Assembly (NCBI GenBank): GCA_016200085.1
Contig: JACQFL010000050.1
Location: 115,088-179,087, forward strand
DNA from: Candidatus Rokuibacteriota bacterium
GTDB lineage: Bacteria > Methylomirabilota > Methylomirabilia > Rokubacteriales > CSP1-6
DNA length: 64,000 bases
Reading direction: 5' to 3'
The notes below the pieces were generated by a model, which made no database searches, was not told the origin of the DNA, and worked only from the letters and a program-made list of their open reading frames with translations. The translations under genes were made by a program, and so were the position numbers. The number at the start of each line of letters is the position of its first letter. Within the stretch, counting starts at the first letter, position 1. Of this stretch, positions 1 through 64,000 are shown piece by piece.

Positions 1-207
1 GACGTCATCCTCGCCGAGCCCCGGGCGCTCATCGGCTTCGCGGGCCCGCGCGTGATCGCCGAGACCATCCGGCAGCCCCTGCCCGAGGGGTTCCAGCGCT
101 CGGAGTTCCTGCTCGAGCACGGCCAGCTCGACGCGATCGTGGAGCGCGCCGACCTCAGGGACACGCTCTGCCGCCTGCTCGTCTTCTTCGCCGCCGCCGA
201 GGCGTGA
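1..207 (+). CDS. accD: acetyl-CoA carboxylase carboxyltransferase beta subunit, C-terminal fragment (5' end is outside the window)
   Basis: Frame-1 translation [52 protein letters not shown]... matches the conserved AccD C-terminus. Its stop overlaps the folC start (GTGATGA), and accD-folC is a conserved gene pair. Confidence 0.7.
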
Positions 208-1520
208 TGACCTACGCCGAGGCGGTGGCGCGGCTCCTCGCGCTCCGCGGCGGCGAGTACACCGGGATGAAGCCCGGGCTCGAGCGGATCGAGGCCCTCC
301 TGGACGCCCTCGGGCACCCCGAGCGGGCCTACACGATCGCCCAGGTGGGCGGCACCAACGGCAAGGGCTCGGTCTGCGCCCTGCTCGCCGCCGCGCTGAA
401 GGCGGCCGGCCGCCGGGTCGGGCTGTACACCTCGCCCCACCTCGTGTCGTTCCGCGAGCGCATCCGGATCGACGGCGCCGCCATCGCCGAGGACGCGGTC
501 GCCGACGGGGTCGACGCGCTCGGCACGCTCTGTGCCCGCGTCGACGCCAGCGTCTTCGAGGCCACCACCGCGCTGGCCCTCGATCACTTCGCCCACGAAG
601 GCGTCGAGGTCGCCGTCCTCGAGGTCGGGCTCGGGGGCCGCTTCGACGCCACGACGGTCGGCCGGCCCGCCGTCAGCGTGCTCGGGCCCATCGACCTCGA
701 CCACCGCGAGTTCCTCGGCGACGCCCTCGAGGACATCGCCCGCGAGAAGGCCGCGATCATCCGGTCGGGCATCGCGGTGACGGCGGCGCAGGCCCCGGCG
801 GCGCAGGCGATCCTCGAGGCGCGCGCGGCCGAGGTCGGCGTGCCGCTGCTGCGCGAGGGCCACGAGCTCGCCGTCGAGGTCCTGGCGGCCGACGCGGCCG
901 GGCAGCGTCTGACCTGCCGCGGGCCCGGCTGGACGCTCGCCGATCTCGAGATCCGGCTGGCCGGCGCCTACCAGCCCGGTAACGCGCTGCTCGCCGTCAC
1001 CGCCGCGCGAGAGCTCGGGGCCCCGGAGGCGGCCATCCGCGCGGGGCTGGCCCGCGCCCGCTGGCCGGGGCGCTTTCAGGTGATCGCCGGTGAGCCCACG
1101 CTCGTCCTCGACGGTGCTCACAACCCGGCCGGCGCTCGGGCGCTCGCCGCCTCGCTGGCGCGCGTGTTTCCCGGGCGCGCCGTCACCCTCGTGATCGGCG
1201 TGCTGCGCGACAAGGACGCCCGGGGCATCGTCGCGGCGCTGACGCCCGTCGTCCGGCGCTGGATCGTCACCGCGCCGTCGAGCCGCCGGGCGCTGCCGGC
1301 AACCGATCTGGCGGGGCGCCTGCCCCCCGGTGTTGATGTCCGGGTGGCGGCGACCGTCGGGGAAGCCCTAGGGATGGCCACCCGCCCGGTCACGACCCCC
1401 ATTGTTTGTGTTGCGGGCTCGCTCACCGTCATCGGCGAAGCGCTCCGCACGCTGGGGAATGGCGATAAACCTTGCCCCGTGGAAAAGGGGGCTGATAGCA
1501 TGGAGTCCCTTTATTGGTGA
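204..1520 (+). CDS. folC: bifunctional folylpolyglutamate synthase / dihydrofolate synthase
   Basis: 438-aa ORF with the Mur-ligase P-loop GGTNGKGS, plus [17 protein letters not shown] and the DGAHNP motif typical of FolC. Confidence 0.85.
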
Positions 1521-1538
1521 GGACTTTCGAGACACTCA

Positions 1539-3773
1539 ATGACCCGCTTCCGCTCCGCCGTCGTGATCCTGGCCGGCCTCGTCCTGGTCGGGCCTTCTGT
1601 CGCGTCCGCGCAGATCACCCCGCCCCTCGGCGTGGCGCCCCCGACCTCGTCCCCGGGGGTGCCGGCAGCCGCCGCGCCCCCGGCGCCGGTCACCGTCACG
1701 ACCTCGGCCGGCGACGTGACCGTGATCGCCGACCGGATGGAGGAGGTCGCGCCCAGCAACCTCGTGGTGGCCACCGGCAACGTCGAGGTCACGAAAGGGA
1801 CCACGCGCCTGACGGCCGACCGGGTGGAGATCAACCGGGAGTCGGGTGACACCGTGGCAGTGGGCCGCCCCCTCCTCTACGACGGCCAGGACCGCCTGAC
1901 CGGCGACCGCATCGACTACAACTTGAAGACGGGCAGCGGGGTCATCCATCACGGCGAGGTCCACACTTCGCCCTACTACCGGATCGCCGGCGAGCGCCTG
2001 GAGCGCCTGGGCGAGGGTGTCTACCGGATCCGCCGCGGGATCTTCACCACGTGCGAAGACGACCCGCCCACGTGGTCCTTCCGCGCGGCGGACGCCACCG
2101 CCGATCTGGAAGCGGCGATCTACGGCACGAACGCCTCGCTGTGGGTCAAGAACGTGCCCGTGGTGCCGTATCTGCCGTTCTTCGCGGCGGCGCTCCGGCG
2201 CGAGCGACAGACTGGCTTCCTCGCGCCGCGCTTCGGCGACTCCTCGCGCAAGGGCGCCTTCACCGAGATCCCGTTCTTCTGGGCCATCTCCGACAGTCAG
2301 GACGCGACGGTGACGCTCGACGCCTACCAGAAGCGCGGCGTCGGCCTGAACCTCGAGTACCGCAACTACTTCTCGTCGACGGACAAGCTCGAAGCCACGG
2401 GCTTCTTCATCCACGAGAGCGAGGTCCGCGGCACGCTCAATCGCGGCTGGTGGGGCCTCAAGGACAGCGACGTCATCAGTCCCGGCTTCGTTCTCAAGGC
2501 CGACATCAACGGCGTCTCCGACGACGCCATCTTCCAGGACTACGCCGACCGGCTGCACTTCCGCAGCGCGCAGCGCGTCGAGTCGAACGTGTTCCTCACC
2601 AAGAGCTTCCCGACCTGGAACGTCGTCGGCAACCTGTTCTGGTACCAGGACTTGACCACCAGGCGGCCCATCGAGCTCTACCGGCTGCCCGACCTCCGCG
2701 CGGAGGCGGTCCGCCAACCCGTCCCCATTCCGGGGCTCCAGTCGTTCCTGTACGAGGGGCAGGCGAGCGCGGTGCGCTTCGTGCGGGAGCTCGGCTCGGA
2801 CGGCACCCGGCTCGATCTGCACCCGCGCCTCTCGCGCCCCATCTCCCTGCAGGGCTTCGCCACCGTCACGCCGTTCGTGGGCCTGCGCACCACGAGCTAC
2901 GACCGGACCGTGGTGGGCGAGCGGACGACCGCGGACGGCGCCACCGTCGAGAAGACCAGGGACGAGGTGCGCACGCGGGCCCTGAGCGAGATCGGAGCGG
3001 ATTTCGAGACCCGCGCCTCGCGGATCTTCGACGTGGGAGGCGCCGGCAACATCGACGCGATCCTGCACACCATCGAGCCGCGCGTCAACTACACGTGGGT
3101 CGAAGGCACCACGTTCAAGCACCTGCCGCTGTGGACGCCGGGGGTGGATGACATCCAGCCCTCGAGCACCTTCACGTACTCGCTCACGAACCGGCTCCGC
3201 GCACGCACCGTCGCCCCGGAGGGGACGGAGCCGGCGCGCTGGGAGCTCGCGCGCTTCGTCCTCTCCCAGACGGCCAACATGGAGAGCACCGCGCGGACGT
3301 TCGGGCCCGTCACCGCGGACCTCATCGTCGATCCCAACCGGATCTTTCGGTTCCGCGCCACCGGCAGCGTCGATCCCTACGGTCATGGTCACGCCGTGCA
3401 GTCGACGACGACCGACCTTTTCATTCGATATGATCCCATCGTGGCTTCCATCGGCACCCGCGCCAGCCAGCCCGACAAGGTGAACTTCCTGCAGGGGGGG
3501 CTCACCGCGGAGATCAATCGCTACCTGGTCGGGCGGTTCACCACCAACTGGGACCTGCGCACCGACACGTTCCTCGAGAACCGCGTGGGCGTCGACGCGA
3601 GGTTCGATTGTTACGCGCTCACGGTGGAGGTGGTGACCCGCAACAAGAGCGAGAACGAGATCCGGTTCGCGCTCACGCTCCTGGGCGTCGGCTCGCCGCT
3701 CGCCTCCGGGACCAAGGTGGGCCCGGGCGGCTTCGGCGCGGGCACCACCGGGGCGGAGAACCGCCTGCGGTGA
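1539..3773 (+). CDS. lptD: LPS-assembly outer-membrane protein LptD (OstA family)
   Basis: 744 aa. N-terminal signal peptide (MTRFRSAVVILAGLVLVGPSVASAQ), an OstA N-terminal domain (VIADRMEEV...GNVEVTKGTTRLTADRVEI) and a long beta-barrel-like C-terminal region. Confidence 0.85.
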   Translation: MTRFRSAVVILAGLVLVGPSVASAQITPPLGVAPPTSSPGVPAAAAPPAPVTVTTSAGDVTVIADRMEEVAPSNLVVATGNVEVTKGTTRLTADRVEINRESGDTVAVGRPLLYDGQDRLTGDRIDYNLKTGSGVIHHGEVHTSPYYRIAGERLERLGEGVYRIRRGIFTTCEDDPPTWSFRAADATADLEAAIYGTNASLWVKNVPVVPYLPFFAAALRRERQTGFLAPRFGDSSRKGAFTEIPFFWAISDSQDATVTLDAYQKRGVGLNLEYRNYFSSTDKLEATGFFIHESEVRGTLNRGWWGLKDSDVISPGFVLKADINGVSDDAIFQDYADRLHFRSAQRVESNVFLTKSFPTWNVVGNLFWYQDLTTRRPIELYRLPDLRAEAVRQPVPIPGLQSFLYEGQASAVRFVRELGSDGTRLDLHPRLSRPISLQGFATVTPFVGLRTTSYDRTVVGERTTADGATVEKTRDEVRTRALSEIGADFETRASRIFDVGGAGNIDAILHTIEPRVNYTWVEGTTFKHLPLWTPGVDDIQPSSTFTYSLTNRLRARTVAPEGTEPARWELARFVLSQTANMESTARTFGPVTADLIVDPNRIFRFRATGSVDPYGHGHAVQSTTTDLFIRYDPIVASIGTRASQPDKVNFLQGGLTAEINRYLVGRFTTNWDLRTDTFLENRVGVDARFDCYALTVEVVTRNKSENEIRFALTLLGVGSPLASGTKVGPGGFGAGTTGAENRLR

Positions 3774-4867
3774 TCCCGTTCATCGACCTCACCCGCCAGC
3801 ACGCCGGGCTCCGCGCCGAGCTCGTGGCGGCCACCGCCCGCGTCCTGGACTCGGCGCGCTTCGTGCTGGGCCCCGAGGGCGAGGCGCTGGAAGCGGAGCT
3901 GGCCGCCCTGGCCGGGGTGCGCCACGGCATCGGCGTGGGGTCGGGGACGGATGCGCTGCGCCTGGCCCTCACGGCCGTCGGGGTGGGCCCCGGCGACGAA
4001 GTCCTGACGCCGGCATTCTCGTTCGTGGCGTCCGCCTCCACCATCCTGATGGCGGGGGCCGTGCCGGTGTTCGTGGACGTCGACCCGGCCACCTTCGCGC
4101 TCGACCCGGACGCAGCGGAGCGCGCGATCAGCGCGCGCACGCGCGCCGTCGTCGCCGTGCACCTCTACGGCCACCCGGCGCCCATGGACGCCGTGGGCGC
4201 GCTCGCGCGCCGCCACGGGCTGGCCGTGATCGAGGACGCGGCGCAGGCGGTGGGCGCGTCGTATGCGGGTCGCCCCGTCGGCGCGTGGTCGGACGCCACC
4301 TGCCTGTCGTTCTATCCGACGAAGAACCTCGGCGCGGCGGGCGATGCGGGCATGGTGCTGACCGACCGTGACGACGTCGCCGCGCGCGTGCGGCGGCTGC
4401 GCCATCACGGCGACGGCGGGCGCTACCGCCACGTCGAGCTCGGCCTGTGCAGCCGGCTCGACGAGATGCAGGCGGCCGTGCTGCGTGTGAAGCTCCGGCG
4501 CCTGGCCGCCTGGACCGACGAGCACCGGCGGATCGCCGCGTGCTACGACGAGGGCCTGGCCGGCCTGCTGCTGGTGCGGCCCGTCGAGCGGCCGCCGGCC
4601 CGCCACGTCTATCATCTGTACACGGTGCGGCACCCGGACCGTGACCACCTCGCCAAGCAGCTGGCGGACCTCGGCGTCGGCACGGCCGTGCACTATCCGC
4701 TGCCCGTGCCCGGCCAGCCCCTGTTCGGCGGGGGCGGGGAGGGCCGCTGGCCCGAGGCCTGGCGCGCGTCGCGCGAGGTCCTGTCGCTGCCCTGCTTCGC
4801 CGGGATGCGGGACGAGGAGATCCACGCGGTCGTGCGGGCGGTGCGGCTCGCGTGCGGAGGGGCCTGA
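3770..4867 (+). CDS. DegT/DnrJ/EryC1/StrS family sugar aminotransferase (ArnB-like)
   Basis: VIPFIDLTRQHAGLRAELVAATARVLDSARFVLGPEGEALEAELA...GVGSGTDAL is typical of PLP-dependent sugar aminotransferases. A GTG start overlaps the lptD stop. The ORF-track start at 3608 is an upstream over-extension. Confidence 0.8.
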   Translation: MIPFIDLTRQHAGLRAELVAATARVLDSARFVLGPEGEALEAELAALAGVRHGIGVGSGTDALRLALTAVGVGPGDEVLTPAFSFVASASTILMAGAVPVFVDVDPATFALDPDAAERAISARTRAVVAVHLYGHPAPMDAVGALARRHGLAVIEDAAQAVGASYAGRPVGAWSDATCLSFYPTKNLGAAGDAGMVLTDRDDVAARVRRLRHHGDGGRYRHVELGLCSRLDEMQAAVLRVKLRRLAAWTDEHRRIAACYDEGLAGLLLVRPVERPPARHVYHLYTVRHPDRDHLAKQLADLGVGTAVHYPLPVPGQPLFGGGGEGRWPEAWRASREVLSLPCFAGMRDEEIHAVVRAVRLACGGA

Positions 4868-4868
4868 G

Positions 4869-6185
4869 ATGAGCGATCGCTCAGCGGCCGAGGAGCTCCA
4901 CGAGCGGCTCAGCGGGACGCCGACCATCGGCGTCGTGGGCCTGGGTTACGTCGGCCTGCCCCTGGCGGTGGCCTTCGCCGAGTCGGGCGCCCGCGTCGTC
5001 GGCATCGACCTCGATCCCGCGCGCGTGGCCGGCGTCACCGGCGGACGGAGCTTCGTGGAGGACGTGCCCACGGAGGCGCTGCGGCGCCTCGTGGCCTCCG
5101 GCCGTCTGAGCGCGACCGACGACTTCGCGGTCCTCAAGGACGCCGACGCCATCGTCATCTGCGTGCCGACGCCGCTCGGCAAGTCCAAGGAGCCCGACAT
5201 CTCGTTCGTCGTCGGCGCGGCCGACGCGGTGGCGGCGGTCGCCCGGCGGGCGCAGCTCGTGGTGCTCGAATCGACGACCTATCCCGGCAGCACCCAGGAA
5301 ATCCTCCAGCCACGGCTCGAGGCGCGTGGCCTCACGCCGGGCGAAGACGTCTTCCTCGCCTTCTCGCCCGAGCGCATCGATCCCGGCAACCGGCAGTTCG
5401 GGCTGCACAACATCCCCAAGGTCGTGGGCGGCCTCACCCCGCTCTGCCGCGAGCTCGCCATCGCGCTCTACGCGCGCATCACGCCCCGGGTGGTGACCGT
5501 CTCCAGCCCCGCCACCGCGGAGATGGTGAAGCTGCTCGAGAACACCTTCCGCTCGGTGAACATCGCGCTCGCCAACGAGTTCGCGATCATGTGCCGCCGG
5601 CTCGGCATCTCGGTGTGGGAGGTCATCGGGGCCGCCGCCACCAAGCCCTTCGGCTTCATGCCGTTCTATCCCGGGCCGGGGCTCGGCGGTCACTGCCTGC
5701 CCTCCGATCCGCACTACCTCAGCTGGAAGGTGCGCCTGGCCGGCTACGAGCCGCGCTTCATCTCGTTCGCCGACGAGATCAATCGCCAGATGCCCACGTA
5801 CGTCCTCCAGATGGTCACCGACGCGCTCAACGACGGCGGCCGCGCCGTGCGCGGCTCCCGCATCCTCGCCCTCGGCGTGGCCTACAAGCCGAACGTCGCC
5901 GATGTGCGCGACTCGCCCGCGCTCGAGATCGTCGAGGCCCTGGTGCTCAAGGGCGCCCGCGTCGCCTACGCCGACCCCTTCGTGCCCGCCATCAGCATCA
6001 GCGGGGTGAGCCTGCGCGCGGTGGACCTGGACGCGGTGGACGTCGCCGACTGGGACGTGGTCCTCGCGCTCACCGCGCACGCCAGCTTCGACTGGCCTCG
6101 GATCGTCCGCCGCGCGCGCCTCGTCATCGACACCCGGAACGCGACGGCGGCGCTCGGGCCGTCCCGCAACGTCATCAAGCTCTGA
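4869..6185 (+). CDS. nucleotide-sugar dehydrogenase (UDP-glucose/GDP-mannose dehydrogenase family; Ugd/WecC-like)
   Basis: MSDRSAAEELHERLSGTPTIGVVGLGYVGLPLAVAFAESGARVVGIDLD carries the N-terminal NAD Rossmann fold, with a catalytic-Cys region (GLGGHCLPSDPHYL). The ATG at 4869 lies just after the aminotransferase stop. Confidence 0.85.
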   Translation: MSDRSAAEELHERLSGTPTIGVVGLGYVGLPLAVAFAESGARVVGIDLDPARVAGVTGGRSFVEDVPTEALRRLVASGRLSATDDFAVLKDADAIVICVPTPLGKSKEPDISFVVGAADAVAAVARRAQLVVLESTTYPGSTQEILQPRLEARGLTPGEDVFLAFSPERIDPGNRQFGLHNIPKVVGGLTPLCRELAIALYARITPRVVTVSSPATAEMVKLLENTFRSVNIALANEFAIMCRRLGISVWEVIGAAATKPFGFMPFYPGPGLGGHCLPSDPHYLSWKVRLAGYEPRFISFADEINRQMPTYVLQMVTDALNDGGRAVRGSRILALGVAYKPNVADVRDSPALEIVEALVLKGARVAYADPFVPAISISGVSLRAVDLDAVDVADWDVVLALTAHASFDWPRIVRRARLVIDTRNATAALGPSRNVIKL

Positions 6186-7060
6186 TTCCCGCGCTGCTCT
6201 CGTCGCTCCGGCCCCGCCAGTGGGTCAAGAATCTGTTCGTCTTCGCCGGGCTCATCTTCGGCCACCGCCTGTTCACGCCCCTGGTGTGGCCCGCCCTTGG
6301 CGCCTTCGCCATCTTCTGCGCGCTGTCGGGGGCAATCTACCTGCTCAACGACGTGGCCGACCGCGACAAGGACCGGCTGCACCCGACCAAGCGGCTCCGG
6401 CCCATCGCCTCCGGCCGGCTGTCCGTGCCGGCCGCGGTGACGGCCGCCGTCGTGCTCGTCGCGGCGGGCCTGGCCGCGGGAACCCGCCTGGGCCACGCCT
6501 TCGTCGGCGTCGCCCTCGCCTACGCCATCCTCCTGACGGTGTACTCGGCATGGCTCAAGCACTTCGTCATCGTGGACGTGCTGGTGGTGTCGGCCGGCTT
6601 CGTGCTCCGGGCCGTGGGGGGGGCGGTGGCCGTGGATGTCGAGATCTCGGGCTGGCTCCTGATCTGCACGATCCTGATCGCGCTCTTCCTCGCCCTCGGC
6701 AAGCGGCGGTACGAGTACCTCGCGCTCGGCGAGGCGGCCGGCCGCTACCGCCCCATCCTCGCCGAGTACAGCGCGGGCCTGCTCGACCAGATGATCGCCG
6801 TGGTGACCGCCTCCACCGTGACCGCGTACGCGCTCTACACGATGTCGCCGGAGACGGTGGCCAAGTTCCACACGCACCTGCTGCCCGCCACGCTGCCCTT
6901 CGTGCTCTACGGCATCTTCCGATACCTCTATCTCCTGTACGCGCGGCAGCTCGGCGGCAACCCCTCGGAGCTCTTCCTCAACGACCTGCCCCTGCTCGCC
7001 AACACCGTGCTCTGGATCCTCGCGGTGCTCGCGCTCATCTACGGCCCGCGCCTCGGGTAG
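6182..7060 (+). CDS. UbiA-family prenyltransferase, decaprenyl-phosphate phosphoribosyltransferase-like
   Basis: LRPRQWVKNLFVFAGLIFG...YLLNDVADRDKDRLHPTKRLRPIASG carries the NDxxDxxxD motif and multiple TM helices. No ATG/GTG/TTG precedes the conserved N-terminus, so a CTG (6182) or ATT start is inferred. The TAG stop forms part of the TAGAAT box of the next gene. Confidence 0.7.
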   Translation: MIPALLSSLRPRQWVKNLFVFAGLIFGHRLFTPLVWPALGAFAIFCALSGAIYLLNDVADRDKDRLHPTKRLRPIASGRLSVPAAVTAAVVLVAAGLAAGTRLGHAFVGVALAYAILLTVYSAWLKHFVIVDVLVVSAGFVLRAVGGAVAVDVEISGWLLICTILIALFLALGKRRYEYLALGEAAGRYRPILAEYSAGLLDQMIAVVTASTVTAYALYTMSPETVAKFHTHLLPATLPFVLYGIFRYLYLLYARQLGGNPSELFLNDLPLLANTVLWILAVLALIYGPRLG

Positions 7061-7072
7061 AATCGGAGCGGC

Positions 7073-9718
7073 ATGCCGAGCCAGGTCGCCGTCCTGCGCA
7101 CGCGCCCCGAGACCGTCGTCGAGGACTACGGGCGCCTCATGCGGCTGGTGAAGTACGACCAGATCCTCTCGCGCGACACCGATCTCATCCTCAAGCTGAA
7201 CCTCTCGTGGACGAAGTACTTCCCGGCGTGCTCGAGCCAGCCCTGGCAGGTCGACGGCATCCTCAAGACGCTGGTCGACGACGGCTACGAGCGGCGGCGC
7301 CTGCTCCCCGTCGAGAACAAGACCGTGGTCACCAACCCCGACGAGGGCTGCCGCGCCAACAAGTGGCGGCCCGTGCTCCAGCGCCACGGCGTCGGCTTCA
7401 CCGCGCTGCCCGACGTCGAGTGGATCGTCTATCCGTTCAGGTCGCCCCTGCTGAAGCTCAACCGGATCTTTCCCGAGGGCATCCAGATCCCGAAGCTGTA
7501 CCCGGGCAAGAACGTGCTCCACCTGCCCACCGTGAAGTGCGTCCATCCAGATACGGAGATCTTGCTCAGCGACGGCAGATTGATTGGTGCTGAGAGCCTC
7601 GTGAAGGAGTGGCAGGTTCGGGAGCCCGTGCAGTGGCTGCCTGACGGCGATGCCGTCAGTGAAGGTGAGACGAGCGTGGTCTCACTTCGACCAGACGGGC
7701 TCCGCGGTGATCATGCCACCCACTTCTGGCGTACCCCGGTGACCGATGGGCTCGTGTGTGCCATCCGGACTCGTACTGGTCGGCAGGTGACGACATCGAC
7801 GGCACACCCATTCCTTACGCCTGAGGGTTGGAAGCGCGCGACAGACATACGTGTCGGCGACAGAATCGCGGTGGCCCGAAGAATTAGAATTCAAGGTCGC
7901 AGCCAACCGTTGCCCGCAGTCCCAGCGCTGGGCCACGACTCGCTCGATCTCGAGCAGTTGGAGTTTGAGGAGCAACCGCGGTTAACCGTACACGCCCAGC
8001 GCTCGATTGTTCGTGACTATCTCGACGGCGAAACGGTCGCGGAGATCGCTCGCAGGCTTCATGTGGGGCGAAAGATAGTACTGCGATTGCTCGACCGGTG
8101 CGGTGTCACTCTACGTGGTCCGTGGGTGTGGGCCCGTGTTCCCGGCGAGACATCGACGGACTTTTGGCGCTGGATGGGCTACTTCGTTGCGGAGGGTTGG
8201 GCGAGAGAGAACCATGGGTCGTTGGCGATCAACGTCGCCAACAACGATCCCGAGATCCGATCTGATTACATGGCTTTGTGCAAATCGCTATTCGGAGTAT
8301 TGCCTAGAGAGAACGCTGGGACGCTGCGGTTTAATGCCTCGAATTTGAGAAGCTTGTTCGCGCATCTCGGTTTTCGTCCGCCGACGAACGCTGCGACGAA
8401 GCATGTGCCCGATGTGTTGTTCAAGTGCCCCGATGAGGAAATCTCGGGATTCCTATCGGGGTACTTCGACGGGGACGGCACAGTTGGACCCGACGGTGTA
8501 CACGCAACCACGAAGAGTCCGCGCTTGGCCAGTCAGATCCAGATGCTGCTGGCGCGTCTCGGTGTACTCGCGTTTGTAGGTGTGTCGCGCTGCAAGGCCA
8601 CCAATCGCCCATGGACGAAGACTCAGGACTACGCAAAGATCTCGATCTATGGGCAGGATGTCGTTACATTCGCGCGTTGGGTCGGGTTTCGTTGCGCCCG
8701 CAAGCGAGCCCGGCTCCAAGAACTGGTACGTCGGCGGGCGAACGGCAGGCAACCAAGTCACTGGGATACTGTTCCAGTGCCTCCCGCTTTGTTTCGATTC
8801 GTGCGGGAGGGGCTCAAGATCACCCATCGCAGTTCGGAACGCCAGAGTGCGGTCAGCAACATTGAATGGAAACATACTGAACCTACTCGACCAGTCGTTC
8901 AGTATTTCGTTGATCTATTCGAACGACATGATACGAGCGGCCGTTTCCGCGATGAGATCGCGTATATGCGCTACCTCGCGCAAGACGACATTGCGTGGGA
9001 TCGAGTGTCGGACAAGGCTGAAAAGGCAGCTGAAGTCCCGTACCTCTACGATCTTTCAGTACGCGATTCGCGGTCGTTTATCGGCAACGGAATCGTTCTC
9101 CATAACACCCACGGCCACTCTGTCACAACGGGAGCGATAAAGAACAGCTTCGGAGGCTTGCTGAAGGAAGCCCGACACTATGCTCATGAGTTTATGCATG
9201 ACGTACTGGTTGACCTCATGTATATGCAGCGTGAGATCCATCCAGCCGCTCTGGCGGTGATGGACGGGACGGTCATGGGCGACGGCGCCGGCCCCCGTAC
9301 GATGGTGCCGCGCGAGGGCAACCTGATCCTGGCCTCGGCGGACCAGGTCGCCATCGACGCCATCGCCGCGCGGATCATGGGCTTCGACCCGCTCGCCATC
9401 CCGTACCTCCGGATGTGCCACGAGCGCGGGCTCGGGGTGGCGGACCCCCGCGACATCGAGATCGTCGGCGACGAGGACGCGGCGCGGGTCAGCATGGGCT
9501 TCAAGACCAGCCGCAGCCTGGTGATCTGGGGCGACCAGCTCATCCGGCGCGGCCCGCTCAGGCCGCTCAAGCGCCTGCTGCTGCACTCCCCCCTGGTGGT
9601 CTGGGCCCCCTTCGCCTCGAACGTCTACCACGACCTGCTCTGGTACCCGACGGTCGGCCGCGCCCGCATCCGCGCCTTCCGCGCCACGCCCTGGGGAGCC
9701 CTCTTCGAGAAGTACTGA
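7073..9718 (+). CDS. DUF362-family protein interrupted by an in-frame intein (precursor 881 aa; predicted spliced product ~358 aa)
   Basis: The N-extein (155 aa, ...ILKLNLSW...KNVLHLPTVK) and C-extein (203 aa, THGHSVTTGAIKNSFGGLL...VMDGTVMGDGAGP...) join to a normal DUF362-like protein. The internal 523 aa have intein splice-junction and LAGLIDADG motifs. Confidence 0.8.
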   Translation: MPSQVAVLRTRPETVVEDYGRLMRLVKYDQILSRDTDLILKLNLSWTKYFPACSSQPWQVDGILKTLVDDGYERRRLLPVENKTVVTNPDEGCRANKWRPVLQRHGVGFTALPDVEWIVYPFRSPLLKLNRIFPEGIQIPKLYPGKNVLHLPTVKCVHPDTEILLSDGRLIGAESLVKEWQVREPVQWLPDGDAVSEGETSVVSLRPDGLRGDHATHFWRTPVTDGLVCAIRTRTGRQVTTSTAHPFLTPEGWKRATDIRVGDRIAVARRIRIQGRSQPLPAVPALGHDSLDLEQLEFEEQPRLTVHAQRSIVRDYLDGETVAEIARRLHVGRKIVLRLLDRCGVTLRGPWVWARVPGETSTDFWRWMGYFVAEGWARENHGSLAINVANNDPEIRSDYMALCKSLFGVLPRENAGTLRFNASNLRSLFAHLGFRPPTNAATKHVPDVLFKCPDEEISGFLSGYFDGDGTVGPDGVHATTKSPRLASQIQMLLARLGVLAFVGVSRCKATNRPWTKTQDYAKISIYGQDVVTFARWVGFRCARKRARLQELVRRRANGRQPSHWDTVPVPPALFRFVREGLKITHRSSERQSAVSNIEWKHTEPTRPVVQYFVDLFERHDTSGRFRDEIAYMRYLAQDDIAWDRVSDKAEKAAEVPYLYDLSVRDSRSFIGNGIVLHNTHGHSVTTGAIKNSFGGLLKEARHYAHEFMHDVLVDLMYMQREIHPAALAVMDGTVMGDGAGPRTMVPREGNLILASADQVAIDAIAARIMGFDPLAIPYLRMCHERGLGVADPRDIEIVGDEDAARVSMGFKTSRSLVIWGDQLIRRGPLRPLKRLLLHSPLVVWAPFASNVYHDLLWYPTVGRARIRAFRATPWGALFEKY
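7538..9106 (+). mobile_element. intein with LAGLIDADG homing-endonuclease domain (523 aa) inserted in the DUF362 gene
   Basis: Starts with Cys (CVHPDTEILLSDG). Block-B TxxH is present (TTSTAHPFLTPEGW). LAGLIDADG motifs are WMGYFVAEGW and SGYFDGDGTV. The intein ends GIVLHN and is followed by Thr (+1 nucleophile). Local GC is clearly lower than the flanks. Confidence 0.8.
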
Positions 9719-9748
9719 GAGCCCGTGAAGAACCTGACGCGACGTCGA

Positions 9749-9813
9749 GGGGCGCCACGGGTTCCCCGGGGCGCCCCGAGCGTTGGGGGGCTTGGGGGCG
9801 CCCGGAGCCCCCA
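9749..9813. repeat. GC-rich double-hairpin intergenic element, copy 1 (second copy at 45716..45781)
   Basis: Hairpin ggggcgcc...ggcgcccc followed by the conserved gagcgttggggggcttgggggcgcccggagccccca. A near-identical block occurs at 45744..45781. Confidence 0.7.
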
Positions 9814-9848
9814 TGTGGTCAGTCGCGACGCGGTAGAATGACGCTGTC

Positions 9849-11273
9849 GTGAGCCCCTCCCCGCCAGGGACCGTGCGTGTGCGCTTCGCTCCGAGCCCGA
9901 CCGGCCATCTGCACATCGGCGGCGCGCGGACGGCGCTCTTCAACTGGCTGTTCGCCCGCCACCACGGCGGGGCGTTCATCTTGAGGATCGAGGACACCGA
10001 CCGTTCGCGCTCCACCGACGAGACCATCACGTCGATCGTCGACGCACTGGGATGGCTGGGCCTGGACTGGGACGAGGGCCCGCCGGCGCCAGGCTACCGG
10101 CAGACCGAGCGGATGGACCTCTACCGCGCGCACGCGGCGCGGCTGCTCGCGGCGGGCCGGGCGTACTACTGCGACTGCCCGCCCGAGATGCTGGAGCGCG
10201 AGCGGCAGGAGGCCGAGCGGCGCAAGGAGACCTTCCGCTACTCCGGACGATGTCGGGGGCGCGGGTTGACGATGGGCGCGCTCAGGCTGCGCATCCCGGC
10301 CGAGGGCGCGACGGTGGTCAACGACCTCATCCACGGGCCGGTAACCTTCGAGCACCGCCAGCTCGACGACTGGATCCTGGTCCGCACGGACGGCACGCCA
10401 ACCTACAACTTCTGCGTGGTCGTCGACGACGTGACCATGCGCATCACCCACGTCATCCGCGGCAACGACCACCTGTCGAACACTCCCAAGCAGATCCTGT
10501 GCTACGAGGCGCTCGACTATCTCGTGCCGGAGTTCGCCCACGTTTCGATGATCCTCGGCGCCGACCGCCGCCGGCTGTCCAAGCGTCACGGCGCCACCTC
10601 GGTGCAGGCGTTCCGCGAGGCGGGCATCCTCCCGGAGGCGATGGTGAACTACCTCGCCCGGCTGGGCTGGGCGCACGGCGACCAGGAGGTATTCTCGCGC
10701 GAGGACCTCGTCGAGCTCTTCGACATCAAGCACGTCGGGGCCTCGGGCGCGGTGTTCGACCAGGCCAAGCTCGAGTGGCTGTCGCAGGAGTACGTCAAGC
10801 GGCTGCCCGCGGCCGACCTCGCGCGGCGGCTGGGGCCGTTCCTCGCCGCGGCGGGACTGGTTCCGCGCGAGACGCCGGGCTGGCTCGAGGGCGTGGTGGA
10901 GACCTTGCGCGAGCGGGCGAAGACCCTCGTGGAGATGGTGGAGCGCGGCCGGTTCTACTTCGAGCGGCCGGCCGGCTACGACCCGAAGCCGGCCCCGAAG
11001 TTCCTGACTGCCGAGGGCGCGCGGCGGCTCCGCCTGCTCGCCGAGCGTCTCGCCGCGGACCGGGTGTTCACCGCGGCGTCGATCGAGGCGGTGTACCGCG
11101 GGCTGATCGAGGCGCTCGGGCTCACGCTCGTGGATCTCGCCCAGCTCACCCGCCTGGCCGTCACGGGGACGACGGCCTCGCCGCCCATCTTCGACGTCCT
11201 CGCGCTCCTCGGCCGCGAGGAGACCGTGGCGCGGCTCGCGACGGCCCGCGCGGTGGCGGAGGCCGTCCGGTGA
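9849..11273 (+). CDS. gltX: glutamate--tRNA ligase
   Basis: VRVRFAPSPTGHLHIGGARTALFNWLFARHHGG (HIGH motif) and the KMSKS-like LSKRHG. 474 aa. Confidence 0.9.
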   Translation: MSPSPPGTVRVRFAPSPTGHLHIGGARTALFNWLFARHHGGAFILRIEDTDRSRSTDETITSIVDALGWLGLDWDEGPPAPGYRQTERMDLYRAHAARLLAAGRAYYCDCPPEMLERERQEAERRKETFRYSGRCRGRGLTMGALRLRIPAEGATVVNDLIHGPVTFEHRQLDDWILVRTDGTPTYNFCVVVDDVTMRITHVIRGNDHLSNTPKQILCYEALDYLVPEFAHVSMILGADRRRLSKRHGATSVQAFREAGILPEAMVNYLARLGWAHGDQEVFSREDLVELFDIKHVGASGAVFDQAKLEWLSQEYVKRLPAADLARRLGPFLAAAGLVPRETPGWLEGVVETLRERAKTLVEMVERGRFYFERPAGYDPKPAPKFLTAEGARRLRLLAERLAADRVFTAASIEAVYRGLIEALGLTLVDLAQLTRLAVTGTTASPPIFDVLALLGREETVARLATARAVAEAVR

Positions 11274-11955
11274 GGCTCCTCCTGGCCCGTCACGGTCAGT
11301 CCGTCTGGAACGAGGTCCGCCGGTTCCAGGGGACGACCGACGTCGGCCTCTCGCCCCTCGGCCGCGCCCAGGCGGCGGCCCTCGGCTCCGCGCTGCGCGG
11401 ACGGCCGATCGTCGCCGCGTACGTCAGCCCGATGCGGCGGGCCCGCGAGACGGCCGAGATCGCGCTGGCCGGCGCCGCCAGGGCGATGCGGAGCGATCCG
11501 CGCGCGCTCCCGGTGCCCAGCGTGCCGCTGATCGCCGTCGAGGAGCTGCGCGAGCTGTCGCTCGGCGAGTGGGAGGGCTACACGGTCGACGAGATCCGCG
11601 CCCGCGACGGCGATCCCTATCAGGCCTGGCTGCGGGCGCCGCTCGACTGCCCGCCGCCGGGCGCCGAGCCCCTGGACGCCGTGTGCGAGCGGGTGGTGCG
11701 CGCCATCGACCGGATCGTCGCGACCCACCACCGCGGGGAGGACGTGCTGGTCGTCGCCCACGGCGGGGTCATCAGCACCTACGTCTGCCACCTGCTCGGC
11801 TGCTCGTTCAACGCGCTCTGGCGCTTCCGCGTGGACAACGCCTCGCTGACCGTCGTGCGCCCGCCGCGGCTCAGCACCATCAACGCCACCGACCATCTCA
11901 CCGACGGGCTCCGCTCGCCGATCTGGCAGCGGCCCGCCGCGGCCTCGAGCGCGCC

Positions 11956-11959
<4 letters not shown>
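11270..11959 (+). CDS. histidine phosphatase family protein (phosphoglycerate mutase-like)
   Basis: VRLLLARHGQSVWNEVRRFQGTTDVGLSPLGRAQA... carries the RHG catalytic motif. The GTG start overlaps the gltX stop. The 635-aa ORF-track entry 10052..11959 is an artefactual N-terminal extension. Confidence 0.8.
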
Positions 11960-13942
<1,983 letters not shown>

Positions 13943-14145
13943 CCCGGCGGTCATCGACCCTGCCGACGGCGCCCGGCGCCGTCGCGGGCGGGTTCCACGC
14001 CGCCTTCCGGCGCCTGGGCTTCGCCGACCCCCGCGCCGCCGCCGCCAACGTCGAGGCGCTCACCCCCACGCCGCGCGACGCGGAGCTGCTCACCCCCGCC
14101 TTTCCGCGCCTGCTCGCCGAGCTGGCGGCGGCGCCCGACCCCGAC

Positions 14146-17009
14146 ATGGCGCTCAACAACCTGGAGCGGTACGCCGCCCAGGTCGACCGCAGCGTCTTCT
14201 ACCGCACGCTGGCCGAGCATCCGGGCGCCGCCGCGCTGCTCGCCCGGCTCTTCGGCTCGAGCCAGTTCCTCGCCGACGCGCTCAGGATCCGCCCCGTGCT
14301 CCTCTCCTGGCTCCTCGAGGGCGGGACCATGCGGGCATGGCTGCCGGAGGACCTCGCCGCCGACCTCGCGGCGGCGGTGGCGCCGTTCACCACCCGGGAG
14401 GGACGTCTCAAGGCGCTCCGGCGCTTCAAGTACCGCCAGCTCGTGCGCATCGCCAGCCGTGACCTGCTCGGCGACGCTGACCTCACGGTGACCACCGAAG
14501 AGCTCGCCCATGTCGCCGATGCGTGCCTCGAGCAGGCGTGCCGCTGGGCGCTCGCCGCCGGAGCGGCCGATCACGGGGCCCCCCTAGACGGCGCCGGGCA
14601 GCCGACCGGGCTCGCGGTCGTCGGCATGGGCAAGCTCGGGGGCGAGGAGCTCAACTACTCCTCGGACGTCGACCTCATGTTCGTGTACGGCGAGGACGGC
14701 GAGACCGCGGGCGGCCCCGGCGGGCGCGTCGCCAACGGGGAGTTCTTCGCCCGCGTCTGCCGCGACGTCGTGGAGGCCATCGAGAGCGTGACCGACGAAG
14801 GCCACGTCTTCCGCGTGGATCTCCGCCTGCGCCCGGAGGGGCGGATGGGGCCCATCGTGCTGTCCCTCGACGGGTACCGGCGCTACTACGCCGCGCGGGC
14901 CGAGCTCTGGGAGCGGCAGGCGCTGCTCAAGGCGCGCATCTGCGCCGGCGACCGCGCGGTCGGCGGGCGCTTCACGGACCTCGTCCGCGAGGTCGTCTAC
15001 CGGCCTGGCCTCGATCCGGCCGTGGTCCCCGCCATCCGGGGGATGAAGAGTGAGATCGACCGCGCGCTGAGGACGAAGGGCGGCGAGCGCGACAACGTCA
15101 AGCTCGGACCGGGCGGCATCCGCGAGATCGAGTTCGTCGTCCAGGCGCTGCAGCTCCTCTACGCCGGCGACGACTCGTGGCTCCGCGAGCGCGGCACGCT
15201 CAAGGCGATCTTCCGCCTGCTGGAGCGTGGGTACCTGGCTCCCGATCTCGGCCGCGCCCTGTCCGGCGCCTACGTCCACCTGCGCACGGTCGAGCATCGG
15301 CTGCAGATCCTCCACGAGTTCCAGACCCACTCGCTGCCGCGCGATGCCGGCGCGCTGGCCCGCCTCGCCCGGCGGGTCGGCATCGAAGCCCGGGGCGCGG
15401 CGGCGGCGCGGCGGTTCGTCGCCGAGCACCGCCGGGTGCGGGCCACCGTGCAGCGCGCGTTCAGGGAATTCTGCGCCGAGCGCCCCGAGCCGCGCGCGCG
15501 GCCGCCGCGCCTGCCCAGCCTGCTCGCGCTGACGGCGACGGGCTTCCGCGACCCGGAGCGCGCGCGGGCCAACCTGAAAATGATCCGCGAAGGACGCCCG
15601 CTGGTGCCGTACGCCGCCGACCTGCGCGCCACGCTCGACCGGCTGCAGCCGATGCTGCTCGACGCGGTCTGGAAGAGCCCGGATCCCGACGAGGCCCTCA
15701 ACCAGCTCGAGCGCTTCCTGGCCGCCGTCGGGCCACGGGCCGGCCTCGTCGAGATGCTCGCCTCCGAGCCCGCGGTGCTGACCGGGCTGGCGCGGCTCTG
15801 CGCGGGCGGCGACCTGCTGACCCAGCTGCTGATCACCAGCCGGACCTGCTCGCCTCGCTCGCCGATCCCCGCCGGGTGGTCGAGCGGAAGACGGCGCGCG
15901 ACTTCCGCGCCGCCCTCGCGCCGGTGTTCGCGCCGGGCCTCGCCCGGGCCGAGCAGTGGGATGCGCTGAGACGGCTCAAGCAGGCCGAGGAGCTCCAGGT
16001 CGTCTGGCGGTACCTGCTCGGGACGGCGAGCATCGATCGCTACGCGCGTGAGATGACGGCGCTCGCCGAAGCCACGCTCGCCGCGGGCTGGACGCTCGCC
16101 CAGATGGACCTCGTGGAGCGCCACGGCGTGCCGCGCGACGGGCGGGGGCGCTTCGTGCCCGCCGTGCTCGTGGCCATGGGCAAGCTGGGGGGACGGGAGA
16201 TCGTCACCGGCTCCGACCTCGACGTCTTCGTGGTCTTCGCCGGCGACGGCGCGACCGACGGGCCAACGCGCGTCGAGGCGCACACGTTCTGGAGCGACTG
16301 CGTGGCGCGCCTGGCCGCGACCCTGGGCGACATCACGGCCGCCGGGGTGGCGTTTCCCGTCGACCTGCGCCTGAGACCCGGGAGCAAGGGCAGCGGCTTC
16401 GCCGCCAGCCTCGACGCGCTGGAGCGCTACTATCGCGAGCACGGGGATCTGTGGGAGCGCCAGACCCTCGTCCGCGCCCGCCTGGTGCTCGGCGACCGCG
16501 TGCTGGCCCGGCGCGTGCGGGTCGTGCTGCGCGCCCTCGTCTACGGGGCGCCGCTCGACCGCACCGGGCTCAAGGAGATCGCCGAGGTCCGCGCGCGGAT
16601 GCAGGTCGAGCTGGGCAAGGAGACGCCGGGGCGGCTGCACGTGAAGTTCGGCCGCGGCGGGCTCGTGGACGTGGAGTTCCTCGCCCAGGCGCTGCAGCTC
16701 GTCCACGGCGCCGGGGCAGTGGAGGTCCGGTGCTGCGCGACGGCCGCCGCCCTCCGGGGGCTGGCGCGCGTGGGGGCCCTCGAGGCCGGGGCCGCGGCGG
16801 CGCTGGTGGAGCACGCGCGGTTCCTCCGGCGGCTCTCCGCGGCGCTGCGGCTGCTCGGCGCCCGTCCGGCCGACACCCTCGATCTCGCCGGACCGATGCC
16901 GGCGCGGGTGGCCAGCGCGCTCGGCCACGCCTCGCGCGCGGAGTTCCTCGCGGAGTACCGGCGGCGCACCGGCGCGGTGCGCGCCGCCTGGGAGGCGCTC
17001 CGGGCATGA
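14146..17009 (+). CDS. glnE: bifunctional glutamine synthetase adenylyltransferase/adenylyl-removing enzyme GlnE, split by an apparent -1 frameshift near 15838. The N-terminus probably extends upstream toward 13942.
   Basis: Two GlnE nucleotidyltransferase halves are present (GMGKLGGEELNYSSDVDLMFVY and AMGKLGGREIVTGSDLDVFVVF), in ORFs 14146..15969 and 15177..17009. They join at cagctgctgatcaccagccggacctgctc (LLITS|PDLLASLADP). The two parts sum to ~955 aa, as for intact GlnE. Confidence 0.8.
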
Positions 17010-19627
17010 GTCCGGCGCGCACGTTCTACGTCGTGGACGGCCACTCCCACATCTTCCGCGCCTACCACGCGGTGGGCTACCTCTCGACGTCCAAGGGCGT
17101 GCCGAGCACCGCCGTGCTCGTGCTGAGCTCGATGCTCTGGAAGCTGATCCGCGAGGAGCGGCCCGACTACCTCGGCATCGCCCTGGACCCGCCGGGCCCG
17201 ACCTTCCGCGATCGCCTCTTCGCCGAGTACAAGGCGACCCGGACGCCGATGCCCAGCGATCTCGCGGTGCAGCTGCCGTACGTGCGGCGCCTCTTCGAGG
17301 CCCTGCGCACGCCCGTCTACGAGGTGCCGGGCTACGAGGCCGACGACGTGCTCGCGACCCTGGTCCGGCGGGCGCTCGAGGTCGAGGGCCTCGAGGTGGT
17401 GGTGGTGACCGGCGACAAGGATCTCCTGCAGCTCGTCGGCCCGCGCGTGCGCGTGCTGAGCGTGCTCGGCCGCACCGGCGAGCGGGTGGTCTACGACGAG
17501 GCCAGGGTGCGCGAGCGCTGGGGCGTCGAGCCCACCCAGATCGCCGACGTGCTGGCCCTGATGGGCGATGCCATCGACAACATCCCGGGCGTGCACGGGG
17601 TGGGCGAGAAGACCGCCGTCAAGCTCATCGGCCAATACGGCAGCGTGCAGCGGCTGTACGAGAATCTGAGCCTGGTGCCGGGCAAGCTGCGCGAGACCCT
17701 CGCGGCCGGACGCAAGTCCGCGCTGCTCTCGCGCGAGCTCGCCGTGCTCAACCGCGAGGTCCCCGTCGCGTTCGACCTCGAGCGCTTCCGGCGCATCGAG
17801 CCCGACTGGCCCGGGCTCCGCTCGCTCTGGATGGAGATGGAGTTCACGCGGCTGATCAAGGAGCTGCCGGCGCAGGAGGTCACCCCGGCCGAGCCCGTCG
17901 AGCCGCTCGCCGACCGGGACGCGCTCGCGCGCTGGCTGGCCCGGGTCCCCGCCGGCGCCGCCGTCGCGGTGGACTGGGCGGGGACGGCGCGGCCGCCGGG
18001 CCCGGCGCTGACCGCCATCGGGCTGTTCCATCCCGACGCCGGCGCCGCCTGGATGACGGCCGGGACGGATCCGCCGCTCGCCGCCCTCGCCGGCCGGCCG
18101 CTCGTCGTGCACGACGCCAAGCCGCTGCTCGAGAGCGTGCTCGCCGCGGGCGGCGCGCCGGCCCCCGTCGACGACACCGCCGTGGCCTCGTACCTCGTCA
18201 ACCCGGCGCGGGCGACCTATCGCCTCGACGAGGTCTGCATGGACGCCTTCGGCGAGTGCCCGCCGTCGCTGGAGCCGCCGAAGCCGGCGGGGCGCGTCGC
18301 CGAGCCGGTCACGTTCAGCGTGGAAGAGCTCGGCCGCCGCGTCGGCGAGCGGGCGCGCTGGCTGGGCCGCTACTGGCCGCACGTGGCCGCGGAGCTGGAT
18401 GGCCAGGGCCTGCGGACGATCTACGACGAGATCGAGCGGCCGCTGGTGCCCGTGCTCGCGCTGATGGAGCGCCACGGCATCCGCGTCGCCCCCGCGCGGC
18501 TCGAGGCCTTCGCCAAGGAGCTCGAGCGCCAGCTCGAGAACCTCACCCGGGAGATCTACGCGCTCGCGGGCGAGGAGTTCAACATCGCCTCCCCCAAGCA
18601 GCTGAGTCACATCCTCTTCGAGAAGCTCGCGCTGCCGGTGCTGCGGCGGACGAAGACCGGTCCCTCGACCGATGCCGACGTGCTGAGCGAGCTCGGCCTC
18701 GGCCACCCGCTGCCGGCGAAGATCCTCGAGCACCGGAGCCTCGCCAAGCTCAAGGGCACGTACGCCGACACGCTGCCCGGTCTCGTGAACCCGGCCACCG
18801 GCCGTATCCACACCACCTTCAACCAGCTCGTGGCCGCCACCGGCCGGCTGTCCTCGCAGGACCCGAATCTGATGAACATCCCGATCCGCACCGAGCTCGG
18901 CCGGCGGATCCGCGCGGCGTTCATCCCCGAGGAGGGCTGGGCCTTCGTGGCCGCCGACTACTCGCAGATCGAGCTGCGCATCCTCGCGCATCTCTCCGGC
19001 GAGCCGGCCATCATCGCGTCGTTCCAGCGCGGCGAGGACATCCACACGCGCACGGCCTCCGAAGTCTTCAAGGTGGCCCCCGGGTCGGTCACCTCGCTTC
19101 AGCGCACGATCGCCAAGAGCGCGAACTACGCGATCCTCTACGGCGTCTCCGCCTTCGGCCTGTCGCAGGCGACGAAGATCGACCAGAAGGAGGCGCAGCG
19201 CTACATCAGCGAGTACTTCGCGACGCATCCCTCGGTGCGGGCGTTCATCGACACCACGCTGGTGCAGGGCCGCGAGCGCGGCTACGTGTCCACCCTCCTC
19301 GGCCGCCGCCGGTACCTTCCCGATCTTCGCGCCACCAATCCGGTGGTCCGCAACGCCGCCGAGCGCATGGCCATGAACGCGCCGGTGCAGGGCACGGCCA
19401 GCGACATGATCAAGATCGCCATGGTCCGCATGCAGCACGCCCTGGAGGCGCGCGGGCTCGCGGCCCGGATGCTGCTGCAGGTGCACGACGAGCTCCTCTT
19501 CGAGGCGCCGCCCGACGAGGTCGCGGCGGTGGAGGCCCTGGCCCGCGAGGTGATGGAGCGGGCGCTACCGCTGGACGTGCCGGTCGTCGTCGACGTCAAG
19601 AGCGGCAAGGACTGGTCGCAGGTGTGA
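17006..19627 (+). CDS. polA: DNA polymerase I
   Basis: An N-terminal 5'-3' exonuclease domain (FYVVDGHSHIFRAYHA) and a polymerase domain (RTIAKSANYAILYGVSAFGL, QVHDELLFEAP). ATG overlaps the glnE stop. The ORF-track start at 16451 is over-extended. Confidence 0.9.
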   Translation: MSPARTFYVVDGHSHIFRAYHAVGYLSTSKGVPSTAVLVLSSMLWKLIREERPDYLGIALDPPGPTFRDRLFAEYKATRTPMPSDLAVQLPYVRRLFEALRTPVYEVPGYEADDVLATLVRRALEVEGLEVVVVTGDKDLLQLVGPRVRVLSVLGRTGERVVYDEARVRERWGVEPTQIADVLALMGDAIDNIPGVHGVGEKTAVKLIGQYGSVQRLYENLSLVPGKLRETLAAGRKSALLSRELAVLNREVPVAFDLERFRRIEPDWPGLRSLWMEMEFTRLIKELPAQEVTPAEPVEPLADRDALARWLARVPAGAAVAVDWAGTARPPGPALTAIGLFHPDAGAAWMTAGTDPPLAALAGRPLVVHDAKPLLESVLAAGGAPAPVDDTAVASYLVNPARATYRLDEVCMDAFGECPPSLEPPKPAGRVAEPVTFSVEELGRRVGERARWLGRYWPHVAAELDGQGLRTIYDEIERPLVPVLALMERHGIRVAPARLEAFAKELERQLENLTREIYALAGEEFNIASPKQLSHILFEKLALPVLRRTKTGPSTDADVLSELGLGHPLPAKILEHRSLAKLKGTYADTLPGLVNPATGRIHTTFNQLVAATGRLSSQDPNLMNIPIRTELGRRIRAAFIPEEGWAFVAADYSQIELRILAHLSGEPAIIASFQRGEDIHTRTASEVFKVAPGSVTSLQRTIAKSANYAILYGVSAFGLSQATKIDQKEAQRYISEYFATHPSVRAFIDTTLVQGRERGYVSTLLGRRRYLPDLRATNPVVRNAAERMAMNAPVQGTASDMIKIAMVRMQHALEARGLAARMLLQVHDELLFEAPPDEVAAVEALAREVMERALPLDVPVVVDVKSGKDWSQV

Positions 19628-20280
19628 GCGAGCGCCGCTTCCTGCTCGTCGGGCTCACCGGGGGGATCGCGACGGGGAAGAGCACGGTCTCCGCGCTGTT
19701 CCGCGCCCTCGGGGCGGAGATCATCGATGCCGACCAGCTGGCGCGGGAGGTCGTCGAGCCCGGGGAGCCGGCCTCGCGCGACATCGTCGAGGAGTTCGGT
19801 CGCGCCGTGCTCCAGCCCGACGGGCGGCTCGACCGCAAGGCGCTCGGGGCGATCGTGTTCGCCGATCCCGCCCGGCGCAAGCGGCTCGAGGCCATCACGC
19901 ACCCGCGCATCCGCGAGCGGTTCCTGACCCGGCTGGCCGAGCTGGAATCGCGCGACTTCAGCGGGCTCGTGTTCTTCGACGCCCCGGTGATGATCGAGAG
20001 CGGCAACTACCGCACCATGGACCGCCTCGTGGTGGTGATGACCGACGCGCCCACCCAGGAGAGCCGGTTCATCGCCCGCGACGGCGGCACCCGGGAGGAC
20101 GCGCTCCGGCGGATCGCGAGCCAGATGCCGGTCGCCGAGAAGGCCAAGCTCGCCGACTACGTGATCGACAACTCGGGGGACCGCGCCGCCACGGAGGTCG
20201 AGGTGCGCCGCGTGCATGCCGCCCTCCTCGCCGATCTCGCCGCGCGCGGGACGGCCCAGCCGCGGGGTGGCGGCGACTAA
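19624..20280 (+). CDS. coaE: dephospho-CoA kinase
   Basis: VSERRFLLVGLTGGIATGKSTV (P-loop). GTG overlaps the polA stop. Confidence 0.85.
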   Translation: MSERRFLLVGLTGGIATGKSTVSALFRALGAEIIDADQLAREVVEPGEPASRDIVEEFGRAVLQPDGRLDRKALGAIVFADPARRKRLEAITHPRIRERFLTRLAELESRDFSGLVFFDAPVMIESGNYRTMDRLVVVMTDAPTQESRFIARDGGTREDALRRIASQMPVAEKAKLADYVIDNSGDRAATEVEVRRVHAALLADLAARGTAQPRGGGD

Positions 20281-21052
20281 GCGCCGCGCGCTCGGCCAGC
20301 ACTTCCTGCGCGATGCCGGCATCGCGCGGGCCATCGTCGATCTCGTCGCGCCCGGACCGGCGGACCTCGTGCTGGAGATCGGGCCCGGGGAGGGGGCGCT
20401 GACCGCCGAGCTGGCGCGACGGGCGGGCCGTGTCGTGGCCCTCGAGGTGGACCGCGCCCTGGTGTCCTCGCTGCGGACCCGCTTCCCGGGGGTCGAGATC
20501 GTCGAAGCGGACGCGCGCACTTGGGACTACGGGCGGCTCGCGGCGCCGGCGGGGGGCCGCACCCTGGTCGTCGGCAACCTGCCCTACAGCGTCGGCACCG
20601 CCATCCTGACCGCGCTGGTGCGTGCCCGCGGCGCGATCTCCGCCATGGCGCTCATGCTCCAGCGCGAGGTCGCCGAGCGGGTCGCCGCGCCCCCGGGCAG
20701 CCGCGTCTACGGCAGCCTGTCCGTCCTGACCCAGGTCTACTGCGACGTGCGGCTGGCCCTGCGCGTGCCCGCGGGCGCCTTCCGCCCCCCGCCCAAGGTC
20801 GAGTCCGCGGTGCTCCACCTCGTCGTGCTGCCCCAGCCACGCGTGCCGTTGCGGGACGAGCGGCGCTTCGCCACGGTCGTCCGCGCCGCCTTCGCCCAGC
20901 GGCGGAAGATGCTCGCCAACGCCCTGGCCGCGGGCCTGGGCGTGTCCGTGGCCACGGCGCGCCGGAGCGCCGAGGACGCCGGGATCGACCCTGCCCGCCG
21001 CGCGGAGACCCTGTCGATCCATGAGTTCGCCGCGCTCGTCGATCGGCTATGA
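20267..21052 (+). CDS. rsmA: 16S rRNA (adenine1518-N6/adenine1519-N6)-dimethyltransferase
   Basis: KRRALGQHFLRDAGIARAIVDLV...LEIGPGEGALT...VGNLPYSV are KsgA motifs. An alternative upstream ATG at 20216 overlaps coaE more extensively. Confidence 0.85.
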   Translation: MAATKRRALGQHFLRDAGIARAIVDLVAPGPADLVLEIGPGEGALTAELARRAGRVVALEVDRALVSSLRTRFPGVEIVEADARTWDYGRLAAPAGGRTLVVGNLPYSVGTAILTALVRARGAISAMALMLQREVAERVAAPPGSRVYGSLSVLTQVYCDVRLALRVPAGAFRPPPKVESAVLHLVVLPQPRVPLRDERRFATVVRAAFAQRRKMLANALAAGLGVSVATARRSAEDAGIDPARRAETLSIHEFAALVDRL

Positions 21053-21179
21053 TGCGAGGCGTGACGTCGTGACGCGAACGCGGGTCGTCATCGCGCTCGC
21101 TCTCGCTGGGCCCTCGCCGCGCTCGCGACCCACCGTCTCCGGCAACGCCCGCCCGCCATCGCCGCCGCTGGTCCCGTGG

Positions 21180-21470
21180 CCGCCCGCGCGGCGGCCCCGT
21201 CGCCCATCATTCCGGAGGTCGCGTCGCCGCGCGCCAGCCGTGTCGATCTGCGGCGCGGCGAGAGCCTGGTGACGGCGCTCGTGCGGGCGGGGGTCGAGCC
21301 CAGGATCGGCCAGGAGTTGCGGGCCGCGCTCGCTCAAGAAGAGCTTTCTCGAGTCGCCGCTGCAGTTCACGCGGATCACATCGGGCTTCACGTACGCGGG
21401 CCCGCATCCGATCCTCGGCGGCCTGCACCCGCATCTGGCGATCGACAGCGGTCCGATGTCGGTCACCAAT
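21180..21470 (+). pseudogene. degraded M23-peptidase gene relic (OapA/LysM-like fragment plus M23 active-site fragment, in different frames)
   Basis: Frame A: RVDLRRGESLVTALVRAGVEPRIGQELRAAL (OapA/LysM-like). Frame B: FTRITSGFTYAGPHPILGGLHPHLAIDSGP, matching the M23 consensus RITSGFG.R.HPILG...H.GID. There is no intact ORF. Confidence 0.4.
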
Positions 21471-21537
21471 CCGCGAAACTTCGGGGGCGCCCCGGCCGGG
21501 TGCTACGATGAGTTTTGCTTCTGTGAAAGGAGCTTCG

Positions 21538-23196
21538 GTGGAGCCAGCCGTCCGCCTGATCCCCCTCGGTGGCCTCGGCGAGATCGGGCTCAACATGATG
21601 CTGCTCGAATCGGGCGACGACGTCATCGCCATCGATTGCGGGCTCATGTTCCCGGACCCCGACGAGATGCCGGGCATCGATCGGGTCATCCCGGACTTCT
21701 CCTACGCGCTCGCCAAGCGCAACGGCTTTCGCGCCGTCGTGCTCACCCACGGCCACGAGGATCACATCGGCGCGCTCCCGTATCTGCTCGCCCGGGCCGG
21801 GGTGCCCGTCTACGGCACGCCGCTCACCCTGGCCCTGGTCGCCGAGCGGCTGCGCGAGCATGGCCTGCTCGAGAACGCGGACCTGAGATCCATGCGGGCG
21901 CGCGAGGCCTTCTCGGCGGGGCCGTTCCGGCTGGAGCCCATCAGGGTCACTCACTCGATCGCCGACGGTATCGGTCTGGCCGTGCACACCCCGGCGGGCA
22001 CGATCGTGCACACGGGCGACTTCAAGCTGGATCCGAGCCCGCTCGACGGCAAGACGCCCGACTACCGCCGCTTCGCCGAGCTGGGCGAGCAGGGCGTGCT
22101 CGCGCTCCTGTCCGACTCGACCAACGTCGACCGGCCGGGCCATACCCGCTCGGAGATCGAAGTGGGCGAGGCCTTGCGCCCGCGCTTCGCCCGCGCGCGC
22201 GGCCGCGTGGTGGTGGCGACGTTCGCCTCGCACATCCACCGCATCCAGCAAGTCCTGTCGCTCGCCGCCGAGTTCGGGCGGCACGTGGCGCTGCTCGGCA
22301 TGAGCATGCAGAAGAACGTCGCCATCGCCGCCCAGCTCGACTACCTGCGTGTGCCCGACGACATCCTGCTCCCGCTCGAGGAGCTGGTGGCGCTGCCGCC
22401 CGAGCGGCAGGCGATCCTCTCCACGGGCAGCCAGGGGGAGCACCACTCCGCCCTCGCCCTGATGGCCGCGGGCGAGCACCGGTCGGTGCAGATCGCCGCC
22501 GGCGACCTGGTGATCATCTCGGCGCGCGTGATTCCCGGCCACGAGCGCACCATCGGCCGCGTGGTCAACGCCCTGCTGCGGCTGGGCGCCGAGGTCCTCT
22601 ACGACGACAACGCGTTCGTGCACGTCTCCGGCCACGCGAGCCAGGAAGACCTCAAGCTCATGCTGAATCTCACGCGCCCGCGGTACTTCGTGCCCGTCCA
22701 CGGCGAGTACCGCCACTTGCTGGGCCACGCGCGCCTGGCGGCTTCGGTCGGACTGCCCGAGGAGCGGATCTTCCTCGTCGAGGACGGCATGGGGATCGAG
22801 CTCTCGGCGACGGCCGCGCGGACCGTCGGGCGCTACCCGGCCGGACGCGTGCTCGTGGACGGCAAGGGGATCGGCGACGTCGGCGCCGTGGTCCTGCGCG
22901 ACCGGCAGATCCTGGCCGAGGATGGCCTGGTGTGCGTCTCGCTGGCGCTCGACCGCGAGGGCAAGGTGGTCGCGGGCCCGGAGATCGCCTCGCGCGGCTT
23001 CGTCTACGTCAAGGAGAGCGAGGCGCTGCTCGACGAGCTGCGCGCGGCCGTGCTCGACGCGCTCGCCCGGCGCGAGCCCGCCCTGCCGTCCGACCGCGAG
23101 ACCATCGGCGCGCTCGTGCGCGCGCGCGTGCGCCAGTTCATCAACCAGCGCTTCGAGCGCAAGCCCATCGTGCTGCCCATCATCCTGGAGGTCTGA
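21538..23196 (+). CDS. rnj: ribonuclease J
   Basis: VEPAVRLIPLGGLGEIGLNMMLLESGDDVIAIDCG...VLTHGHEDHIGALPYL shows an MBL fold plus beta-CASP. The GTG at 21538 is preceded by RBS AAAGGAG. The ORF-track ATG at 21508 is less likely. Confidence 0.85.
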   Translation: MEPAVRLIPLGGLGEIGLNMMLLESGDDVIAIDCGLMFPDPDEMPGIDRVIPDFSYALAKRNGFRAVVLTHGHEDHIGALPYLLARAGVPVYGTPLTLALVAERLREHGLLENADLRSMRAREAFSAGPFRLEPIRVTHSIADGIGLAVHTPAGTIVHTGDFKLDPSPLDGKTPDYRRFAELGEQGVLALLSDSTNVDRPGHTRSEIEVGEALRPRFARARGRVVVATFASHIHRIQQVLSLAAEFGRHVALLGMSMQKNVAIAAQLDYLRVPDDILLPLEELVALPPERQAILSTGSQGEHHSALALMAAGEHRSVQIAAGDLVIISARVIPGHERTIGRVVNALLRLGAEVLYDDNAFVHVSGHASQEDLKLMLNLTRPRYFVPVHGEYRHLLGHARLAASVGLPEERIFLVEDGMGIELSATAARTVGRYPAGRVLVDGKGIGDVGAVVLRDRQILAEDGLVCVSLALDREGKVVAGPEIASRGFVYVKESEALLDELRAAVLDALARREPALPSDRETIGALVRARVRQFINQRFERKPIVLPIILEV

Positions 23197-25370
23197 TGCC
23201 TGCCACCATCGAGAGCGACGACAAGCCCCGGCGCGCGAGAAAGACGCGCGAGGGGCATCGCTGGCTGCGCGAGGTCAAGGCGATCGTCATGCTCGCCGGC
23301 GGCGGGTTCGCGGCCCTCGCGCTCGCGACGTTCGATCCGACCCGGAGTCCCGCGGACCAGCACGGCCCGGGCGGCCCCGTCGGGGTCTGGCTCGGCTGGG
23401 CGCTGTTCTGGGCGTTCGGCTACGCCGGCTTCCTCTTCCCCCTGCTCGTCGCGGTGGTGGGCGCCAGCGCCTTCGCGCGGCCCATCGTCGCGCGCGGCGT
23501 GACGCCCTTCGTCGGCATCGGGGCCCTGCTCGTCAGCGCTACCGGCCTGCTCGGGCTCCTGTCCGAGACGGATCTGCTGCGCGGGGGGGCCGTGGGGTGG
23601 GCCGTCGCGGAGGCCCTGCGCGCCAGCCTGGGCACGGTCGGGGCCTGGCTCGCCCTGGTGAGCGTCGTGCCGATCGGCGTGCTCTGCGTGACGCAGGTCT
23701 CGTACGCCGCGCTCTCACGCCACGTGACGGGGCGGCTGGCGCGCCTCCGGCGCCAGCAGGCGGCGGCGCGGCCTCGCCGCGCGGCCGCGACGATCGTGGA
23801 GACCGGCCCGGACGCGGCCCTCGCGCTGCCGGAGCCCGCGGAGGAGACCCCGCCCCCGCCCGTCGTGGTCGAGCCGCGCCGCGCGAAGTCGATGACGATC
23901 AAGGAAGGCCTCGCGTGGCAGGAGACCTTCGACTTCGGCAGGGGCGGCGCGGAGGCGTTCCAGCTCCCGCCCGTGGGCCTGCTCGCCACGCCCGCGGCGA
24001 CCGAGCGCACGGTGACGCACGAGGAGCTGCAGGAGAACGCCGAGACCCTGCGCCGCAAGCTGCAGGATTTCGAGGTCGAGGGCCGCATCGTACAGGTGAG
24101 CCCCGGGCCGATCATCACCGCCTACGAGTTCGAGCCCGCGGCGGGGATCAAGATCAGCCGGGTCGTGAACCTGGCCGACGACCTGGCCCTGGCCCTCAAG
24201 GCCGCCGCGGTGCGCATCGTGGGCCCGATCCCGGGACGCGGCACGGTGGCCATCGAGGTCCCGAATCGCGAGATGGCGACGGTCTACCTGCGCGAGATCT
24301 TCCTGTCGAGCGACTTCGCCGACTCCAGGGGCCGGCTGCCGCTCGCGCTCGGCAAGGACGTCACCGGCGGGCCCGTGGTGGCCGATCTCGCCGCCATGCC
24401 GCACCTGCTCGTGGCGGGCGCCACGGGGACCGGCAAGTCGGTCGGCCTCAACGCCATGATCTGCTCGATCCTGTACAAGATGACGCCGGCCGAGGTGCGC
24501 TTCCTGCTCATCGACCCCAAGCGCCTGGAGCTGTCGGTGTACGAGGGGATCCCCCACCTGCTCTCGCCCGTGGTCACGGACGCCAAGGAGGCGGCGGCGC
24601 GCCTGCGCTGGATCGTGGGCAAGATGGACGAGCGCTACAAGGAGCTGCAGCTCAAGCAGGTGCGCAACATCGAGGGCTACAACCGCGCCGTGGAGGAGAA
24701 GGACCGGCTGCCGTACTGGGTCGTCGTCATCGACGAGCTCGCCGACCTCATGATGGTCTCCGCGGGCGAGGTGCAGACCGCGCTGGTGCGGCTGGCCCAG
24801 ATCGCGCGCGCCGTCGGCATCCACCTGCTCGTGGCCACCCAGCGCCCGTCGGTCGACGTGGTCACCGGGCTCATCAAGGCGAACTTTCCCACGCGCATCG
24901 CCTTCCAGATGGCCTCGAAGGTCGACTCCCGCACCGTGCTCGACAGCAACGGGGCCGAGCAGCTGCTCGGCCGCGGCGACATGATCTACATGCCGCCCGG
25001 GGCCAACAAGCAGATGCGAGTGCACGGCGCGTGGGTGGCCGACGAGGAGGTGCGCGGGGTGTGTGACTTCCTCCGCACGCAGGGCACGGCCGTGTACGAG
25101 GAGGTCGTGCTGCCCACGAGCGAGGCCGACGGCGGCGAGGGGGGCGAGGCGGCCGAGCGCGACGATCTCTACTGGGACGCGGTGCACCTGGTGATCGGCC
25201 AGCGCCAGGGCTCGATCTCGTTCCTGCAGCGGCGGATGCGGCTCGGCTATCCCAAGGCCGCGCGCTTCATCGACATGATGGAGCAGGATCGCATCATCGG
25301 GCCGGGGGACGGGGCCAAGCCGCGCGAGGTCCTCGTGGGCCCGGAGTATCTCGCGAAGCGCGGGAAGTAG
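23196..25370 (+). CDS. ftsK: DNA translocase FtsK/SpoIIIE
   Basis: N-terminal TM segments, a motor domain (AGATGTGKSVGLNAMICSILYK, DELADLMMV) and a C-terminal gamma domain. ATG overlaps the rnj stop (TGATG). The ORF-track start at 21456 is artefactual. Confidence 0.85.
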   Translation: MPATIESDDKPRRARKTREGHRWLREVKAIVMLAGGGFAALALATFDPTRSPADQHGPGGPVGVWLGWALFWAFGYAGFLFPLLVAVVGASAFARPIVARGVTPFVGIGALLVSATGLLGLLSETDLLRGGAVGWAVAEALRASLGTVGAWLALVSVVPIGVLCVTQVSYAALSRHVTGRLARLRRQQAAARPRRAAATIVETGPDAALALPEPAEETPPPPVVVEPRRAKSMTIKEGLAWQETFDFGRGGAEAFQLPPVGLLATPAATERTVTHEELQENAETLRRKLQDFEVEGRIVQVSPGPIITAYEFEPAAGIKISRVVNLADDLALALKAAAVRIVGPIPGRGTVAIEVPNREMATVYLREIFLSSDFADSRGRLPLALGKDVTGGPVVADLAAMPHLLVAGATGTGKSVGLNAMICSILYKMTPAEVRFLLIDPKRLELSVYEGIPHLLSPVVTDAKEAAARLRWIVGKMDERYKELQLKQVRNIEGYNRAVEEKDRLPYWVVVIDELADLMMVSAGEVQTALVRLAQIARAVGIHLLVATQRPSVDVVTGLIKANFPTRIAFQMASKVDSRTVLDSNGAEQLLGRGDMIYMPPGANKQMRVHGAWVADEEVRGVCDFLRTQGTAVYEEVVLPTSEADGGEGGEAAERDDLYWDAVHLVIGQRQGSISFLQRRMRLGYPKAARFIDMMEQDRIIGPGDGAKPREVLVGPEYLAKRGK

Positions 25371-25375
25371 TCGTT

Positions 25376-25497
25376 CGCGGGGGGCGGGGGGCGGCCGGGG
25401 TGCCGCGATCCACCGACTCCATGGGCGGCGGCCTGAGACGTCGGGCGGCTTGCACGACCATGGATCGCGGCACCCCGGCCGCCCCCCGCCCCCCGCG
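25376..25497. repeat. 37-bp perfect inverted repeat (arms 25376..25412 and 25461..25497) with a 48-nt spacer, G-run rich
   Basis: The left arm cgcggggggcggggggcggccggggtgccgcgatcca is the exact reverse complement of the right arm. It lies 5 nt after the ftsK stop. Confidence 0.8.
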
Positions 25498-25544
25498 AAG
25501 ACGTGTTCGACCACGATGTCGAATACTCCGATCACGTGGCTTCG

Positions 25545-25614
25545 CAGGGCTCGCCACGGCGCCGACTTCAGGGCTCGCCACGGCGCCGACTTCAGGGCTC
25601 GCCACGGCGCGATT
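25545..25614. repeat. tandem direct repeat, 25-bp unit cagggctcgccacggcgccgacttc x ~2.8
   Basis: Two perfect copies and one truncated copy, read directly from the sequence, upstream of the VOC gene. Confidence 0.8.
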
Positions 25615-25698
25615 TCGATGCGTCGCGTTCGAGCGCGGGACGGTCGCTGCCATGGCGGTGGGGTACACTGGGGCACTCGTTGCTGCGGAGGTGTCGTC

Positions 25699-26607
25699 AT
25701 GGCAGTGCGGGCGCTGCTGCACTATGCTCTCGAGGTTCCCGATCAGACCGTGGGCGAGAAGTTCTACCGGAACTTCGGGCTCGTCGACGAGCCGGCCCGC
25801 GACGGGGCCGTTCACTTGAGGCCGGCGAGGCTCGAGCGCGAGTCCGTCCTCCTCTACGCGGGCCCGAGGAAGCGGCTGCACCATCTGGCGTTCGGCGCCG
25901 CCGGCGACGAGTTCGAGGCCACGCGCGAGTCGCTGCGGCGCGCGGGCGTCGGGGAGATGGATCCGCCGCGCGGCGGTCCCGAGGGCGGGATCTGGTTGCG
26001 TGATCCCGACGGGAACGCCGTGAACGTGCGCGCGGAGACGAGCGAGCTTCCGCCGCCCGATCCGCCGCTCACGCTGAACGCGCCGGGCCACATCAGCCGC
26101 GTCGCCCGGCGCGGCTACCCCGAGGCCATGGAGCCGCGGCCGCGCCGGCTCGGTCACGTGCTGCTGTTCACGCCGGACATCGACCGCCAGCTCGCCTTCT
26201 ACACCCAGGCCCTCGGCATGAAGCTGTCCGACCGCGCGCAGCGCGTCGTCGCCTTCCTGCGCTGCACGACCGATCACCACAACCTGGCCTTCCTGACGTC
26301 CGCCGGCCCGGGCTTCCACCACGGCTCGTTCGAGGTGGGCAGCGTGGACGAGATCGCCATGGGCGCCCTCGCGATGCAGAGGGCGGGCTGGCAGCCGGGC
26401 TGGGGCCTGGGCCGCCACGTGATCGGCTCGAACTTCTTCTTCTACATCCGGGATCCCTGGGGCTCCTTCGCCGAGTACTTCCACGACATCGACTACATCC
26501 CCGAGGACTGTGCCTGGCAGGCGCGCGACTTTCCCGAGCAGGACGCGCTCTACAAGTGGGGCCCGCCGGTGCCAGACGACTTCGGCCTCAACCGCGAGCT
26601 CGCCTGA
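25699..26607 (+). CDS. two-domain VOC family protein (glyoxalase/bleomycin-resistance/extradiol dioxygenase-like)
   Basis: MAVRALLHYALEVPDQTVGEKFYRNFGL...LGHVLLFTPDIDRQLAFYTQALGMKL shows duplicated VOC modules. An RBS GGAGGTG lies upstream. 302 aa. Confidence 0.7.
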   Translation: MAVRALLHYALEVPDQTVGEKFYRNFGLVDEPARDGAVHLRPARLERESVLLYAGPRKRLHHLAFGAAGDEFEATRESLRRAGVGEMDPPRGGPEGGIWLRDPDGNAVNVRAETSELPPPDPPLTLNAPGHISRVARRGYPEAMEPRPRRLGHVLLFTPDIDRQLAFYTQALGMKLSDRAQRVVAFLRCTTDHHNLAFLTSAGPGFHHGSFEVGSVDEIAMGALAMQRAGWQPGWGLGRHVIGSNFFFYIRDPWGSFAEYFHDIDYIPEDCAWQARDFPEQDALYKWGPPVPDDFGLNRELA

Positions 26608-26718
26608 CCGACCGTGGAGGGCCCCGACATGGTCCCCCGTGCTCCCCACCCGGAGCGACGCGGCCACGCCGTCGCACTCCTCGCTGCTCCGACAGGCTCC
26701 TCGCGCGGGCCGACGTAG

Positions 26719-27474
26719 GTGGCGCCGCATCGCGTGCTCGTGACCGGCATGAGCGGCCTCATCGGCACCGCGCTGCGGCGTCACCTCGAAGCCCGGTACG
26801 CGCTGCGCGCGCTCAACCGCCGCCCGGTCGCAGGCGTGGTGTGCTACCAGGCCGACCTCGCCGACCTCACCGCGATCCAGCCCGCCTTCGACGGCGTGGA
26901 CGTCGTCGTGCACCTCGCCGCCCAGACGGGCAACCCGCCGTTCGAGGAGGTGCTGCGTACGAACGTCGTCGGCACTCACAATGTGTTCGAGGCGGCGCGG
27001 CGGGCGGGCGTGAAGCGCCTGGTCTACGCGAGCAGCGGGGCGACGGTCAGCGCCTGCGAGCGCGACGAGCCGTACCGGGCGCTCGTGGAAGGCCGGTACG
27101 CTGACGTGAAGGACGGCTGGACCATGCTGACCCACGCCATGGCGGTACGGCCGGCCGGCCTCTACGGGGCGAGCAAGGTCTGGGGCGAGGCCCTGGCCAG
27201 GCACTACGCCGACGCCCACGGGCTGTCGGCCATCTGCCTGCGCATCGGACGCGTCCACGCCGAGGACCGGCCGCTCAGCGTGCGCGACTTCTCGGTCTGG
27301 TGCAGCCAGCGCGACATCGTGCGCATGATCGAGCTCGCGGTCGCGGCGCCGGACAGCGTCCGGTTCGACGTCTTCTACGTCACCTCGAACAACCGCTGGA
27401 GCTACCGCGATCTCGCTCACGCGCGCGACGTCCTCGGCTTCGAGCCGCGCGACACCGCGGAGGACTATCGCTGA
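26719..27474 (+). CDS. NAD-dependent epimerase/dehydratase family protein (SDR)
   Basis: RVLVTGMSGLIGTALRRHL (Rossmann GxxGxxG) and a YGASK catalytic YxxxK motif. Confidence 0.8.
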   Translation: MAPHRVLVTGMSGLIGTALRRHLEARYALRALNRRPVAGVVCYQADLADLTAIQPAFDGVDVVVHLAAQTGNPPFEEVLRTNVVGTHNVFEAARRAGVKRLVYASSGATVSACERDEPYRALVEGRYADVKDGWTMLTHAMAVRPAGLYGASKVWGEALARHYADAHGLSAICLRIGRVHAEDRPLSVRDFSVWCSQRDIVRMIELAVAAPDSVRFDVFYVTSNNRWSYRDLAHARDVLGFEPRDTAEDYR

Positions 27475-27499
27475 CCCTGCGCGATTCCACCATCGCGAC

Positions 27500-28097
27500 G
27501 AGCGTGCTGGTGGCCCTGCGCGTCCCCGCCACCGCCGTGCAGGCGCGACTGCCCGCGCCGTGGGAGCTCACGGCCACGGCGTCCGGCCCCCCGCGCGGCG
27601 CCAACCGGTACGTCGTCTTCCACGACGTGCTGCTCAATCAGGACGCCGAAGGCAGGCCGGCAGGCGACGCGAGCGGGCGCAATCTTGGCCTCGTGACCAG
27701 GCGCGGCATCCGGGCCACCGGCGTCTCGTGCAGCTTCAACTTCCGCAGCTACGCCGCGCATCCGTCCGCGCTGCCGGGCAAGTACCGCACGGCGGTGGCC
27801 GCCGAGATCCGTGCCGCGCGCCACGTCGAGGCGGCGCGCTCGGGCGAGGCGGTCCGGGATCGGATCGGGGTGGAGCCCGCGGGGGGAGGTCACGTGGCCC
27901 TCGATCTCCGGTACCGGCGCAGCGTGCCCGTGCGGCTGCCGTACGAGGCCGACGTCCGCTCGACGGTGGATCCCACGATCGTGCGGCACTACAAGGTCGA
28001 CCAGCTCGTGGAGGCGGCGCTGAGCGTCCTCTTCGATGGGAGCGAGGAGACCGTGGCCATCGGGACCCGGCCCATGTTCGTGCGGCAGGTCTCCTGA
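27500..28097 (+). CDS. hypothetical protein (start uncertain; GTG ~27500)
   Basis: An ORF in operon-like position after the VOC and SDR genes, with no recognisable motifs. The ORF-track N-terminal portion (from 27300) overlaps the SDR gene out of frame. Confidence 0.45.
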
Positions 28098-28125
28098 CGC
28101 CGCGCACCGTCGGCTCCCGCCGGGG

Positions 28126-29097
28126 TCAGCGCACGAGCCCGATCTCCTGGAAGTAGCGCAGCGCGCCCGGGTGGATGAGGCGGCGCTCCGGCGCCGCGGC
28201 GACGGTGTTGGCCGCCGTCGTCTCGCGCGCCTGTGGCAGCCGCTGCGCGAGCGCGGCCTCGCCGCGGTGCAGGGCGCGCGCGAGCCGGTAGGCGACGTCG
28301 TCGGCGAGGCTCGGCCGCGCCATCACGAAGCTCCACGAGCCGACCGATGGGATCGGCGCGTCCTGTCCCGGGTACGAGCCCGCGGGCACGGTCATCGGCA
28401 AGAGGAACGGGTGGCGGGCCTGGATCCTCGCGATGCCCGCCGGGTCCGGCGCGATGAAGCGTGCGCCTGCAGGCCCGCGCGCGACGGCGCCGAACCCGGG
28501 CCAGCCGATCCCGCCGCCCCAGAGCGCGGCCACCCGCCCGTCGAGGACCATCGCGGGCCCGTCGCCGGCGCGATCGAGGTGGATCGCCTGGAAGTCCCGC
28601 TCGGCGTCGAGGCCGAGCCCGTCGAAGACGTAGCGCGCCAGCAGGACGAGACCCGAGCCGCGCGCCCCGAGCGCCACGGCCTTGCCGCGCAGGTCCTCGA
28701 TCGTGCGGTGAGGGGAATCGGCGCGCACGACGAACATTCCGGGCGTGGTGTACATCGCCGCGAGGATGCGCAGGTCGGCGGGCGTGCGGCCCACCCCGGC
28801 GAGGGCCTCGTGGACCGCCTCGCCCTGCACCAGCCCCAGGTCGAGGGCGCCGGCCTCGAGCAGCGGGACGTTCTCGCCGCTGCCCTTCGTGCTCTGGGGC
28901 CGGACCTCGAGCGACGGATCGGTCTCGTTGATGGTCGCGGCGAAGGCCTCGCCGTACACGGGAAAACCGCCGCCCGGCGTCGCCGTGCCCAGCCGCACCA
29001 CGGTCCGTTCCGCGGCGCCCGCCGAGTGCGCCAGGGCCGCGGCGAGCGCGAGTCCCCCGATCAAGGCGAGGGCGAGCGAGGCGGCAGGGACGAGCAT
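28126..29097 (-). CDS. TAXI-family TRAP transporter solute-binding protein
   Basis: A signal peptide, then TVVRLGTATPGGGFPVYGEAFAATIN...VQGEAVHEALAGVGR, typical of the TAXI/Imp family. 323 aa. Confidence 0.75.
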   Translation of the reverse strand: MLVPAASLALALIGGLALAAALAHSAGAAERTVVRLGTATPGGGFPVYGEAFAATINETDPSLEVRPQSTKGSGENVPLLEAGALDLGLVQGEAVHEALAGVGRTPADLRILAAMYTTPGMFVVRADSPHRTIEDLRGKAVALGARGSGLVLLARYVFDGLGLDAERDFQAIHLDRAGDGPAMVLDGRVAALWGGGIGWPGFGAVARGPAGARFIAPDPAGIARIQARHPFLLPMTVPAGSYPGQDAPIPSVGSWSFVMARPSLADDVAYRLARALHRGEAALAQRLPQARETTAANTVAAAPERRLIHPGALRYFQEIGLVR

Positions 29098-29549
29098 GCG
29101 GCTACTCTACGTGATCCGTCGACATCGAGGGGAGCGACCGCCCCTCCCCCCGACGCGCCCCAACGGTTGCCGCCGGCGCCGACGCGGGTTCCGACCACGC
29201 GCGGGGGCCGGGACTGCGGGGCAGGCTGCCCGATCGGGCTCGGGCGGTCCGCCCGCGCCGCCCGACGGTGCGCTCGCCAACTCTTCGATTCGACGCGCAT
29301 CCGGTCATGGCACGCCTTCTGCCTTCCAAACGGCAGGCGATGCGAAGGCCCGGCGTGCGGTGACGGGACGCGCAACCGACCGGAGCGCCAGGGAGCGGCG
29401 CAGCGGGTGATGTGATGCAGATGGATCTCTGGTACGAGCTCATGATCGAGGGTACGACTCCGAGCGAGGCCACGGCCGATCTCCTGCAGGATGCGAACGA
29501 GCCGGTCACGGCAGAGGCGGCCGATCCGGACGAAGGGTAATGAATTGAC

Positions 29550-29990
29550 TCAGGTGAACCGCACGCCGTCGGTGACGGGCGCCAGCGACTGCGGCTGGGT
29601 GAAGCCGAGCTGGTAGCCCGTCACGACGACGCGGTAGCTCACCGCGCGCGGGCTCTGCGGCATCGGGATCACGAATCCCGTACTGCGATCCTCGGCCACG
29701 ATGCCCACGTACGTGGCGCCGCTCGCCACCAGGTTCCCCGCAGCGTCGACGGCCTCGCCGGTGAGCGTGACGTTGCGGGCCTCCAGCTTCCCCGTGTTGA
29801 AGATGCGCCCGACCAGCCGGATGTTGCTCCCGGTCTGCGGGTGATCGACGTTGAAGGTGATGCGGAACGGCGGGGCCTGACCCGGGGTCTGCGCCGGCGC
29901 CACGCCGGCGATCATGACGGCCATCGCGAGGAGGACACCGACGACGAGGCGCGCGGTGCGGCTCCAGGCGGCGGCGGGCGAGCGCGTCAT
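29550..29990 (-). CDS. hypothetical secreted protein
   Basis: Starts MTRSPAAAWSRTARLVVGVLLAMAVMIAGVAPAQ (signal peptide). The upstream part of the ORF-track entry (to 30083) overlaps the convergent SBP gene start and is probably not translated. Confidence 0.45.
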   Translation of the reverse strand: MTRSPAAAWSRTARLVVGVLLAMAVMIAGVAPAQTPGQAPPFRITFNVDHPQTGSNIRLVGRIFNTGKLEARNVTLTGEAVDAAGNLVASGATYVGIVAEDRSTGFVIPMPQSPRAVSYRVVVTGYQLGFTQPQSLAPVTDGVRFT

Positions 29991-30081
29991 GGTCCCGACA
30001 AGAGTAACGCGAGGCGGCGACGAGCGGAAGCACTTGCAAGATGCCGGGCGAAGGGCTATTGAGAGCTCGCAAGGAGGCGTC

Positions 30082-31626
30082 ATGATCGCCGTCCGCGTCC
30101 GCTGGCCTCGTGCCCTCGTCGTCGCCCTGGCCCTCGTGCCGGTGACCGCGGCCGCTCAAGGCCGTCCCGTCCAGCTCACGATCTCCCAGCCCGCCGAGGC
30201 CACCACCATGGACCCGGGGCGCAGCACCCAGGTCCTCACCGTCAACTACTTCTACAACCTCTACGACACCCTCACGCGCTGGGACACGTCGCTCACGCTC
30301 CAGCCCGGCCTGGCGACGGCGTGGAAGAGCGTCAACGAGACCACGTGGGACCTCACCCTGCGCCTGGGGGTGCGCTTCCACGACGGCGCGCCGTTCACGG
30401 GAGAGGACGTCAGGGCGACCTTCGAGCGCAACCTCGTCGCCGGCAAGACCGTGGTCCAGCCGGGCTTCGCGACGATCGAGTCGGTGCAGGTCACGGGCCC
30501 GGCGAGCGTGCGCATCGTCACGAAGCGGCCGGACCCGTTGCTGCTGGTGCGCCTGGCCCAGATGGGCGCCCAGGTCCTGCCCGCGCGCCTCACCACCGAC
30601 GAGGGCGTGAAGGAGCTCGCGCGGCGGCCCGTCGGGACGGGGGCCTACCGCTTCGTGGAGTGGGTGAAGGACGAGCGGCTCGTCATGGAAGCCAACCGCG
30701 ACTGGTGGGGCTGGGACGGCAAGCCGCCGGCGATCGACCGCGTGATCTGGAAGCCGATCCCCGAAGATTTCCCGCGGCTCGTCGCGCTGGAAAAGGGTGA
30801 AGTCGACATCATCACGAACGTGCCGCCCGACCGCATCCCGTCGATCGCAGACGGCAAGAGCACGCGCGTCGTGAGCGTGCCCTCGACGCGGACGGCGGCG
30901 TTCGCGATGAACGCCACCCAGCCGCCCCTGGCCGACCGTCGGGTGCGCCAGGCGATGCACTACGCCCTCGACGTCCGCGCGATCATCAGGACGCTCCACG
31001 GGGGCTACGGCAAGCCGATGTCGGGTGGCCTCGCCGATACCGACTTCGGCCACAACCCGGCGCTCAAGCCGTACCCCTCTGACCCGGCGAAGGCCAAGGC
31101 GCTGCTCGCGGACGCCGGCCACCCCGGCGGCATCGACGTCGCGCTGCTCGCGGGCTACGGCACCATGGTCAACGACAAGGCCCTGCTCGAGGTGATCACC
31201 GACATGTGGGCGAAAGTCGGCATCCGCGCGCGGATCGAGATGATGGAAATGGGTCAGCGTCAGCGCATCGTCAACGAGCGCAGTCTGCCCGCGAACAGCC
31301 TCATGCTGATCAACCCGCAGTCCACCCTCCTCGACGCCGACGGCAGCCTGTGGCGCCTGCTGCACCCGACCGGCTTCAACGGCAAGTACTGGATCGGCAG
31401 CCAGCCCGGCCAGCGCTTCAACGAGCTGATGGAGCAGGCGCGCTACAGCCTGGACCAGAAGAAGCGCAAGGCGCTCTACACCGAGGCCACCCAGATCATC
31501 CACGACGAGAAGCCCTGGCTCGAGCTGTTCCAGGAAGTCATCGTCTACGGCACGTCCAGGCGCGTGAGCTTCAAGCCCCGGTCGGACTACCGGCTCATCG
31601 TGGCGGAGATGACCGTGACCCGGTGA
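30082..31626 (+). CDS. ABC transporter substrate-binding protein, family 5 (peptide/nickel/opine type)
   Basis: MIAVRVRWPRALVVALALVPVTAAAQG signal peptide, then the SBP_bac_5 fold (NYFYNLYDTLTRWD...). An RBS AAGGAGG lies upstream of the ATG. Confidence 0.8.
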   Translation: MIAVRVRWPRALVVALALVPVTAAAQGRPVQLTISQPAEATTMDPGRSTQVLTVNYFYNLYDTLTRWDTSLTLQPGLATAWKSVNETTWDLTLRLGVRFHDGAPFTGEDVRATFERNLVAGKTVVQPGFATIESVQVTGPASVRIVTKRPDPLLLVRLAQMGAQVLPARLTTDEGVKELARRPVGTGAYRFVEWVKDERLVMEANRDWWGWDGKPPAIDRVIWKPIPEDFPRLVALEKGEVDIITNVPPDRIPSIADGKSTRVVSVPSTRTAAFAMNATQPPLADRRVRQAMHYALDVRAIIRTLHGGYGKPMSGGLADTDFGHNPALKPYPSDPAKAKALLADAGHPGGIDVALLAGYGTMVNDKALLEVITDMWAKVGIRARIEMMEMGQRQRIVNERSLPANSLMLINPQSTLLDADGSLWRLLHPTGFNGKYWIGSQPGQRFNELMEQARYSLDQKKRKALYTEATQIIHDEKPWLELFQEVIVYGTSRRVSFKPRSDYRLIVAEMTVTR

Positions 31627-31664
31627 AGGGGCCGGGGCGCCCGTCGTACGGCTGAGGGGGCCTC

Positions 31665-32351
31665 GTGTACAGTGGGAGCATGTGGAGAGGGATCGCCGTC
31701 GCGCTGCTCGCGGCGGCGCCGGCCGGGCCGGCCGCGGCGCAGCCGGCGTCGCCCGGCGCCGCCCCGCTCGAAGACGTCGTGCGCGCGGTGGAGACGGCCT
31801 ATGGCCGGCTCGGCGACCTCCGGGCCGAGTTCACCCAGACGAGCTTCAACAAGAGCCTCAACCAGACGATCCCGGCCCAGGGGACGGTCTATCTCAAGAA
31901 GGGCGGCAAGCTCCGCTGGGAGTACAGCGAGCCCTCGAAGCAGGAGATCGTCTCCGACGGCAAGACCATCTGGGTCTACACGCCCTCGCTCAACCAGGTC
32001 AACGTGGGTCACGCGCCGGAGGCGCTCTCCGGGCCCGCCGGCAGCTTCCTGGCCGGGCTCGGCAAGCTGCGCGAGCACTTCACGGTGCGCTTCCTCAACC
32101 CGGCCTCGCCCCGCGACGCCGACGGCAACGTGGGCCTCGACCTCACCCCGCGGCAGCCGCTGCCCACCCTGACGCGACTGGTCCTCGCCCTCGATCCGAA
32201 GACGTGGGAGATCCGCCGGGCGATCGTCTCCGACCAGTTCGAGAACACCGTGACCATGCGGTTCACGAAGATGGCCGTGAACCCCGGTCTGCCCGACGCC
32301 CTCTTCACCTTCGTGGCCCCGAAGGGCGTGGCCACGGTCCCGATGCGTTAA
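31665..32351 (+). CDS. lolA: outer-membrane lipoprotein carrier protein LolA
   Basis: A signal peptide, then VRAVETAYGRLGDLRAEFTQTSFNKSLNQTIPAQGTVYLKKGGKLRWEY, typical of LolA. An alternative ATG at 31680 is possible. Confidence 0.75.
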   Translation: MYSGSMWRGIAVALLAAAPAGPAAAQPASPGAAPLEDVVRAVETAYGRLGDLRAEFTQTSFNKSLNQTIPAQGTVYLKKGGKLRWEYSEPSKQEIVSDGKTIWVYTPSLNQVNVGHAPEALSGPAGSFLAGLGKLREHFTVRFLNPASPRDADGNVGLDLTPRQPLPTLTRLVLALDPKTWEIRRAIVSDQFENTVTMRFTKMAVNPGLPDALFTFVAPKGVATVPMR

Positions 32352-32360
32352 GATCGGGGC

Positions 32361-32852
32361 ATGGCCGCGGAGAACTCGTTCGACGTCGTCTGCAAGATCG
32401 ACCCCCAGGAGGTCACCAACGCGCTGGACCAGGCCCGGCGGGAGATCGAGACCCGCTACGACCTGAAAGGCACGAAGAACGAGGCCGTGCTGGAAAAGAC
32501 CGACATCGTGGTCACCGCGGCCGACGACATGAAGCTCAAGGCCGTGGTCGACATCCTCCAGTCGAAGCTCCACAAGCGCGGCGTGCCGCTCAAGGCCCTG
32601 ACCTACGGCAAGGTCGAGCAGGCCTCGGGGGGCGCGCTGCGGCAGAAGATCGGGTTGCAGCAGGGGATCCCGATCGAGAAGGCGCGCGAGATCGTCCGCC
32701 TCGTCAAGGACACCAAGCTCAAGGTCCAGGCGGCGATCCAGGAGGACAAGGTTCGGGTGTCCGGCAAGGCCCGCGACGATCTGCAGAAGATCATCGCCAT
32801 GCTGCGCGAGAAGGACCTCGGCATCGCGCTGCAGTTCGACAACTACCGATGA
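32361..32852 (+). CDS. yajQ: YajQ family cyclic-di-GMP-binding protein (UPF0234)
   Basis: MAAENSFDVVCKIDPQEVTNALDQARREIETRYDLKGT is the characteristic YajQ N-terminus. 163 aa. Confidence 0.85.
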   Translation: MAAENSFDVVCKIDPQEVTNALDQARREIETRYDLKGTKNEAVLEKTDIVVTAADDMKLKAVVDILQSKLHKRGVPLKALTYGKVEQASGGALRQKIGLQQGIPIEKAREIVRLVKDTKLKVQAAIQEDKVRVSGKARDDLQKIIAMLREKDLGIALQFDNYR

Positions 32853-34165
32853 GGGTCCATCTCACCACGCTCGGCTGCCCGAAGAATCAGGTGGATTCCG
32901 AGCTCATGCTCGGGATGCTCGCCGAGGCCGGCTACCCGCTCGTCGAGCGCGCCGAGGACGCCGAATGCCTCGTGGTCAACACCTGCGCCTTCATCGACCG
33001 CGCGCGCGAGGAATCGGTCGACACCATCCTCGAGCTGGCCCAGCTCAAGCAGCGCGGCCGCGCCCGGGCGCTCATCGTCACCGGCTGCCTGACCCAGCGC
33101 TACGGGGCCGACGTCTTGAAGGAGCTGCCCGAGGTCGACGGCATCCTCGGCACCTCCGACCTCGGCCGCATCGTGGATCTCGTCCGCCAGGCCGCCGGCC
33201 GTCACGACTGGGCCACCGCCGCGCCGCCCGGCTACCTCTACGAGGCCCGCACGCCCCGCCTGCTCACGGCGCGGGTGCCGTACGCCTATGTGAAGATCGC
33301 CGAGGGGTGCGACATGGGGTGCGCCTTCTGCGCGATCCCCCAGTTCCGCGGCCGTCACCGCAGCCGAGCGCTGCGCGACATCGTCGAGGAAGTGGAGACG
33401 CTGGCGGCCCGGGGCATCCAGGAGGCCATCCTGGTCTCGCAGGACACCCTCGCGTACGGGCGCGACGTGCCCGGCAACGGCGACGTCGCCGACCTGCTGC
33501 TGGCCCTGTCCGACACGCGGATGCCGTGGATCCGCCCCATGTACCTGCACCCGGCACACGCCAACGACCGGCTCATCGCCCGGTGGGCGCGCGCTCGCGT
33601 GGTGCCGTACCTCGACATGCCGGTGCAGCACGGCGACGACGCCATCCTGAAATCGATGCGGCGCGCGGTCACTGCCCGGCGCATGAAGGACGTCGTCGCC
33701 GCCTTCCGCGAGGCGATCCCCGGGCTCACCGTGCGCACCACCGTGCTCGTCGGTTTCCCCGGCGAGACCGACGCGGCCTTCCGCGCCCTGCTCGCGTTCC
33801 TCGACGACGTCCGCTTCGATCGCCTGGGCGTCTTCACCTTCTCCCCGGAGGACGGCACGCCGGCGCCGGCGCTGCCCGACCAGGTCCCCGCCGAGACGGC
33901 GGCGGAGCGCGCGGCGGTCGTGCAGGGGACGCAGGACAAGATCGCCTGGGAGCGAGGCCAGGCTCTCGTGGGTACCGTGCAGGACGTGCTCGTCGACGGC
34001 CCCAGCGAGGACCCGGCGTTCGCGTGGGAGGGCCGGCTCGCCGGCCAGGCCCCCGAGATCGACGGCGTCGTCTATCTTCGCACGCGGGAGATGCAGCCGG
34101 GCCGCTTCGCGCGCGTGCGCATCACCGAGGTGGAAGGATACGAGCTCGTCGGCGAGCGTGCCTGA
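32849..34165 (+). CDS. rimO: ribosomal protein S12 methylthiotransferase RimO
   Basis: MTTase N-terminus (HLTTLGCPKNQVDSE), a radical-SAM CxxxCxxC (EGCDMGCAFC) and a C-terminal TRAM domain. ATG overlaps the yajQ stop. Confidence 0.85.
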   Translation: MRVHLTTLGCPKNQVDSELMLGMLAEAGYPLVERAEDAECLVVNTCAFIDRAREESVDTILELAQLKQRGRARALIVTGCLTQRYGADVLKELPEVDGILGTSDLGRIVDLVRQAAGRHDWATAAPPGYLYEARTPRLLTARVPYAYVKIAEGCDMGCAFCAIPQFRGRHRSRALRDIVEEVETLAARGIQEAILVSQDTLAYGRDVPGNGDVADLLLALSDTRMPWIRPMYLHPAHANDRLIARWARARVVPYLDMPVQHGDDAILKSMRRAVTARRMKDVVAAFREAIPGLTVRTTVLVGFPGETDAAFRALLAFLDDVRFDRLGVFTFSPEDGTPAPALPDQVPAETAAERAAVVQGTQDKIAWERGQALVGTVQDVLVDGPSEDPAFAWEGRLAGQAPEIDGVVYLRTREMQPGRFARVRITEVEGYELVGERA

Positions 34166-34643
34166 CGCCGCCGTCCCCGCGCGCGGCGCCCTCGATCGCG
34201 TCGCGCTCGCCCTGGCCACCGTCCTCGGCGCCGGTTACTCGCCGGTGGCGCCGGGCACCGCGGGCAGCGTCGTCGCGCTGGCCATCCTCTGGCTCGTCCC
34301 GTTCTCGCGGGCGGCGCTGGTCGGCTGGCTCGTGGCGGTCACGGTGGCCGGGACCCTGGCGGCCCACCGCGCCGAGCGCCTGCTCGGGGTCAAGGATCCC
34401 GGCGCGATCGTCATCGACGAGGTGGCGGGGATGACGCTCTCCGTCCTCGCGCTGCCGCGCACGCCCGCCGTGCTGCTGACGGCCTTCGTGCTCTTCCGCC
34501 TCTTCGACGTCGTCAAGCCCTTCCCCGCGCGCGCGAGCCAGCGCCTGGGGGGCGGGGTCGGGGTGATGATCGACGACCTCATCGCCGGCGCGTACGCGCT
34601 CGCCGTGGTCGCCGCGCTTCGCCGGATCGCCGGATGGCCGTGA
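34158..34643 (+). CDS. pgpA: phosphatidylglycerophosphatase A
   Basis: GAGYSPVAPGTAGS...VIDEVAGM...FRLFDVVKPFP are PgpA family motifs. 161 aa. Confidence 0.85.
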   Translation: MPDAAVPARGALDRVALALATVLGAGYSPVAPGTAGSVVALAILWLVPFSRAALVGWLVAVTVAGTLAAHRAERLLGVKDPGAIVIDEVAGMTLSVLALPRTPAVLLTAFVLFRLFDVVKPFPARASQRLGGGVGVMIDDLIAGAYALAVVAALRRIAGWP

Positions 34644-35878
34644 CGCCGGCCGCGCGCGTGGTGACGGTGGGCGTGCCACCGACCGGGGCGCTGCTCGATC
34701 CCGACGGCGCCGCCGTCGCCGCCGCGCTCGAGGCCGCCGGGGTGCCCGTCGCCATGCGCGTGTTCGTCGACGACGACGAGACCGCGCTCGAGCAGGCGCT
34801 GGCGTCCGCGGTGGCGCTCACGGTCGTCCTCGCGGGCGATGGCGGCTCGGCCGGCGACGTCGTCCGCCGCGTGGTCGCCCGGCTCGCCGGCACGCGCCTC
34901 GTGCTCAACGACCGGATGCTCGCCGCGCTCGAGGAGCACTACCGTCGCGGCGACCGGCCGCTGCCCCGGCGCGCCGAGCGTCTTGCCCTCCTGCCCCAGG
35001 GCGCCTCCGTGTGGCTGGTCGACCACGGCGAGCCGGGCTGGGCGGTGGACGCCGGCGGGCGCGCGTTCATCGTGCTGCCGCGGGGCGGTCCGCTGGCGCC
35101 CGCGCTCCGCCAGCAGCTCACCGACTACGTGGCCGATCACGTGCCGGCGCGCGGCACGGTCGCGGTCAGGACGCTCCGGACGGCCGGGGTGTCGCTCGCC
35201 GCGCTCGAGGATCGCCTCGCGGCGTGGATCGGCCGGGAGGGCGGCGTCGCTGTCAGCGTCGTGCCGGCGGCGGGCGAGGTGTGGGTGCGGCTGCGCGCGC
35301 GCGGCCAGACCCCCTCGGCGGCCGCGGAGGCCGTCGAGCGGGCCGAGACGGAGATCCGGGGACTCCTCGGCCCCGACTGCTTCGGTCGTGACGAGGAGAC
35401 GCTCGAGCAGGCGGTGGCCCGTCGACTCCTGGCGCGGGGGCTCACCCTCTCGGTTGCGGAGTCGTGCACGGGCGGGCTGCTCGGCCATCGCCTCACCAGC
35501 GTGCCGGGCTCGTCGCGCTACTTCGAGCGCGGGGTCCTCGTGTACTCCAACGAGGCCAAGCAGGAGATGCTCGGGGTTCCCGAGGTGATCCTGCGAGCGC
35601 ACGGCGCCGTGAGCGCCCCGTGCGCCGAGGCGATGGCCCGCGGGATCGCCGAGCGCAGCCGGACCGCCTGCGGCCTCAGCATCACCGGGATCGCGGGTCC
35701 CGACGGCGGCACCCCGACCAAGCCGGTCGGCACGGTGTTCATCGGCCTCGCCACCCCGGGCCACCTCGCGGCCCGTCACTTCCTCTTCAGCGGCGATCGC
35801 GCGGCGGTGAAGTGGCAGTCCACGCAGATGGCGCTCGACATGCTGCGCCGGGCGCTCGAGGAGGACTCGACGCCATAG
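34634..35878 (+). CDS. cinA: competence/damage-inducible protein CinA
   Basis: The C-terminal CinA domain (LSVAESCTGGLLGHRLTSVPGSSRYFERGVLVYSNEAKQEMLGV) follows an N-terminal MoCF-like domain. Confidence 0.85.
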   Translation: MAVTPAARVVTVGVPPTGALLDPDGAAVAAALEAAGVPVAMRVFVDDDETALEQALASAVALTVVLAGDGGSAGDVVRRVVARLAGTRLVLNDRMLAALEEHYRRGDRPLPRRAERLALLPQGASVWLVDHGEPGWAVDAGGRAFIVLPRGGPLAPALRQQLTDYVADHVPARGTVAVRTLRTAGVSLAALEDRLAAWIGREGGVAVSVVPAAGEVWVRLRARGQTPSAAAEAVERAETEIRGLLGPDCFGRDEETLEQAVARRLLARGLTLSVAESCTGGLLGHRLTSVPGSSRYFERGVLVYSNEAKQEMLGVPEVILRAHGAVSAPCAEAMARGIAERSRTACGLSITGIAGPDGGTPTKPVGTVFIGLATPGHLAARHFLFSGDRAAVKWQSTQMALDMLRRALEEDSTP

Positions 35879-36438
35879 CGATCCGCGCGTTCGTCGCCGT
35901 CCTGCTGCCGGACGACGTGCGCATGGCCCTGGCTCGCGAGGTCGGCCGGCTCCAGCCCGTCGCCTCCAACGTGGCGTGGGTCGGGGCCGACCACCTCCAC
36001 GTCACCCTCAAGTTCCTCGGGGCGACCGACGAGGACCGCCTGCCCGCCGTCCGCGAGGCGCTGGCCCGCGCCGCGGGGACCGCCTCCGCCTTCACCCTCG
36101 CCCTGCGGGGCCTCGGCGCGTTCCCCACGCCGTCGCGCCCGCGCGTGATCTGGGCGGGAGCGGCGGAGGGCGCCGGGGCGCTCGCCGCGCTCGCGGGGAC
36201 CGTCGACCGCGAGCTGGTGGCGCTCGGCGTGCCTCCCGAGACGCGGCCCTTCGCGTCGCACGTCACGCTGGGCCGGGTGCGCGAGCCCCGCCGTGCGCCC
36301 CGGCTCGCCGAGGCGCTCGCGACGGCCTCCGAGCGTGTGTTCGGGACCGTCACCGTCGACCGCCTGACGCTGATGCGCAGCGATCTGTCGCCGCGGGGAG
36401 CCCGCTACACCGAGCTGGCCGGCTTCGCACTCGGCTGA
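35875..36438 (+). CDS. thpR: RNA 2',3'-cyclic phosphodiesterase (2'-5' RNA ligase family)
   Basis: IRAFVAVLLPDDV...HVTLKF...HVTLGR carries two HxT/S motifs. No canonical start precedes the conserved N-terminus, so an ATA/ATC start or a local error is inferred. Confidence 0.7.
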   Translation: MAIRAFVAVLLPDDVRMALAREVGRLQPVASNVAWVGADHLHVTLKFLGATDEDRLPAVREALARAAGTASAFTLALRGLGAFPTPSRPRVIWAGAAEGAGALAALAGTVDRELVALGVPPETRPFASHVTLGRVREPRRAPRLAEALATASERVFGTVTVDRLTLMRSDLSPRGARYTELAGFALG

Positions 36439-36540
36439 CGAGGGCGGCGGCAGGGCTCCGGAAGCGGCCCCGCGCAGCCGTTCACCCCCGTGAGACCCCG
36501 GCAGAGGTGCGCAGTCATCCACCGTCACGCGTTGTTGACA

Positions 36541-36570
36541 TTGACTGGCCGTCGCCGCGCCCCCTAGAAT
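36541..36570 (+). promoter_or_regulatory. candidate sigma70-type promoter of recA (-35 TTGACT, 18-nt spacer, -10 TAGAAT)
   Basis: ttgactggccgtcgccgcgcccccTAGAAT lies ~68 nt upstream of the recA ATG. It is seen in the sequence only. Confidence 0.4.
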
Positions 36571-36637
36571 GCTCGTCGAGATCTCCCGCTGATGGGCCGG
36601 GCCTGATCGATCGAGCCGATAGATCAAGGAGCCGCGA

Positions 36638-38101
36638 ATGGCCGAAGTCAAGAGCGACCGGAAGCAAGCCCTCGACCTCGCGATCGCCCAGATCGAGCGG
36701 CAGTTCGGCAAGGGCGCGGTCATGCGCCTGGGCTCGGGATCCCCGCTGGAGGAGATCGCTTCCATTCCCACCGGGGCCCTCTCGCTCGACGTGGCCCTCG
36801 GCGTGGGCGGCCTGCCCCGGGGCCGGGTCAGCGAGATCTACGGCCCGGAGTCGTCGGGCAAGACCACCCTGGCCCTGCACGTCATCGCCGAGGCCCAGCG
36901 GCTGGGCGGCGTGGCGGCCTTCATCGACGCCGAGCACGCCCTCGACCCGATCTACGCGAAGAGGCTCGGGGTCAACATCGACGAGCTGCTGATCTCCCAG
37001 CCGGACACCGGCGAGCAGGCGCTCGAGATCGGCGAGACCCTGGTGCGCTCCAACGCCGTCGACGTCATCGTGGTCGACTCGGTGGCCGCCCTCGTGCCCC
37101 GCGCCGAACTGGACGGCGACATGGGCGACTCGCTCCCCGGCCTGCAGGCGCGGCTCATGTCCCAGGCCCTCCGCAAGCTCACCGCCGCCATCTCGCGCTC
37201 GGGCGCCGTCGTCATCTTCATCAACCAGATCCGCGAAAAGATCGGCGTCATGTTCGGGTGCTTTCACTACAGCACCCGCGTCGTCCTCGCCGACGGTCGG
37301 ACGGAGAAGATCGGCAAGATCGTCAACCAGCGGCTGCCGGTCGAGGTGCTGTCCTGGAATCCGGTCACGCGCAGGATCGAGCCGCGGCGTGTCGTGAACT
37401 GGTTCGACAACGGGCGTACCGAGGAGTTCGTCCAGTTCGAGGTCGAGGGAGGGCGCTCCGGTCGACGCTGCTTCGCCGCCACCGAGAACCATCTGATCTT
37501 CACGCCCGGTGGTCCAGTGAAAGCGTGTGATCTGCAGGCGGGTGATCACGTCTTGGTGTCCGTGGAAGACTTCTCACGCGCTGTCCCTGGACGCATCGTC
37601 AAGCGCTACGTCAAGCCCCCGACGCGCTCGATGCACCGGTTCGACATCGAGGTCGAGGGGCACCACACGTACCTGGTCGACGGAGTGGTGGTGCACAACT
37701 CGCCCGAAACCACATCGGGCGGGCGCGCGCTGAAGTTCTACGCCTCCATCCGGCTCGACGTGCGCCGCGTGGAGACGATCAAGCAGGGGACCGAAGCGGT
37801 GGGCGTGCGCACCAAGGTGAAGGTCGTCAAGAACAAGCTGGCGCCGCCGTTCCGCGAGGCGGAGTTCGACGTGATCTACGGCGAGGGCATCTCCAAGTCG
37901 GGCACCGTGCTCGACGCCGGCGTGGAGCAGGGACTCGTGGAGAAGTCCGGCACCTGGTACACGTACAAGGGCGAGCGCATCGGCCAGGGCCGCGAGAACG
38001 CCAAGAAGTGGCTGCAGGAGAACCAGCCGGTGCTCTTCGACCTCGAGGCGAAGCTCCGGGAGGCGCTCGGCCTCCGCGTGCCGGTCCCGCTGAAGGCCTG
38101 A
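36638..38101 (+). CDS. recA: recombinase RecA, interrupted by a mini-intein (precursor 487 aa; predicted spliced product ~340 aa)
   Basis: Walker A ([12 protein letters not shown]), [10 protein letters not shown], and ...KIGVMFG|[intein]|[23 protein letters not shown]. The exteins rejoin to the canonical RecA sequence. Confidence 0.9.
37259..37699 (+). mobile_element. RecA mini-intein (147 aa, no endonuclease domain) at the RecA-a site
   Basis: Starts [22 protein letters not shown]. Block B is [12 protein letters not shown]. It ends LVDGVVVHN, followed by Ser. Confidence 0.85.
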
Positions 38102-38103
38102 CC

Positions 38104-39273
38104 TTGGACTTCGACAAGCTGCTGACGACCGGCGTCTCCCGTGGCGCGTCCGACTTGCACCTCAAGCCCGACGCCGCGCCCGTGCTGCGCATCCACGGCC
38201 GCCTCGTCCCGCAGCCGGACCTCGGCGCCATCAGCCCGGAGTGGATGGAGTACGTGGCCCGCCGCGTCCTGCCCGAGAAGCTCTACGCCCAGCTCAAGGA
38301 AGGGCGCGAGGTCGACGTGGCCTACACGGTGCCGGCGTACGGCCGCTTCCGCGTGAACTTCTTCCTGGCCAGTCGCGTGATCCGCGCCGTGCTCCGCGCC
38401 ATCCCCGCCGACAAGGCCTCGTTCGAGGCGCTCGGGCTGCCGCCCGTGCTCGAGAAGCTGGTCATGGAGCGCCGCGGCCTGGTCCTCGTCACGGGCATCA
38501 GCGGCGCCGGCAAGTCGACCACGCTGGCCGCCATGATCGACTACATCAACCGCAAGCGGAACGACCACATCGTCACCATCGAAGACCCGATCGAGTTCAC
38601 CCACGACGATCAGAACTGCGTGATCACCCAGCGCGAGATCGGCACGGACTCGCCGGACTTCGCCACCGCGCTCCGCGCGGCGCTCCGCGAGGATCCGGAC
38701 GTCATCCTCGTGGGCGAGATGCGCGACGCCGAGACCATGGGCGTGGCGCTGCACGCCGCCGAGACCGGCCACCTGGTGTTCTCCACGCTGCACACCCTGA
38801 ACGCGATGGAGACGGTCAACCGCATGATCGGGATGTTCCCCGCGCACCAGGAGCAGCAGATCCGCGACCAGCTCGCCGCCGTGCTCCAGGGCATCGTCTC
38901 GCAGCGCCTCGTGCCGCGCGTGGGCGGCGAGAGCCGGGTGCCCGCGGTCGAGGTCATGGTGGGCAGCGCGCTCATCCGCGAGTGCATCCGCGAGTCCAAG
39001 CGCACCCCGGAGATCACCCAGGTCATCGCGGCCGGCCAGGCCGCCTACGGCATGCAGACCTTCGACCAGTCCGTCCTCACGCTCTATCGGGACGGAATCA
39101 TCGCCTACGAGACAGCGCTCGAGACGGCGACGAGCCCGGACGACTTCGCCCGCAGGGTGCGCGGCATCTTCTCGTCGTCCGAGATGGGCTTCGACCAGGG
39201 CGACAAGAAGCAGGAGGAGCGCCCCGCCGAGGTGCTCCGCACGCCCGCCACGCGTCCGTTCTCGCGGACGTAG
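38104..39273 (+). CDS. pilT: type IV pilus twitching-motility ATPase PilT/PilU family
   Basis: ASDLHLKPDAAPVLRIHG, Walker A (GISGAGKSTTLAAM) and a GEMRD Asp box. The start is inferred as TTG 38104 (or CTG 38098), immediately after the recA stop. Confidence 0.8.
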   Translation: MDFDKLLTTGVSRGASDLHLKPDAAPVLRIHGRLVPQPDLGAISPEWMEYVARRVLPEKLYAQLKEGREVDVAYTVPAYGRFRVNFFLASRVIRAVLRAIPADKASFEALGLPPVLEKLVMERRGLVLVTGISGAGKSTTLAAMIDYINRKRNDHIVTIEDPIEFTHDDQNCVITQREIGTDSPDFATALRAALREDPDVILVGEMRDAETMGVALHAAETGHLVFSTLHTLNAMETVNRMIGMFPAHQEQQIRDQLAAVLQGIVSQRLVPRVGGESRVPAVEVMVGSALIRECIRESKRTPEITQVIAAGQAAYGMQTFDQSVLTLYRDGIIAYETALETATSPDDFARRVRGIFSSSEMGFDQGDKKQEERPAEVLRTPATRPFSRT

Positions 39274-39384
39274 CCTCGGATCGCGCCCGCGCCTCCGCGA
39301 GTCCTCGACCTCCGCGCCGCCCGGCTCGTCGCCGCCGACCTGCTCTCGCGTCACGCCTGGACGCGCGCCACGCTCGCTGCCCGC

Positions 39385-39771
39385 ATGCGCCGTCGCGGCG
39401 CTCCGGGGGACGTCGCCGACGAGGTCGCCGCCGACATGGTGGCGCGCGGCCACGTGGACGACGGCGCCTTCGCGCGCGCGTGGGTCGAGACCCGCGCCGC
39501 ACGCTACGGCCCGGCGCGCCTGCGCGCGGAGCTCCGGGCCAAGGGCGTGGCCGGGCCGTTGATCGAGGCCGCGCTGGCCGCCGCCACGGGCGAGCGCCAG
39601 CTCGAGCAGGCCCGGGCGCTGGCGCGCCGGCGGCTCGCCGCGCTCCGGCGCGCCGGCCCGGACCGCGCGGCGGCGCGCCTGCGCGACCACCTGCTGCGGC
39701 GAGGCTATCCGCCGTCGGTGGTGGGGCGCGTTCTCAAGGAGGTCCTTCCCGGGCTGCGGGAGGAAGGCTGA
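39385..39771 (+). CDS. recX: recombination regulator RecX (N-terminus probably extends upstream to ~39280 with a non-canonical start)
   Basis: MRRRGAPGDVADEVAADMVARGHVDDGAFARAWVE...LRAKGVAGPLIEAAL shows RecX helical repeats. The in-frame upstream VLDLRAARLVAADLLSRHAWTRATLAAR is also RecX-like but has no ATG/GTG/TTG. Confidence 0.7.
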   Translation: MRRRGAPGDVADEVAADMVARGHVDDGAFARAWVETRAARYGPARLRAELRAKGVAGPLIEAALAAATGERQLEQARALARRRLAALRRAGPDRAAARLRDHLLRRGYPPSVVGRVLKEVLPGLREEG

Positions 39772-39800
39772 CCCAGACCGGGTGATACAATGACATTTCC

Positions 39801-42503
39801 ATGACCGGCGCCGAGCTACGCGACGCATTCCTGCGATACTTCGAGCGAAACGGCCACGCGAGGGTCGCCTCGTCGCCCCTCGTGCCTGCCGGCGATCCGA
39901 CCCTTCTCTTCACCAGCGCCGGCATGGTCCAGTTCAAGGGCGTGTTCCTGGGCGAGGACCGGCGCGACTACGTGCGGGCGACCACGTGCCAGAAATGCGT
40001 GCGGGCCGGCGGCAAGCACAATGACCTCGAGAACGTGGGACGCACCGCGCGGCACCACACGTTCTTCGAGATGCTCGGGAACTTCTCCTTCGGCGACTAC
40101 TTCAAGGCCGAGGCCGTCCGCTTCGCCTGGGAGTTCCTCACGCGCGACCTCGCCATCGACCAGGCGCGGCTGAAGGCGACCGTGTTCACCGACGACGACG
40201 ACGCCTTCGGGCTCTGGAAGACGATCGCCGGCCTGTCCGACGACCGGATCCTCCGGCTGGGCGAGAAGGACAACTTCTGGGCCATGGGCGACACGGGCCC
40301 CTGCGGGCCCTGCTCCGAGGTCCACTTCCATCAGGGCGACGACCTGCCGTGCGCCGAGGAGGCCGCCGGGCGCGCGTGCCTGGGGCCCGCGTGCGAGTGC
40401 GACCGCTGGCTCGAGATCTGGAACCTCGTCTTCATGCAGTTCAACCGTGACGCCCAGGGGGTCATGACGCCGCTGCCGCGGCCGTCGATCGACACCGGGA
40501 TGGGCCTCGAGCGGATTGCCGCCGTCATCCAGGGCAAGCGGTCGAACTACGATACGGATCTCCTCGCCCCCCTCATCCGCCGGACGGCCGAGCTCGCGGG
40601 CAAGGCGTACGGGCGCGACGAGGAGGACGACGTCTCCATGCGCGTGATCGCTGATCACGCGCGGGCGGCCACCTTCCTGATCGCCGACGGGGTGTTCCCG
40701 TCCAACGAGTGGCGCGGCTACGTCCTGCGCCGGATCATGCGCCGGGCCATGCGCCACGGCCGCCGCCTCGGGCTCGCGGAGCCGTTCCTCTGGACGACCG
40801 TCGCCTGGGTCGGTGACGTCATGGGCGAGGCCTACCCGGAGATCGGGGAGGACCAGGCTCGGCTGCGCGACACCGTGCGCCAGGAAGAGGAGCGCTTCGC
40901 CGAGACCCTCGACGCCGGCATGGCCAAGCTCGAAGAGTATCTCGGCTCGCCCGACGCCGCAGCGCGGGCGCACGCCGAGGTCCATGGGGAGAGGGGTCAA
41001 GGACGCGTCGTCGACGGCAAATTCCTGTTCACGCTCTACGACACGTACGGATTTCCCCGGGATCTGGCCGAAGATGTGTTGACCGATAAGGGCTGGGTGG
41101 TTACCGACGAGACCGAAGCCACGTGGACCGCGGAGATGGAAGCCCAGCGCCAGCGGGCGCGCGCGGGCGCGGCCTTCGCCGCCGACGAGGGCGAGCCGGG
41201 CACGGTCGGGCTCTACCAGCGGCTGTCCGACGAGATCGGCGCCGTCACCTTCGTCGGCTACGAGACCCTGACCACGCCGGCGCGCGTGCTGGCGATGGTG
41301 AAGGGGACCGAGCGCGTGCGCGACGCGGCCCAGGGCGACGAGGTCGAGGTGATCCTCGACCGGACGCCCGCCTACGCCGAATCCGGTGGTCAGATGGGCG
41401 ACACGGGCAGCCTCATCGGCCGCCAGGGCCGCGGCGAGATCGTGGACACGTACTACCGCGGCTCCAGGCTCATCGTCCATCGCGTGCGCGTCACCTCGGG
41501 CGGCTTCCACGAGAACGAGGACGTCGCGGCCACGGTGGAGTCGCCGCGCCGGATGGGGCTGCGCCAGCATCACACCGGCACCCACCTCCTCCACGCCGCC
41601 CTCAGGAGGATCCTCGGCAGCCACGTCGCCCAGGCGGGCTCGCTGGTGGCGCCCGACCACCTCCGCTTCGACTTCTCGCACGGCGCCTCCATGAAGGACC
41701 GCGAGGTCGAGCAGATCGAGGAGCTGGTCAACGAGCAGGTCCAGGCCAACACCGCCGTCACCCACACCGAGATGGACCTCAAGGAGGCGCTCGCCGGGGG
41801 CGCCATGGCGCTCTTCGGCGAGAAGTACGGCGAGCGCGTGCGGGTGGTGCGCATCGGCGACTTCTCGACCGAGCTCTGCGGCGGCACCCATCTCGACGCC
41901 ACCGGCCAGCTCGGCTTCTTCAAGGTCGACGCCGAGGGCGCGGTGGCCGCGGGGGTCCGCCGGATCGAGGCCGTGGCCGGCACGGCCGCCGTCGCAGCGG
42001 TCGCGCGCCAGGAGCGGGTGCTGAAGCAGGTCGGCGAGATCCTCAAGACCGCGCCCGCGGAGGCGCCGCAGCGCCTGCGCCAGCTGCTGGAGGAGCGCCG
42101 GACCCTCGAGAGGCAGCTGGAGGCGCTCGAGGCCCGCCTGGTGCGCTCGCGCGCCGAAGACCTCGTGGCCGGCGCCCGCCAGATCGGCGGCGTGGCGGTG
42201 GTGGCCGCGCGCGTGGACGGCCTCGACGCCGACGGGCTGCGTGCGATGGTGGATACTCTCCGGGACCGGCTCGGCTCGGGCGTGGTCTGCGTCGGCGGCG
42301 CCGTCGACGGCAAGGTCAGCATCGTGGCCGCGGTCACCAAGGACCTGACCAAGCGCTTCCACGCCGGGAAGATCGTCCAGGAGGTCGCGCGGGCCGCCGG
42401 CGGCAGCGGCGGGGGCCGTCCCGACCTGGCGCAGGCCGGCGCCAAGGATGCCTCGACGCTCGACGCCGCTCTGGACAAGGTCTACAGCCTCGTCGCAGGG
42501 TGA
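39801..42503 (+). CDS. alaS: alanine--tRNA ligase
   Basis: 900 aa. FTSAGMVQFKGVFLGE, HHTFFEMLGNFSFGDYFK and a C-terminal DHHA1 region. A TACAAT box lies 10 nt upstream of the ATG. Confidence 0.9.
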   Translation: MTGAELRDAFLRYFERNGHARVASSPLVPAGDPTLLFTSAGMVQFKGVFLGEDRRDYVRATTCQKCVRAGGKHNDLENVGRTARHHTFFEMLGNFSFGDYFKAEAVRFAWEFLTRDLAIDQARLKATVFTDDDDAFGLWKTIAGLSDDRILRLGEKDNFWAMGDTGPCGPCSEVHFHQGDDLPCAEEAAGRACLGPACECDRWLEIWNLVFMQFNRDAQGVMTPLPRPSIDTGMGLERIAAVIQGKRSNYDTDLLAPLIRRTAELAGKAYGRDEEDDVSMRVIADHARAATFLIADGVFPSNEWRGYVLRRIMRRAMRHGRRLGLAEPFLWTTVAWVGDVMGEAYPEIGEDQARLRDTVRQEEERFAETLDAGMAKLEEYLGSPDAAARAHAEVHGERGQGRVVDGKFLFTLYDTYGFPRDLAEDVLTDKGWVVTDETEATWTAEMEAQRQRARAGAAFAADEGEPGTVGLYQRLSDEIGAVTFVGYETLTTPARVLAMVKGTERVRDAAQGDEVEVILDRTPAYAESGGQMGDTGSLIGRQGRGEIVDTYYRGSRLIVHRVRVTSGGFHENEDVAATVESPRRMGLRQHHTGTHLLHAALRRILGSHVAQAGSLVAPDHLRFDFSHGASMKDREVEQIEELVNEQVQANTAVTHTEMDLKEALAGGAMALFGEKYGERVRVVRIGDFSTELCGGTHLDATGQLGFFKVDAEGAVAAGVRRIEAVAGTAAVAAVARQERVLKQVGEILKTAPAEAPQRLRQLLEERRTLERQLEALEARLVRSRAEDLVAGARQIGGVAVVAARVDGLDADGLRAMVDTLRDRLGSGVVCVGGAVDGKVSIVAAVTKDLTKRFHAGKIVQEVARAAGGSGGGRPDLAQAGAKDASTLDAALDKVYSLVAG

Positions 42504-42673
42504 GGGCGACGCGGGTTGGGGGCGTCTTCAACCCTGTTTGCTAAGATGGTCGCGGTGACGACGGCAAATCTTGCCGCCTCCGGCGTGGGAACCACCAGCC
42601 CGGGCACCGCTTTGGTGCCGCGCCTGCCGATTGCTCTGGAAGGACCCGCCTGTCCGCGGGCGCCGAGGAGACC

Positions 42674-43354
42674 ATGAGCGACGCGTTGGGACGCATCCTG
42701 ATCGTGGACGACGAGACACCGGTGGTCGAGGTGCTGAGCGAGTACTTCACCTCGCAGGGCTACAAGGTGGAGACGGCGCCCAACGGCGCCGATGCGCTCA
42801 ACGCCGTCCGCCACGAGCGGCCGGATCTCGTCCTGCTCGACATCCGCATGCCCGGCATGGACGGCGTCGAGGTGCTGCGGCGGCTGCGCGATCTCGACAG
42901 CAGCATCGCGGTGATCATGGTCACGGCCAACGAGGACGTGGCGCTGGCGCGGGAGACGCTCAAGATCGGCGCCTTCGACTACGTCGCCAAGCCCTTCGAC
43001 TTCCGGTACCTCGATCGGGCGGTGGCCGCGGGCCTCCTGCAGGCCGAGACGCCCATGGCCTTCGGGACCGCGCCCACCGACAACGACGACGATCCCTGGC
43101 GCCGGCTCGCGGTGCGCATCTTCCGCGCCGTGCGCGGCATGACCCTCCAGGGGCGGGCGGCCACGGGCGAGCGCCTCGAGAACGCCGTGCTGGCCGGCGC
43201 GCGCGACGCCAGCAACGGCCATCCCGGGGGCGCCGTCCAGCACCTCAACGAGGTCGCCCTCCTCGTCGGGATCGCCGCCGATCTCGGGGACATCCGCATG
43301 ACGGCGCGCTCGGAGATCGAGGCGGCCCTCGCGGCCGTGCGCAAGGCGCTGTAA
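42674..43354 (+). CDS. response regulator (CheY-like receiver plus uncharacterised C-terminal domain)
   Basis: ILIVDDETPVVEVL...DLVLLDIRMPGMDGVEVLRRL is a receiver domain with the phospho-acceptor Asp. The ~100-aa C-terminal domain has no obvious HTH. Confidence 0.7.
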   Translation: MSDALGRILIVDDETPVVEVLSEYFTSQGYKVETAPNGADALNAVRHERPDLVLLDIRMPGMDGVEVLRRLRDLDSSIAVIMVTANEDVALARETLKIGAFDYVAKPFDFRYLDRAVAAGLLQAETPMAFGTAPTDNDDDPWRRLAVRIFRAVRGMTLQGRAATGERLENAVLAGARDASNGHPGGAVQHLNEVALLVGIAADLGDIRMTARSEIEAALAAVRKAL

Positions 43355-43441
43355 TCACTCGAAGGGGGCTTCGACGGCCCCCTCCGAGCCGCCCCCACCG
43401 AACCGTTGCGCCGGCAAAGCCGGCGCTCGAACCTCGAGGGC

Positions 43442-44488
43442 ATGGCGTTGCGACGAAGAGTCATCGGTGCGCTCATAGGCATCGTCATGCTCGGCGCGGG
43501 GTGTGTGTCGGTGGGGGGCGCGGTGCCGGGAGCGCCCGCGCATCATCGGGAGCGGGGCTTCGCCAATCCCGGGGGCCCCACGAGCAGCGCGACGGCGTGG
43601 ACGCGCGTGTCGTTCTTCGTGCGGCGCGTGCTCGCCAGCACCTTCATGCCCCAGCACGCCGACCTGCCCGTGGCGGCCAACGACGGGCGCCGGCTGCGGC
43701 AGGTGGCCGGCGCGCCGACCCTGACCTGGGTGGGGCACTCGACCCTGCTGATCCAGCTCGACGGCGTCAACGTCCTCACGGATCCTCAGTGGTCCGCGCG
43801 TGCCAGCCCGGTGTCCTTCGGCGGGCCGCGCCGCGTGACGCGGCCCGGGCTCGCCTTCGACGACCTGCCGCCCGTCCACGTCGTGGTGATCTCGCACGAC
43901 CACTACGATCACCTCGACGTCGCCACGGTCCGCCGCCTGGCCGCCGCGCATCACCCGCGCTTCCTCGTCCCGCTGGGGCTCAAGGCGTGGTTCGCCGAGC
44001 TCGGGATCACCGACGTCGAGGAGCTGGACTGGTGGAACGCGCGGACGATCCAGGAGCTGACCTTCACCTGCGTGCCCGCGCATCACTTCTCGGGCCGCAC
44101 CCTCCGGGACCGCAACCGCCGGCTGTGGAGCGGCTGGACCATCGCCGGCCGCGCGCGGCGCCTCTACTTCGCCGGCGACACCGCCTACTTCGCCGGCTTC
44201 GCGGAGATCGGCCGGCGCCTCGGTCCGTTCGACGTCGCCGCGCTGCCGATCGGCACCTACCTGCCGCCGGTGATCATGAAGGCGAGCCACACCACGCCCC
44301 AGGAGGCGCTCGACGCCTTCCGCGACGTCGGCGGGCGCGTCCTCGTGCCCATCCACTGGGGAACCTTCGACCTCGCCGACGAGCCGCTCGAGGAGCCGCC
44401 GAAGCTCCTCGAGACCTTCGCCCGCCGCCGCGGCCTCGGCGCCGAGCGGGTGTGGATCCTTCGCCACGGCGAGACGCGCGAGTGGTGA
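43442..44488 (+). CDS. MBL-fold metallo-hydrolase lipoprotein (NAPE-PLD-like / PF12706-like)
   Basis: A lipobox (MLGAGC) and HDHYDHLD metal-binding motifs. 348 aa. Confidence 0.7.
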   Translation: MALRRRVIGALIGIVMLGAGCVSVGGAVPGAPAHHRERGFANPGGPTSSATAWTRVSFFVRRVLASTFMPQHADLPVAANDGRRLRQVAGAPTLTWVGHSTLLIQLDGVNVLTDPQWSARASPVSFGGPRRVTRPGLAFDDLPPVHVVVISHDHYDHLDVATVRRLAAAHHPRFLVPLGLKAWFAELGITDVEELDWWNARTIQELTFTCVPAHHFSGRTLRDRNRRLWSGWTIAGRARRLYFAGDTAYFAGFAEIGRRLGPFDVAALPIGTYLPPVIMKASHTTPQEALDAFRDVGGRVLVPIHWGTFDLADEPLEEPPKLLETFARRRGLGAERVWILRHGETREW

Positions 44489-44495
44489 CGTTCAG

Positions 44496-45659
44496 CTACA
44501 CGCGCTCGAGCAGGAGGCCCTTCAGGTAGCCGGTCTCGGGAACGGTGAGGAGCACCGGGTGATCCGCGGCCTGGCCGAGCGTGGCCAGGGTGCGGAGCCT
44601 GAGGCCGGCGTCACCCGCCGCCTCGCGGCAGATCGCCTCGAACCGCGCCTCGGTGACGTGGTGAGAGCACGAGAAGGTCGCCAGCAGCCCGCCGGGCGGC
44701 AGCAGCCGCATCGATCGCAGATTGATCTCCTTGTAGCCGCGCGCCGCCGCCTCGACGGCCGCGCGGCCGCGCGTGAACGGCGGCGGGTCGAGCACGATCA
44801 AGTCGAACCGCGCGCGCTCGCGCTCCAGCCGCCGGAGCTCGTCGAAGGCGTTGGCGTCGACGAGCCGGGCGCGGTCGGCGACGCCGTTGAGCGCCAGGTT
44901 CTCCCGGGCGCCCGCGAGGGCCTCGGCCGAGGTCTCGATGCCGACGGCCTCACGCGCGCCCGCCACGAGGGCCGCACAGGCGAAGCCCGCCGTGTAGCAG
45001 AAGGCGTCGAGCACGCGACGTCCGGCGGCGAGCGCGGCGACCCGGGCGCGGTTCTCGCGCTGGTCGAGGTAGTGCCCGGTCTTGTGGCCGCCGCCGAGCC
45101 GGACGCGGAAGGTGACCGGGCCCTCCCGCACGTCCACGGCCGCAGGCCCTTCGCGGCCGACCCAGCCGCGCGCGGGCTCGAAGCCCTCCAGCCGCGCCGC
45201 CGTCGCGTCGTCGGCAAGGAGCACCGGCAGATCCCCGACGACCCGGCGGAGGGCGGCGACCAGCGTGGCCCGGGCCCCGGCCGTGCCGAGGGTGAGGCTC
45301 TGGAGCACGAGGACGTCCGTGAAGCGGTCGACGACGAGGCCCGGTAGACCGTCGGCCTCGCTCCAGACCAGCCGGGCCAGGGCGGGGTCGGGCCGGCGGG
45401 CGACCGCCGCGGCGATGCGCCGGGCGAAGAAAGCCTCGTCGAGGGCCTCGTCGTCCCAGGTCGCGAGCCGGCAGCAGAGCGCCGGGCGCGGGTTGAAGAA
45501 GCCACGGCCCACGAAGTGCCCGGCGAAGTCGACGACGGTCACGGCCTCGCCGGGCTCGACGGCGCCGATCTCCGCGACGTCGCCCTTGAAGAGCCACGGG
45601 TGCACCCGGGCTCGCGCCTCGCGCCCCTTCTTCAGCCTGAGCACCCCACCGCGCATGCG
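44496..45659 (-). CDS. class I SAM-dependent rRNA methyltransferase, RlmI/RlmK-like (PUA plus MTase)
   Basis: An N-terminal PUA-like domain (LRLKKGREARARVHPWLFKGDV) and a C-terminal MTase domain (VLDAFCYTAGFA...LIVLDPPPF). The start is taken at the internal ATG (MRGGVLRL). The ORF-track extension to 45788 covers the repeat element. Confidence 0.7.
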   Translation of the reverse strand, partial: RMRGGVLRLKKGREARARVHPWLFKGDVAEIGAVEPGEAVTVVDFAGHFVGRGFFNPRPALCCRLATWDDEALDEAFFARRIAAAVARRPDPALARLVWSEADGLPGLVVDRFTDVLVLQSLTLGTAGARATLVAALRRVVGDLPVLLADDATAARLEGFEPARGWVGREGPAAVDVREGPVTFRVRLGGGHKTGHYLDQRENRARVAALAAGRRVLDAFCYTAGFACAALVAGAREAVGIETSAEALAGARENLALNGVADRARLVDANAFDELRRLERERARFDLIVLDPPPFTRGRAAVEAAARGYKEINLRSMRLLPPGGLLATFSCSHHVTEARFEAICREAAGDAGLRLRTLATLGQAADHPVLLTVPETGYLKGLLLERV

Positions 45660-45715
45660 GGTGAGCTTAACGCGACCGCCGAGAGCTCCGAGCGTCGGGG
45701 GTCTGGGGAACGAGC

Positions 45716-45781
45716 AGCGCCCTGGGTTTCCCAGGGCGCTTGCGAGCGTTGGGGGGTCTGGGGGGCGCCCGGAGCCCCCCA
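45716..45781. repeat. GC-rich double-hairpin intergenic element, copy 2 (copy 1 at 9749..9813)
   Basis: Hairpin agcgccctgggtttcccagggcgct, then gagcgttggggggtctggggggcgcccggagcccccca. A partial copy (gagcgtcgggggtctgggg) lies at 45689..45707. Confidence 0.7.
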
Positions 45782-45788
45782 GCCTCAA

Positions 45789-46580
45789 CTAGATCCTGCG
45801 CAGCACGACCACCATCAGCAGGGGGTGGCGCGACTTCTCGAGGATCTGGTGCGGCTTGAAGCCGAAGAACCACTGCTCGAACGCGAAACCGCCGGCCAGC
45901 GCCACCAGCGCCCGGAGCTCCTGGGGGAAGACCATCCGCGACAGATGGGTCTGCCGGTAGATGCGGCGCGTGCCGTTCTCGACGGCCTCCAGCGTCATCC
46001 GCTCGCGGAAGACCTGGCTCACCGGATCGACGTCGTGCAGGGCCGAGAACGACGCCCGCACGATCAGGCGGCCCCGCCGCCGCGACCACGACCAGGCCCG
46101 CGCCGGATCCGTCCAGGAGGAGGTCATGTAGCGGTCGAAGATGTAGAGTCCGCCCCGTCGGAGGGCTCGCGCCACGCACCTGAGATGCGCGACCAGCGCC
46201 TCGTTGGTGAGCAGGTGGCCCTGGGAGTCCTGCATGCAGATCGCCGCGTCGACCGGCCGGGTCAGGCGGAAGTCGGTCATGTCGCCCACCACGGCCTCGC
46301 CGCGATACCCCTTCTCGGCCAGGCGCCGGCGCAGGAAGTCGATGTTCTTCGGGGAGAGGTCCAGCCCGACCGTCTCGTAGCCGCGCCCGGCGAGGCGCAT
46401 GAGGTGCGGCCCGGTGCCGCAGGCGATGTCGAGCACGCGGCGGACCGGGCGCCGGGCGTACCGCTTGAAGCAGTGGACGAGGAAGTCGACCTCGCCCTTG
46501 CGGTTCATGTCGAAGGCGATCTCGTAGAGCCTCGGCGCCGAGTACTCGCGGGTGCGGTCACGGCCGCGCGGGGCGCTCAT
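45789..46580 (-). CDS. class I SAM-dependent methyltransferase
   Basis: VLDIACGTGPHLMRLAGRGYETVGLDLS (motif I). The start is inferred at MSAPRG, whose ATG overlaps the agmatinase stop (ATGA). Confidence 0.6.
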   Translation of the reverse strand: MSAPRGRDRTREYSAPRLYEIAFDMNRKGEVDFLVHCFKRYARRPVRRVLDIACGTGPHLMRLAGRGYETVGLDLSPKNIDFLRRRLAEKGYRGEAVVGDMTDFRLTRPVDAAICMQDSQGHLLTNEALVAHLRCVARALRRGGLYIFDRYMTSSWTDPARAWSWSRRRGRLIVRASFSALHDVDPVSQVFRERMTLEAVENGTRRIYRQTHLSRMVFPQELRALVALAGGFAFEQWFFGFKPHQILEKSRHPLLMVVVLRRI

Positions 46581-47443
46581 CGAAGAGCTCCCCACCAGGC
46601 CAGCATCGACTCCCGGATGACCCATGCCGCGGCGATCCCCGTCCGTCCCGACGGGTCCCAGGCATGGGCGACCTCGACCAGGTCACCGCCGATGACCCGG
46701 CAGCGGGCGAGCAGGTGGACGATCTCGACGAGCTCGCGGACGTCGATCCCGCACGGCTCGGGCGAGCCGGTGCCCGGCGCCTGAGACGGGTCCAGGACGT
46801 CGATGTCGATCGTCACGTAGAGCGGGCGGCCGGCCAGCTCGGGCAGGAGGGACCGCACGGCGTCCACCGGGCGCCCCGCGAAGCCCGGGAAGAAGCGGGG
46901 CCGCCGGCGCTCGTACTCCTCGCGCGCGCCCGTCCTGATCCCGACCTGATACACCCGCTCCGGCGGGACGACGTCCATCACCCGCGCCATCGCGGAGGCG
47001 TAGTTGTACCGCTCGCCCAGGAACTGCTCGCGCAGGTCGGGATGGGCGTCGAGCTGCAGCACGCAGAGGTCGGGGAAGGCCGGGGCCAGCGTCTCGATGA
47101 CAGGCACGGTCGCGGTGTGATCGCCGCCGAGCATGTAGGGCAGCAGGCCGGGATGCCACCAGGCGGCGATCTGCTCCCGGGCGGCGTCGAGCTGCTCCCG
47201 CGGCGGGGCGCCATCGGGCAGCTCGCAGTCCCCGACGTCGGCCAGCGGCAGATCCTCCAGATCGCGGCCGAGGAGCGGGGAGTACGTCTCGACCGAGTCG
47301 GAGGCGAGCCGGAGGTCGCGGGGGCCGGCGTCGGCCCCCTTCCTCAGATTCACCCGGCCCTCGAAGGGGATGCCGTAGACGATGATGCGGGAGCCCGCCA
47401 GCAGCCGCTGGCAGGCGATGAAGCGAGGCGAAACCTCGCGCAG
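46577..47443 (-). CDS. speB: agmatinase (ureohydrolase family); start uncertain
   Basis: IIVYGIPFEGRVNLRKGADAGPRDLR...GGDHTATVPV...DAHPDL...DIDVLDP are arginase-family metal-binding motifs. No canonical start precedes the conserved N-terminus. The ORF-track start at 47605 overlaps pdaD out of frame. Confidence 0.75.
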   Translation of the reverse strand: MREVSPRFIACQRLLAGSRIIVYGIPFEGRVNLRKGADAGPRDLRLASDSVETYSPLLGRDLEDLPLADVGDCELPDGAPPREQLDAAREQIAAWWHPGLLPYMLGGDHTATVPVIETLAPAFPDLCVLQLDAHPDLREQFLGERYNYASAMARVMDVVPPERVYQVGIRTGAREEYERRRPRFFPGFAGRPVDAVRSLLPELAGRPLYVTIDIDVLDPSQAPGTGSPEPCGIDVRELVEIVHLLARCRVIGGDLVEVAHAWDPSGRTGIAAAWVIRESMLAWWGALR

Positions 47444-47447
47444 GGCT

Positions 47448-47924
47448 CTAGACCAGGTCTTCTTCGGCGAGCAGGGTGATGGCGGCCAGCGCGCAGCCGA
47501 CCCGCTCCACGGTGTGCTCGACAGCGAAGACCTTCTTCTCGCGCATGACCTCGCCCCGTACCCGGAACGCCTCGTCCAGCATCGCGTGGATCTGGCACTC
47601 GGCATGCTCGCGGCTGGCGATGCCGTGGAACTCCATGATCACGCCGTTCTTGGCCGGGTCGTCCGGGATGCCGTAGCCGACGGCCGCGGCCACCGTCTCG
47701 CCGGGGACGTCGCTGGTCATGGCCGCATAGGCCGTGGGGATGATGGCGCCGGGCTTGATCTTCGGCAGCTCGATTACGGGAACGTCGGGGGGCAGGATGC
47801 TGGAGACCTTGATGAGGTTGATGTTGCCGATGCCGGCCGCGAGGAGCGCGTTGTCGAAGGCATTGAGGATCGTGCCGCCCTCTGCGTGCCCCGCGGTCGC
47901 CGCCGCCATCGTCACTCGCGTCAT
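47448..47924 (-). CDS. pdaD: pyruvoyl-dependent arginine decarboxylase
   Basis: TILNAFDNALLAAGIGNINLIKVSSILPP...AVEHTVERVGCALAAI closely resembles archaeal PdaD. The ATG (MTRVT) is preceded by RBS GGGAGGAG. Confidence 0.8.
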   Translation of the reverse strand: MTRVTMAAATAGHAEGGTILNAFDNALLAAGIGNINLIKVSSILPPDVPVIELPKIKPGAIIPTAYAAMTSDVPGETVAAAVGYGIPDDPAKNGVIMEFHGIASREHAECQIHAMLDEAFRVRGEVMREKKVFAVEHTVERVGCALAAITLLAEEDLV

Positions 47925-48254
47925 CCGTTCGCTCCTCCCATCGTGTGGTTGGGTGCCTCCCATCCTCCCTCGCGCGACGGTGCGCGAGTCCGTTCATTTC
48001 GTCACTGTCAACTGCGCGTCGACCGAATGCAAGGAAAAACTGCGCTCGCGACGCGCGCCGAGGCGCCGGCGAGGCCCGCCCAAAGGTGCTCGCGGACGCG
48101 TTTTTTTCTTGCAATCGCAAAAACCGGACCATACAGTGACTTCAATTGACTGACGCGGCGAGATTTTTCGTCGCGCGAGCGGCGGCGCCGGGCGACGGGC
48201 CGCAGGAGACGTGCGGTAGATGACTGGACCGGACCAGACAGGAGGGAACGTGGA

Positions 48255-48665
48255 TTGAACGCGCTGGGACGCCATCTCCTCCTCGAGTTGTTCGATTGCG
48301 ACTCCGACGCCATCAACGACCTCGAGACCGTGAAGGGCGCTCTGGTCGAAGCGGCGAAGCGGGCACAGGCCACCATCGTCGACGTCGTCTTCCACGAGTT
48401 CAACCCGTTCGGCATCAGCGGTGTCGTCGTCATCGCCGAATCGCACCTCTCGGTCCACACCTGGCCCGAGTACCGGTACGCCGCGGTCGACATCTTCTCC
48501 TGCGGCGACACCCTGCAGCCGGAGATCGCGGCCACCTACCTCGTGAAGGAGTTCGGCGCCGGGAAGACCTCGGTGGTCGATGTCCAGCGAGGCATGTTCC
48601 TCAACGCGCCGAGGCCCCTCAACAACAAGACGGTGACCAGCAAGGCGGCAGTCGCCTTCCGTTGA
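48255..48665 (+). CDS. speH: S-adenosylmethionine decarboxylase proenzyme (small bacterial/archaeal type)
   Basis: VVVIAESHLSVHTWPEYRYAAVDIFSCG has the E-S self-cleavage site. TTG start with RBS GGAGGGA. Confidence 0.85.
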   Translation: MNALGRHLLLELFDCDSDAINDLETVKGALVEAAKRAQATIVDVVFHEFNPFGISGVVVIAESHLSVHTWPEYRYAAVDIFSCGDTLQPEIAATYLVKEFGAGKTSVVDVQRGMFLNAPRPLNNKTVTSKAAVAFR

Positions 48666-48672
48666 TCACCCC

Positions 48673-49593
48673 TTGATCACTCCACAGTCGTACAAGTGGT
48701 TCTTCGAGCCCACCACCCCCGTCGAGGGGCACATGCACGCCATCCGGCGGACGGTGGTCGAGGCCCAGACCAAGTTCCAGCACGTCGAGATCCTGGAAAC
48801 CGCCGCCTATGGCAAGACCTTGATCCTCGACGGGAGGATCCAGTCCAGCCAGGGTGACGAGTTCATCTACCACGAGGCGCTCTGTCACCCCGGCCTGCTC
48901 GCCGTGGAGGGGGCGCCCCGGAGCGCGCTCGTCATCGGCGGGGGCGAGGGCGCCACCCTGCGCGAGATCCTCCGCTACCCCTCGATCCAGCGGGCGGTCA
49001 TGGTCGACATCGACGGCGAGGTCGTCGAGCTGTGCCGGCAGCACCTGCCCGAGATGCACCGGGGCGCCTTCGACGACCCCCGCACGGAGGTGCGTCACGA
49101 AGACGCTCGCGCCTACCTCGAGCACGGCCGCGAGCCGTTCGATTTCATCACCATCGATCTCACCGAGCCCCTCGAGGAGGGACCCGCCTGCATGCTCTTC
49201 ACCCGGGAGTTCTACGGCCTCGTCCGCGACCGCCTGACGCCGGGCGGGGCCATGACCCTGCAAGCCGGCATGACCAAGATCGGGGAGCTCGCCTTCTACA
49301 CCTCGATCCACCGCACGCTGCGCGAGGTCTTTCCAATCGTCGCCGGCTACCAGACGTTCATCTCGTGCTTCGGCACGCCGTGGGGCTTCATCGCGGCCAC
49401 CAGAAAGGTCGATCCGCGCAAGCAGGACGCCGCCGCGATCGACCGCCTGATCGCGGACCGCGTGAAGGGTGACCTGGCGTACTGGGACGGGCAGACCCAC
49501 CTGCACGCCTTCGGGCTGCCGAAGTTCGTGCGCAAGGCCATCGACGCCCAGAGCCGCATCGTCACGGACCGGAACCCCTTGATCGTGTCCTGA
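48673..49593 (+). CDS. speE: spermidine synthase
   Basis: WFFE...ILDGRIQSSQGDEFIYHEAL...VIGGGEGATLREIL...VDIDGEVVE are spermidine-synthase motifs. TTG start. Confidence 0.85.
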   Translation: MITPQSYKWFFEPTTPVEGHMHAIRRTVVEAQTKFQHVEILETAAYGKTLILDGRIQSSQGDEFIYHEALCHPGLLAVEGAPRSALVIGGGEGATLREILRYPSIQRAVMVDIDGEVVELCRQHLPEMHRGAFDDPRTEVRHEDARAYLEHGREPFDFITIDLTEPLEEGPACMLFTREFYGLVRDRLTPGGAMTLQAGMTKIGELAFYTSIHRTLREVFPIVAGYQTFISCFGTPWGFIAATRKVDPRKQDAAAIDRLIADRVKGDLAYWDGQTHLHAFGLPKFVRKAIDAQSRIVTDRNPLIVS

Positions 49594-49605
49594 GGGGCGG
49601 GCCGC

Positions 49606-49869
49606 GTGCCCGCCCGGGGCCTCGGGGTCGTCGCGCTCATCATCATCGCGGGACTCATCATCGGATCGCTGCTGGGCGAGCTCCTCGGCCACCTCATCCC
49701 CTGGCAGTGGGCCCAGGATCTGTTGACCCGCGGTCCCAGCATCGGCTTCGCCTCGCCGATCACCCTCGACCTCAAGCTCCTGACCCTGTCCTTCGGGTTC
49801 ACGTTCAAGGTCAATCTCGTGGGTGTCCTCGGGATCCTGATCGCCGCCTTCACCCTGCGCCGGATGTGA
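49606..49869 (+). CDS. small membrane protein (DUF4321-like)
   Basis: An 87-aa two-TM protein lying immediately upstream of maf. Confidence 0.5.
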   Translation: MPARGLGVVALIIIAGLIIGSLLGELLGHLIPWQWAQDLLTRGPSIGFASPITLDLKLLTLSFGFTFKVNLVGVLGILIAAFTLRRM

Positions 49870-49908
49870 GCGACGGCCTCCTCCTTCGAGTCTCCGCCGG
49901 GCGAGCGG

Positions 49909-50493
49909 GTGGTGCTGGCGTCGGCCTCTCCCCGGCGCCGCGAGCTGCTCGGCCGGCTCTGTGCGAGCTTCGACGTCGTCCCCGCGCGGATTGACGAGCG
50001 GCTCCCCCCCGGGCCTCTGGAGGCCGCCGTCGCCGCGCTGGCCCTCGAGAAGGCCCGGGCCGTCGCGGCGAGCCGGACCGGCGGGCTCGTGCTGGCTGCC
50101 GACACGGTGGTCACGATCGACGGGGACGTGCTCGGCAAGCCCGCGGATGCCGCTGACGCGCAGCGGATGCTCCGGCGCCTGCGCGGGCGCTGGCACGAGG
50201 TGATCACGGGTCTCGCGGCGGTCGACGTCGCTTCCGGGCGCAGCGAGACGGCCGCGGTCACCAGCCGCGTGCTGATGGCGCGGTATCCGGACGCCGTCCT
50301 CGAGGAGTACGTGGCGGGCGGCTCGCCGCTGGACAAGGCGGGCGCCTATGCGATCCAGGATCTCGACGGCGCGCTCGTCGACGGCCTCGTCGGCTCCTAC
50401 ACGAACGTCATCGGGCTGCCCCTGGCCGAGACCCGGCGCCTGCTCGAAGCCTTCGGGGTCGCCCTCAGCGGCGCCGGGACGCCGGCCGCTTGA
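49909..50493 (+). CDS. maf: Maf-like nucleoside triphosphate pyrophosphatase
   Basis: VLASASPRRRELL...VLAADTVVTIDGDVLGKP...KAGAYAIQ are Maf motifs. Confidence 0.8.
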   Translation: MVLASASPRRRELLGRLCASFDVVPARIDERLPPGPLEAAVAALALEKARAVAASRTGGLVLAADTVVTIDGDVLGKPADAADAQRMLRRLRGRWHEVITGLAAVDVASGRSETAAVTSRVLMARYPDAVLEEYVAGGSPLDKAGAYAIQDLDGALVDGLVGSYTNVIGLPLAETRRLLEAFGVALSGAGTPAA

Positions 50494-51427
50494 CGGCCTG
50501 GTAGAGCATGTCCTCCGGCCTGGGCAGGGCCAGCGTCGGGGGCAGGGGCGTCTGGCCGCGAATCATCGCGATGGTGTCGCGCAGCTGCACCGCGGTGACG
50601 TCGCCGTTCGGCAGGTAGAGGGCCCGCGAGGCCTCCAGGCGCGCTGCGAACTCGTCGGGGGCGCCGACGACCCGCCGGGCAAGCTTCGTGGCCAGCGCCT
50701 CCGCGCCGGCGCCGGCGAGCTGGCGCTCGGCGGCGCGTAGCGCGCGGATGAAGGCCTGGATCTCCGCGTCTGGCGGGAGGCGATCGGCGCGCGCGAAGAT
50801 CGCGGCGCCCATCGTGGCGTGGCCGAGGCTCTTCTCGACGGCGGCCGGCGTGCGCAGATCGGCGAGCAACCAGGCCTCGCCGTCGGCGAGCAGGCGGCCG
50901 GCGAACGGCTCGTGGACGAGGCCGGCCGCGACGTCGCCGGCTGCGACGGCGGCGACGAGGCCTCGCGCGCCGAGGCTCACCAGGTCGACGTCGGTGAGCT
51001 TGACCCCGGCCCGGGACAGGAGCGCTCCGAACCAGGTCTGCTCGTGGCCGCCCGGCGCCGACAGCCCGACCCGCGCGCCGGCCAGGTCGCGCACGGCGCG
51101 CACGCGCGCCGCCGCCTGGTTCGCGACGAGCACGGCGACGGGCGGCGCCGCGGTGAGCCCGAACACGACCCGGGGCGATTGCCGGGCGATCCGCGGGCCG
51201 AAGCGGAGCAGCGACTCGAGCGAGGTGGCGGCAAGGTCGACCTGGCCCTGCGCGAGGGCCTCGGCCGCGCCGACCTCCGCGCGCGTGAGGCGCAGGGTGA
51301 CGGGGAGTCCCTCACGGGCGAAGTAGTCTTCCGCCTCGGCGACGTGGAGCGGGAGATACTCGGATGACGTCGGCGGCCCGCTCACGGCCACCGTCAACGC
51401 CTGGAGCAGGAGGATGAGCCCGAGCAT
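50465..51427 (-). CDS. ABC transporter substrate-binding protein (NMT1/SsuA/TauA-like)
   Basis: A signal peptide (MLGLILLLQALTVAVSG), then a periplasmic-binding fold. The assignment is weak. Confidence 0.55.
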   Translation of the reverse strand: MLGLILLLQALTVAVSGPPTSSEYLPLHVAEAEDYFAREGLPVTLRLTRAEVGAAEALAQGQVDLAATSLESLLRFGPRIARQSPRVVFGLTAAPPVAVLVANQAAARVRAVRDLAGARVGLSAPGGHEQTWFGALLSRAGVKLTDVDLVSLGARGLVAAVAAGDVAAGLVHEPFAGRLLADGEAWLLADLRTPAAVEKSLGHATMGAAIFARADRLPPDAEIQAFIRALRAAERQLAGAGAEALATKLARRVVGAPDEFAARLEASRALYLPNGDVTAVQLRDTIAMIRGQTPLPPTLALPRPEDMLYQAVKRPASRRR

Positions 51428-52148
51428 GGCGTCAGGATCCGTGCGGCGGCGCTGGCGCCGTCTCCCGGGGCCCCCGCACGATGCGGTCAAGGCGCGCTTG
51501 CTGCGGCTCTATCGCGCGCTCGAGCGGCGGTTCGGCCCCCAGCGCTGGTGGCCGGGCCGCACGCCGTTCGAGGTCGCGGCCGGCGCCGTGCTGACCCAGA
51601 ACACGGCCTGGACCAACGCCGCGGGCGCCGTCGCCGCGCTGCGCGCCGCGCGCCGGCTCACGCCGGCCGCGCTCGCCGGCGCGCCCCGGCGGCGGCTCGC
51701 GGCGATCGTCCGGTCGTCGGGGACGTACCGCGTCAAGGCCGCGCGCCTGCAGGCCTTCACCGCGTGGCTGCTCGCGCGGTTCGGCGGCCGATTCAGCGGG
51801 CTCCGTGCGGCGCCGCTGGCGGCGCTGCGCCGCGAGATGCTGGGCGTGGCCGGGCTCGGTCCCGAGACCGTGGACGCCATCCTGCTCTACGCGGCCCACC
51901 GGCCCGTCTTCGTCGCCGACGCCTACACCCGGCGCGTGCTCGCGCGCCACCGGTTGCTGCGCGCCGGGGCGGGCTACGAGACGGCGCGCGCGCTCGTCGA
52001 AGCGCACCTGCCCTCGGATCCCGCGCTGTTCAACGAGTATCACGCGCTGATCGTCGCGGTGGCCAAGACGCACTGCCGCGCGGCGCCCCGCTGCGAGGGC
52101 TGCCCGCTCAGGTTCGACCTCGGGGGGCGGCCGCCCGCTCGAGGATGA
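51414..52148 (+). CDS. endonuclease III-like HhH-GPD family protein
   Basis: VLTQNTAWTNAAGAVAAL...GVAGLGPETVDAILLYA (HhH-GPD) and a C-terminal Cys cluster (HCRAAPRCEGC). Confidence 0.65.
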   Translation: MSPSMASGSVRRRWRRLPGPPHDAVKARLLRLYRALERRFGPQRWWPGRTPFEVAAGAVLTQNTAWTNAAGAVAALRAARRLTPAALAGAPRRRLAAIVRSSGTYRVKAARLQAFTAWLLARFGGRFSGLRAAPLAALRREMLGVAGLGPETVDAILLYAAHRPVFVADAYTRRVLARHRLLRAGAGYETARALVEAHLPSDPALFNEYHALIVAVAKTHCRAAPRCEGCPLRFDLGGRPPARG

Positions 52149-53232
52149 GCGCGGCCAGGCGCTCGGCGGCGTCGGGCACCGCGAGCCGCCGGGCCTGGTC
52201 GCCCATCTTCTTGAGCGTCTGCGGCGCGGCGAGCAGGGCGCGCACGCGATCGAGCAGCGTGTCCGGGGTGAGCTCGGCCTGCGGCAGCACGGCGCATCCG
52301 CCGGCCCGCTCCACGAAGCGCGCGTTCTGCGTCTGCTCGTCGCCGCTCGTGCCCGGCAACGGCACGTAGAGCGCGGGCACGCCGAGGTGGCAGCACTCGT
52401 TGACGGTGCCGGCGCCCGCGCGGCCGGCCACGAGCGAGGCGGCGGCGTACACCGCGGCCAGCTCCGGGCCGACGAAGGGCGTGATGACGTACCGCCGGGC
52501 CAGCGCCGCCGGCAATTCGGCCTGGCGCTCTTCGAGCCACCAGCGATCGCCGGTGGCCGGGTTGTCGCCGCACTGGTGCAGGATCTGGGTCAGCTCGAGC
52601 CACGCGGGCAGGCCCTCGCCGATCGCCCGATTGATCCGCTGCGCGCCCTGGGCGCCGCCCGTCACGTAGACGAGCGGGAGTGCCGGGTCGAGCCCGAAGC
52701 GCGCGAAGGCTTCCGCGGCCGTTCCCCCGCGCAGCTCGGGGCGGAGCGGATTGCCCGTGCGCACGACCCGGGCCGGCGGGAAGCCCCCGGGCGCCGGCGC
52801 GGGGAAGGTCACGGCGATCCGATCGGCGATCCGGGCCGCGAGGCGATTGGCCAGGCCGGGCACCGTCGTCTGCTCGTGGATCACGACGCGGATGCCGGCC
52901 AGCGCGGCGGCCAGCACCACGGGCAGCGCCACGAATCCCCCCGTGCCGAAGACGACGTCGGGCCGCAGCCGGCGCAGCAGGCGCCACGACGCCAGGACGC
53001 CGGCGGGCACGTTGACGGCGAGGTCGGCGACGTTCTGCCATGACCAGTAGCGCCGCAGCTTGCCGGCCGGGATCGCGTGGTAGGCGATGCCGCGCTCGGG
53101 GACCAGCCGCGCCTCGACGCCGGCACGGCTGCCGATCCAGGCGATCTCGACGCGGCGCTGCCGCAGCACCGCGGCGACGGCGAGACCCGGGCTCGTGTGG
53201 CCGCCGGTCCCGCCCCCGGCGACGACGATCAT
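52108..53232 (-). CDS. murG: MurG-family (GT28) UDP-N-acetylglucosamine transferase
   Basis: MIVVAGGGTGGHTSPGLAV...VFGTGGFVALP...VTGGAQGA. ATG overlaps the ddl stop (ATGA). Confidence 0.8.
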   Translation of the reverse strand: MIVVAGGGTGGHTSPGLAVAAVLRQRRVEIAWIGSRAGVEARLVPERGIAYHAIPAGKLRRYWSWQNVADLAVNVPAGVLASWRLLRRLRPDVVFGTGGFVALPVVLAAALAGIRVVIHEQTTVPGLANRLAARIADRIAVTFPAPAPGGFPPARVVRTGNPLRPELRGGTAAEAFARFGLDPALPLVYVTGGAQGAQRINRAIGEGLPAWLELTQILHQCGDNPATGDRWWLEERQAELPAALARRYVITPFVGPELAAVYAAASLVAGRAGAGTVNECCHLGVPALYVPLPGTSGDEQTQNARFVERAGGCAVLPQAELTPDTLLDRVRALLAAPQTLKKMGDQARRLAVPDAAERLAALILERAAAPRGRT

Positions 53233-54341
53233 CGGTCGCGCTGGCGCTCGAGCGCGAGCTCGACGAGGCGGTCAATCAGCGCCGTGTAGGAGAGCCCCGA
53301 GGCCTCCCACATGCGGGCGTACGCGCTCGTCGAGGTGAAGCCGGGGATGGTGTTGATCTCGTTCACGATGACGCGCTCGCCCTCGAGGAAGAAATCGACG
53401 CGCGCCATGCCGGCACAGTCGATCGCGCGGAAGGCCGCGATCGCGAGCTCCTGCATCCGGCGCGTGATCTGGGGCGACACGGGCGCGGGGATCACCAGCT
53501 GGGCCTGGCCCTCGGCGTACTTGGTCGCGTAGTCGTACCACTCCGCGCCGTAGCGGATCTCCCCGGGTTGCGACGCCACCGGTCGATCGTTGCCGAGCAC
53601 GCTGACCTCGATCTCCCGCGCCGTGACGCCGCGCTCGACCAGGATCTTGCGGTCGTGGCGGGCCGCGACGGCAAGCGCGGCGGCGAGCTCGCCCGGGTGG
53701 CGGACCTTGCTGATCCCGACGCTCGACCCCAGGTTGCAGGGCTTGACGAAGCACGGGAAGCCAACGGTCGCGGCGACCTGACGCTCGGTCGCCGCGGGAT
53801 CCTGCCGCCACTCGTGGCGCAGGACGACGAGGTATTCGACCACGGGCAGCCCGTGCGCGCGGAAGAGCGCCTTCATCGCGGCCTTGTCCATGCCGACCGC
53901 GGAGGCGAGCACGCCGGCGCCGACGTAGGGCACGTCGGCGAGCTCCAGCAGGCCCTGCACGGTGCCGTCCTCGCCGTAGGGACCGTGCAGCATGATGACG
54001 ACGACGTCGAGGCCCTCGCGCAGCTCCGCGGGCAAGCCGCCGGCCGGCTCGCTGCGCGCGAGCGCGGTCTCGTGCGTGATGATCGCGGACTCCGCGCGAT
54101 CGGCGAGGGCCTTCTTCACCGAGCCGGTCGCGTCGTCCGCGGGCAGCGCGATGCGCGCCTCGCTGGCGAGCGCGCGCATCGGATCGCCGCCGACGACCCA
54201 GCGGCCGTCGCGCGCGATGCCGATCGGCACCACGCGATGTCCGCTGCGCTCGAGCGCGGCGATCACCGACGCGGCGGAGGCGAGCGAGACCTCGTGCTCC
54301 CCCGAGCGACCGCCGAAGATCACGCCGACGCGCAACGCCAC
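53229..54341 (-). CDS. ddl: D-alanine--D-alanine ligase
   Basis: MALRVGVIFGGRSGEHEVSLASA...VMLHGPYGEDGTVQGLLEL...CFVKPCNLGSSVGISKV...VNEINTIPGFT. Confidence 0.9.
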   Translation of the reverse strand: MALRVGVIFGGRSGEHEVSLASAASVIAALERSGHRVVPIGIARDGRWVVGGDPMRALASEARIALPADDATGSVKKALADRAESAIITHETALARSEPAGGLPAELREGLDVVVIMLHGPYGEDGTVQGLLELADVPYVGAGVLASAVGMDKAAMKALFRAHGLPVVEYLVVLRHEWRQDPAATERQVAATVGFPCFVKPCNLGSSVGISKVRHPGELAAALAVAARHDRKILVERGVTAREIEVSVLGNDRPVASQPGEIRYGAEWYDYATKYAEGQAQLVIPAPVSPQITRRMQELAIAAFRAIDCAGMARVDFFLEGERVIVNEINTIPGFTSTSAYARMWEASGLSYTALIDRLVELALERQRDR

Positions 54342-54469
54342 GCCGTCATTTTACCAGCCCACCCCTGACAACCTCCGGCAGCCGCGTACGGGTAGCCCGG
54401 TGGGCGGACGGCGTCGACATTGCCGCCTCCCGCCCGGACGTACTGCGTGCAGGGCTCGGGATCCCGTTC

Positions 54470-54590
54470 TGATCGAGATGGGGGGTTCGACCCCCCCATG
54501 CCCCTTCCACGCTCGGCCCGCCCCGGCCAAGCCAAGGCGGGCCTCGATCTCGGGCGAACTGAGAGGGGGTTCGACCCCCCATACGCTCGA
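54470..54590. repeat. two copies of a GGGGGTTCGACCCCC hairpin motif in the rarA-ddl spacer
   Basis: gatggggggttcgacccccccatgc and gagagggggttcgaccccccatacgc lie ~90 nt apart. Confidence 0.6.
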
Positions 54591-54613
54591 GCGTTCGGCA
54601 CCCTCGGCGGGAG

Positions 54614-55954
54614 TCAGGCTCCGCCCGCCCGCTCTGCACGCCAGCGCTTCCAGGCCGCCAGGCGGCGGGCGATCTCCGCTTCCTGCCCGCGATCCGTCGG
54701 CCGGTAGTACGCGCGGCCGCGCAGCGCCTGGGGCAGGTGCTCCTGCTCCACGCGCGCGTCGGGGGCGTCGTGGGCGTACTGGTAGCCGCGGCCGTAGCCG
54801 AGGTTCTTCATGAGGCCGGTCGGCGCGTTGCGCAGGTGGAGGGGGACGGGCTCCGCCGGGCGCTGGCGGACGTCGTCGCGCGCCTCGTCCCAGGCGACGT
54901 AGACGGCGTTGGACTTGGGCGCCAGCGCCAGGTAGATCACGGCCTGGGCAAGGGCGAGCTCGCCCTCGGGCGTGCCGAGGAAGTGATACGCGTCGCGAGC
55001 GGCGAGGGTGAGCGCGAGCGCGGCGGGATCGGCGTTGCCGACGTCCTCGGAGGCGAATCGCACGAGGCGGCGGGCCACGTAGAGCGGGTCCTCGCCGGCC
55101 TCGAGCATGCGGGCCAGCCAGTAGAGCGAGGCGTCGGGGTCCGAGTCGCGCAGCGACTTGTGCAGCGCGGAGATGATGTTGTAGTGCTCCTCGCCCGACT
55201 TGTCGTAGAGCAGCGTCTTCTTCTGCGCCGCCTCCCGGATGGCCGCCTCGGTCAGGCGCCGCGCGCCGCCCTCCTCGGGCGCCATCCGCACCGCCACCTC
55301 GAGCACGTTGAGCGCCGAGCGGGCGTCGCCGTTGGCGATGCGCGCGATCAGGGCCAGCGCCTCGTCGGCGACGTCCGCACGGAGGGCGCCGAGCCCGCGC
55401 TCGCGGTCGGCCAGCGCGCGCCCCAGGATGGTGACCACGTCGGGCTCGTCGAGGCCGCGGAGCACGTAGACACGGCAGCGCGAGAGCAGCGCGGAGTTCA
55501 CCTCGAACGAGGGGTTCTCGGTGGTGGCCCCCACGAGCACGAGGACCCCGCTCTCCACGTGGGGCAGGAAGGCGTCCTGCTGGGCGCGGTTGAAGCGGTG
55601 GATCTCGTCCACGAACAGGATGGTGCGCCGGCGCCGGTCGCGCTCGGCGTCCGCGATGACCTGGCGGATCTCCTTCACCCCGGAGAGCACGGCGGAGAAC
55701 GCCACGAAGCGGGCGCCCGCGATGGTGGCCATGAGCGAGGCCAGCGTGGTCTTGCCCGATCCGGGCGGGCCCCACAGGATCATGGAGTGGATCTCGCCGC
55801 GCTCGATCATCGCGCGCAGCACCCGGCCCGGCCCGAGCAGGTGATCCTGGCCGACGATCTCGTCCAGCGTGCGCGGGCGCATGCGATCGGCGAGGGGCGC
55901 CTCGCCGGCGGCACGCCCGGGGGCGGCCGGCGGCTCCCCGAACAGGTCAGCCAT
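54614..55954 (-). CDS. rarA: replication-associated recombination protein A (AAA+ ATPase MgsA/RarA)
   Basis: MADLFGEPP...[14 protein letters not shown]...[14 protein letters not shown]...[10 protein letters not shown]. The ORF-track 995-aa entry is over-extended upstream. Confidence 0.9.
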
Positions 55955-56625
55955 CAGGGCGCGCCGCTCCAGCGGGTGACGAGCCACGCGGGCAGCGTCG
56001 CGAGATCGTCGGTCCAGGCCACCGGGGTGACCTTGAAGCGGTCCATCTCGCCCGGTCGCGGCCGGTACGCCACGAACGGCACGCCGACGGCGGCCGCCGC
56101 CACCCCGTCCACCCACGAGTCGCCCACGACCACCGCCACCCCGACCTCGCCGAAATGCGCGGCGATCACCCGCCAGCCGTCCGGGTCGGGCTTCAGCGCG
56201 CGCATGTCGTCGCGGGTGACGACGAGGTCGAGGTGCTCGAGCAGCCCGAGCCGCGCGAGCGCGGGCAGCGAGACCTCGCGCGCGTTGTTCGTCCAGACCG
56301 CGGTGCGAAAGCCCGCGGCGCGCGTGCCGGCCACGGCCTCGAGCGCGCCGGCCTCGAGCGTCGCCTGCTCCATCGCGCGGTGCTCGCGCTCGAGGGCCAG
56401 GCGCCAGAGGTCGGCCTCGAGGGCGGGCGCGTGCGCGCGGCAGTGGGCGAGCAGCTCGCCGATGCGGTAGCGCTCCTGGCGGGGCGGCAGGGGGCCGCAG
56501 CGCGCCTCCAGCCTCCGCCGCATCTCGGCCGCCATCGCGGCGAGGTCGAGCGGGGTGCGCACGAGCGTGTGATCGAGGTCGAAGACGCAGAGTCCCACGG
56601 CGTTCGTAGGATATCGTGCTACCAT
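55954..56625 (-). CDS. HAD-family hydrolase
   Basis: CVFDLDHTL (motif I) ... [17 protein letters not shown] (motif IV). The start is taken at MVARY (or MVTLS at 56640). The stop overlaps the rarA start. Confidence 0.65.
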
Positions 56626-56638
56626 CGAGAGCGTCACC

Positions 56639-58036
56639 ATGAAGCGCCGACGGCAATTCCTCTCGGCGTTCAGCGCGCTCGTCCTCGTGCTCGCTGCTTC
56701 GTGGATGTCCCCCGGGCTGGCCATCGAGGAGCCCGAGCGCCTGTGGCTGGTCGGCCAGCGCGCCTTCGACGACGGGCTCTACCCGCTCGCGCGGCGCGCG
56801 CTCGAGCGCTTCGTCGACCAGTATCCCCAGGATCCCCGGCTGGGCGACGCCGTGCTCCTGCTCGGCCGGGCACGGTTCGTGACCGGCGACACGGAGGCCG
56901 CGCTGGAGGCCTTCACGCGCGTGCCGGCGACGGAGCCGCCGGCGGCGCGGAAGCTCGAGCTGAAGTTCTGGGAGGCGGAGAGCCTGTTCCGGCTCAAGCG
57001 CTACGGCGAGGCGCGCACGGCCTACGACGTCGTGATCCGGACGGATGCCGCGTCGCCCCTGGCCCCGGAGGCGCTCTACGGCTACGGCTGGTCGGAGCTG
57101 GAGCTGAAGCGCCCCGAGCCGGCCATCACCGCGTTCCGCGACTTCCTCAAGACGTGGCCCGAGCATGCCCTCGCCCCGTCGGCCATGTACCAGATGGCGC
57201 GCGCCCAGACGGAGGTCAAGCGCTACAACGAGGCGGAGCTCGGCCTGCGGGAGCTGCTCGCGAAGTTCCCGAAGGCCCGGATCGCGGGGGACGCCCAGTA
57301 CCTGCTCGCGTGGACGAGGATCCAGGCGGGGGATACCCAGGGCGGCGTCGAGGACCTGCGCGCCTTCGTCAAGGCCAACCCCACGCACGAGCTGGCGCCC
57401 CGGGCCCAGGGATTGATCGCCGAGACCTTCGCGAAGCAGGGCAACCGCGCGGACGTCCTCAAGGTGTATCGCGCGCTCATGGCCCAGAGCCCGCCGACCC
57501 CCGAGGCGCTGAGCGAGGCCGCGGACATCGCCGGGCGTCTGGGCAACCCCAAGGACCAGGAGGCGGCCTGGCGCAAGCTCGTCGCGCAGTTTCCCGAGCA
57601 CCCGCTCGCCCGCCGCGCCGCGTACACCCTGGCCACCGCCGCCTTCAAGCGCGAGCAGTGGAAGGACGCCGCGGCCTTCGGCGAGAAGGCGGCCGCCGCC
57701 GCCGACGACGACGAGCTGCGCGCGGAGGCGTGGCTGACGGTCGGCGAGTCCGAGCTCAAGCTCCAGCGCTTCGCGCCGGCGGCGAAGGCGTTCGAGGCCG
57801 TGGGCGCCGTCAAGAGCCCGCCGGCGTGGATCCGCTTCCGCGCGCTGGCCGGGCTCGGTCTCGCCCGCGAGCAGCAGAAGAACTGGGCCGCCGCGCTCGC
57901 CGCCTACGAGACGGTCGCCGCGAAGAGCCCGGATACGAAGCTGCGGGACTGGGCCAAGGACCGCGCCAGGGCGGTCAGGAGCCAGATGAGCGCGACGCCG
58001 GCCAACGGGCGCGCCCGGCCGAAGGCGGGCTCATGA
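56639..58036 (+). CDS. TPR-repeat protein with signal peptide
   Basis: [28 protein letters not shown], then multiple TPR-like repeats. Confidence 0.65.
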
Positions 58037-61014
58037 CACGCGTGCTCGCGCTCGCGGCGCTCTGGCTCGCCGTCACCGCCGCGCCGCCGCCGCCGCTCAA
58101 GCCGCCGCCGCCCGACCTCACGCCGCTGATCGCGTTCGCCAAGGCCCCGCTCGAGAAGCCGCCGGTGCCGCTGCCCGAGGTCGCGCCGCTCGCGCCGCCG
58201 GCGCTGATGCCACCGCTGCCGCCCGCGACGATCGTCGTGCCGGGCGCGGACAAGCCCACCGCCTTCCTGCCCCCGCCCCGCACGCTGCCCTGCGTGGGCG
58301 CGTGGCTCCGGATCGCCTCGGAGTCGCTCGAGTGCGGCCGCGCGCGTTTCGGGCGGGGCGACTACGAGGACGCCGCGAAGGCGCTCGATCAGGCCATGCG
58401 CGGCGCCACCGCCTCCGACCGCGACCTGCTCGACGAGTCGCGGTACTGGCTGGCCGAAGCGCTGTACCGGCTGGACCGCATCGAGCAGGCGGACTGGCTC
58501 TTCCGCCAGGTCGCGAAGGACGCGCGCACCGCCGAGCCGGGACCGTGGGCGCTGCACTCGAGCGGCTGGACGGCGCTCCGCCTGCGCGACGTCGCTCGCG
58601 CGCGCGACACCTTCGCGCAGGTGCTCGCCGCGGCGCACCCGGCCAGCATCGACGGCTTCACGCGCCACGGGCTCGCGCTCGCCCTCTATGCGCTCGGCCA
58701 GTACAAGGACGCGCAGCAGACGTGGGCGGAGCTCATCGCCCGCGGGGTGCCGGCCCCGCTGGAGCGCGACGTGGCGTTCTGGAACGGCGAGACGCTGGGG
58801 CGCATCGGCCAGTTTGCCCAGGGCGCGCAGGCGCTCGCGCGCTTCGCACAGAATGCCGCCGGCCACCCGCTGCTCGAGACCTCGGTCCTGCGCCGGGGCT
58901 GGTGGGCGCTCGGCGCCAACGACGTCCCGGGCAGCCTGGCCGCCTTCCGCTCGTACCTCGGCCGTCCCGCCGCCCCCGGGGCGGGCTCGGACGAGCGGCC
59001 GTGGGCCGAGGCGGGCATGGCGCTGGCGCTCCTGTCCTCCGGCGATGCCGCCGGCGCGCAGAGCTTCGTCCAGGCCCTGGACGCCCAGCGCTCGCCGCTG
59101 GCGCTGCCCGTGTGGCTCTCGCTGGTCGTCTCGGCCGTCGAGGCCAAGCGCTTCGCGGACGCCCAGGGCATGATGCAGCAACTGCTCGCCGGCTCGCTCC
59201 AGCCGCCGGTGCGCGCCTGGCTGCTGGCGATGCGCGGCGATGCCGCGCGCCAGGACGGCAACCGCGACGAGGCGCGCACCCAGTACGACCTGGCCCGCCA
59301 GGCCGACGCCGCCAGCGCCGTCGGGCGATACGCGACGTACCGCCTGGCCCAGAGCAACTTCGAGCTGCGCGAGTTCGCGCAAGCCGTCAACGACGTCACC
59401 CCGCTGGCCGGCGTGACGCTGTCCCCCGACCTGCTGCTGGCGGCGCTGCTCCTCCAGGGCGACGCGGCGTACTACGCGGGCAACTTCCCCGTCGCGGCCG
59501 CCGCCTACCGGCGCGCGCTCTTGGAGATTCCCGGCCAGCCCTCGGCGGCGCTGGTGAGGCTCTCCGCGGCGTGGGCGGCCCTGAAGCAGAACCAGAACGC
59601 CGAGGCCCGCCGGCAGTTCCTCGACTTCGCCACGGCCACGCCGACCGATCCCTACGCGATCGACGCGATGCTGCTCGCCTCGGAGCTGACGATCCTCGCG
59701 ACCGAGCTCGACGCCGCGCGCGACCTGCTCGACCGGATCCTCGCGACCTACCCGACGCACCCGCGCACCGACTTCGCGCGGATGAACCGGGCGCTCCTGA
59801 TGATGCGCGGGGGCCAGAGCCCGCTCGCGGTGCCGCTGATGCGCGACTGGCTCAAGCGCGCGCCGTACTCGCCGCTCTCGCCGCGCGCGCACGCCATCCT
59901 GGGCGCGGCGCTGCTGAACAGCGGCGTGCCCGCCGAGGCCGGCAAGGAGTTCACGCTGGCGCGGGGCGAGGGGCTCGGCGCGCTCGCGGGGCTCGGGCTC
60001 GGGGCCGTCGCGCTCGTGGAGGGCCGGCTCGACGAGGCGACGCGGGAGCTCAACGAGGCGCGCGACGGCGGCTCGCCGGCCATCGCCGGCGCCGCGCAGT
60101 ACGGCCTGGCCGTCGTCGCGTTCAATCGCGGCGCGCCTGCGGAGTTCAAGACGGGCGCGCAGGCGGCGCTCGACGCCGATCCCAAGGGGCCGATGGCGCC
60201 CGCGATCCTGTACGTGCTGGCCGGCCTCGCCGCGGGCGATCAGGACTGGCCGGGCGCGCTGGCCATCGCCCGGCGTCTCGTCGCGGAGTTCCCCGCGGAC
60301 GACCGGGCCGCCGCCGCCCTCGAGGTCGTCGGCGCGGGCGCCGCGAAGGCGACGGCCTGGCCGCCGGCGCTCGAGGCCTCGTCGCTCCTGCGGCAGCGGT
60401 ATCCGCAGAGCCCGTTCGCCGAGGACGCGCGCCTCCGCGTGGACGAGGCGCTCATCGGCGTCGGCCGGGCCCCGGAGGCGCGCGCCGATCTCGAGCAGAT
60501 CACGGGCGCCACGCCGCCCGACCCGCGCGCCCCGCAGGCGTGGGTCCTGCTCGCGCGCGTGCGCGAGGCCGCCGGCGACCGCGCGGGCGCCCTCGCCGCC
60601 TACGCCCAGGCCGCGCGCGACGGCCGGGGCCTCGACTGGAGCATCGACGCCCAGCTCGGCAACGCGCGGCTGCTGATCCAGGACAAGCGGTGGGACGAGG
60701 CGCGCGCCGCCCTCACCCCGGTCCTCGCCGCGAGCGGGGGCGCGACGGCCGCGGAGGCCGCGCTGGGGCTCGGGGAGACGTACGCCGCCGAGGGCCAGCA
60801 CCAGGCCGCGGTCGAGTACTACATGACGGCCGCGTACGTGGCGCCGGACTCGCCGGCGGGACGGCGCGCGCTCGTGGGCGCCGGGCGCAGCTTCGCGGTC
60901 CTCAAGCAGCCGGACGAGGCGGAGATCGTCTACCGCAAGCTGCTGGCCCAGGAGGCCGTCCCGTCCGACCTCACGGACGCCGCGCGCCGGGGCCTCGAAG
61001 AGATCAAGCGCTAA
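58033..61014 (+). CDS. large TPR-repeat protein with signal peptide and Pro-rich N-terminal region
   Basis: [32 protein letters not shown]..., ~993 aa of TPR-like repeats. ATG overlaps the upstream stop. The ORF-track start at 56155 is artefactual. Confidence 0.65.
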   Translation: MTRVLALAALWLAVTAAPPPPLKPPPPDLTPLIAFAKAPLEKPPVPLPEVAPLAPPALMPPLPPATIVVPGADKPTAFLPPPRTLPCVGAWLRIASESLECGRARFGRGDYEDAAKALDQAMRGATASDRDLLDESRYWLAEALYRLDRIEQADWLFRQVAKDARTAEPGPWALHSSGWTALRLRDVARARDTFAQVLAAAHPASIDGFTRHGLALALYALGQYKDAQQTWAELIARGVPAPLERDVAFWNGETLGRIGQFAQGAQALARFAQNAAGHPLLETSVLRRGWWALGANDVPGSLAAFRSYLGRPAAPGAGSDERPWAEAGMALALLSSGDAAGAQSFVQALDAQRSPLALPVWLSLVVSAVEAKRFADAQGMMQQLLAGSLQPPVRAWLLAMRGDAARQDGNRDEARTQYDLARQADAASAVGRYATYRLAQSNFELREFAQAVNDVTPLAGVTLSPDLLLAALLLQGDAAYYAGNFPVAAAAYRRALLEIPGQPSAALVRLSAAWAALKQNQNAEARRQFLDFATATPTDPYAIDAMLLASELTILATELDAARDLLDRILATYPTHPRTDFARMNRALLMMRGGQSPLAVPLMRDWLKRAPYSPLSPRAHAILGAALLNSGVPAEAGKEFTLARGEGLGALAGLGLGAVALVEGRLDEATRELNEARDGGSPAIAGAAQYGLAVVAFNRGAPAEFKTGAQAALDADPKGPMAPAILYVLAGLAAGDQDWPGALAIARRLVAEFPADDRAAAALEVVGAGAAKATAWPPALEASSLLRQRYPQSPFAEDARLRVDEALIGVGRAPEARADLEQITGATPPDPRAPQAWVLLARVREAAGDRAGALAAYAQAARDGRGLDWSIDAQLGNARLLIQDKRWDEARAALTPVLAASGGATAAEAALGLGETYAAEGQHQAAVEYYMTAAYVAPDSPAGRRALVGAGRSFAVLKQPDEAEIVYRKLLAQEAVPSDLTDAARRGLEEIKR

Positions 61015-61016
61015 GC

Positions 61017-61322
61017 GCTCGTCGCGTATCGGCGGTGCGAGGGCTGGGGGCCGGGGCGGCCTCGGGCGATCCGACTGACTGTGATTTCAAACGTCGTGTC
61101 CGCGCGCCACGATGCGCGCGCGACGCCTTCTCCCCGTACCCAACGGATCGCCCGAGGCCGCCCCGGCCCCCAGCCCTCGCACCGCCGCGTGGTGAGAGCG
61201 CGCTTTAGCGCTTGATTTCGCGCGAGTCGCGGCGCGCGGACACGCCCATGGAGATCACGGTCAGTCGGATCGCCGAGGCCGCCCCGGCCCCCAGCCCTCG
61301 CACCGCCGATACGCGACGAGCG
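61017..61322. repeat. nested inverted-repeat element (MITE/REP-like)
   Basis: Terminal arms of 63/64 bp (61017..61079 and 61260..61322) are inverted with respect to each other. An internal 43-bp copy of the arm core lies at 61145..61187, plus internal palindromes. Confidence 0.75.
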
Positions 61323-61366
61323 TCGATCGGCGCTCGAACCACACGGTGTCCGGACGCGCTGCTAGA

Positions 61367-63196
61367 ATGGCCCGCGTGAAGGGCTATGGCGGCCGGATCC
61401 TGTTCGTCGATCTCACGAGCGGCGGCTCGCGCATCGTGCCACTCGACGAGACCACCGCGCGGCGGTTGCTCGGGGGCAATGGGCTGGCGGCCCGTTTGCT
61501 CTACGACACCGTGCCGGCGGGAACGGATGCGTTCGATCCGGCGAACGCGGTCGTGTTCGGGGTCGGGCCGATCACCGACACGACGGTGCCGGGCAACAGC
61601 CGGGCCTGCGTGGCGACCAAGTCGCCGCTCACCGGGCTCTTCTTCGACTCCACCTTCGGCGGCCGGTTTCCCGCGACGCTCAAGCGCACGGGCTTCGACG
61701 CCGTCGTGGTCACGGGCCGGGCGGCGGCGCCGGCCTACGTCGTGATCGACGAGCGCGGCGCCGAGGTCAAGCCCGCGCGGCACCTGTGGGGCCGGACGAC
61801 GCGCGAGACCGTGCAGGCGATCGTCGCCGCGGAGGGCGCGGACGCCGACGCGCTGGCCATCGGTCCGGCCGGCGAGGCGCGCGTGCGCTTCGCGGCGATG
61901 GCGCATTACTGGAAGAACCGCGAGGGCGTCTCGGGGCGCGGCGGGATCGGCGGCGTCCTCGGCGCCAAGAATCTCAAGGCCGTGGTGGTCCGCGGCACGC
62001 GGAAGACGGACGTCGCCGACGCCGCCGCGCTGAAGGCCCTGCTCGGCGAGGCGCGCGAGCCGCTCACCAAGGGCACGCAGGCGCTCACCACCTTCGGCAC
62101 GCCGTTCCTCGTCGGCCCCATCAACGCGCTCGGCGGGCTCGGCGCCTACAACCTCCGCCAGGAGACGTTCGCCGAGGCGGCCCTCGTGGGCGGCGAGTCG
62201 CTCAAGCAGCACTTCCACGACCGTGACACCACGTGCCTGAAGTGCCCCGTGGCGTGCGGCAAGCAGTACGCCATCCGCGAGGGCGAGTTCGCGGGCACGC
62301 GCGCGAAGATGCCCGAGTACGAGACCATCTTCGCGCTCGGGCCGATGCTCGGCATCAGCCAGCCCGAGGCGCTGATCCTCGCCAACGACGCCTGCGATCT
62401 CCTCGGCATGGACACGATCTCGATGGGCGTCACGCTGGCGTTCGTCTGCGAGGCGCTGGAGCGGAAGTGGCTCGCGCCCGCCGAGGTCGGCGTGCCGTTC
62501 GGCTGGGGCGACTGGCGCGGCATGCTGCGGCTCGTCGAGATGACGGCGCGCCGCGAGGGCTTCGGGGCGCGGCTGGCCGAGGGCGCCTGGCGGCTCGCGG
62601 AGTCGCTCGGCGGCGAGGCCACGCGCGCGGTGTACGCCGTCAAGCGGCTGGAGCTGCCCGCGCACTCCGCCCGCGCGCTCAAGGGCCTGTCCATCGGGTA
62701 CGCCACCGCGACCCGGGGCGGCAGCCACCACGACACGCGCCCGACGCCCCAGTACGCCGCCGGCTTCGACCGTCGCGGGACGGCGGACAAGCCGGCGTTC
62801 GCGATCCGCAGCCAGCACTTCACCGCGGTCGGCGACTCGCTCGTCATGTGCCGCTTCACCTCGGAGCGCGGCTTCGGGCTCTTCGTCGGCGAGCCCTATG
62901 CCGCGATGGTGCGCGCGGTCACGGGCTGGGACGTCAGCGTCGAGGAGCTCGAGCGGGTGGGAGAGCGGATCGTCAACCTCGAGCGCATGTTCAACGTGCG
63001 CGAGGGCGTGCGCCGGGCCGACGACACCCTGCCCTGGAAGGTGATGCACGAGCCCATCCCCGACGGCCCGTCGGCCGGGATGTACTGTCCGCCCGACGAG
63101 CTCGACGCCATGCTCGACGACTACTACCGCCGCCGCGGCTGGGACGCCGACGGCGTCCCGACCCCCGCCCGCCTCGCGTCGCTCGAGCTGGAGTAA
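61367..63196 (+). CDS. aldehyde:ferredoxin oxidoreductase family protein (tungsten/molybdopterin type)
   Basis: MARVKGYGGRILFVDLTSGG...GGNGLAARLLYD...CLKCPVACGKQ (Fe-S ligands) over 610 aa typical of the AOR family. A TAGAAT box overlaps the ATG. Confidence 0.85.
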   Translation: MARVKGYGGRILFVDLTSGGSRIVPLDETTARRLLGGNGLAARLLYDTVPAGTDAFDPANAVVFGVGPITDTTVPGNSRACVATKSPLTGLFFDSTFGGRFPATLKRTGFDAVVVTGRAAAPAYVVIDERGAEVKPARHLWGRTTRETVQAIVAAEGADADALAIGPAGEARVRFAAMAHYWKNREGVSGRGGIGGVLGAKNLKAVVVRGTRKTDVADAAALKALLGEAREPLTKGTQALTTFGTPFLVGPINALGGLGAYNLRQETFAEAALVGGESLKQHFHDRDTTCLKCPVACGKQYAIREGEFAGTRAKMPEYETIFALGPMLGISQPEALILANDACDLLGMDTISMGVTLAFVCEALERKWLAPAEVGVPFGWGDWRGMLRLVEMTARREGFGARLAEGAWRLAESLGGEATRAVYAVKRLELPAHSARALKGLSIGYATATRGGSHHDTRPTPQYAAGFDRRGTADKPAFAIRSQHFTAVGDSLVMCRFTSERGFGLFVGEPYAAMVRAVTGWDVSVEELERVGERIVNLERMFNVREGVRRADDTLPWKVMHEPIPDGPSAGMYCPPDELDAMLDDYYRRRGWDADGVPTPARLASLELE

Positions 63197-63214
63197 CTGC
63201 TGGCGCGCCGGGGC

Positions 63215-63500
63215 GTGGTGCTGCCCGCCATCAGCGTGATGGTGCTGTACGCCAACGCCGTGTGGTGGACGCTCTTCAAGTTCCTGGACTCCTTCGTGTG
63301 GGCCACGGTGTTCCACGGCGTGCAGGACCTGGCGATCGTGCTGGTCTTCCGCCCGTCACGCTGGCGTGGCTGGGCTTCGACGCCGCCAGGAGCCTGATGC
63401 TCGTGCTCGCCCTCATCAACATCCACCACTTCGTCGTCGACGCCTGCATCTGGAAGCTGCGCCGCGATCCGAACTACCAGACCGGGGTGGGAGGCCGCCC
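63215..63500 (+). pseudogene. possible frameshifted fragment of a membrane-protein gene
   Basis: Hydrophobic translations in two frames (VLYANAVWWTLFKFLDSFVWATVFHGVQDLAIVLVF and LAWLGFDAARSLMLVLALINIHHFVVDACIWKLRRDP) with no intact ORF. No family is recognised. Confidence 0.25.
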
Positions 63501-63544
63501 CCGTCCCGTCGTACGCGCGGGCTCACCGCGCTACAATCCAGGCA

Positions 63545-63620
63545 CGGGCGGATAGCTCAGCCGGGAGAGCACAGCCCTTACAAGGCTGGGGTCGCAGGTT
63601 CGAGCCCTGCTCCGCCCACC
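63545..63620 (+). tRNA. tRNA-Val (anticodon TAC), CCA encoded
   Basis: GGGCGGATAGCTCAGCCGGGAGAGCACAGCCCTTACAAGGCTGGGGTCGCAGGTTCGAGCCCTGCTCCGCCCACCA folds as a cloverleaf (7-bp acceptor, GCTC/GAGC D-stem, CAGCC/GGCTG anticodon stem, loop CTTACAA, GCAGG/CCTGC T-stem, TTCGAGC T-loop). Confidence 0.85.
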
Positions 63621-63922
63621 ATCTTGAGATCGGGGCGCGCGCTGCGCTGGACTCGTTCAAGCGAAGGGGGCAAGGCCCCCCCCTCGGACTCTCCCGGCCG
63701 ATGCCCCCCATCGCCGGACGGCTTTCGCGTGAAATGCCGGACGCGTGTCGCCCTGGCTCACCGCCCACAAGCGGATGGCGCCGGCGGAGCCGGCGCTCGG
63801 AAGACGCGCAGGATGTCCTTGCTGTGTCAAGAAATCCGACACGGAAAGGAACTCCACGGGGTTGCGACGAAGCCCAGAATTCGGGCTCGACTCCCCGGAG
63901 CGGCTGGCCTAGAATCCCCGCC

Positions 63923-64000
63923 ATGAAAACACCCAGTGACGGTACCAACGCCGGCAGTCTCGTGACGCGTCTCGCTGTAGTGGCGGCCATCGCTGTGCTG
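63923..64000 (+). CDS. 5' end of an unidentified gene running off the window (MKTPSDGTNAGSLVTRLAVVAAIAVL...)
   Basis: ATG preceded by CTAGAAT, 6 nt upstream. Too short to classify. Confidence 0.3.
   Translation, partial: MKTPSDGTNAGSLVTRLAVVAAIAVL

Follow-up and report, generated by a model that had tools for sequence, protein, structure and literature searches.

LysM-M23 peptidoglycan DD-endopeptidases, such as ShyC and ShyA of Vibrio cholerae and MepM (YebA) of E. coli, are built alike, with a hydrophobic anchor at the N terminus followed by a LysM-like domain and an M23 domain, and the intact Rokubacteria proteins described below have this plan as well (PMC6381278). Structures have been solved for several relatives, among them Csd3 (HdpA) of Helicobacter pylori (PDB 4rny) and proteins of the NMB0315/NGO1686 type (3slu and 6muk). 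In this study, a 64-kb stretch of Rokubacteria DNA was analysed; the whole stretch is called the window, and the features of the locus are on its plus strand unless stated otherwise. The Rokubacteria are a phylum of free-living soil bacteria with large genomes. We propose that positions 21069-21474 of the window, between rsmA and rnj, are a non-functional remnant of a membrane-anchored peptidoglycan endopeptidase gene, which was inactivated in place and then shrunk by deletions (probability about 0.9). Homology, synteny and the lesions confirmed the original prediction of an M23 cell-wall hydrolase gene that had decayed in place, in that the spacer appears to hold the broken remains, about one third, of an M23 cell-wall peptidase gene which is intact at the same spot in relatives. 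Judged by its orthologues, the ancestral gene would have been of the LysM-like/Csd3_N2/M23 type and would have resembled ShyC, MepM, Csd3 and NMB0315. In contrast to ShyC and MepM, the window copy is without a catalytic domain and cannot be an enzyme.

Intact orthologues at the same position in relatives

Two intact genes flank the spacer, as had been predicted. The upstream neighbour at 20216-21052 is rsmA, which encodes the 16S rRNA dimethyladenosine transferase (Pfam RrnaAD, E 1e-57), and the downstream neighbour at 21538-23196 (listed as an ORF from ATG 21508) is rnj, which encodes RNase J with the Pfam domains beta-CASP, RMMBL and RNase_J_C. The RNase J of the window is 100% identical to P0001, an NCBI protein from a metagenome-assembled genome labelled 'Candidatus Rokubacteria bacterium'. 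Relatives were gathered by RNase J protein scans of genomes and metagenomes, together with look-ups of closer RNase J relatives. It had been suggested that the syntenic region of relatives may retain an intact gene, and an intact M23 gene of 415-460 aa was indeed found at this position, ahead of rnj, in 19 related Rokubacteria/Methylomirabilota loci (L001-L004, L082, L084-L094 and L163-L165). In three of them (L087, L089 and L090), the M23 gene is upstream of rnj, but the contig stops before rsmA. The RsmA of the window shows 69-79% amino acid identity to the RsmA of relatives with an intact M23 gene next door. In L163, the order polA-coaE-rsmA-M23-rnj-ftsK is the same as the order around the window spacer; the RNase J of this locus, as well as those of L164 and L165, is 82% identical to that of the window. 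The order rsmA-M23-rnj was observed in every relative that has an RNase J at least 74% identical and enough upstream sequence to include rsmA.

A deeper clade (L005, L006, L097 and L098), with RNase J 67-69% identical to that of the window, has rsmA adjoining rnj without an M23 gene, with spacers of 118-178 nt; the gene may have been either gained by the ancestor of the clade that has M23 or lost in the deeper clade. The closest relative found was L161 (RNase J 87%). Since its DNA upstream of rnj is only 430 nt long and is unrelated to the relic, L161 cannot date the loss. In L003, the rsmA gene at 3707-4305 matches the RsmA of the window at residues 21-123 and again at 191-275; between these two pieces, approximately 67 residues are missing and the frame changes. 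This would be either a second decaying gene or an assembly error.

The intact orthologues were compared with protein families and with solved structures. Peptidase_M23 (PF01551) was matched in L001-L004 at 96-108 bits (cut-off 28.7), with E values from 3e-31 to 2e-27, and the M23 assignment of L163-L165 was precomputed. Csd3_N2 was matched in the scan of L001-L004, above the Pfam cut-off only in L001, and NMB0315_dom_I gave a weak match below the cut-off in two of the four (L002 and L003). The layout of NMB0315_dom_I (weak), Csd3_N2 and Peptidase_M23 agrees with the three domains of Csd3 and NMB0315, which are the best solved relatives of L163. The E values of L163 were 3e-43 for 6muk, 1e-42 for 3slu (NMB0315) and 1e-28 for 4rny (Csd3), and ShyA (6ue4) was also among the PDB relatives of the intact gene. 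Against NCBIfam, L163 and L001 aligned nearly full length with ShyC (E 1e-59 to 5e-65), ShyA (E 6e-37 to 2e-43) and MepM (E 1e-34 to 4e-40). Since the scores are far under the equivalog cut-offs (about 200-220 bits against 700, and 120-138 bits against 341), these proteins are distant family members and not orthologues of ShyC, ShyA or MepM. OapA (PF04225) had no match in the relic, nor in the intact orthologues at E ≤ 0.01. Hence, of the OapA/LysM-like N-terminal domain originally predicted, the OapA assignment did not hold, the only match being the weak one to NMB0315_dom_I, and the idea of a LysM-like domain ahead of the M23 domain was right in spirit (PMC6381278).

One motif distinguishes most Rokubacteria orthologues from the solved enzymes. 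NMB0315, Csd3 and ShyA read GPHLHY/F. The motif was located in 18 intact orthologues, of which 16 have GPHLDY, and HLH is kept only in L001 (2149-3411) and L091. The GPHLDY loci span L002-L004, L082-L094, L163 and L164 (for example, L163 2586-3860), and their HxxxD and YxHLS motifs are intact. The replaced residue is the second His of HxH, which we take to be the zinc ligand known from LytM and Csd3, so that an Asp would replace a zinc-binding His. The GPHLDY orthologues may be either active enzymes with an Asp ligand or regulators.

Anatomy and lesions of the remnant

The relic spans about 21069-21474, and about 406 of approximately 1,270 nt (about 32% of the gene) are left. In blastn, colinear homology to the intact gene of L163 was observed from about 21071 to 21474, and six colinear segments connected the window with L163 from the 3' end of rsmA through rnj. 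When four intact orthologues were searched against the whole 64-kb window by tblastn, they matched 21327 to 21452 or 21476, with E values from 6e-17 to 2e-15. The amino acid identity was 81% over 42 aa at 21327-21452 (E 6e-17) and 62% over 42 aa at 21212-21337 when compared with L001 (E 2e-8). At the nucleotide level, 21330-21446 was 87% identical to L003 over 117 nt (E 6e-38), and 21252-21335 was 73% identical to L001 2351-2434 (E 7e-9). The frame-corrected translation of the relic also matched the NCBIfam ShyC model NF053824 (E 8e-6) at profile positions 260-300. Matches of tblastn and of a profile to M23 proteins in this interval, which the original prediction implied, were thus obtained (E 6e-17 and 2e-8, and E 8e-6 for ShyC).

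In the rest of the window, the best other tblastn matches had E values of at least 0.002 and were of low complexity, and no second M23 gene was found within the 64 kb by tblastn. A candidate at 12126-12455 was rejected, as it reached only E 0.1 in tblastn and is inside a 664-aa ORF (11569-13563) which, judged by eye, would be a membrane transporter of the multi-pass type rather than a peptidase. Pfam searches of the raw frames and of the frame-corrected translation at E ≤ 10 returned 0 matches to the relic, PF01551 included. Because PF01551 fits the orthologues only from HLAID (HxxxD) onward, this null result is expected and does not count against homology; the relic keeps only the first few of the 96 PF01551 model positions.

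The retained portions are the first third to half of domain I, the last 15 or so residues of domain 2 and the first 15 or so of the M23 domain. The original prediction had placed the relic at 21180-21470 and had described two protein-like stretches in different frames. Both stretches are real: RVDLRRGESLVTALVRAGVEPRIGQELRAAL (RVDLRRGE…RAAL) is encoded by 21239-21331 in the frame of 21032, and FTRITSGFTYAGPHPILGGLHPHLAIDSGPMSV (FTRITSGF…PMSV) is encoded by 21366-21464 in the frame of 21030. The relic is present in the predicted interval, but its limits are different, as the homology reaches left to about 21069. Three features were added by the present analysis, namely an internal deletion of about 480 nt, an N-terminal membrane-anchor region at 21069-21235 and a frameshift at about 21111.

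The first part of the relic (21069-21111, frame of 21030) consists of the start region and the membrane-anchor helix, V-TRTRVVIALALAG, which was placed against MRKRVVAVALACAALLAG of L163 in the protein alignment. In blastn, 21071-21127 matched L163 2585-2645 with 72% identity (E 0.003), and the match begins at the ATG of the L163 gene. This match is weak alone, but is supported by its colinearity with the other segments. The ATG start of the orthologues corresponds to an ACG at 21072-21074, with a GTG immediately before it at 21069. A frameshift near 21070, with a start at the ATGATG at 21049 which overlaps the rsmA stop codon as in L001, was considered and dropped, since the alignments with L163 and 16 orthologues put the conserved start Met at 21072. 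A 1-nt deletion within GGGCCC at about 21108-21115, observed as a single-base gap relative to L163 after about 21111 in blastn, shifts the frame from that of 21030 to that of 21032, in which the helix and linker resume as ALAALATHRLRQRPPAIAAAGPV, against LLAGLAVELPRRFARQAPPPAIPAGPV in L163. The exact position of the frameshift is uncertain. Since 21069-21235 is only weakly similar to the orthologues (blastn E 0.003-0.03), this position and the change of the start codon are less certain.

The second part (21112-21334, frame of 21032) contains a linker rich in Pro and Ala and, after it, the N-terminal half of the LysM-like domain I (…SRVDLRRGESLVTALVRAGVEPRIGQELRAALA), and the weak NMB0315_dom_I matches of L002 and L003 (E 3e-5 to 1e-4) are in the corresponding region. 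It ends at the junction of the first internal deletion (21326-21344), where about 480 nt were lost out of frame. The lost stretch corresponds to about aa 96-253 of L001, which comprise the remainder of domain I and almost the whole of Csd3_N2. The junction GCGCTCGCT, or more broadly CGCTCGCTCAAGAAGAGC, is like both flanks of the deleted stretch in the intact genes. In L001, the left flank (GCGCTGGCT) and the right flank (GCGCTCGCT) are 482 nt apart, while each of the two flanks of L163 can be aligned with the 18 nt of CGCTCGCTCAAGAAGAGC at window positions 21327-21344. The blastn matches from the two sides have window positions 21326-21335 in common. The length of the repeat depends on the reference, being 9 nt with L001 and up to 18 nt, imperfect, with L163.

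The third part (21327-21446, frame of 21030) covers the C-terminal end of domain 2 together with the first M23 motif (RSLKKSFLESPLQFTRITSGFTYAGPHPILGGLHPHLAID), and has no indel relative to the orthologues. The HxxxD motif, which is the first zinc-ligand motif, is present in the relic as HLAID at 21432-21446 and aligns with HLAID or HLAVD of the orthologues and with HYGVD of Csd3. A 3-aa insertion had been predicted in this active-site stretch. There is none, as the orthologues read FTRITSGFTYARPHPILGGVRPHLAIDY with identical spacing and YTRISSPFSYGRFHPVLKVRRPHYGVDY of Csd3 aligns with it without gaps, NMB0315 being one residue shorter. The real degradation of the stretch consists of the point changes K to E, R to G and Y to S, and of small indels after HLAID. 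These indels are in the fourth part (21447-21474), a degraded tail recognized from DNA and protein alignments, in which SGPMSVTNPR stands against YGAPVGTPVR of the orthologues; in a pairwise DNA alignment with L003 5330-5360, they are about -3, +2 and -1 nt.

The M23 homology ends at about 21474, at the junction of the second deletion (TCCGCG, 21470-21475). Lost through this deletion were the catalytic core of the M23 domain from about aa 300 onward, the stop codon and the intergenic DNA beyond it, in all at least 450 nt. The junction resembles GTCCGCG in the P-V-R-A codons of the orthologues, and it also resembles the CCGCG ahead of the rnj promoter-like element in many relatives. The deletion ends about 63 nt upstream of the rnj GTG at 21538, just before that conserved element, and the truncation is therefore not caused by the start of rnj, as had been supposed. 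The absence of the C-terminal HxH part was correctly predicted. Neither the catalytic His of YxHLS nor the HxH motif has a counterpart in the window, the homology stopping at about aa 300, and in the orthologues YNHLS and GPHL(D/H)Y are 45-100 residues beyond the end of the relic. Since these catalytic motifs are gone, the relic cannot encode an active M23 enzyme.

The rnj leader and the right-hand boundary

A conserved upstream element of rnj, which is outside the dead gene, was identified at 21475-21537 in an alignment of 25 Rokubacteria rnj leaders. In the window, it consists of GAAACTTCGG at 21475-21484, TG-n-TACGAT at 21501-21509, which is like an extended -10 element, and the ribosome-binding site GAAAGGAG at 21525-21532. 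The pattern in the window and 24 other loci is GAAAyTTCGG, about 16-17 nt, TGnTACGAT, about 15 nt, GAAAGGAG, 5-7 nt and GTG. The element has a conserved upstream box, which is unusual, instead of a TTGACA-like -35, and the deeper clade (L005, L006, L097 and L098) is without the GAAAGGAG-GTG part. The segment 21475-21509 may be the promoter of rnj, followed by a short leader. A strict scan of 20950-21650 for sigma-70 promoters and intrinsic terminators made no calls, and the promoter-like reading is therefore drawn from conservation only. Because GAAAGGAG followed by GTG is conserved in relatives, the true start of rnj is likely GTG 21538 (552 aa) and not ATG 21508, where both the listed ORF and the 562-aa P0001 begin.

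Homology to the rnj leaders resumes at 21473-21476 (L001, L004, L081 and L161), whatever lies upstream. The DNA upstream of this boundary is M23 intergenic DNA in L001 and L004, ABC permease genes in L081, hairpin-rich unrelated DNA in L161 and a TonB-dependent receptor gene in L162, and in three relatives (L081, L161 and L162) synteny breaks at the same nucleotide as the end of the relic. Since L161 has unrelated DNA upstream of the rnj element, the 3' lesion may have been a rearrangement of greater complexity than one deletion. Between the M23 stop codon and the rnj start, the 19 relatives have from 85 to 2,710 nt, and the cargo of this gap is unrelated between relatives. It includes a PemK/MazF toxin, a UDG-family protein and a PIN protein in L001, a trypsin-like protease in L082, a histidine kinase in L085, an RHH protein in L090 and a TonB-dependent receptor in L165 and L162; the variable-gap loci are L001, L082, L085, L087, L088, L090, L094 and L165, and also L081, L161 and L162.

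One explanation of this variability is that the site just upstream of the rnj element is a lineage-wide indel hot spot, and that the catalytic half of the M23 gene was lost as collateral damage. We regard this reading, under which the loss would not be due to random erosion, as unlikely. The sharp boundary could be set by selection on the promoter or by a recombination or integration site. In a repeat search of the spacer, only short GC-rich chance repeats and no mobile-element-like end were observed. Elsewhere, GC-rich palindromic repeats are directly upstream of the rnj element in L161 (1-120; GGGCCCCGGCTTTGCCGGGGGTC / GAGTGCCCGGCTTTGCCGGGCACTC) and in L087 (about 2400-2540; repeated GGGGGAACCCTGC(C/G)AGGGTTCCCC), and these units resemble REP-like intergenic hairpin elements.

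Selection on the remnant and the course of its decay

For the core at 21327-21452, which at 42 codons is a small sample, the window was compared codon by codon with 17 orthologues. On average, 8.6 of the 42 residues (minimum 7) were different between the window and an orthologue, and 3.4 between two orthologues. At codon positions 1 and 2, there were 10.8 differences between the window and the orthologues and 4.3 among the orthologues, an excess of about 2.5 times, whereas the third-position differences were similar, with 13.8 and 12.9, respectively. When the differences at positions 1+2 are divided by those at position 3, the result is 0.78 for the window against the orthologues and 0.33 among the orthologues. 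Four nucleotide positions that are invariant in the 17 orthologues were altered in the window, and all of them are at codon position 1 or 2. In the protein alignment, the changes D to E in RRGD, K to E, R to G and Y to S are at residues which are invariant in 16 orthologues. Purifying selection on the remnant core was relaxed.

These data also bear on the possibility that the gene is intact in the organism and that the short spacer is a misassembly or collapse of the metagenomic contig. The window is known from one metagenome-assembled genome, and no second copy of the exact locus was found to compare it with. However, the spacer has five or more independent lesions, which are not all of one kind (the start codon, the 1-nt frameshift, two large deletions and the small indels), and an assembler would not create a substitution pattern such as the changes at invariant residues and the excess at codon positions 1 and 2. 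The GC content around the site (66-80%) is continuous with that of the flanks. An assembly artefact is thus very improbable.

There is a similarly slight chance that the remnant has been kept for a new role, either as a short membrane peptide or as a transcribed regulatory leader for rnj. The spacer contains ORFs of 83 and 111 aa, for which the candidates are GTG 21069 to TGA 21272 and the 111-aa ORF at 21176-21511, which has an ATGA overlap with ATG 21508; moreover, the neighbouring genes are all on the same strand, which would make read-through from rsmA plausible. At 70-80% GC, however, long ORFs are usual in all six frames, and the opposite strand of this interval has ORFs of 140 and 160 aa. 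Neither of the two spacer ORFs contains a complete domain, and the likely start of rnj is GTG 21538 rather than the overlapping ATG. Rfam gave no match at permissive thresholds in 20900-21700, and the scan described above called no terminator or promoter. The remnant is common to no relative, the DNA of L161, L081 and L162 being unrelated up to the rnj element, and conservation therefore does not favour a new role. Least probable of all is that rsmA and rnj were at first separated by a short spacer only, and that recombination or horizontal transfer brought an M23 fragment into it: the deeper clade does have rsmA directly beside rnj without M23 and relatives show gene flux in the M23-rnj gap, but the relatives with RNase J at least 74% identical that reach rsmA all hold the intact gene in the same position and orientation, the remnant is colinear with that gene from the start-codon region beside rsmA onward, and its third-position divergence equals the level between orthologues, as vertical descent predicts.

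Under the preferred reading of inactivation in place followed by deletions, the ancestor would have had the gene order polA-coaE-rsmA-M23-rnj-ftsK that is still found in relatives. The middle of the gene would have been lost when about 480 nt were deleted between direct repeats, short and imperfect, and a second deletion would have taken the catalytic core together with the stop codon and the DNA downstream, which is variable. The 1-nt frameshift, the altered start codon, the small indels and the substitutions at invariant residues would complete the damage. The decay would be bounded where function begins, by the rsmA stop codon on the left and by the rnj promoter-like element and ribosome-binding site on the right. 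The deletions may have arisen by slippage or by a microhomology mechanism. Other endopeptidases elsewhere in the genome would presumably make the loss tolerable, and such a loss is plausible because LysM/M23 endopeptidases are commonly functionally redundant (PMC6381278).

The 486-nt spacer between rsmA and rnj should be annotated as the pseudogene of an M23 endopeptidase, and none of its chance ORFs should be called. The locus is a small, clean example of a free-living, GC-rich bacterium discarding a dispensable cell-wall hydrolase through deletions between short repeats, which are bounded by the stop codon of one neighbour and the promoter-like element of the next gene. Although this endopeptidase is conserved in one place in the gene order through much of the phylum, it is not indispensable. 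The relic opens no long-standing question and is one more example of a known phenomenon.

The relic is an ordinary, well delimited bacterial pseudogene, and its history is one of ordinary deletional gene decay. Removal of bacterial pseudogenes through deletional bias, the usual fate of dead genes in bacteria, is described in PMC2817411, PMC2916853 and PMC6054270. The features which the relic has in common with such pseudogenes are multiple inactivating lesions, large deletions with short direct repeats, erosion that halts at functional neighbours and a raised level of amino-acid-changing substitutions. Compared with eroded bacterial pseudogenes, the relic does not differ in kind, and its host is free-living rather than host-restricted.

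Follow-up and report, generated by a model that had tools for sequence, protein, structure and literature searches.

A GC-rich perfect hairpin of 126 bases just past ftsK in a Candidatus Rokubacteria genome

Intergenic palindromic repeats and gene-end hairpins that lack a U-tract are already well known in other bacteria, and the locus described here opens no new biological question. RIME of the Rhizobiaceae, ERIC/IRU of the enterobacteria and the Correia MITEs are intergenic elements of 100-300 bp which carry long inverted repeats, lie at gene ends and are transcribed to hairpins. REP elements stabilise the upstream mRNA in enterobacteria. REPINs are composed of two conserved inverted ends around a less conserved spacer, fold overall into a hairpin, are extragenic and occur in clusters (PMC3116915). 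Typical terminators have a stem of 7-11 bp and a loop of 3-5 nt, a stem of 15 bp being called "extraordinarily long" (PMC10325885), and mycobacterial RNA polymerase does not terminate in vitro at hairpins without U-tracts (PMC3993855). Quasipalindrome template switching is an established way by which inverted repeats are perfected (PMC7202029).

The element considered here (hereafter E1) is a GC-rich perfect hairpin of 126 bases. It was analysed within a stretch of DNA of 64,000 nucleotides (hereafter the window) with a G + C content of about 72%, from a genome assigned to Candidatus Rokubacteria/Methylomirabilota by its FtsK homologs. The explanation preferred below is that E1 would be a real, lineage-specific, hypertrophied gene-end hairpin and one member of a small, REP/REPIN-like family of intergenic palindromes; our confidence in it is evenly balanced. 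Coordinates of the features are given in Table 1.

Table 1. Positions in the window of the two palindromes, their flanking genes and the short gene-end hairpins
Feature	Position	Strand	Description	Means of detection or support
ftsK CDS	23196..25370	+	724 aa; stop TAG 25368-25370	GC3 frame analysis and translation
E1 left arm	25374..25412	+	39 nt, G-rich, TTCGCGGGGGGCGGGGGGCGGCCGGGGTGCCGCGATCCA	Inverted-repeat search (100% complementary); exact-match search
Family core motif, E1 left unit	25393..25427	+	GGCCGGGG-TGCC-GCGATCC-ACCGAC-TCCATGGGCG	Pattern searches; common to E2 units
E1 loop (spacer)	25413..25460	+	48 nt, not palindromic	
E1 right arm	25461..25499	+	C-rich, exact reverse complement of the left arm	Identical in an independent MAG contig (L001)
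Tandem repeat downstream of E1	25545..25616	+	3 x 24 nt, perfect, CAGGGCTCGCCACGGCGCCGACTT	
Gene downstream of E1	25699..26607	+	VOC/glyoxalase-family protein, 302 aa	PF00903
E2	61016..61322	+	Nested palindrome, 307 nt; starts 1 nt past the stop of a large TPR protein gene	
E2 unit L	61016-61073			
E2 unit M	61144-61187			
E2 unit R	61273-61322			
Short G-run/C-run hairpin	9785-9812			Intergenic folding and G5+...C5+ scan
Short G-run/C-run hairpin	43364-43382			Intergenic folding and G5+...C5+ scan
Short G-run/C-run hairpin	45751-45780			Intergenic folding and G5+...C5+ scan
Short G-run/C-run hairpin	54480-54497			Intergenic folding and G5+...C5+ scan
Short G-run/C-run hairpin	54565-54580			Intergenic folding and G5+...C5+ scan
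Short G-run/C-run hairpin	63666-63683			Intergenic folding and G5+...C5+ scan

Geometry and setting of the hairpin

The start of ftsK overlaps the stop codon of the upstream RNase J gene. A longer ORF (21456-25370), which overlaps the RNase J gene, was discarded as a high-GC artefact using GC3 frame analysis and translation. The homologs of the encoded protein carry the domains FtsK_4TM, FtsK_alpha, FtsK_SpoIIIE and FtsK_gamma. From the position of the ftsK stop codon it follows that E1 begins 3 nt after it, and the element is extragenic, lying between this stop (25370) and the start of the VOC gene (25699). The closest homologs of the VOC protein (83%) are found in unrelated contexts and were uninformative; the protein is also encoded on contigs of the MAG GCA_016178425.1 and in three Logan assemblies, the contigs of which break inside the tandem repeat that separates E1 from the VOC gene. 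The window genes that were scanned are ordinary chromosomal genes, two of which carry inteins. The DUF362 protein (7073-9718, +) is split by an intein with a LAGLIDADG homing endonuclease, where the local G + C content is about 0.5-0.6 against 72%, and in RecA (36638-38101, +; 487 aa) residues 236-354 form a HINT-domain insert that separates the core from the C-terminal domain and is probably an intein.

An earlier reading made from the sequence only had reported a 37-bp perfect inverted repeat with a spacer of 48 nt, beginning 5 nt after the ftsK stop. The repeat is present with this spacer and is in fact 2 nt longer on each arm (39 nt); the distance of 5 nt holds for the 37-nt version, and that of the full repeat is 3 nt. 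The 37-nt arm has 2 exact matches in the window and 0 in 100 dinucleotide shuffles. In a census of inverted repeats with perfect arms and loops of up to 300 nt, arms of more than 15 nt were found at 2 loci of the 64 kb, namely E1 and the palindrome at 61016-61322 (hereafter E2). Among control loci of other bacteria totalling 1.46 Mb, a background set drawn from a scan of FtsK relatives in GTDB representative genomes (79 loci of other phyla and 1 of Rokubacteria), arms of at least 36 nt were found at one locus only. Long, perfect inverted repeats also lie between genes in control-set bacteria and one viral contig (L038 1228-1314, 7978-8084 and 16363-16428; L049 62-219 and 19927-20021; L100 2079-2265), and their arms are often made of short tandem heptamers or octamers.

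RNA folding, which had been proposed as a check, gave -129 kcal/mol (z = -10.3) for E1 and -126 kcal/mol for the opposite strand, and DNA folding gave -76.8 kcal/mol (z = -12.6); the window of a sliding 100-nt fold scan is too short to capture the element. The loop contains a small internal hairpin and has TCCATGGGCG on the left side only, and GATC and CCATGG sites are found at both inner arm ends. A possible extension of the palindrome into the flanks, suggested by the 8-mer CGGAGTAT located 31-32 nt outside both arms, was rejected as not significant, since 101 of 1729 genomic control segments reached an equal score.

The stem had been described as far larger than a terminator requires and as lacking a U-tract, and both observations proved correct: 39 bp with a loop of 48 nt compares with the usual 7-11 bp, the sequence downstream of E1 is GACGTGTTCGAC, with 3 T in 12 nt, and a terminator scan returned 0 sites. 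The 39-bp stem and 48-nt loop, together with the absence of a U-tract of 7-9 nt, do not agree with a canonical intrinsic terminator. Because there is no U-tract, and in view of the in vitro behaviour of the mycobacterial enzyme (PMC3993855), termination at E1 is itself doubtful. For the same lack of a U-tract, the hairpin probably works after Rho-dependent or read-through termination and not as a canonical intrinsic terminator. No promoter-like site was called at E1. At gathering threshold, Rfam contains no family for E1, and the search of the whole window yields tRNA-Val only; hits of miRNA-precursor models on E1 (41 bits for a threshold of 168) were set aside as matches of generic hairpin models.

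G-quadruplex motifs were defined as four tracts of at least 3 G with loops of 1-7 nt (relaxed to 1-12 nt). The quadruplex once suggested for the G-run arm was not recovered: 0 canonical motifs were found on either strand, where only two-tetrad patterns occur, and G4-aware folding keeps the hairpin. The absence of this motif bears on a wider alternative, according to which E1 acts as DNA, by way of a protein-binding palindrome, a cruciform or a G-quadruplex, in replication, recombination or the regulation of neighbouring genes. Perfect dyad symmetry, the GATC and CCATGG sites and the very stable hairpin of the single-stranded DNA count in favour of such a role, against which stand the missing G4 motif, adjacent genes that include no regulator or recombinase, the lack of conservation of E1 in relatives with the same flanking genes, and half-sites of 39 nt that are 87 nt apart, which to our knowledge resemble no operator site. 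A role at the DNA level is regarded as highly improbable.

A second palindrome and the short hairpins of the window

E2 is followed by a gene for an aldehyde:ferredoxin oxidoreductase (AOR) and folds with -269 kcal/mol (z = -18.7). Its unit L has a perfect match of 50 nt to unit R and one of 44 nt to unit M, in different, overlapping blocks; between L and R, the inner parts show a similarity of about 78%. In addition, the final 15 nt of the upstream gene, with its stop codon, recur in inverted orientation inside E2 at 61205-61219.

The motif similarity which had been pointed out between E1 and the element at 61017-61322 is real and statistically supported by pattern counts, a shuffle test and best-match ranking. 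The pattern GGCCGGGG-N(0-12)-GCGATCC is matched 5 times in the window (0.1 expected), always within an arm of E1 or E2, and GCGATCC-N(0-25)-TCCATGGGCG has 2 matches in the window, one in each element, for 0.00 expected. Local alignment of the left part of E1 with the right part of E2 gave a score of 37, which was reached by 0 of 2000 dinucleotide shuffles, and among 3196 window segments the best non-self match of the E1 unit is E2. Plain blastn produced no link between E1 and E2, and the exact blocks common to both are of 7-10 nt at most.

The relationship of E1 with E2 would place E1 in a small repeat family. On the evidence of these motifs the palindromic family would number five units or more, spread over two loci (E1 behind ftsK, E2 behind the TPR gene); the evenly balanced confidence stated above was assigned jointly to this family and to the rest of the preferred explanation. 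The support for the family comes from these two loci only. Its units have a G-rich outer part followed by GGCCGGGG..GCGATCC..(GAC)..CCATGG. Since the units face each other, the transcript of either strand would fold into a very long stem, G-first and C-last.

All intergenic regions of the window were then folded and scanned for G5+...C5+. Of the six short hairpins detected in this survey, five are located 9-117 nt past gene ends and one after tRNA-Val, and none carries a T-tract. Intergenic hairpins of opposite polarity (C-run first) are absent from the window. The hairpins at 54480 and 54565 are near-identical, with the sequence ATGGGGGG(G)TCGAACCCCCC. E1 and E2 are giant versions of these short gene-end hairpins, with the same position, composition and polarity. 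The proposal of an RNA structural element thus holds for E1 in one sense, as an extreme form of the short G-run/C-run hairpins without T-tract which are common at gene ends in this genome.

Relatives, assembly support and mobility

The closest syntenic relative (L006) has an FtsK with 84% identity and the gene order ftsK-VOC remnant-epimerase. Its VOC gene (3217-3297) is cut to an in-frame remnant of 26 codons which joins the N- and C-terminal ends, the middle being lost by internal deletion. The intergenic region downstream of ftsK in this relative is 147 nt long and contains two small hairpins and CAGGGCCCCCACGGGGGCGATTTTTT with a T6 run (an ordinary terminator); E1 is absent from this site. 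Homology between the E1 arm and this intergenic sequence is weak (6/1000 and 107/1000 shuffles), and a MAFFT alignment of both regions was poor and uninformative. By eye, the perfect tandem repeat downstream of E1 looks like a triplicated and decayed remnant of the ancestral ftsK terminator, which would correspond to the CAGGGCCCCCACGGGGGCGATTTTTT found at the matching place in L006.

In four other Rokubacteria (L007, L008, L015 and L095), the genes after ftsK differ from those of the window and no long inverted repeat follows ftsK. From these two observations the ftsK 3' end is, as far as the compared sequences indicate, a synteny breakpoint across Rokubacteria, and E1 is lineage-specific on the same grounds. 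At the place where E2 sits, a relative with 88% AOR identity (L096) has a 12-bp G-run hairpin, TCGGAGGGGGGC-TTCG-GCCCCCCTTCCGA, 5 nt past the stop of the TPR gene. Judged by the small hairpins at the orthologous sites in L006 and L096, E1 and E2 have both taken the place of ordinary small gene-end hairpins.

One of these Rokubacteria, L007, has a polA-like ORF (946 aa, compared with 851 aa in a relative) in which, at 3475-3668, a tandem repeat of 4 x 21 nt leads directly into a poly-G/poly-C palindrome that is imperfect. This region may represent either a genuine insertion of low complexity or an artefact of poly-G sequencing or of assembly. The 24-nt tandem repeat of the window may be tied to this 21-nt repeat adjoining a palindrome, judging by eye.

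A breakpoint at this position is among the points that favour a local origin, in which E1 would be a one-off inverted duplication left as a neutral replication or repair scar at a rearrangement-prone junction, without function, its likeness to E2 being a compositional coincidence. The gap between ftsK and lolA is about 6.3 kb here (25371-31664), with genes for VOC, an NAD-dependent epimerase, two hypothetical proteins and NMT1-type and SBP_bac_5 binding proteins, whereas a different Rokubacteria population has ftsK and lolA side by side; in addition, the triplication of the neighbouring terminator remnant would point to local instability, and E1 is unique across the searched collections. Coincidence is however contradicted by the motifs common to E1 and E2, which far exceed chance, and a single recent event should leave the loop-proximal parts identical, where identity instead falls from 100% to unrelated. 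We hold an isolated local duplication to be improbable.

Independent sequence for the locus is provided by the MAG GCA_016178425.1. Its contig L001 starts inside the E1 loop at window position 25425 and from there on, through 36 nt of loop, the right arm and the flank beyond it, is 100% identical to the window; the left arm and its junction with the loop are seen in the window assembly only. Another contig of this MAG (L005, JACOTH010000137.1) agrees with the window along about 7.8 kb apart from a single mismatch. The final 82 nt of ftsK (window 25289-25370) then differ at 22 positions, and the contig runs on into a lolA that is just 71% identical (DNA) to the copy of the window; this region is 7811-8228 in L005. 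The pattern suggests that L005 was joined chimerically, shortly before E1, to sequence of a different Rokubacteria population. Assembly of the independent MAG thus failed at E1, in keeping with what is expected of a real structure that resists sequencing.

The missing left arm, the contig that begins within the loop and the departure of L005 82 nt before the ftsK stop could also be taken as signs that E1 is an assembly or sequencing artefact produced by a spurious fold-back join. Fold-back artefacts of de Bruijn graphs are not known to yield a non-palindromic spacer of 48 nt such as that of E1, which counts against this reading. The identity of the right arm and of 36 nt of the loop in the independent assembly weighs against it as well, together with the flanking synteny of ftsK, VOC and epimerase confirmed in L006, the presence in the same window of a second element with common motifs, and the fact that Illumina contigs are expected to break at a hairpin of -129 kcal/mol. 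An artefact is accordingly considered very unlikely.

Mobility was assessed by searching for target-site duplications, further copies and mobility genes. Target-site duplications were found neither at E1 (...GTAGTCG / E1 / GACGTGT...) nor at E2 (CTAAG / E2 / TCGAT). Searches with mismatches, with blastn and with an nhmmer profile of the five units detected no further copy in the window or in the 113 fetched loci, the Rokubacteria loci included. The arm 22-mer had 0 hits in GTDB representative genomes (the source genome is not among the collections searched), and blastn against PLSDB gave no match with E1 or with E2. Six JGI metagenome hits of the arm 22-mer were rejected, five of them representing one unrelated locus of about 60% G + C and one being coding, none with an inverted-repeat partner or an Rfam match; thirteen IMG/VR hits of the composite motif were chance matches, likewise without an inverted-repeat partner. 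No transposase, integrase or RAYT was found among the approximately 50 window genes that were scanned or have a Pfam record.

These results do not favour the MITE-like or terminal-inverted-repeat element that had been put forward as a candidate: terminal inverted repeats are present, but there is no target-site duplication, no copy in the searched collections and no transposase in the window. More broadly, E1 could be a selfish non-autonomous mobile element, either a REPIN mobilised by a RAYT or another MITE, which inserted at or replaced the ftsK terminator and affects the host only incidentally. Some transposase families, including IS200/IS605 and the RAYTs, make no target-site duplication, which lightens the lack of one in this case. 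E1 itself has the REPIN architecture, with perfect arms of 39 nt, a non-symmetric spacer of 48 nt and a hairpin of -129 kcal/mol. These inverted conserved ends, the less conserved spacer, the hairpin, the extragenic location and a cluster like E2 (PMC3116915) agree with a mobile element, as do the related element 36 kb away and the absence of E1 from the orthologous site in relatives. They are opposed by the missing target-site duplication, by the failure of the profile search to find extra copies, by the 22-mer searches (0 hits in GTDB representatives and only unrelated ones in JGI metagenomes), by the absence of a transposase or RAYT among the window genes, and by the fact that E1 and E2 have no invariant end sequence, only exact blocks of 7-10 nt being common. 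The inverted copy of the end of the neighbouring gene in E2 is a further point against it, as it points to local copying. On balance we judge a selfish mobile element unlikely.

Proposed origin and role, and comparison with described systems

Under the preferred explanation, a gene-end hairpin enlarged within a small repeat family, the perfect arms would arise by repeated short-tract templated copying between inverted units, in tracts of about 40-50 nt, by quasipalindrome-type template switching or by gene conversion. The core common to both loci would have been spread by a REP-like copying process. The identity drop is abrupt in both elements, E1 passing from 39/39 to unrelated sequence and E2 from 50/50 (44/44 for L-M) to about 78%. 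If the 78% identity of the inner parts held throughout, a run of 50 matches would have a probability of 0.78^50, or about 4e-6 (own calculation). Because of this abrupt drop from 100%, a single old duplication does not fit; taken with unit L as the hub of two differently bounded blocks and with the inverted gene copy, it fits repeated templated copying, and it is probably such copying that keeps the arms of E1 perfect, to judge from these block boundaries.

As for the role of E1, the transcript would bear a 3' hairpin of extreme stability, which would mark the end of the ftsK message at the RNA level, would form a barrier to 3'-5' exonucleases and would shield ftsK from the VOC gene that follows. 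The most likely role in our analysis appears to be this insulation combined with defining or protecting the 3' end, canonical intrinsic termination being less likely. A perfect RNA duplex of 39 bp would be a substrate of RNase III. As an RNase III target, the E1 duplex could destabilise the ftsK message rather than protect it. A further point against the preferred explanation is that the 39-bp stem and 48-nt loop far exceed any functional need.

A more far-reaching alternative is that E1 and E2 are palindromic replicators of Rokubacteria that have so far escaped description, which would copy themselves into gene-end hairpins already in place and replace the native terminator, leave no signature of terminal inverted repeats or target duplication, need no transposase nearby and perfect their own arms by templated copying within the element. 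It is a speculative reading, which we think has little chance of being right.

If the preferred explanation is true, this would be the first palindromic intergenic repeat family described in the uncultured phylum Rokubacteria (Methylomirabilota), and a clear natural case of short gene-end hairpins giving way to very long ones with perfectly homogenised arms. Short-read assemblies are broken by such elements; in a public MAG, a contig end and a chimeric join fall at this very locus. Elements like E1 and E2 could be used as strain markers.

Compared with described systems, E1 resembles REP, BIME and REPIN sequences in being extragenic and near a gene 3' end and in having inverted ends around a spacer, and clusters are represented by E2. 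REP units are however of about 20-35 nt and imperfect, whereas the arms of E1 and E2 are of 39-50 nt and perfect. REPIN populations have many copies and an invariant 16-mer at their ends, which is the most abundant of the genome, in contrast with two loci in 64 kb that have short blocks in common. REPINs also have a cognate RAYT, none of which was found in the window, and the units of E1 and E2 are without a conserved 5' GTAG.

RIME, ERIC/IRU and Correia elements are similar to E1 as an intergenic size class with long inverted repeats. Similar copies of the RIME, ERIC and Correia families nevertheless number tens to hundreds in a genome, where no further copy was found for E1, and MITEs carry target-site duplications (TA for Correia), which E1 does not have.

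The hairpins without U-tract found at gene ends in high-GC bacteria ("I-shaped" putative terminators) and long-stem terminators (TerR, pLS20) are like E1 in being GC-rich and located directly past the stop codon. E1 differs from the "I-shaped" and TerR-type terminators by a stem of 39 bp and a loop of 48 nt, compared with the typical 7-11 bp and 3-5 nt (PMC10325885). Quasipalindrome template switching has in common with E1 and E2 perfection over short tracts, outward growth and block-wise identity, to which the inverted copy of the adjacent gene in E2 can be added (PMC7202029). It is however a mutational mechanism and not a family, and it leaves unexplained the related core at loci 36 kb apart. 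In the broad sense, E1 is a palindromic intergenic repeat and a gene-end hairpin which stands outside any named family.

Follow-up and report, generated by a model that had tools for sequence, protein, structure and literature searches.

A natural class 1 mini-intein at the RecA-b site of a Rokubacteria/Methylomirabilota-type recA gene, probably left by loss of a homing endonuclease

The recA gene described here encodes a protein of 487 aa, 147 of which form an insert, and the question that it raises is what kind of element this insert is, which RecA intein site it occupies, and how a functional RecA could be obtained from the interrupted gene. All coordinates below refer to the window, which is the whole 64-kb stretch of DNA analysed.

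An interrupted RecA precursor and its Hint-fold insert

In the open reading frame list and its translation, the recA precursor gene occupies 36638..38101 on the plus strand and comprises 487 codons and a stop. Precursor residues 208-354 are an insert of 147 aa (CFHYSTRV...VVVHN, Cys1 to Asn147; 37259..37699, plus strand), and the first-pass annotation, which had reported an insert of this size in RecA, was exact in coordinates, length and motifs. The N-extein of 207 aa (36638..37258, plus strand) contains the P-loop GPESSGKT (36842..36865, plus strand) and ends with GVMFG, at a point within the first half of L2, a DNA-binding loop. The C-extein of 133 aa (37700..38098, plus strand) starts with SPETTSGG, and its first residue is the nucleophile Ser+1 (37700..37702, plus strand). 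With a slash marking each splice point, the junctions read GVMFG/C...VHN/SPETT.

The Pfam RecA family matches the precursor in two stretches around the insert (E=5e-132), and RecA_C is also found (E=1.5e-22). When the exteins are joined, the resulting 340-aa product is colinear with intein-free RecA structures, as the earlier note had expected, and PDB alignments with E. coli, M. smegmatis and M. tuberculosis (Mtu) RecA run over the junction without a gap. Chance is of no concern, because the RecA match is split at the insert and the insert by itself has a match at E=5e-13. The further claim that functional RecA depends on removal of the insert was judged correct.

Several lines of evidence point to an intein of the Hint fold. 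In a phmmer search of PDB sequences with the insert alone, the best match was the Mtu RecA mini-intein (2in0, 3ifj, 5i0a; E=5e-13 over residues 11-147), followed by weaker matches to DnaX, CDC21, DnaE and DnaB inteins, and among Pfam families PT-HINT scored above threshold (6e-7) and Intein_splicing below it (3.8e-6). An AlphaFold model of the insert is all-beta, with a mean pLDDT of 91.5 and a pTM of 0.83; its input alignment (A5) consisted of N-terminal fragments and one mini-intein homologue, so that the C-terminal third was covered by that one homologue only. MAFFT alignments mixing N-terminal and C-terminal gene-call fragments were visibly misaligned and were left out. Foldseek placed the splicing domain of the Mtu RecA intein (3ifj) at the top of the PDB (TM 0.86/0.91, rmsd 2.3 Å, ~31% identity), with DnaB, DnaE and NrdJ inteins next, and the best 50 PDB matches are inteins, bacterial intein-like (BIL) domains or the Hedgehog autoprocessing domain. 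The Hint similarity anticipated in the first-pass annotation is thus present in sequence, Pfam and structure comparisons alike.

The catalytic residues are those of a class 1 intein. Cys1 is accompanied by block B, T75-E-N-H78 (TxxH; 37481..37492, plus strand), and by blocks F and G, F128-D129-IEVEGHHT...VVVH146-N147 (37640..37699, plus strand), a stretch nearly identical to the C-terminus of the Mtu intein, FDLEVEELHTLVAEGVVVHN. C1, T75, H78, D129, H146 and N147 are each invariant in 133 of 133 aligned RecA-b inteins, and they are among the 39 columns conserved at 95% or more in this 133-member alignment, all of which are kept in the window copy. With Cys1, TxxH, the block F Asp, the C-terminal His-Asn, Ser+1 and the Hint fold all in place, the insert is, as judged from its sequence, a class 1 intein, and splicing is predicted from the conserved residues. 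A BIL or pretoxin Hint domain was also considered, PT-HINT being the top Pfam match, and was set aside given a housekeeping host protein, a known intein site, and the terminal HN with Ser+1.

The surroundings of the gene are as follows. Upstream lie cinA (34634..35878) and a LigT/ThpR-type phosphoesterase (35776..36438), a promoter-like TTGACT-18 nt-TAGAAT (36541..36570, plus strand), read from the sequence by its resemblance to the consensus, and a Shine-Dalgarno-like AAGGAG (36626..36631, plus strand). A search of the upstream region for an SOS-box-like palindrome gave the short palindrome GATCGATC alone, which is not interpretable. Downstream are the ORF of a PilT-like T2SSE ATPase (38008..39273) and recX (39385..39771), and the order recA-pilT-like-recX is common to two related contigs (L161 and L162). 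A second intein, bearing an endonuclease as had been claimed, is found by Pfam elsewhere in the 64 kb, within an 881-aa DUF362 ORF (7073..9718, plus strand; DUF362 with Intein_splicing at 5e-19 and LAGLIDADG_3 at 8e-17).

Insertion site in DNA-binding loop L2

The first-pass annotation had placed the insert at the RecA-a site used by the Mtu RecA intein, and this assignment was wrong: on numbering transfer and comparison with published site-b hosts, the insertion is at RecA-b, the M. leprae-type site in loop L2. The transfer combined the coordinate ranges of the PDB match tables with published intein positions (PMC4513877, Table 1, Topilina et al. 2015), according to which the Mtu RecA intein lies at site a (residues 252-691) and site b is occupied in M. 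leprae (206-570), M. rhodesiae JS60 (207-570) and many other actinobacteria. Residue 192 of the spliced window protein pairs with residue 190 of the 350-aa Mtu RecA chain, and therefore Mtu numbering in this region equals the spliced numbering minus 2. Since the insertion follows spliced residue 207, the intein starts at about Mtu-type residue 206, which is site b.

The RecA-a equivalent, at the end of VVKNK (spliced residue 253), lies 46 residues downstream of the insertion and is uninterrupted; from the numbering transfer and PMC4513877 Table 1, this unoccupied site is K400/L401 of the precursor, in VVKNK/LAPPF (37835..37840, plus strand). An intein of the RecA-a allele would be inserted after VVKNK (Mtu residue 251) and be followed by Cys+1, and the window intein differs on both counts: the Mtu RecA intein carries Cys at +1 (PMC8529194), whereas Ser is found here. 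Its junctions are identical to those of the homologous 364-aa intein in M. rhodesiae JS60 (L063), and its splicing domain is 63-64% identical to those of M. rhodesiae JS60 and M. flavescens over residues 1-101. There is practically no chance that the insert is an Mtu-type intein at RecA-a, for although the Mtu splicing domain is its best match among solved structures (E=5e-13, ~31% identity, TM 0.86) and blocks F and G are closely alike, the position of the insertion, the intact VVKNK/LAPPF, Ser+1 in place of Cys+1, and an identity of 55-80% to RecA-b inteins elsewhere (N-terminal 100 residues) as against ~31% to Mtu refute that reading.

By the offset to PDB 1n03, the E. coli-equivalent junction is G204/N205. 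In standard RecA numbering, this position is the middle of DNA-binding loop L2. With L2 interrupted, the unspliced precursor should not bind DNA normally.

The window intein can be set beside two groups of known RecA inteins. The RecA-b inteins of M. leprae (by published position), M. rhodesiae JS60 and M. flavescens share its insertion point in L2, and the site is also occupied in Thermomonospora curvata, Thiovulum and others (PMC4513877 Table 1); members of this group have in common with the window intein a homologous splicing domain, Cys1, TxxH, HN and Ser+1. The site-b inteins of that table are all 353-367 aa long and carry a LAGLIDADG endonuclease (PMC4513877 Table 1), in contrast to the 147 aa of the window intein, which is without one, and the published hosts are an actinobacterium, a proteobacterium or a cyanobacterium, whereas the window host, to judge by extein identity, is of Rokubacteria/Methylomirabilota type. 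The Mtu RecA intein (PI-MtuI) shares the host protein and much of blocks F and G, and its engineered mini forms (2in0, 3ifj, 5i0a) are endonuclease-deleted versions of 139 aa, a size comparable to that of the window intein. Apart from the site, the residue at +1 and the low identity, the two differ in that the Mtu mini forms are laboratory constructs and the window deletion is natural. A third case is the natural mini-intein of Acinetobacter baumannii RecA, of ~155 aa at site d (residues 216-370; PMC4513877 Table 1), which is likewise natural and in a bacterial RecA but is set apart from the window intein by its published position; it was not among the homologues listed as matches in protein, genome and metagenome searches with the window intein.

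Endonuclease loss within the RecA-b family

A protein search with the insert gave 142 matches, all of them fragmentary RecA gene calls of at most 258 aa. Among the 120 of these 142 that were listed, each one showing a junction has GVMFG/C or VVVHN/SPETT; several protein matches carry LAGLIDADG_2, and PF03161 matches also occur in database relatives. As the protein matches are fragments, intein lengths were measured on DNA loci. Relatives are encoded by at least 560 species genomes in a scan of one genome per species and by at least 492 stretches in a metagenome scan, and the query of the genome scan was the N-terminal 101 residues only, so that it carries no length bias. The closest among the genomes listed are Rokubacteria/Methylomirabilota MAGs (74-78% over the first 101 residues), and further hosts include Mycolicibacterium rhodesiae JS60, M. 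flavescens, Streptomyces, Saccharomonospora, Chromatium okenii, Armatimonadota, Acidobacteriota, Gemmatimonadota and a Heliomicrobium MAG. The family HMM matches the window intein at E=8.6e-83. On this sequence evidence the RecA-b family is very large, mostly endonuclease-bearing and spread over many phyla, and the window element is a new natural member of this known family that lacks the endonuclease and resides in a Rokubacteria/Methylomirabilota-type host.

No endonuclease Pfam family, LAGLIDADG or other, was detected in the 147-aa insert, and alignment to full-length relatives likewise bears out the earlier view of a mini-intein without an endonuclease domain. From 160 loci, 132 complete inteins were parsed, of which 112 are 340-370 aa long; in the genome set, nearly all those inspected have a LAGLIDADG motif. 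The remaining 20 are short forms of 141 aa (six), 164-185 aa (ten), 201 aa (one) and 234-239 aa (three). Of the 71 inteins parsed in the genome scan, 4 were shortened, and all 4 were longer than 147 aa. The four nearest relatives of the window splicing domain (79% identity) are all full-length, at 354-360 aa, and sit in host RecA proteins whose exteins are 83-88% identical to those of the window; the closest host by exteins among labelled genomes, a Methylomirabilia MAG (91%), also has a full-length intein.

The place of the deletion can be read from the alignment to relatives of 354-364 aa (L001, L003, L005, L025, L059, L063), in which the scar is E103-D-F-S-R-A-V-P110 (37565..37588, plus strand). 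The missing block of ~210 residues lies between ...VSVED(F/Y) and RAVP(G/A)RI... and includes both LAGLIDADG regions, and positions 1-105 and 315-356 of the family HMM match the window intein contiguously. The closest relative at the DNA level, contig Ga0643751_0052338 (L161), is 88% identical in nucleotide sequence, matching from the R108/A109 side of the scar on, and directly upstream of the matching part it still encodes an endonuclease tail, ...LESRRFL. It follows that the loss is younger than the split of the window and L161 lineages. When both ends of the deletion were searched for repeats or microhomology that might account for it, or for a collapse in assembly, only a weak, unconvincing resemblance of Y-R-L and Y-L-R codons was seen.

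Other natural short RecA-b inteins, from metagenomes and MAGs, share the site, the family and a complete or partial loss of the endonuclease. They comprise forms of 141 aa (L086-L092), 167-168 aa (L081-L085), 164-179 aa (L007, L084, L089, L093, L094), 201 aa (L095) and 234-239 aa (L014, L016, L020). The window intein, whose nearest relatives are all full-length, differs from these in where the deletion begins and ends and in what is left of the linker. Each of the short forms also has a full-length counterpart of its own; one of 168 aa (L081), for instance, is 92% identical to one of 360 aa (L102), and one of 239 aa (L014) is 92% identical to another of 360 aa (L127). The differing end points and separate full-length relatives indicate that endonuclease losses have been recurrent and independent.

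Identities of inteins and exteins do not run in parallel. In three loci (L097, L102, L104) the exteins are only 66-70% identical to those of the window and the inteins 77-79%, and in some hosts with 88-91% extein identity the inteins are no more similar than 77-79%. The histories of intein and host are therefore discordant, as expected of a homing element. GC3 in the window is 84% for the intein versus 96-97% for the exteins; low intein GC3 was rejected as a sign of recent transfer since it is a family-wide trait, the intein being lower than the exteins in 113 of 120 loci by a mean difference of 8.8 points.

Splicing, alternative readings and wider meaning

The explanation favoured by these comparisons, and a very probable one, is that the element is a class 1 RecA-b mini-intein in L2 that arose from a LAGLIDADG intein of ~355-360 aa by loss of the endonuclease. 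The ancestor would have carried a LAGLIDADG homing endonuclease, as inteins in related Rokubacteria/Methylomirabilota-type genomes do, and a single clean in-frame deletion of ~210 codons would have left the Hint splicing domain alone. The 487-aa precursor would then be translated and, as predicted for each step from the conserved residues, an N-S acyl shift at Cys1 would be followed by attack of Ser+1 on the thioester (trans-esterification), cyclisation of Asn147 helped by His146, T75/H78 and D129, and finally an O-N shift. The expected products are a RecA of 340 aa in which loop L2 is whole again and, released from it, the intein of 147 aa. Homing would no longer be possible for an intein without its endonuclease, and the occupied homing site would block re-invasion. 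Such an element can persist because its imprecise loss would destroy recA, and only a precise deletion leaves recA functional. The window intein is in this sense at the late 'degenerate' stage of the homing cycle, which is a textbook stage.

Autonomous splicing is nevertheless not to be presumed, and the E. coli assay suggested in the first-pass annotation could give a false negative, since the M. leprae intein, the only site-b intein studied so far, reportedly splices in its own host and in M. smegmatis but not in E. coli (PMC5874633).

The same host dependence gives room for an additional, rather doubtful reading, which adds to the mini-intein explanation without excluding it: that the mini-intein in L2 acts as a conditional or domesticated switch, RecA being inactive until a cue permits splicing. 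The cue would be redox state, metal, ssDNA, a host factor or some stress-specific signal. Conditional splicing is documented for recombinase inteins: it is shown for Pyrococcus RadA (PMC4513877), and two further papers describe splicing stimulated by ssDNA (PMC5238726) and conditional splicing, in the native host, of the Mtu RecA intein (PMC11377839); together with the behaviour of the M. leprae site-b intein (PMC5874633) and the presence of two extra cysteines, C71 and C90, in the window intein, these cases speak for a switch. Nothing in the sequence demands a regulatory role, however: C71 and C90 are absent from the conserved family columns, Ser+1 rules out a Cys1-Cys+1 disulfide trap, and recurrent independent endonuclease losses with varied linkers fit the neutral decay of a selfish element. 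If true, the switch reading would carry the host dependence of the M. leprae site-b intein, for which there is no explanation so far, over to an environmental phylum, and the window intein, being natural and compact (147 aa, Ser+1), would be a system in which to look for the cue.

It is very unlikely that the insert is a splicing-dead relic whose precursor never matures, with recA an effective pseudogene or backed up by another copy. Loss of the endonuclease does mark a degenerating element, the M. leprae relative does fail to splice in E. coli (PMC5874633), and with 64 kb of genome in view a second, intein-free recA could lie elsewhere. Against decay, the reading frame is intact across 487 codons, each family-invariant catalytic and structural residue is kept, and the predicted structure is a confidently modelled, complete Hint domain. 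The exteins, too, are 85-95% identical to those of relatives and show an extreme codon bias (GC3 of 96-97%), as for an expressed gene under selection, and the recA-pilT-like-recX neighbourhood is conserved.

An assembly artefact, in which a full-length allele was collapsed or made chimeric during metagenome assembly, is extremely unlikely. The exact 487-aa precursor has no record in the public gene index, so that the deletion is seen in one assembly, the nearest relatives are full-length, and assemblies often contain broken or frameshifted versions of recA genes with inteins (L162 and the fragmentary gene calls are examples). The deletion keeps the frame, though, and what it takes out is exactly one structural domain, at the point where the endonuclease is canonically inserted. 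Furthermore, the similarity between the two boundaries in relatives amounts to a few bases at most, far fewer than an assembler k-mer, and at least 20 independent contigs carry natural short forms of a comparable kind whose end points differ.

The RecA-b family is a natural series for the study of the homing cycle and of the minimal splicing domain, running from full-length inteins of ~360 aa through half-deleted forms of 234-239 aa and forms of 164-201 aa with remnant linkers to clean inteins of 147 and 141 aa. A natural RecA-b mini-intein of 147 aa with Ser+1 could also serve as a compact tool, and could be a tractable model for the host-dependent splicing reported for the M. leprae RecA intein.

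Shortened forms and codon composition of RecA-b inteins

Within one lineage, the intein at site b of RecA (RecA-b, the Mycobacterium leprae-type site that is occupied in the window) forms a graded decay series, in which splicing-domain identity stays at 86-92% throughout. The longest members (L102 and L011) have 360 aa, an intermediate of 201 aa (L095) retains the first LAGLIDADG motif, and the shortest (L081-L085, 167-168 aa) keep only an LTDDQ stub. Mini-inteins smaller than the 147-aa form of the window also occur, as a clade of 141-aa RecA-b mini-inteins from several soil metagenomes (L086-L092 and P0003) that lacks five residues of the pre-block-B loop and reads GGH-RFAAT there.

Codon composition was compared in the 120 loci with flanks among L001-L160, the DNA loci encoding RecA-b intein relatives. 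GC3 of the splicing domain was below that of its own recA exteins in 113 of them, with a mean gap of 8.8 points, and the endonuclease parts were lower still than the splicing domains (mean 79% vs 90% in exteins).

For RecA with this intein, the gene call in many database entries is split or cut short, so that protein-level surveys will undercount it. In the recA of L162 (4001..5842), a close relative on the long contig ERZ25039469:contig_114980, reading through the full-length intein needs two compensating frameshifts, which are probably sequencing errors.

Gene neighbourhood and a second intein

Upstream of recA, within 36541..36631, the sequence shows TTGACT-18 nt-TAGAAT, which resembles a promoter, and AAGGAG as a putative ribosome-binding site; a short palindrome, GATCGATC, lies at 36600..36617, and no SOS box is recognisable in 36541..36631. 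A PilT-like T2SSE ATPase gene (38008..39273, + strand) separates recA from recX, and this gene order is kept in the two closest relatives, L161 (PilT-like gene at 589..1761) and L162 (5852..7069), the latter having recX merged with alanyl-tRNA synthetase in a single gene call. If opened at GTG 38008, the PilT-like ORF would share 94 nt with the 3' end of recA, so its actual start codon probably lies beyond the recA stop.

The 881-aa ORF at 7073..9718 (+ strand) matches DUF362 (E=1.8e-15), Intein_splicing spanning residues 197-678 (E=5e-19) and the LAGLIDADG_3 endonuclease (E=8e-17), and holds the second intein of the window. GC3 over the entire ORF is 76%, vs 94-97% in adjoining genes.

Relationship to site-a RecA inteins

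Reviews describe the site-a and site-b RecA inteins as differing in sequence. Among all solved inteins, the best match to the site-b intein of the window is the site-a RecA intein of M. tuberculosis (PDB 2in0/3ifj), and blocks F and G (37640..37699) are nearly identical to their counterpart in that intein, FDLEVEELHTLVAEGVVVHN. Together, these similarities hint that the RecA-a and RecA-b alleles share a common ancestry despite their different insertion sites.
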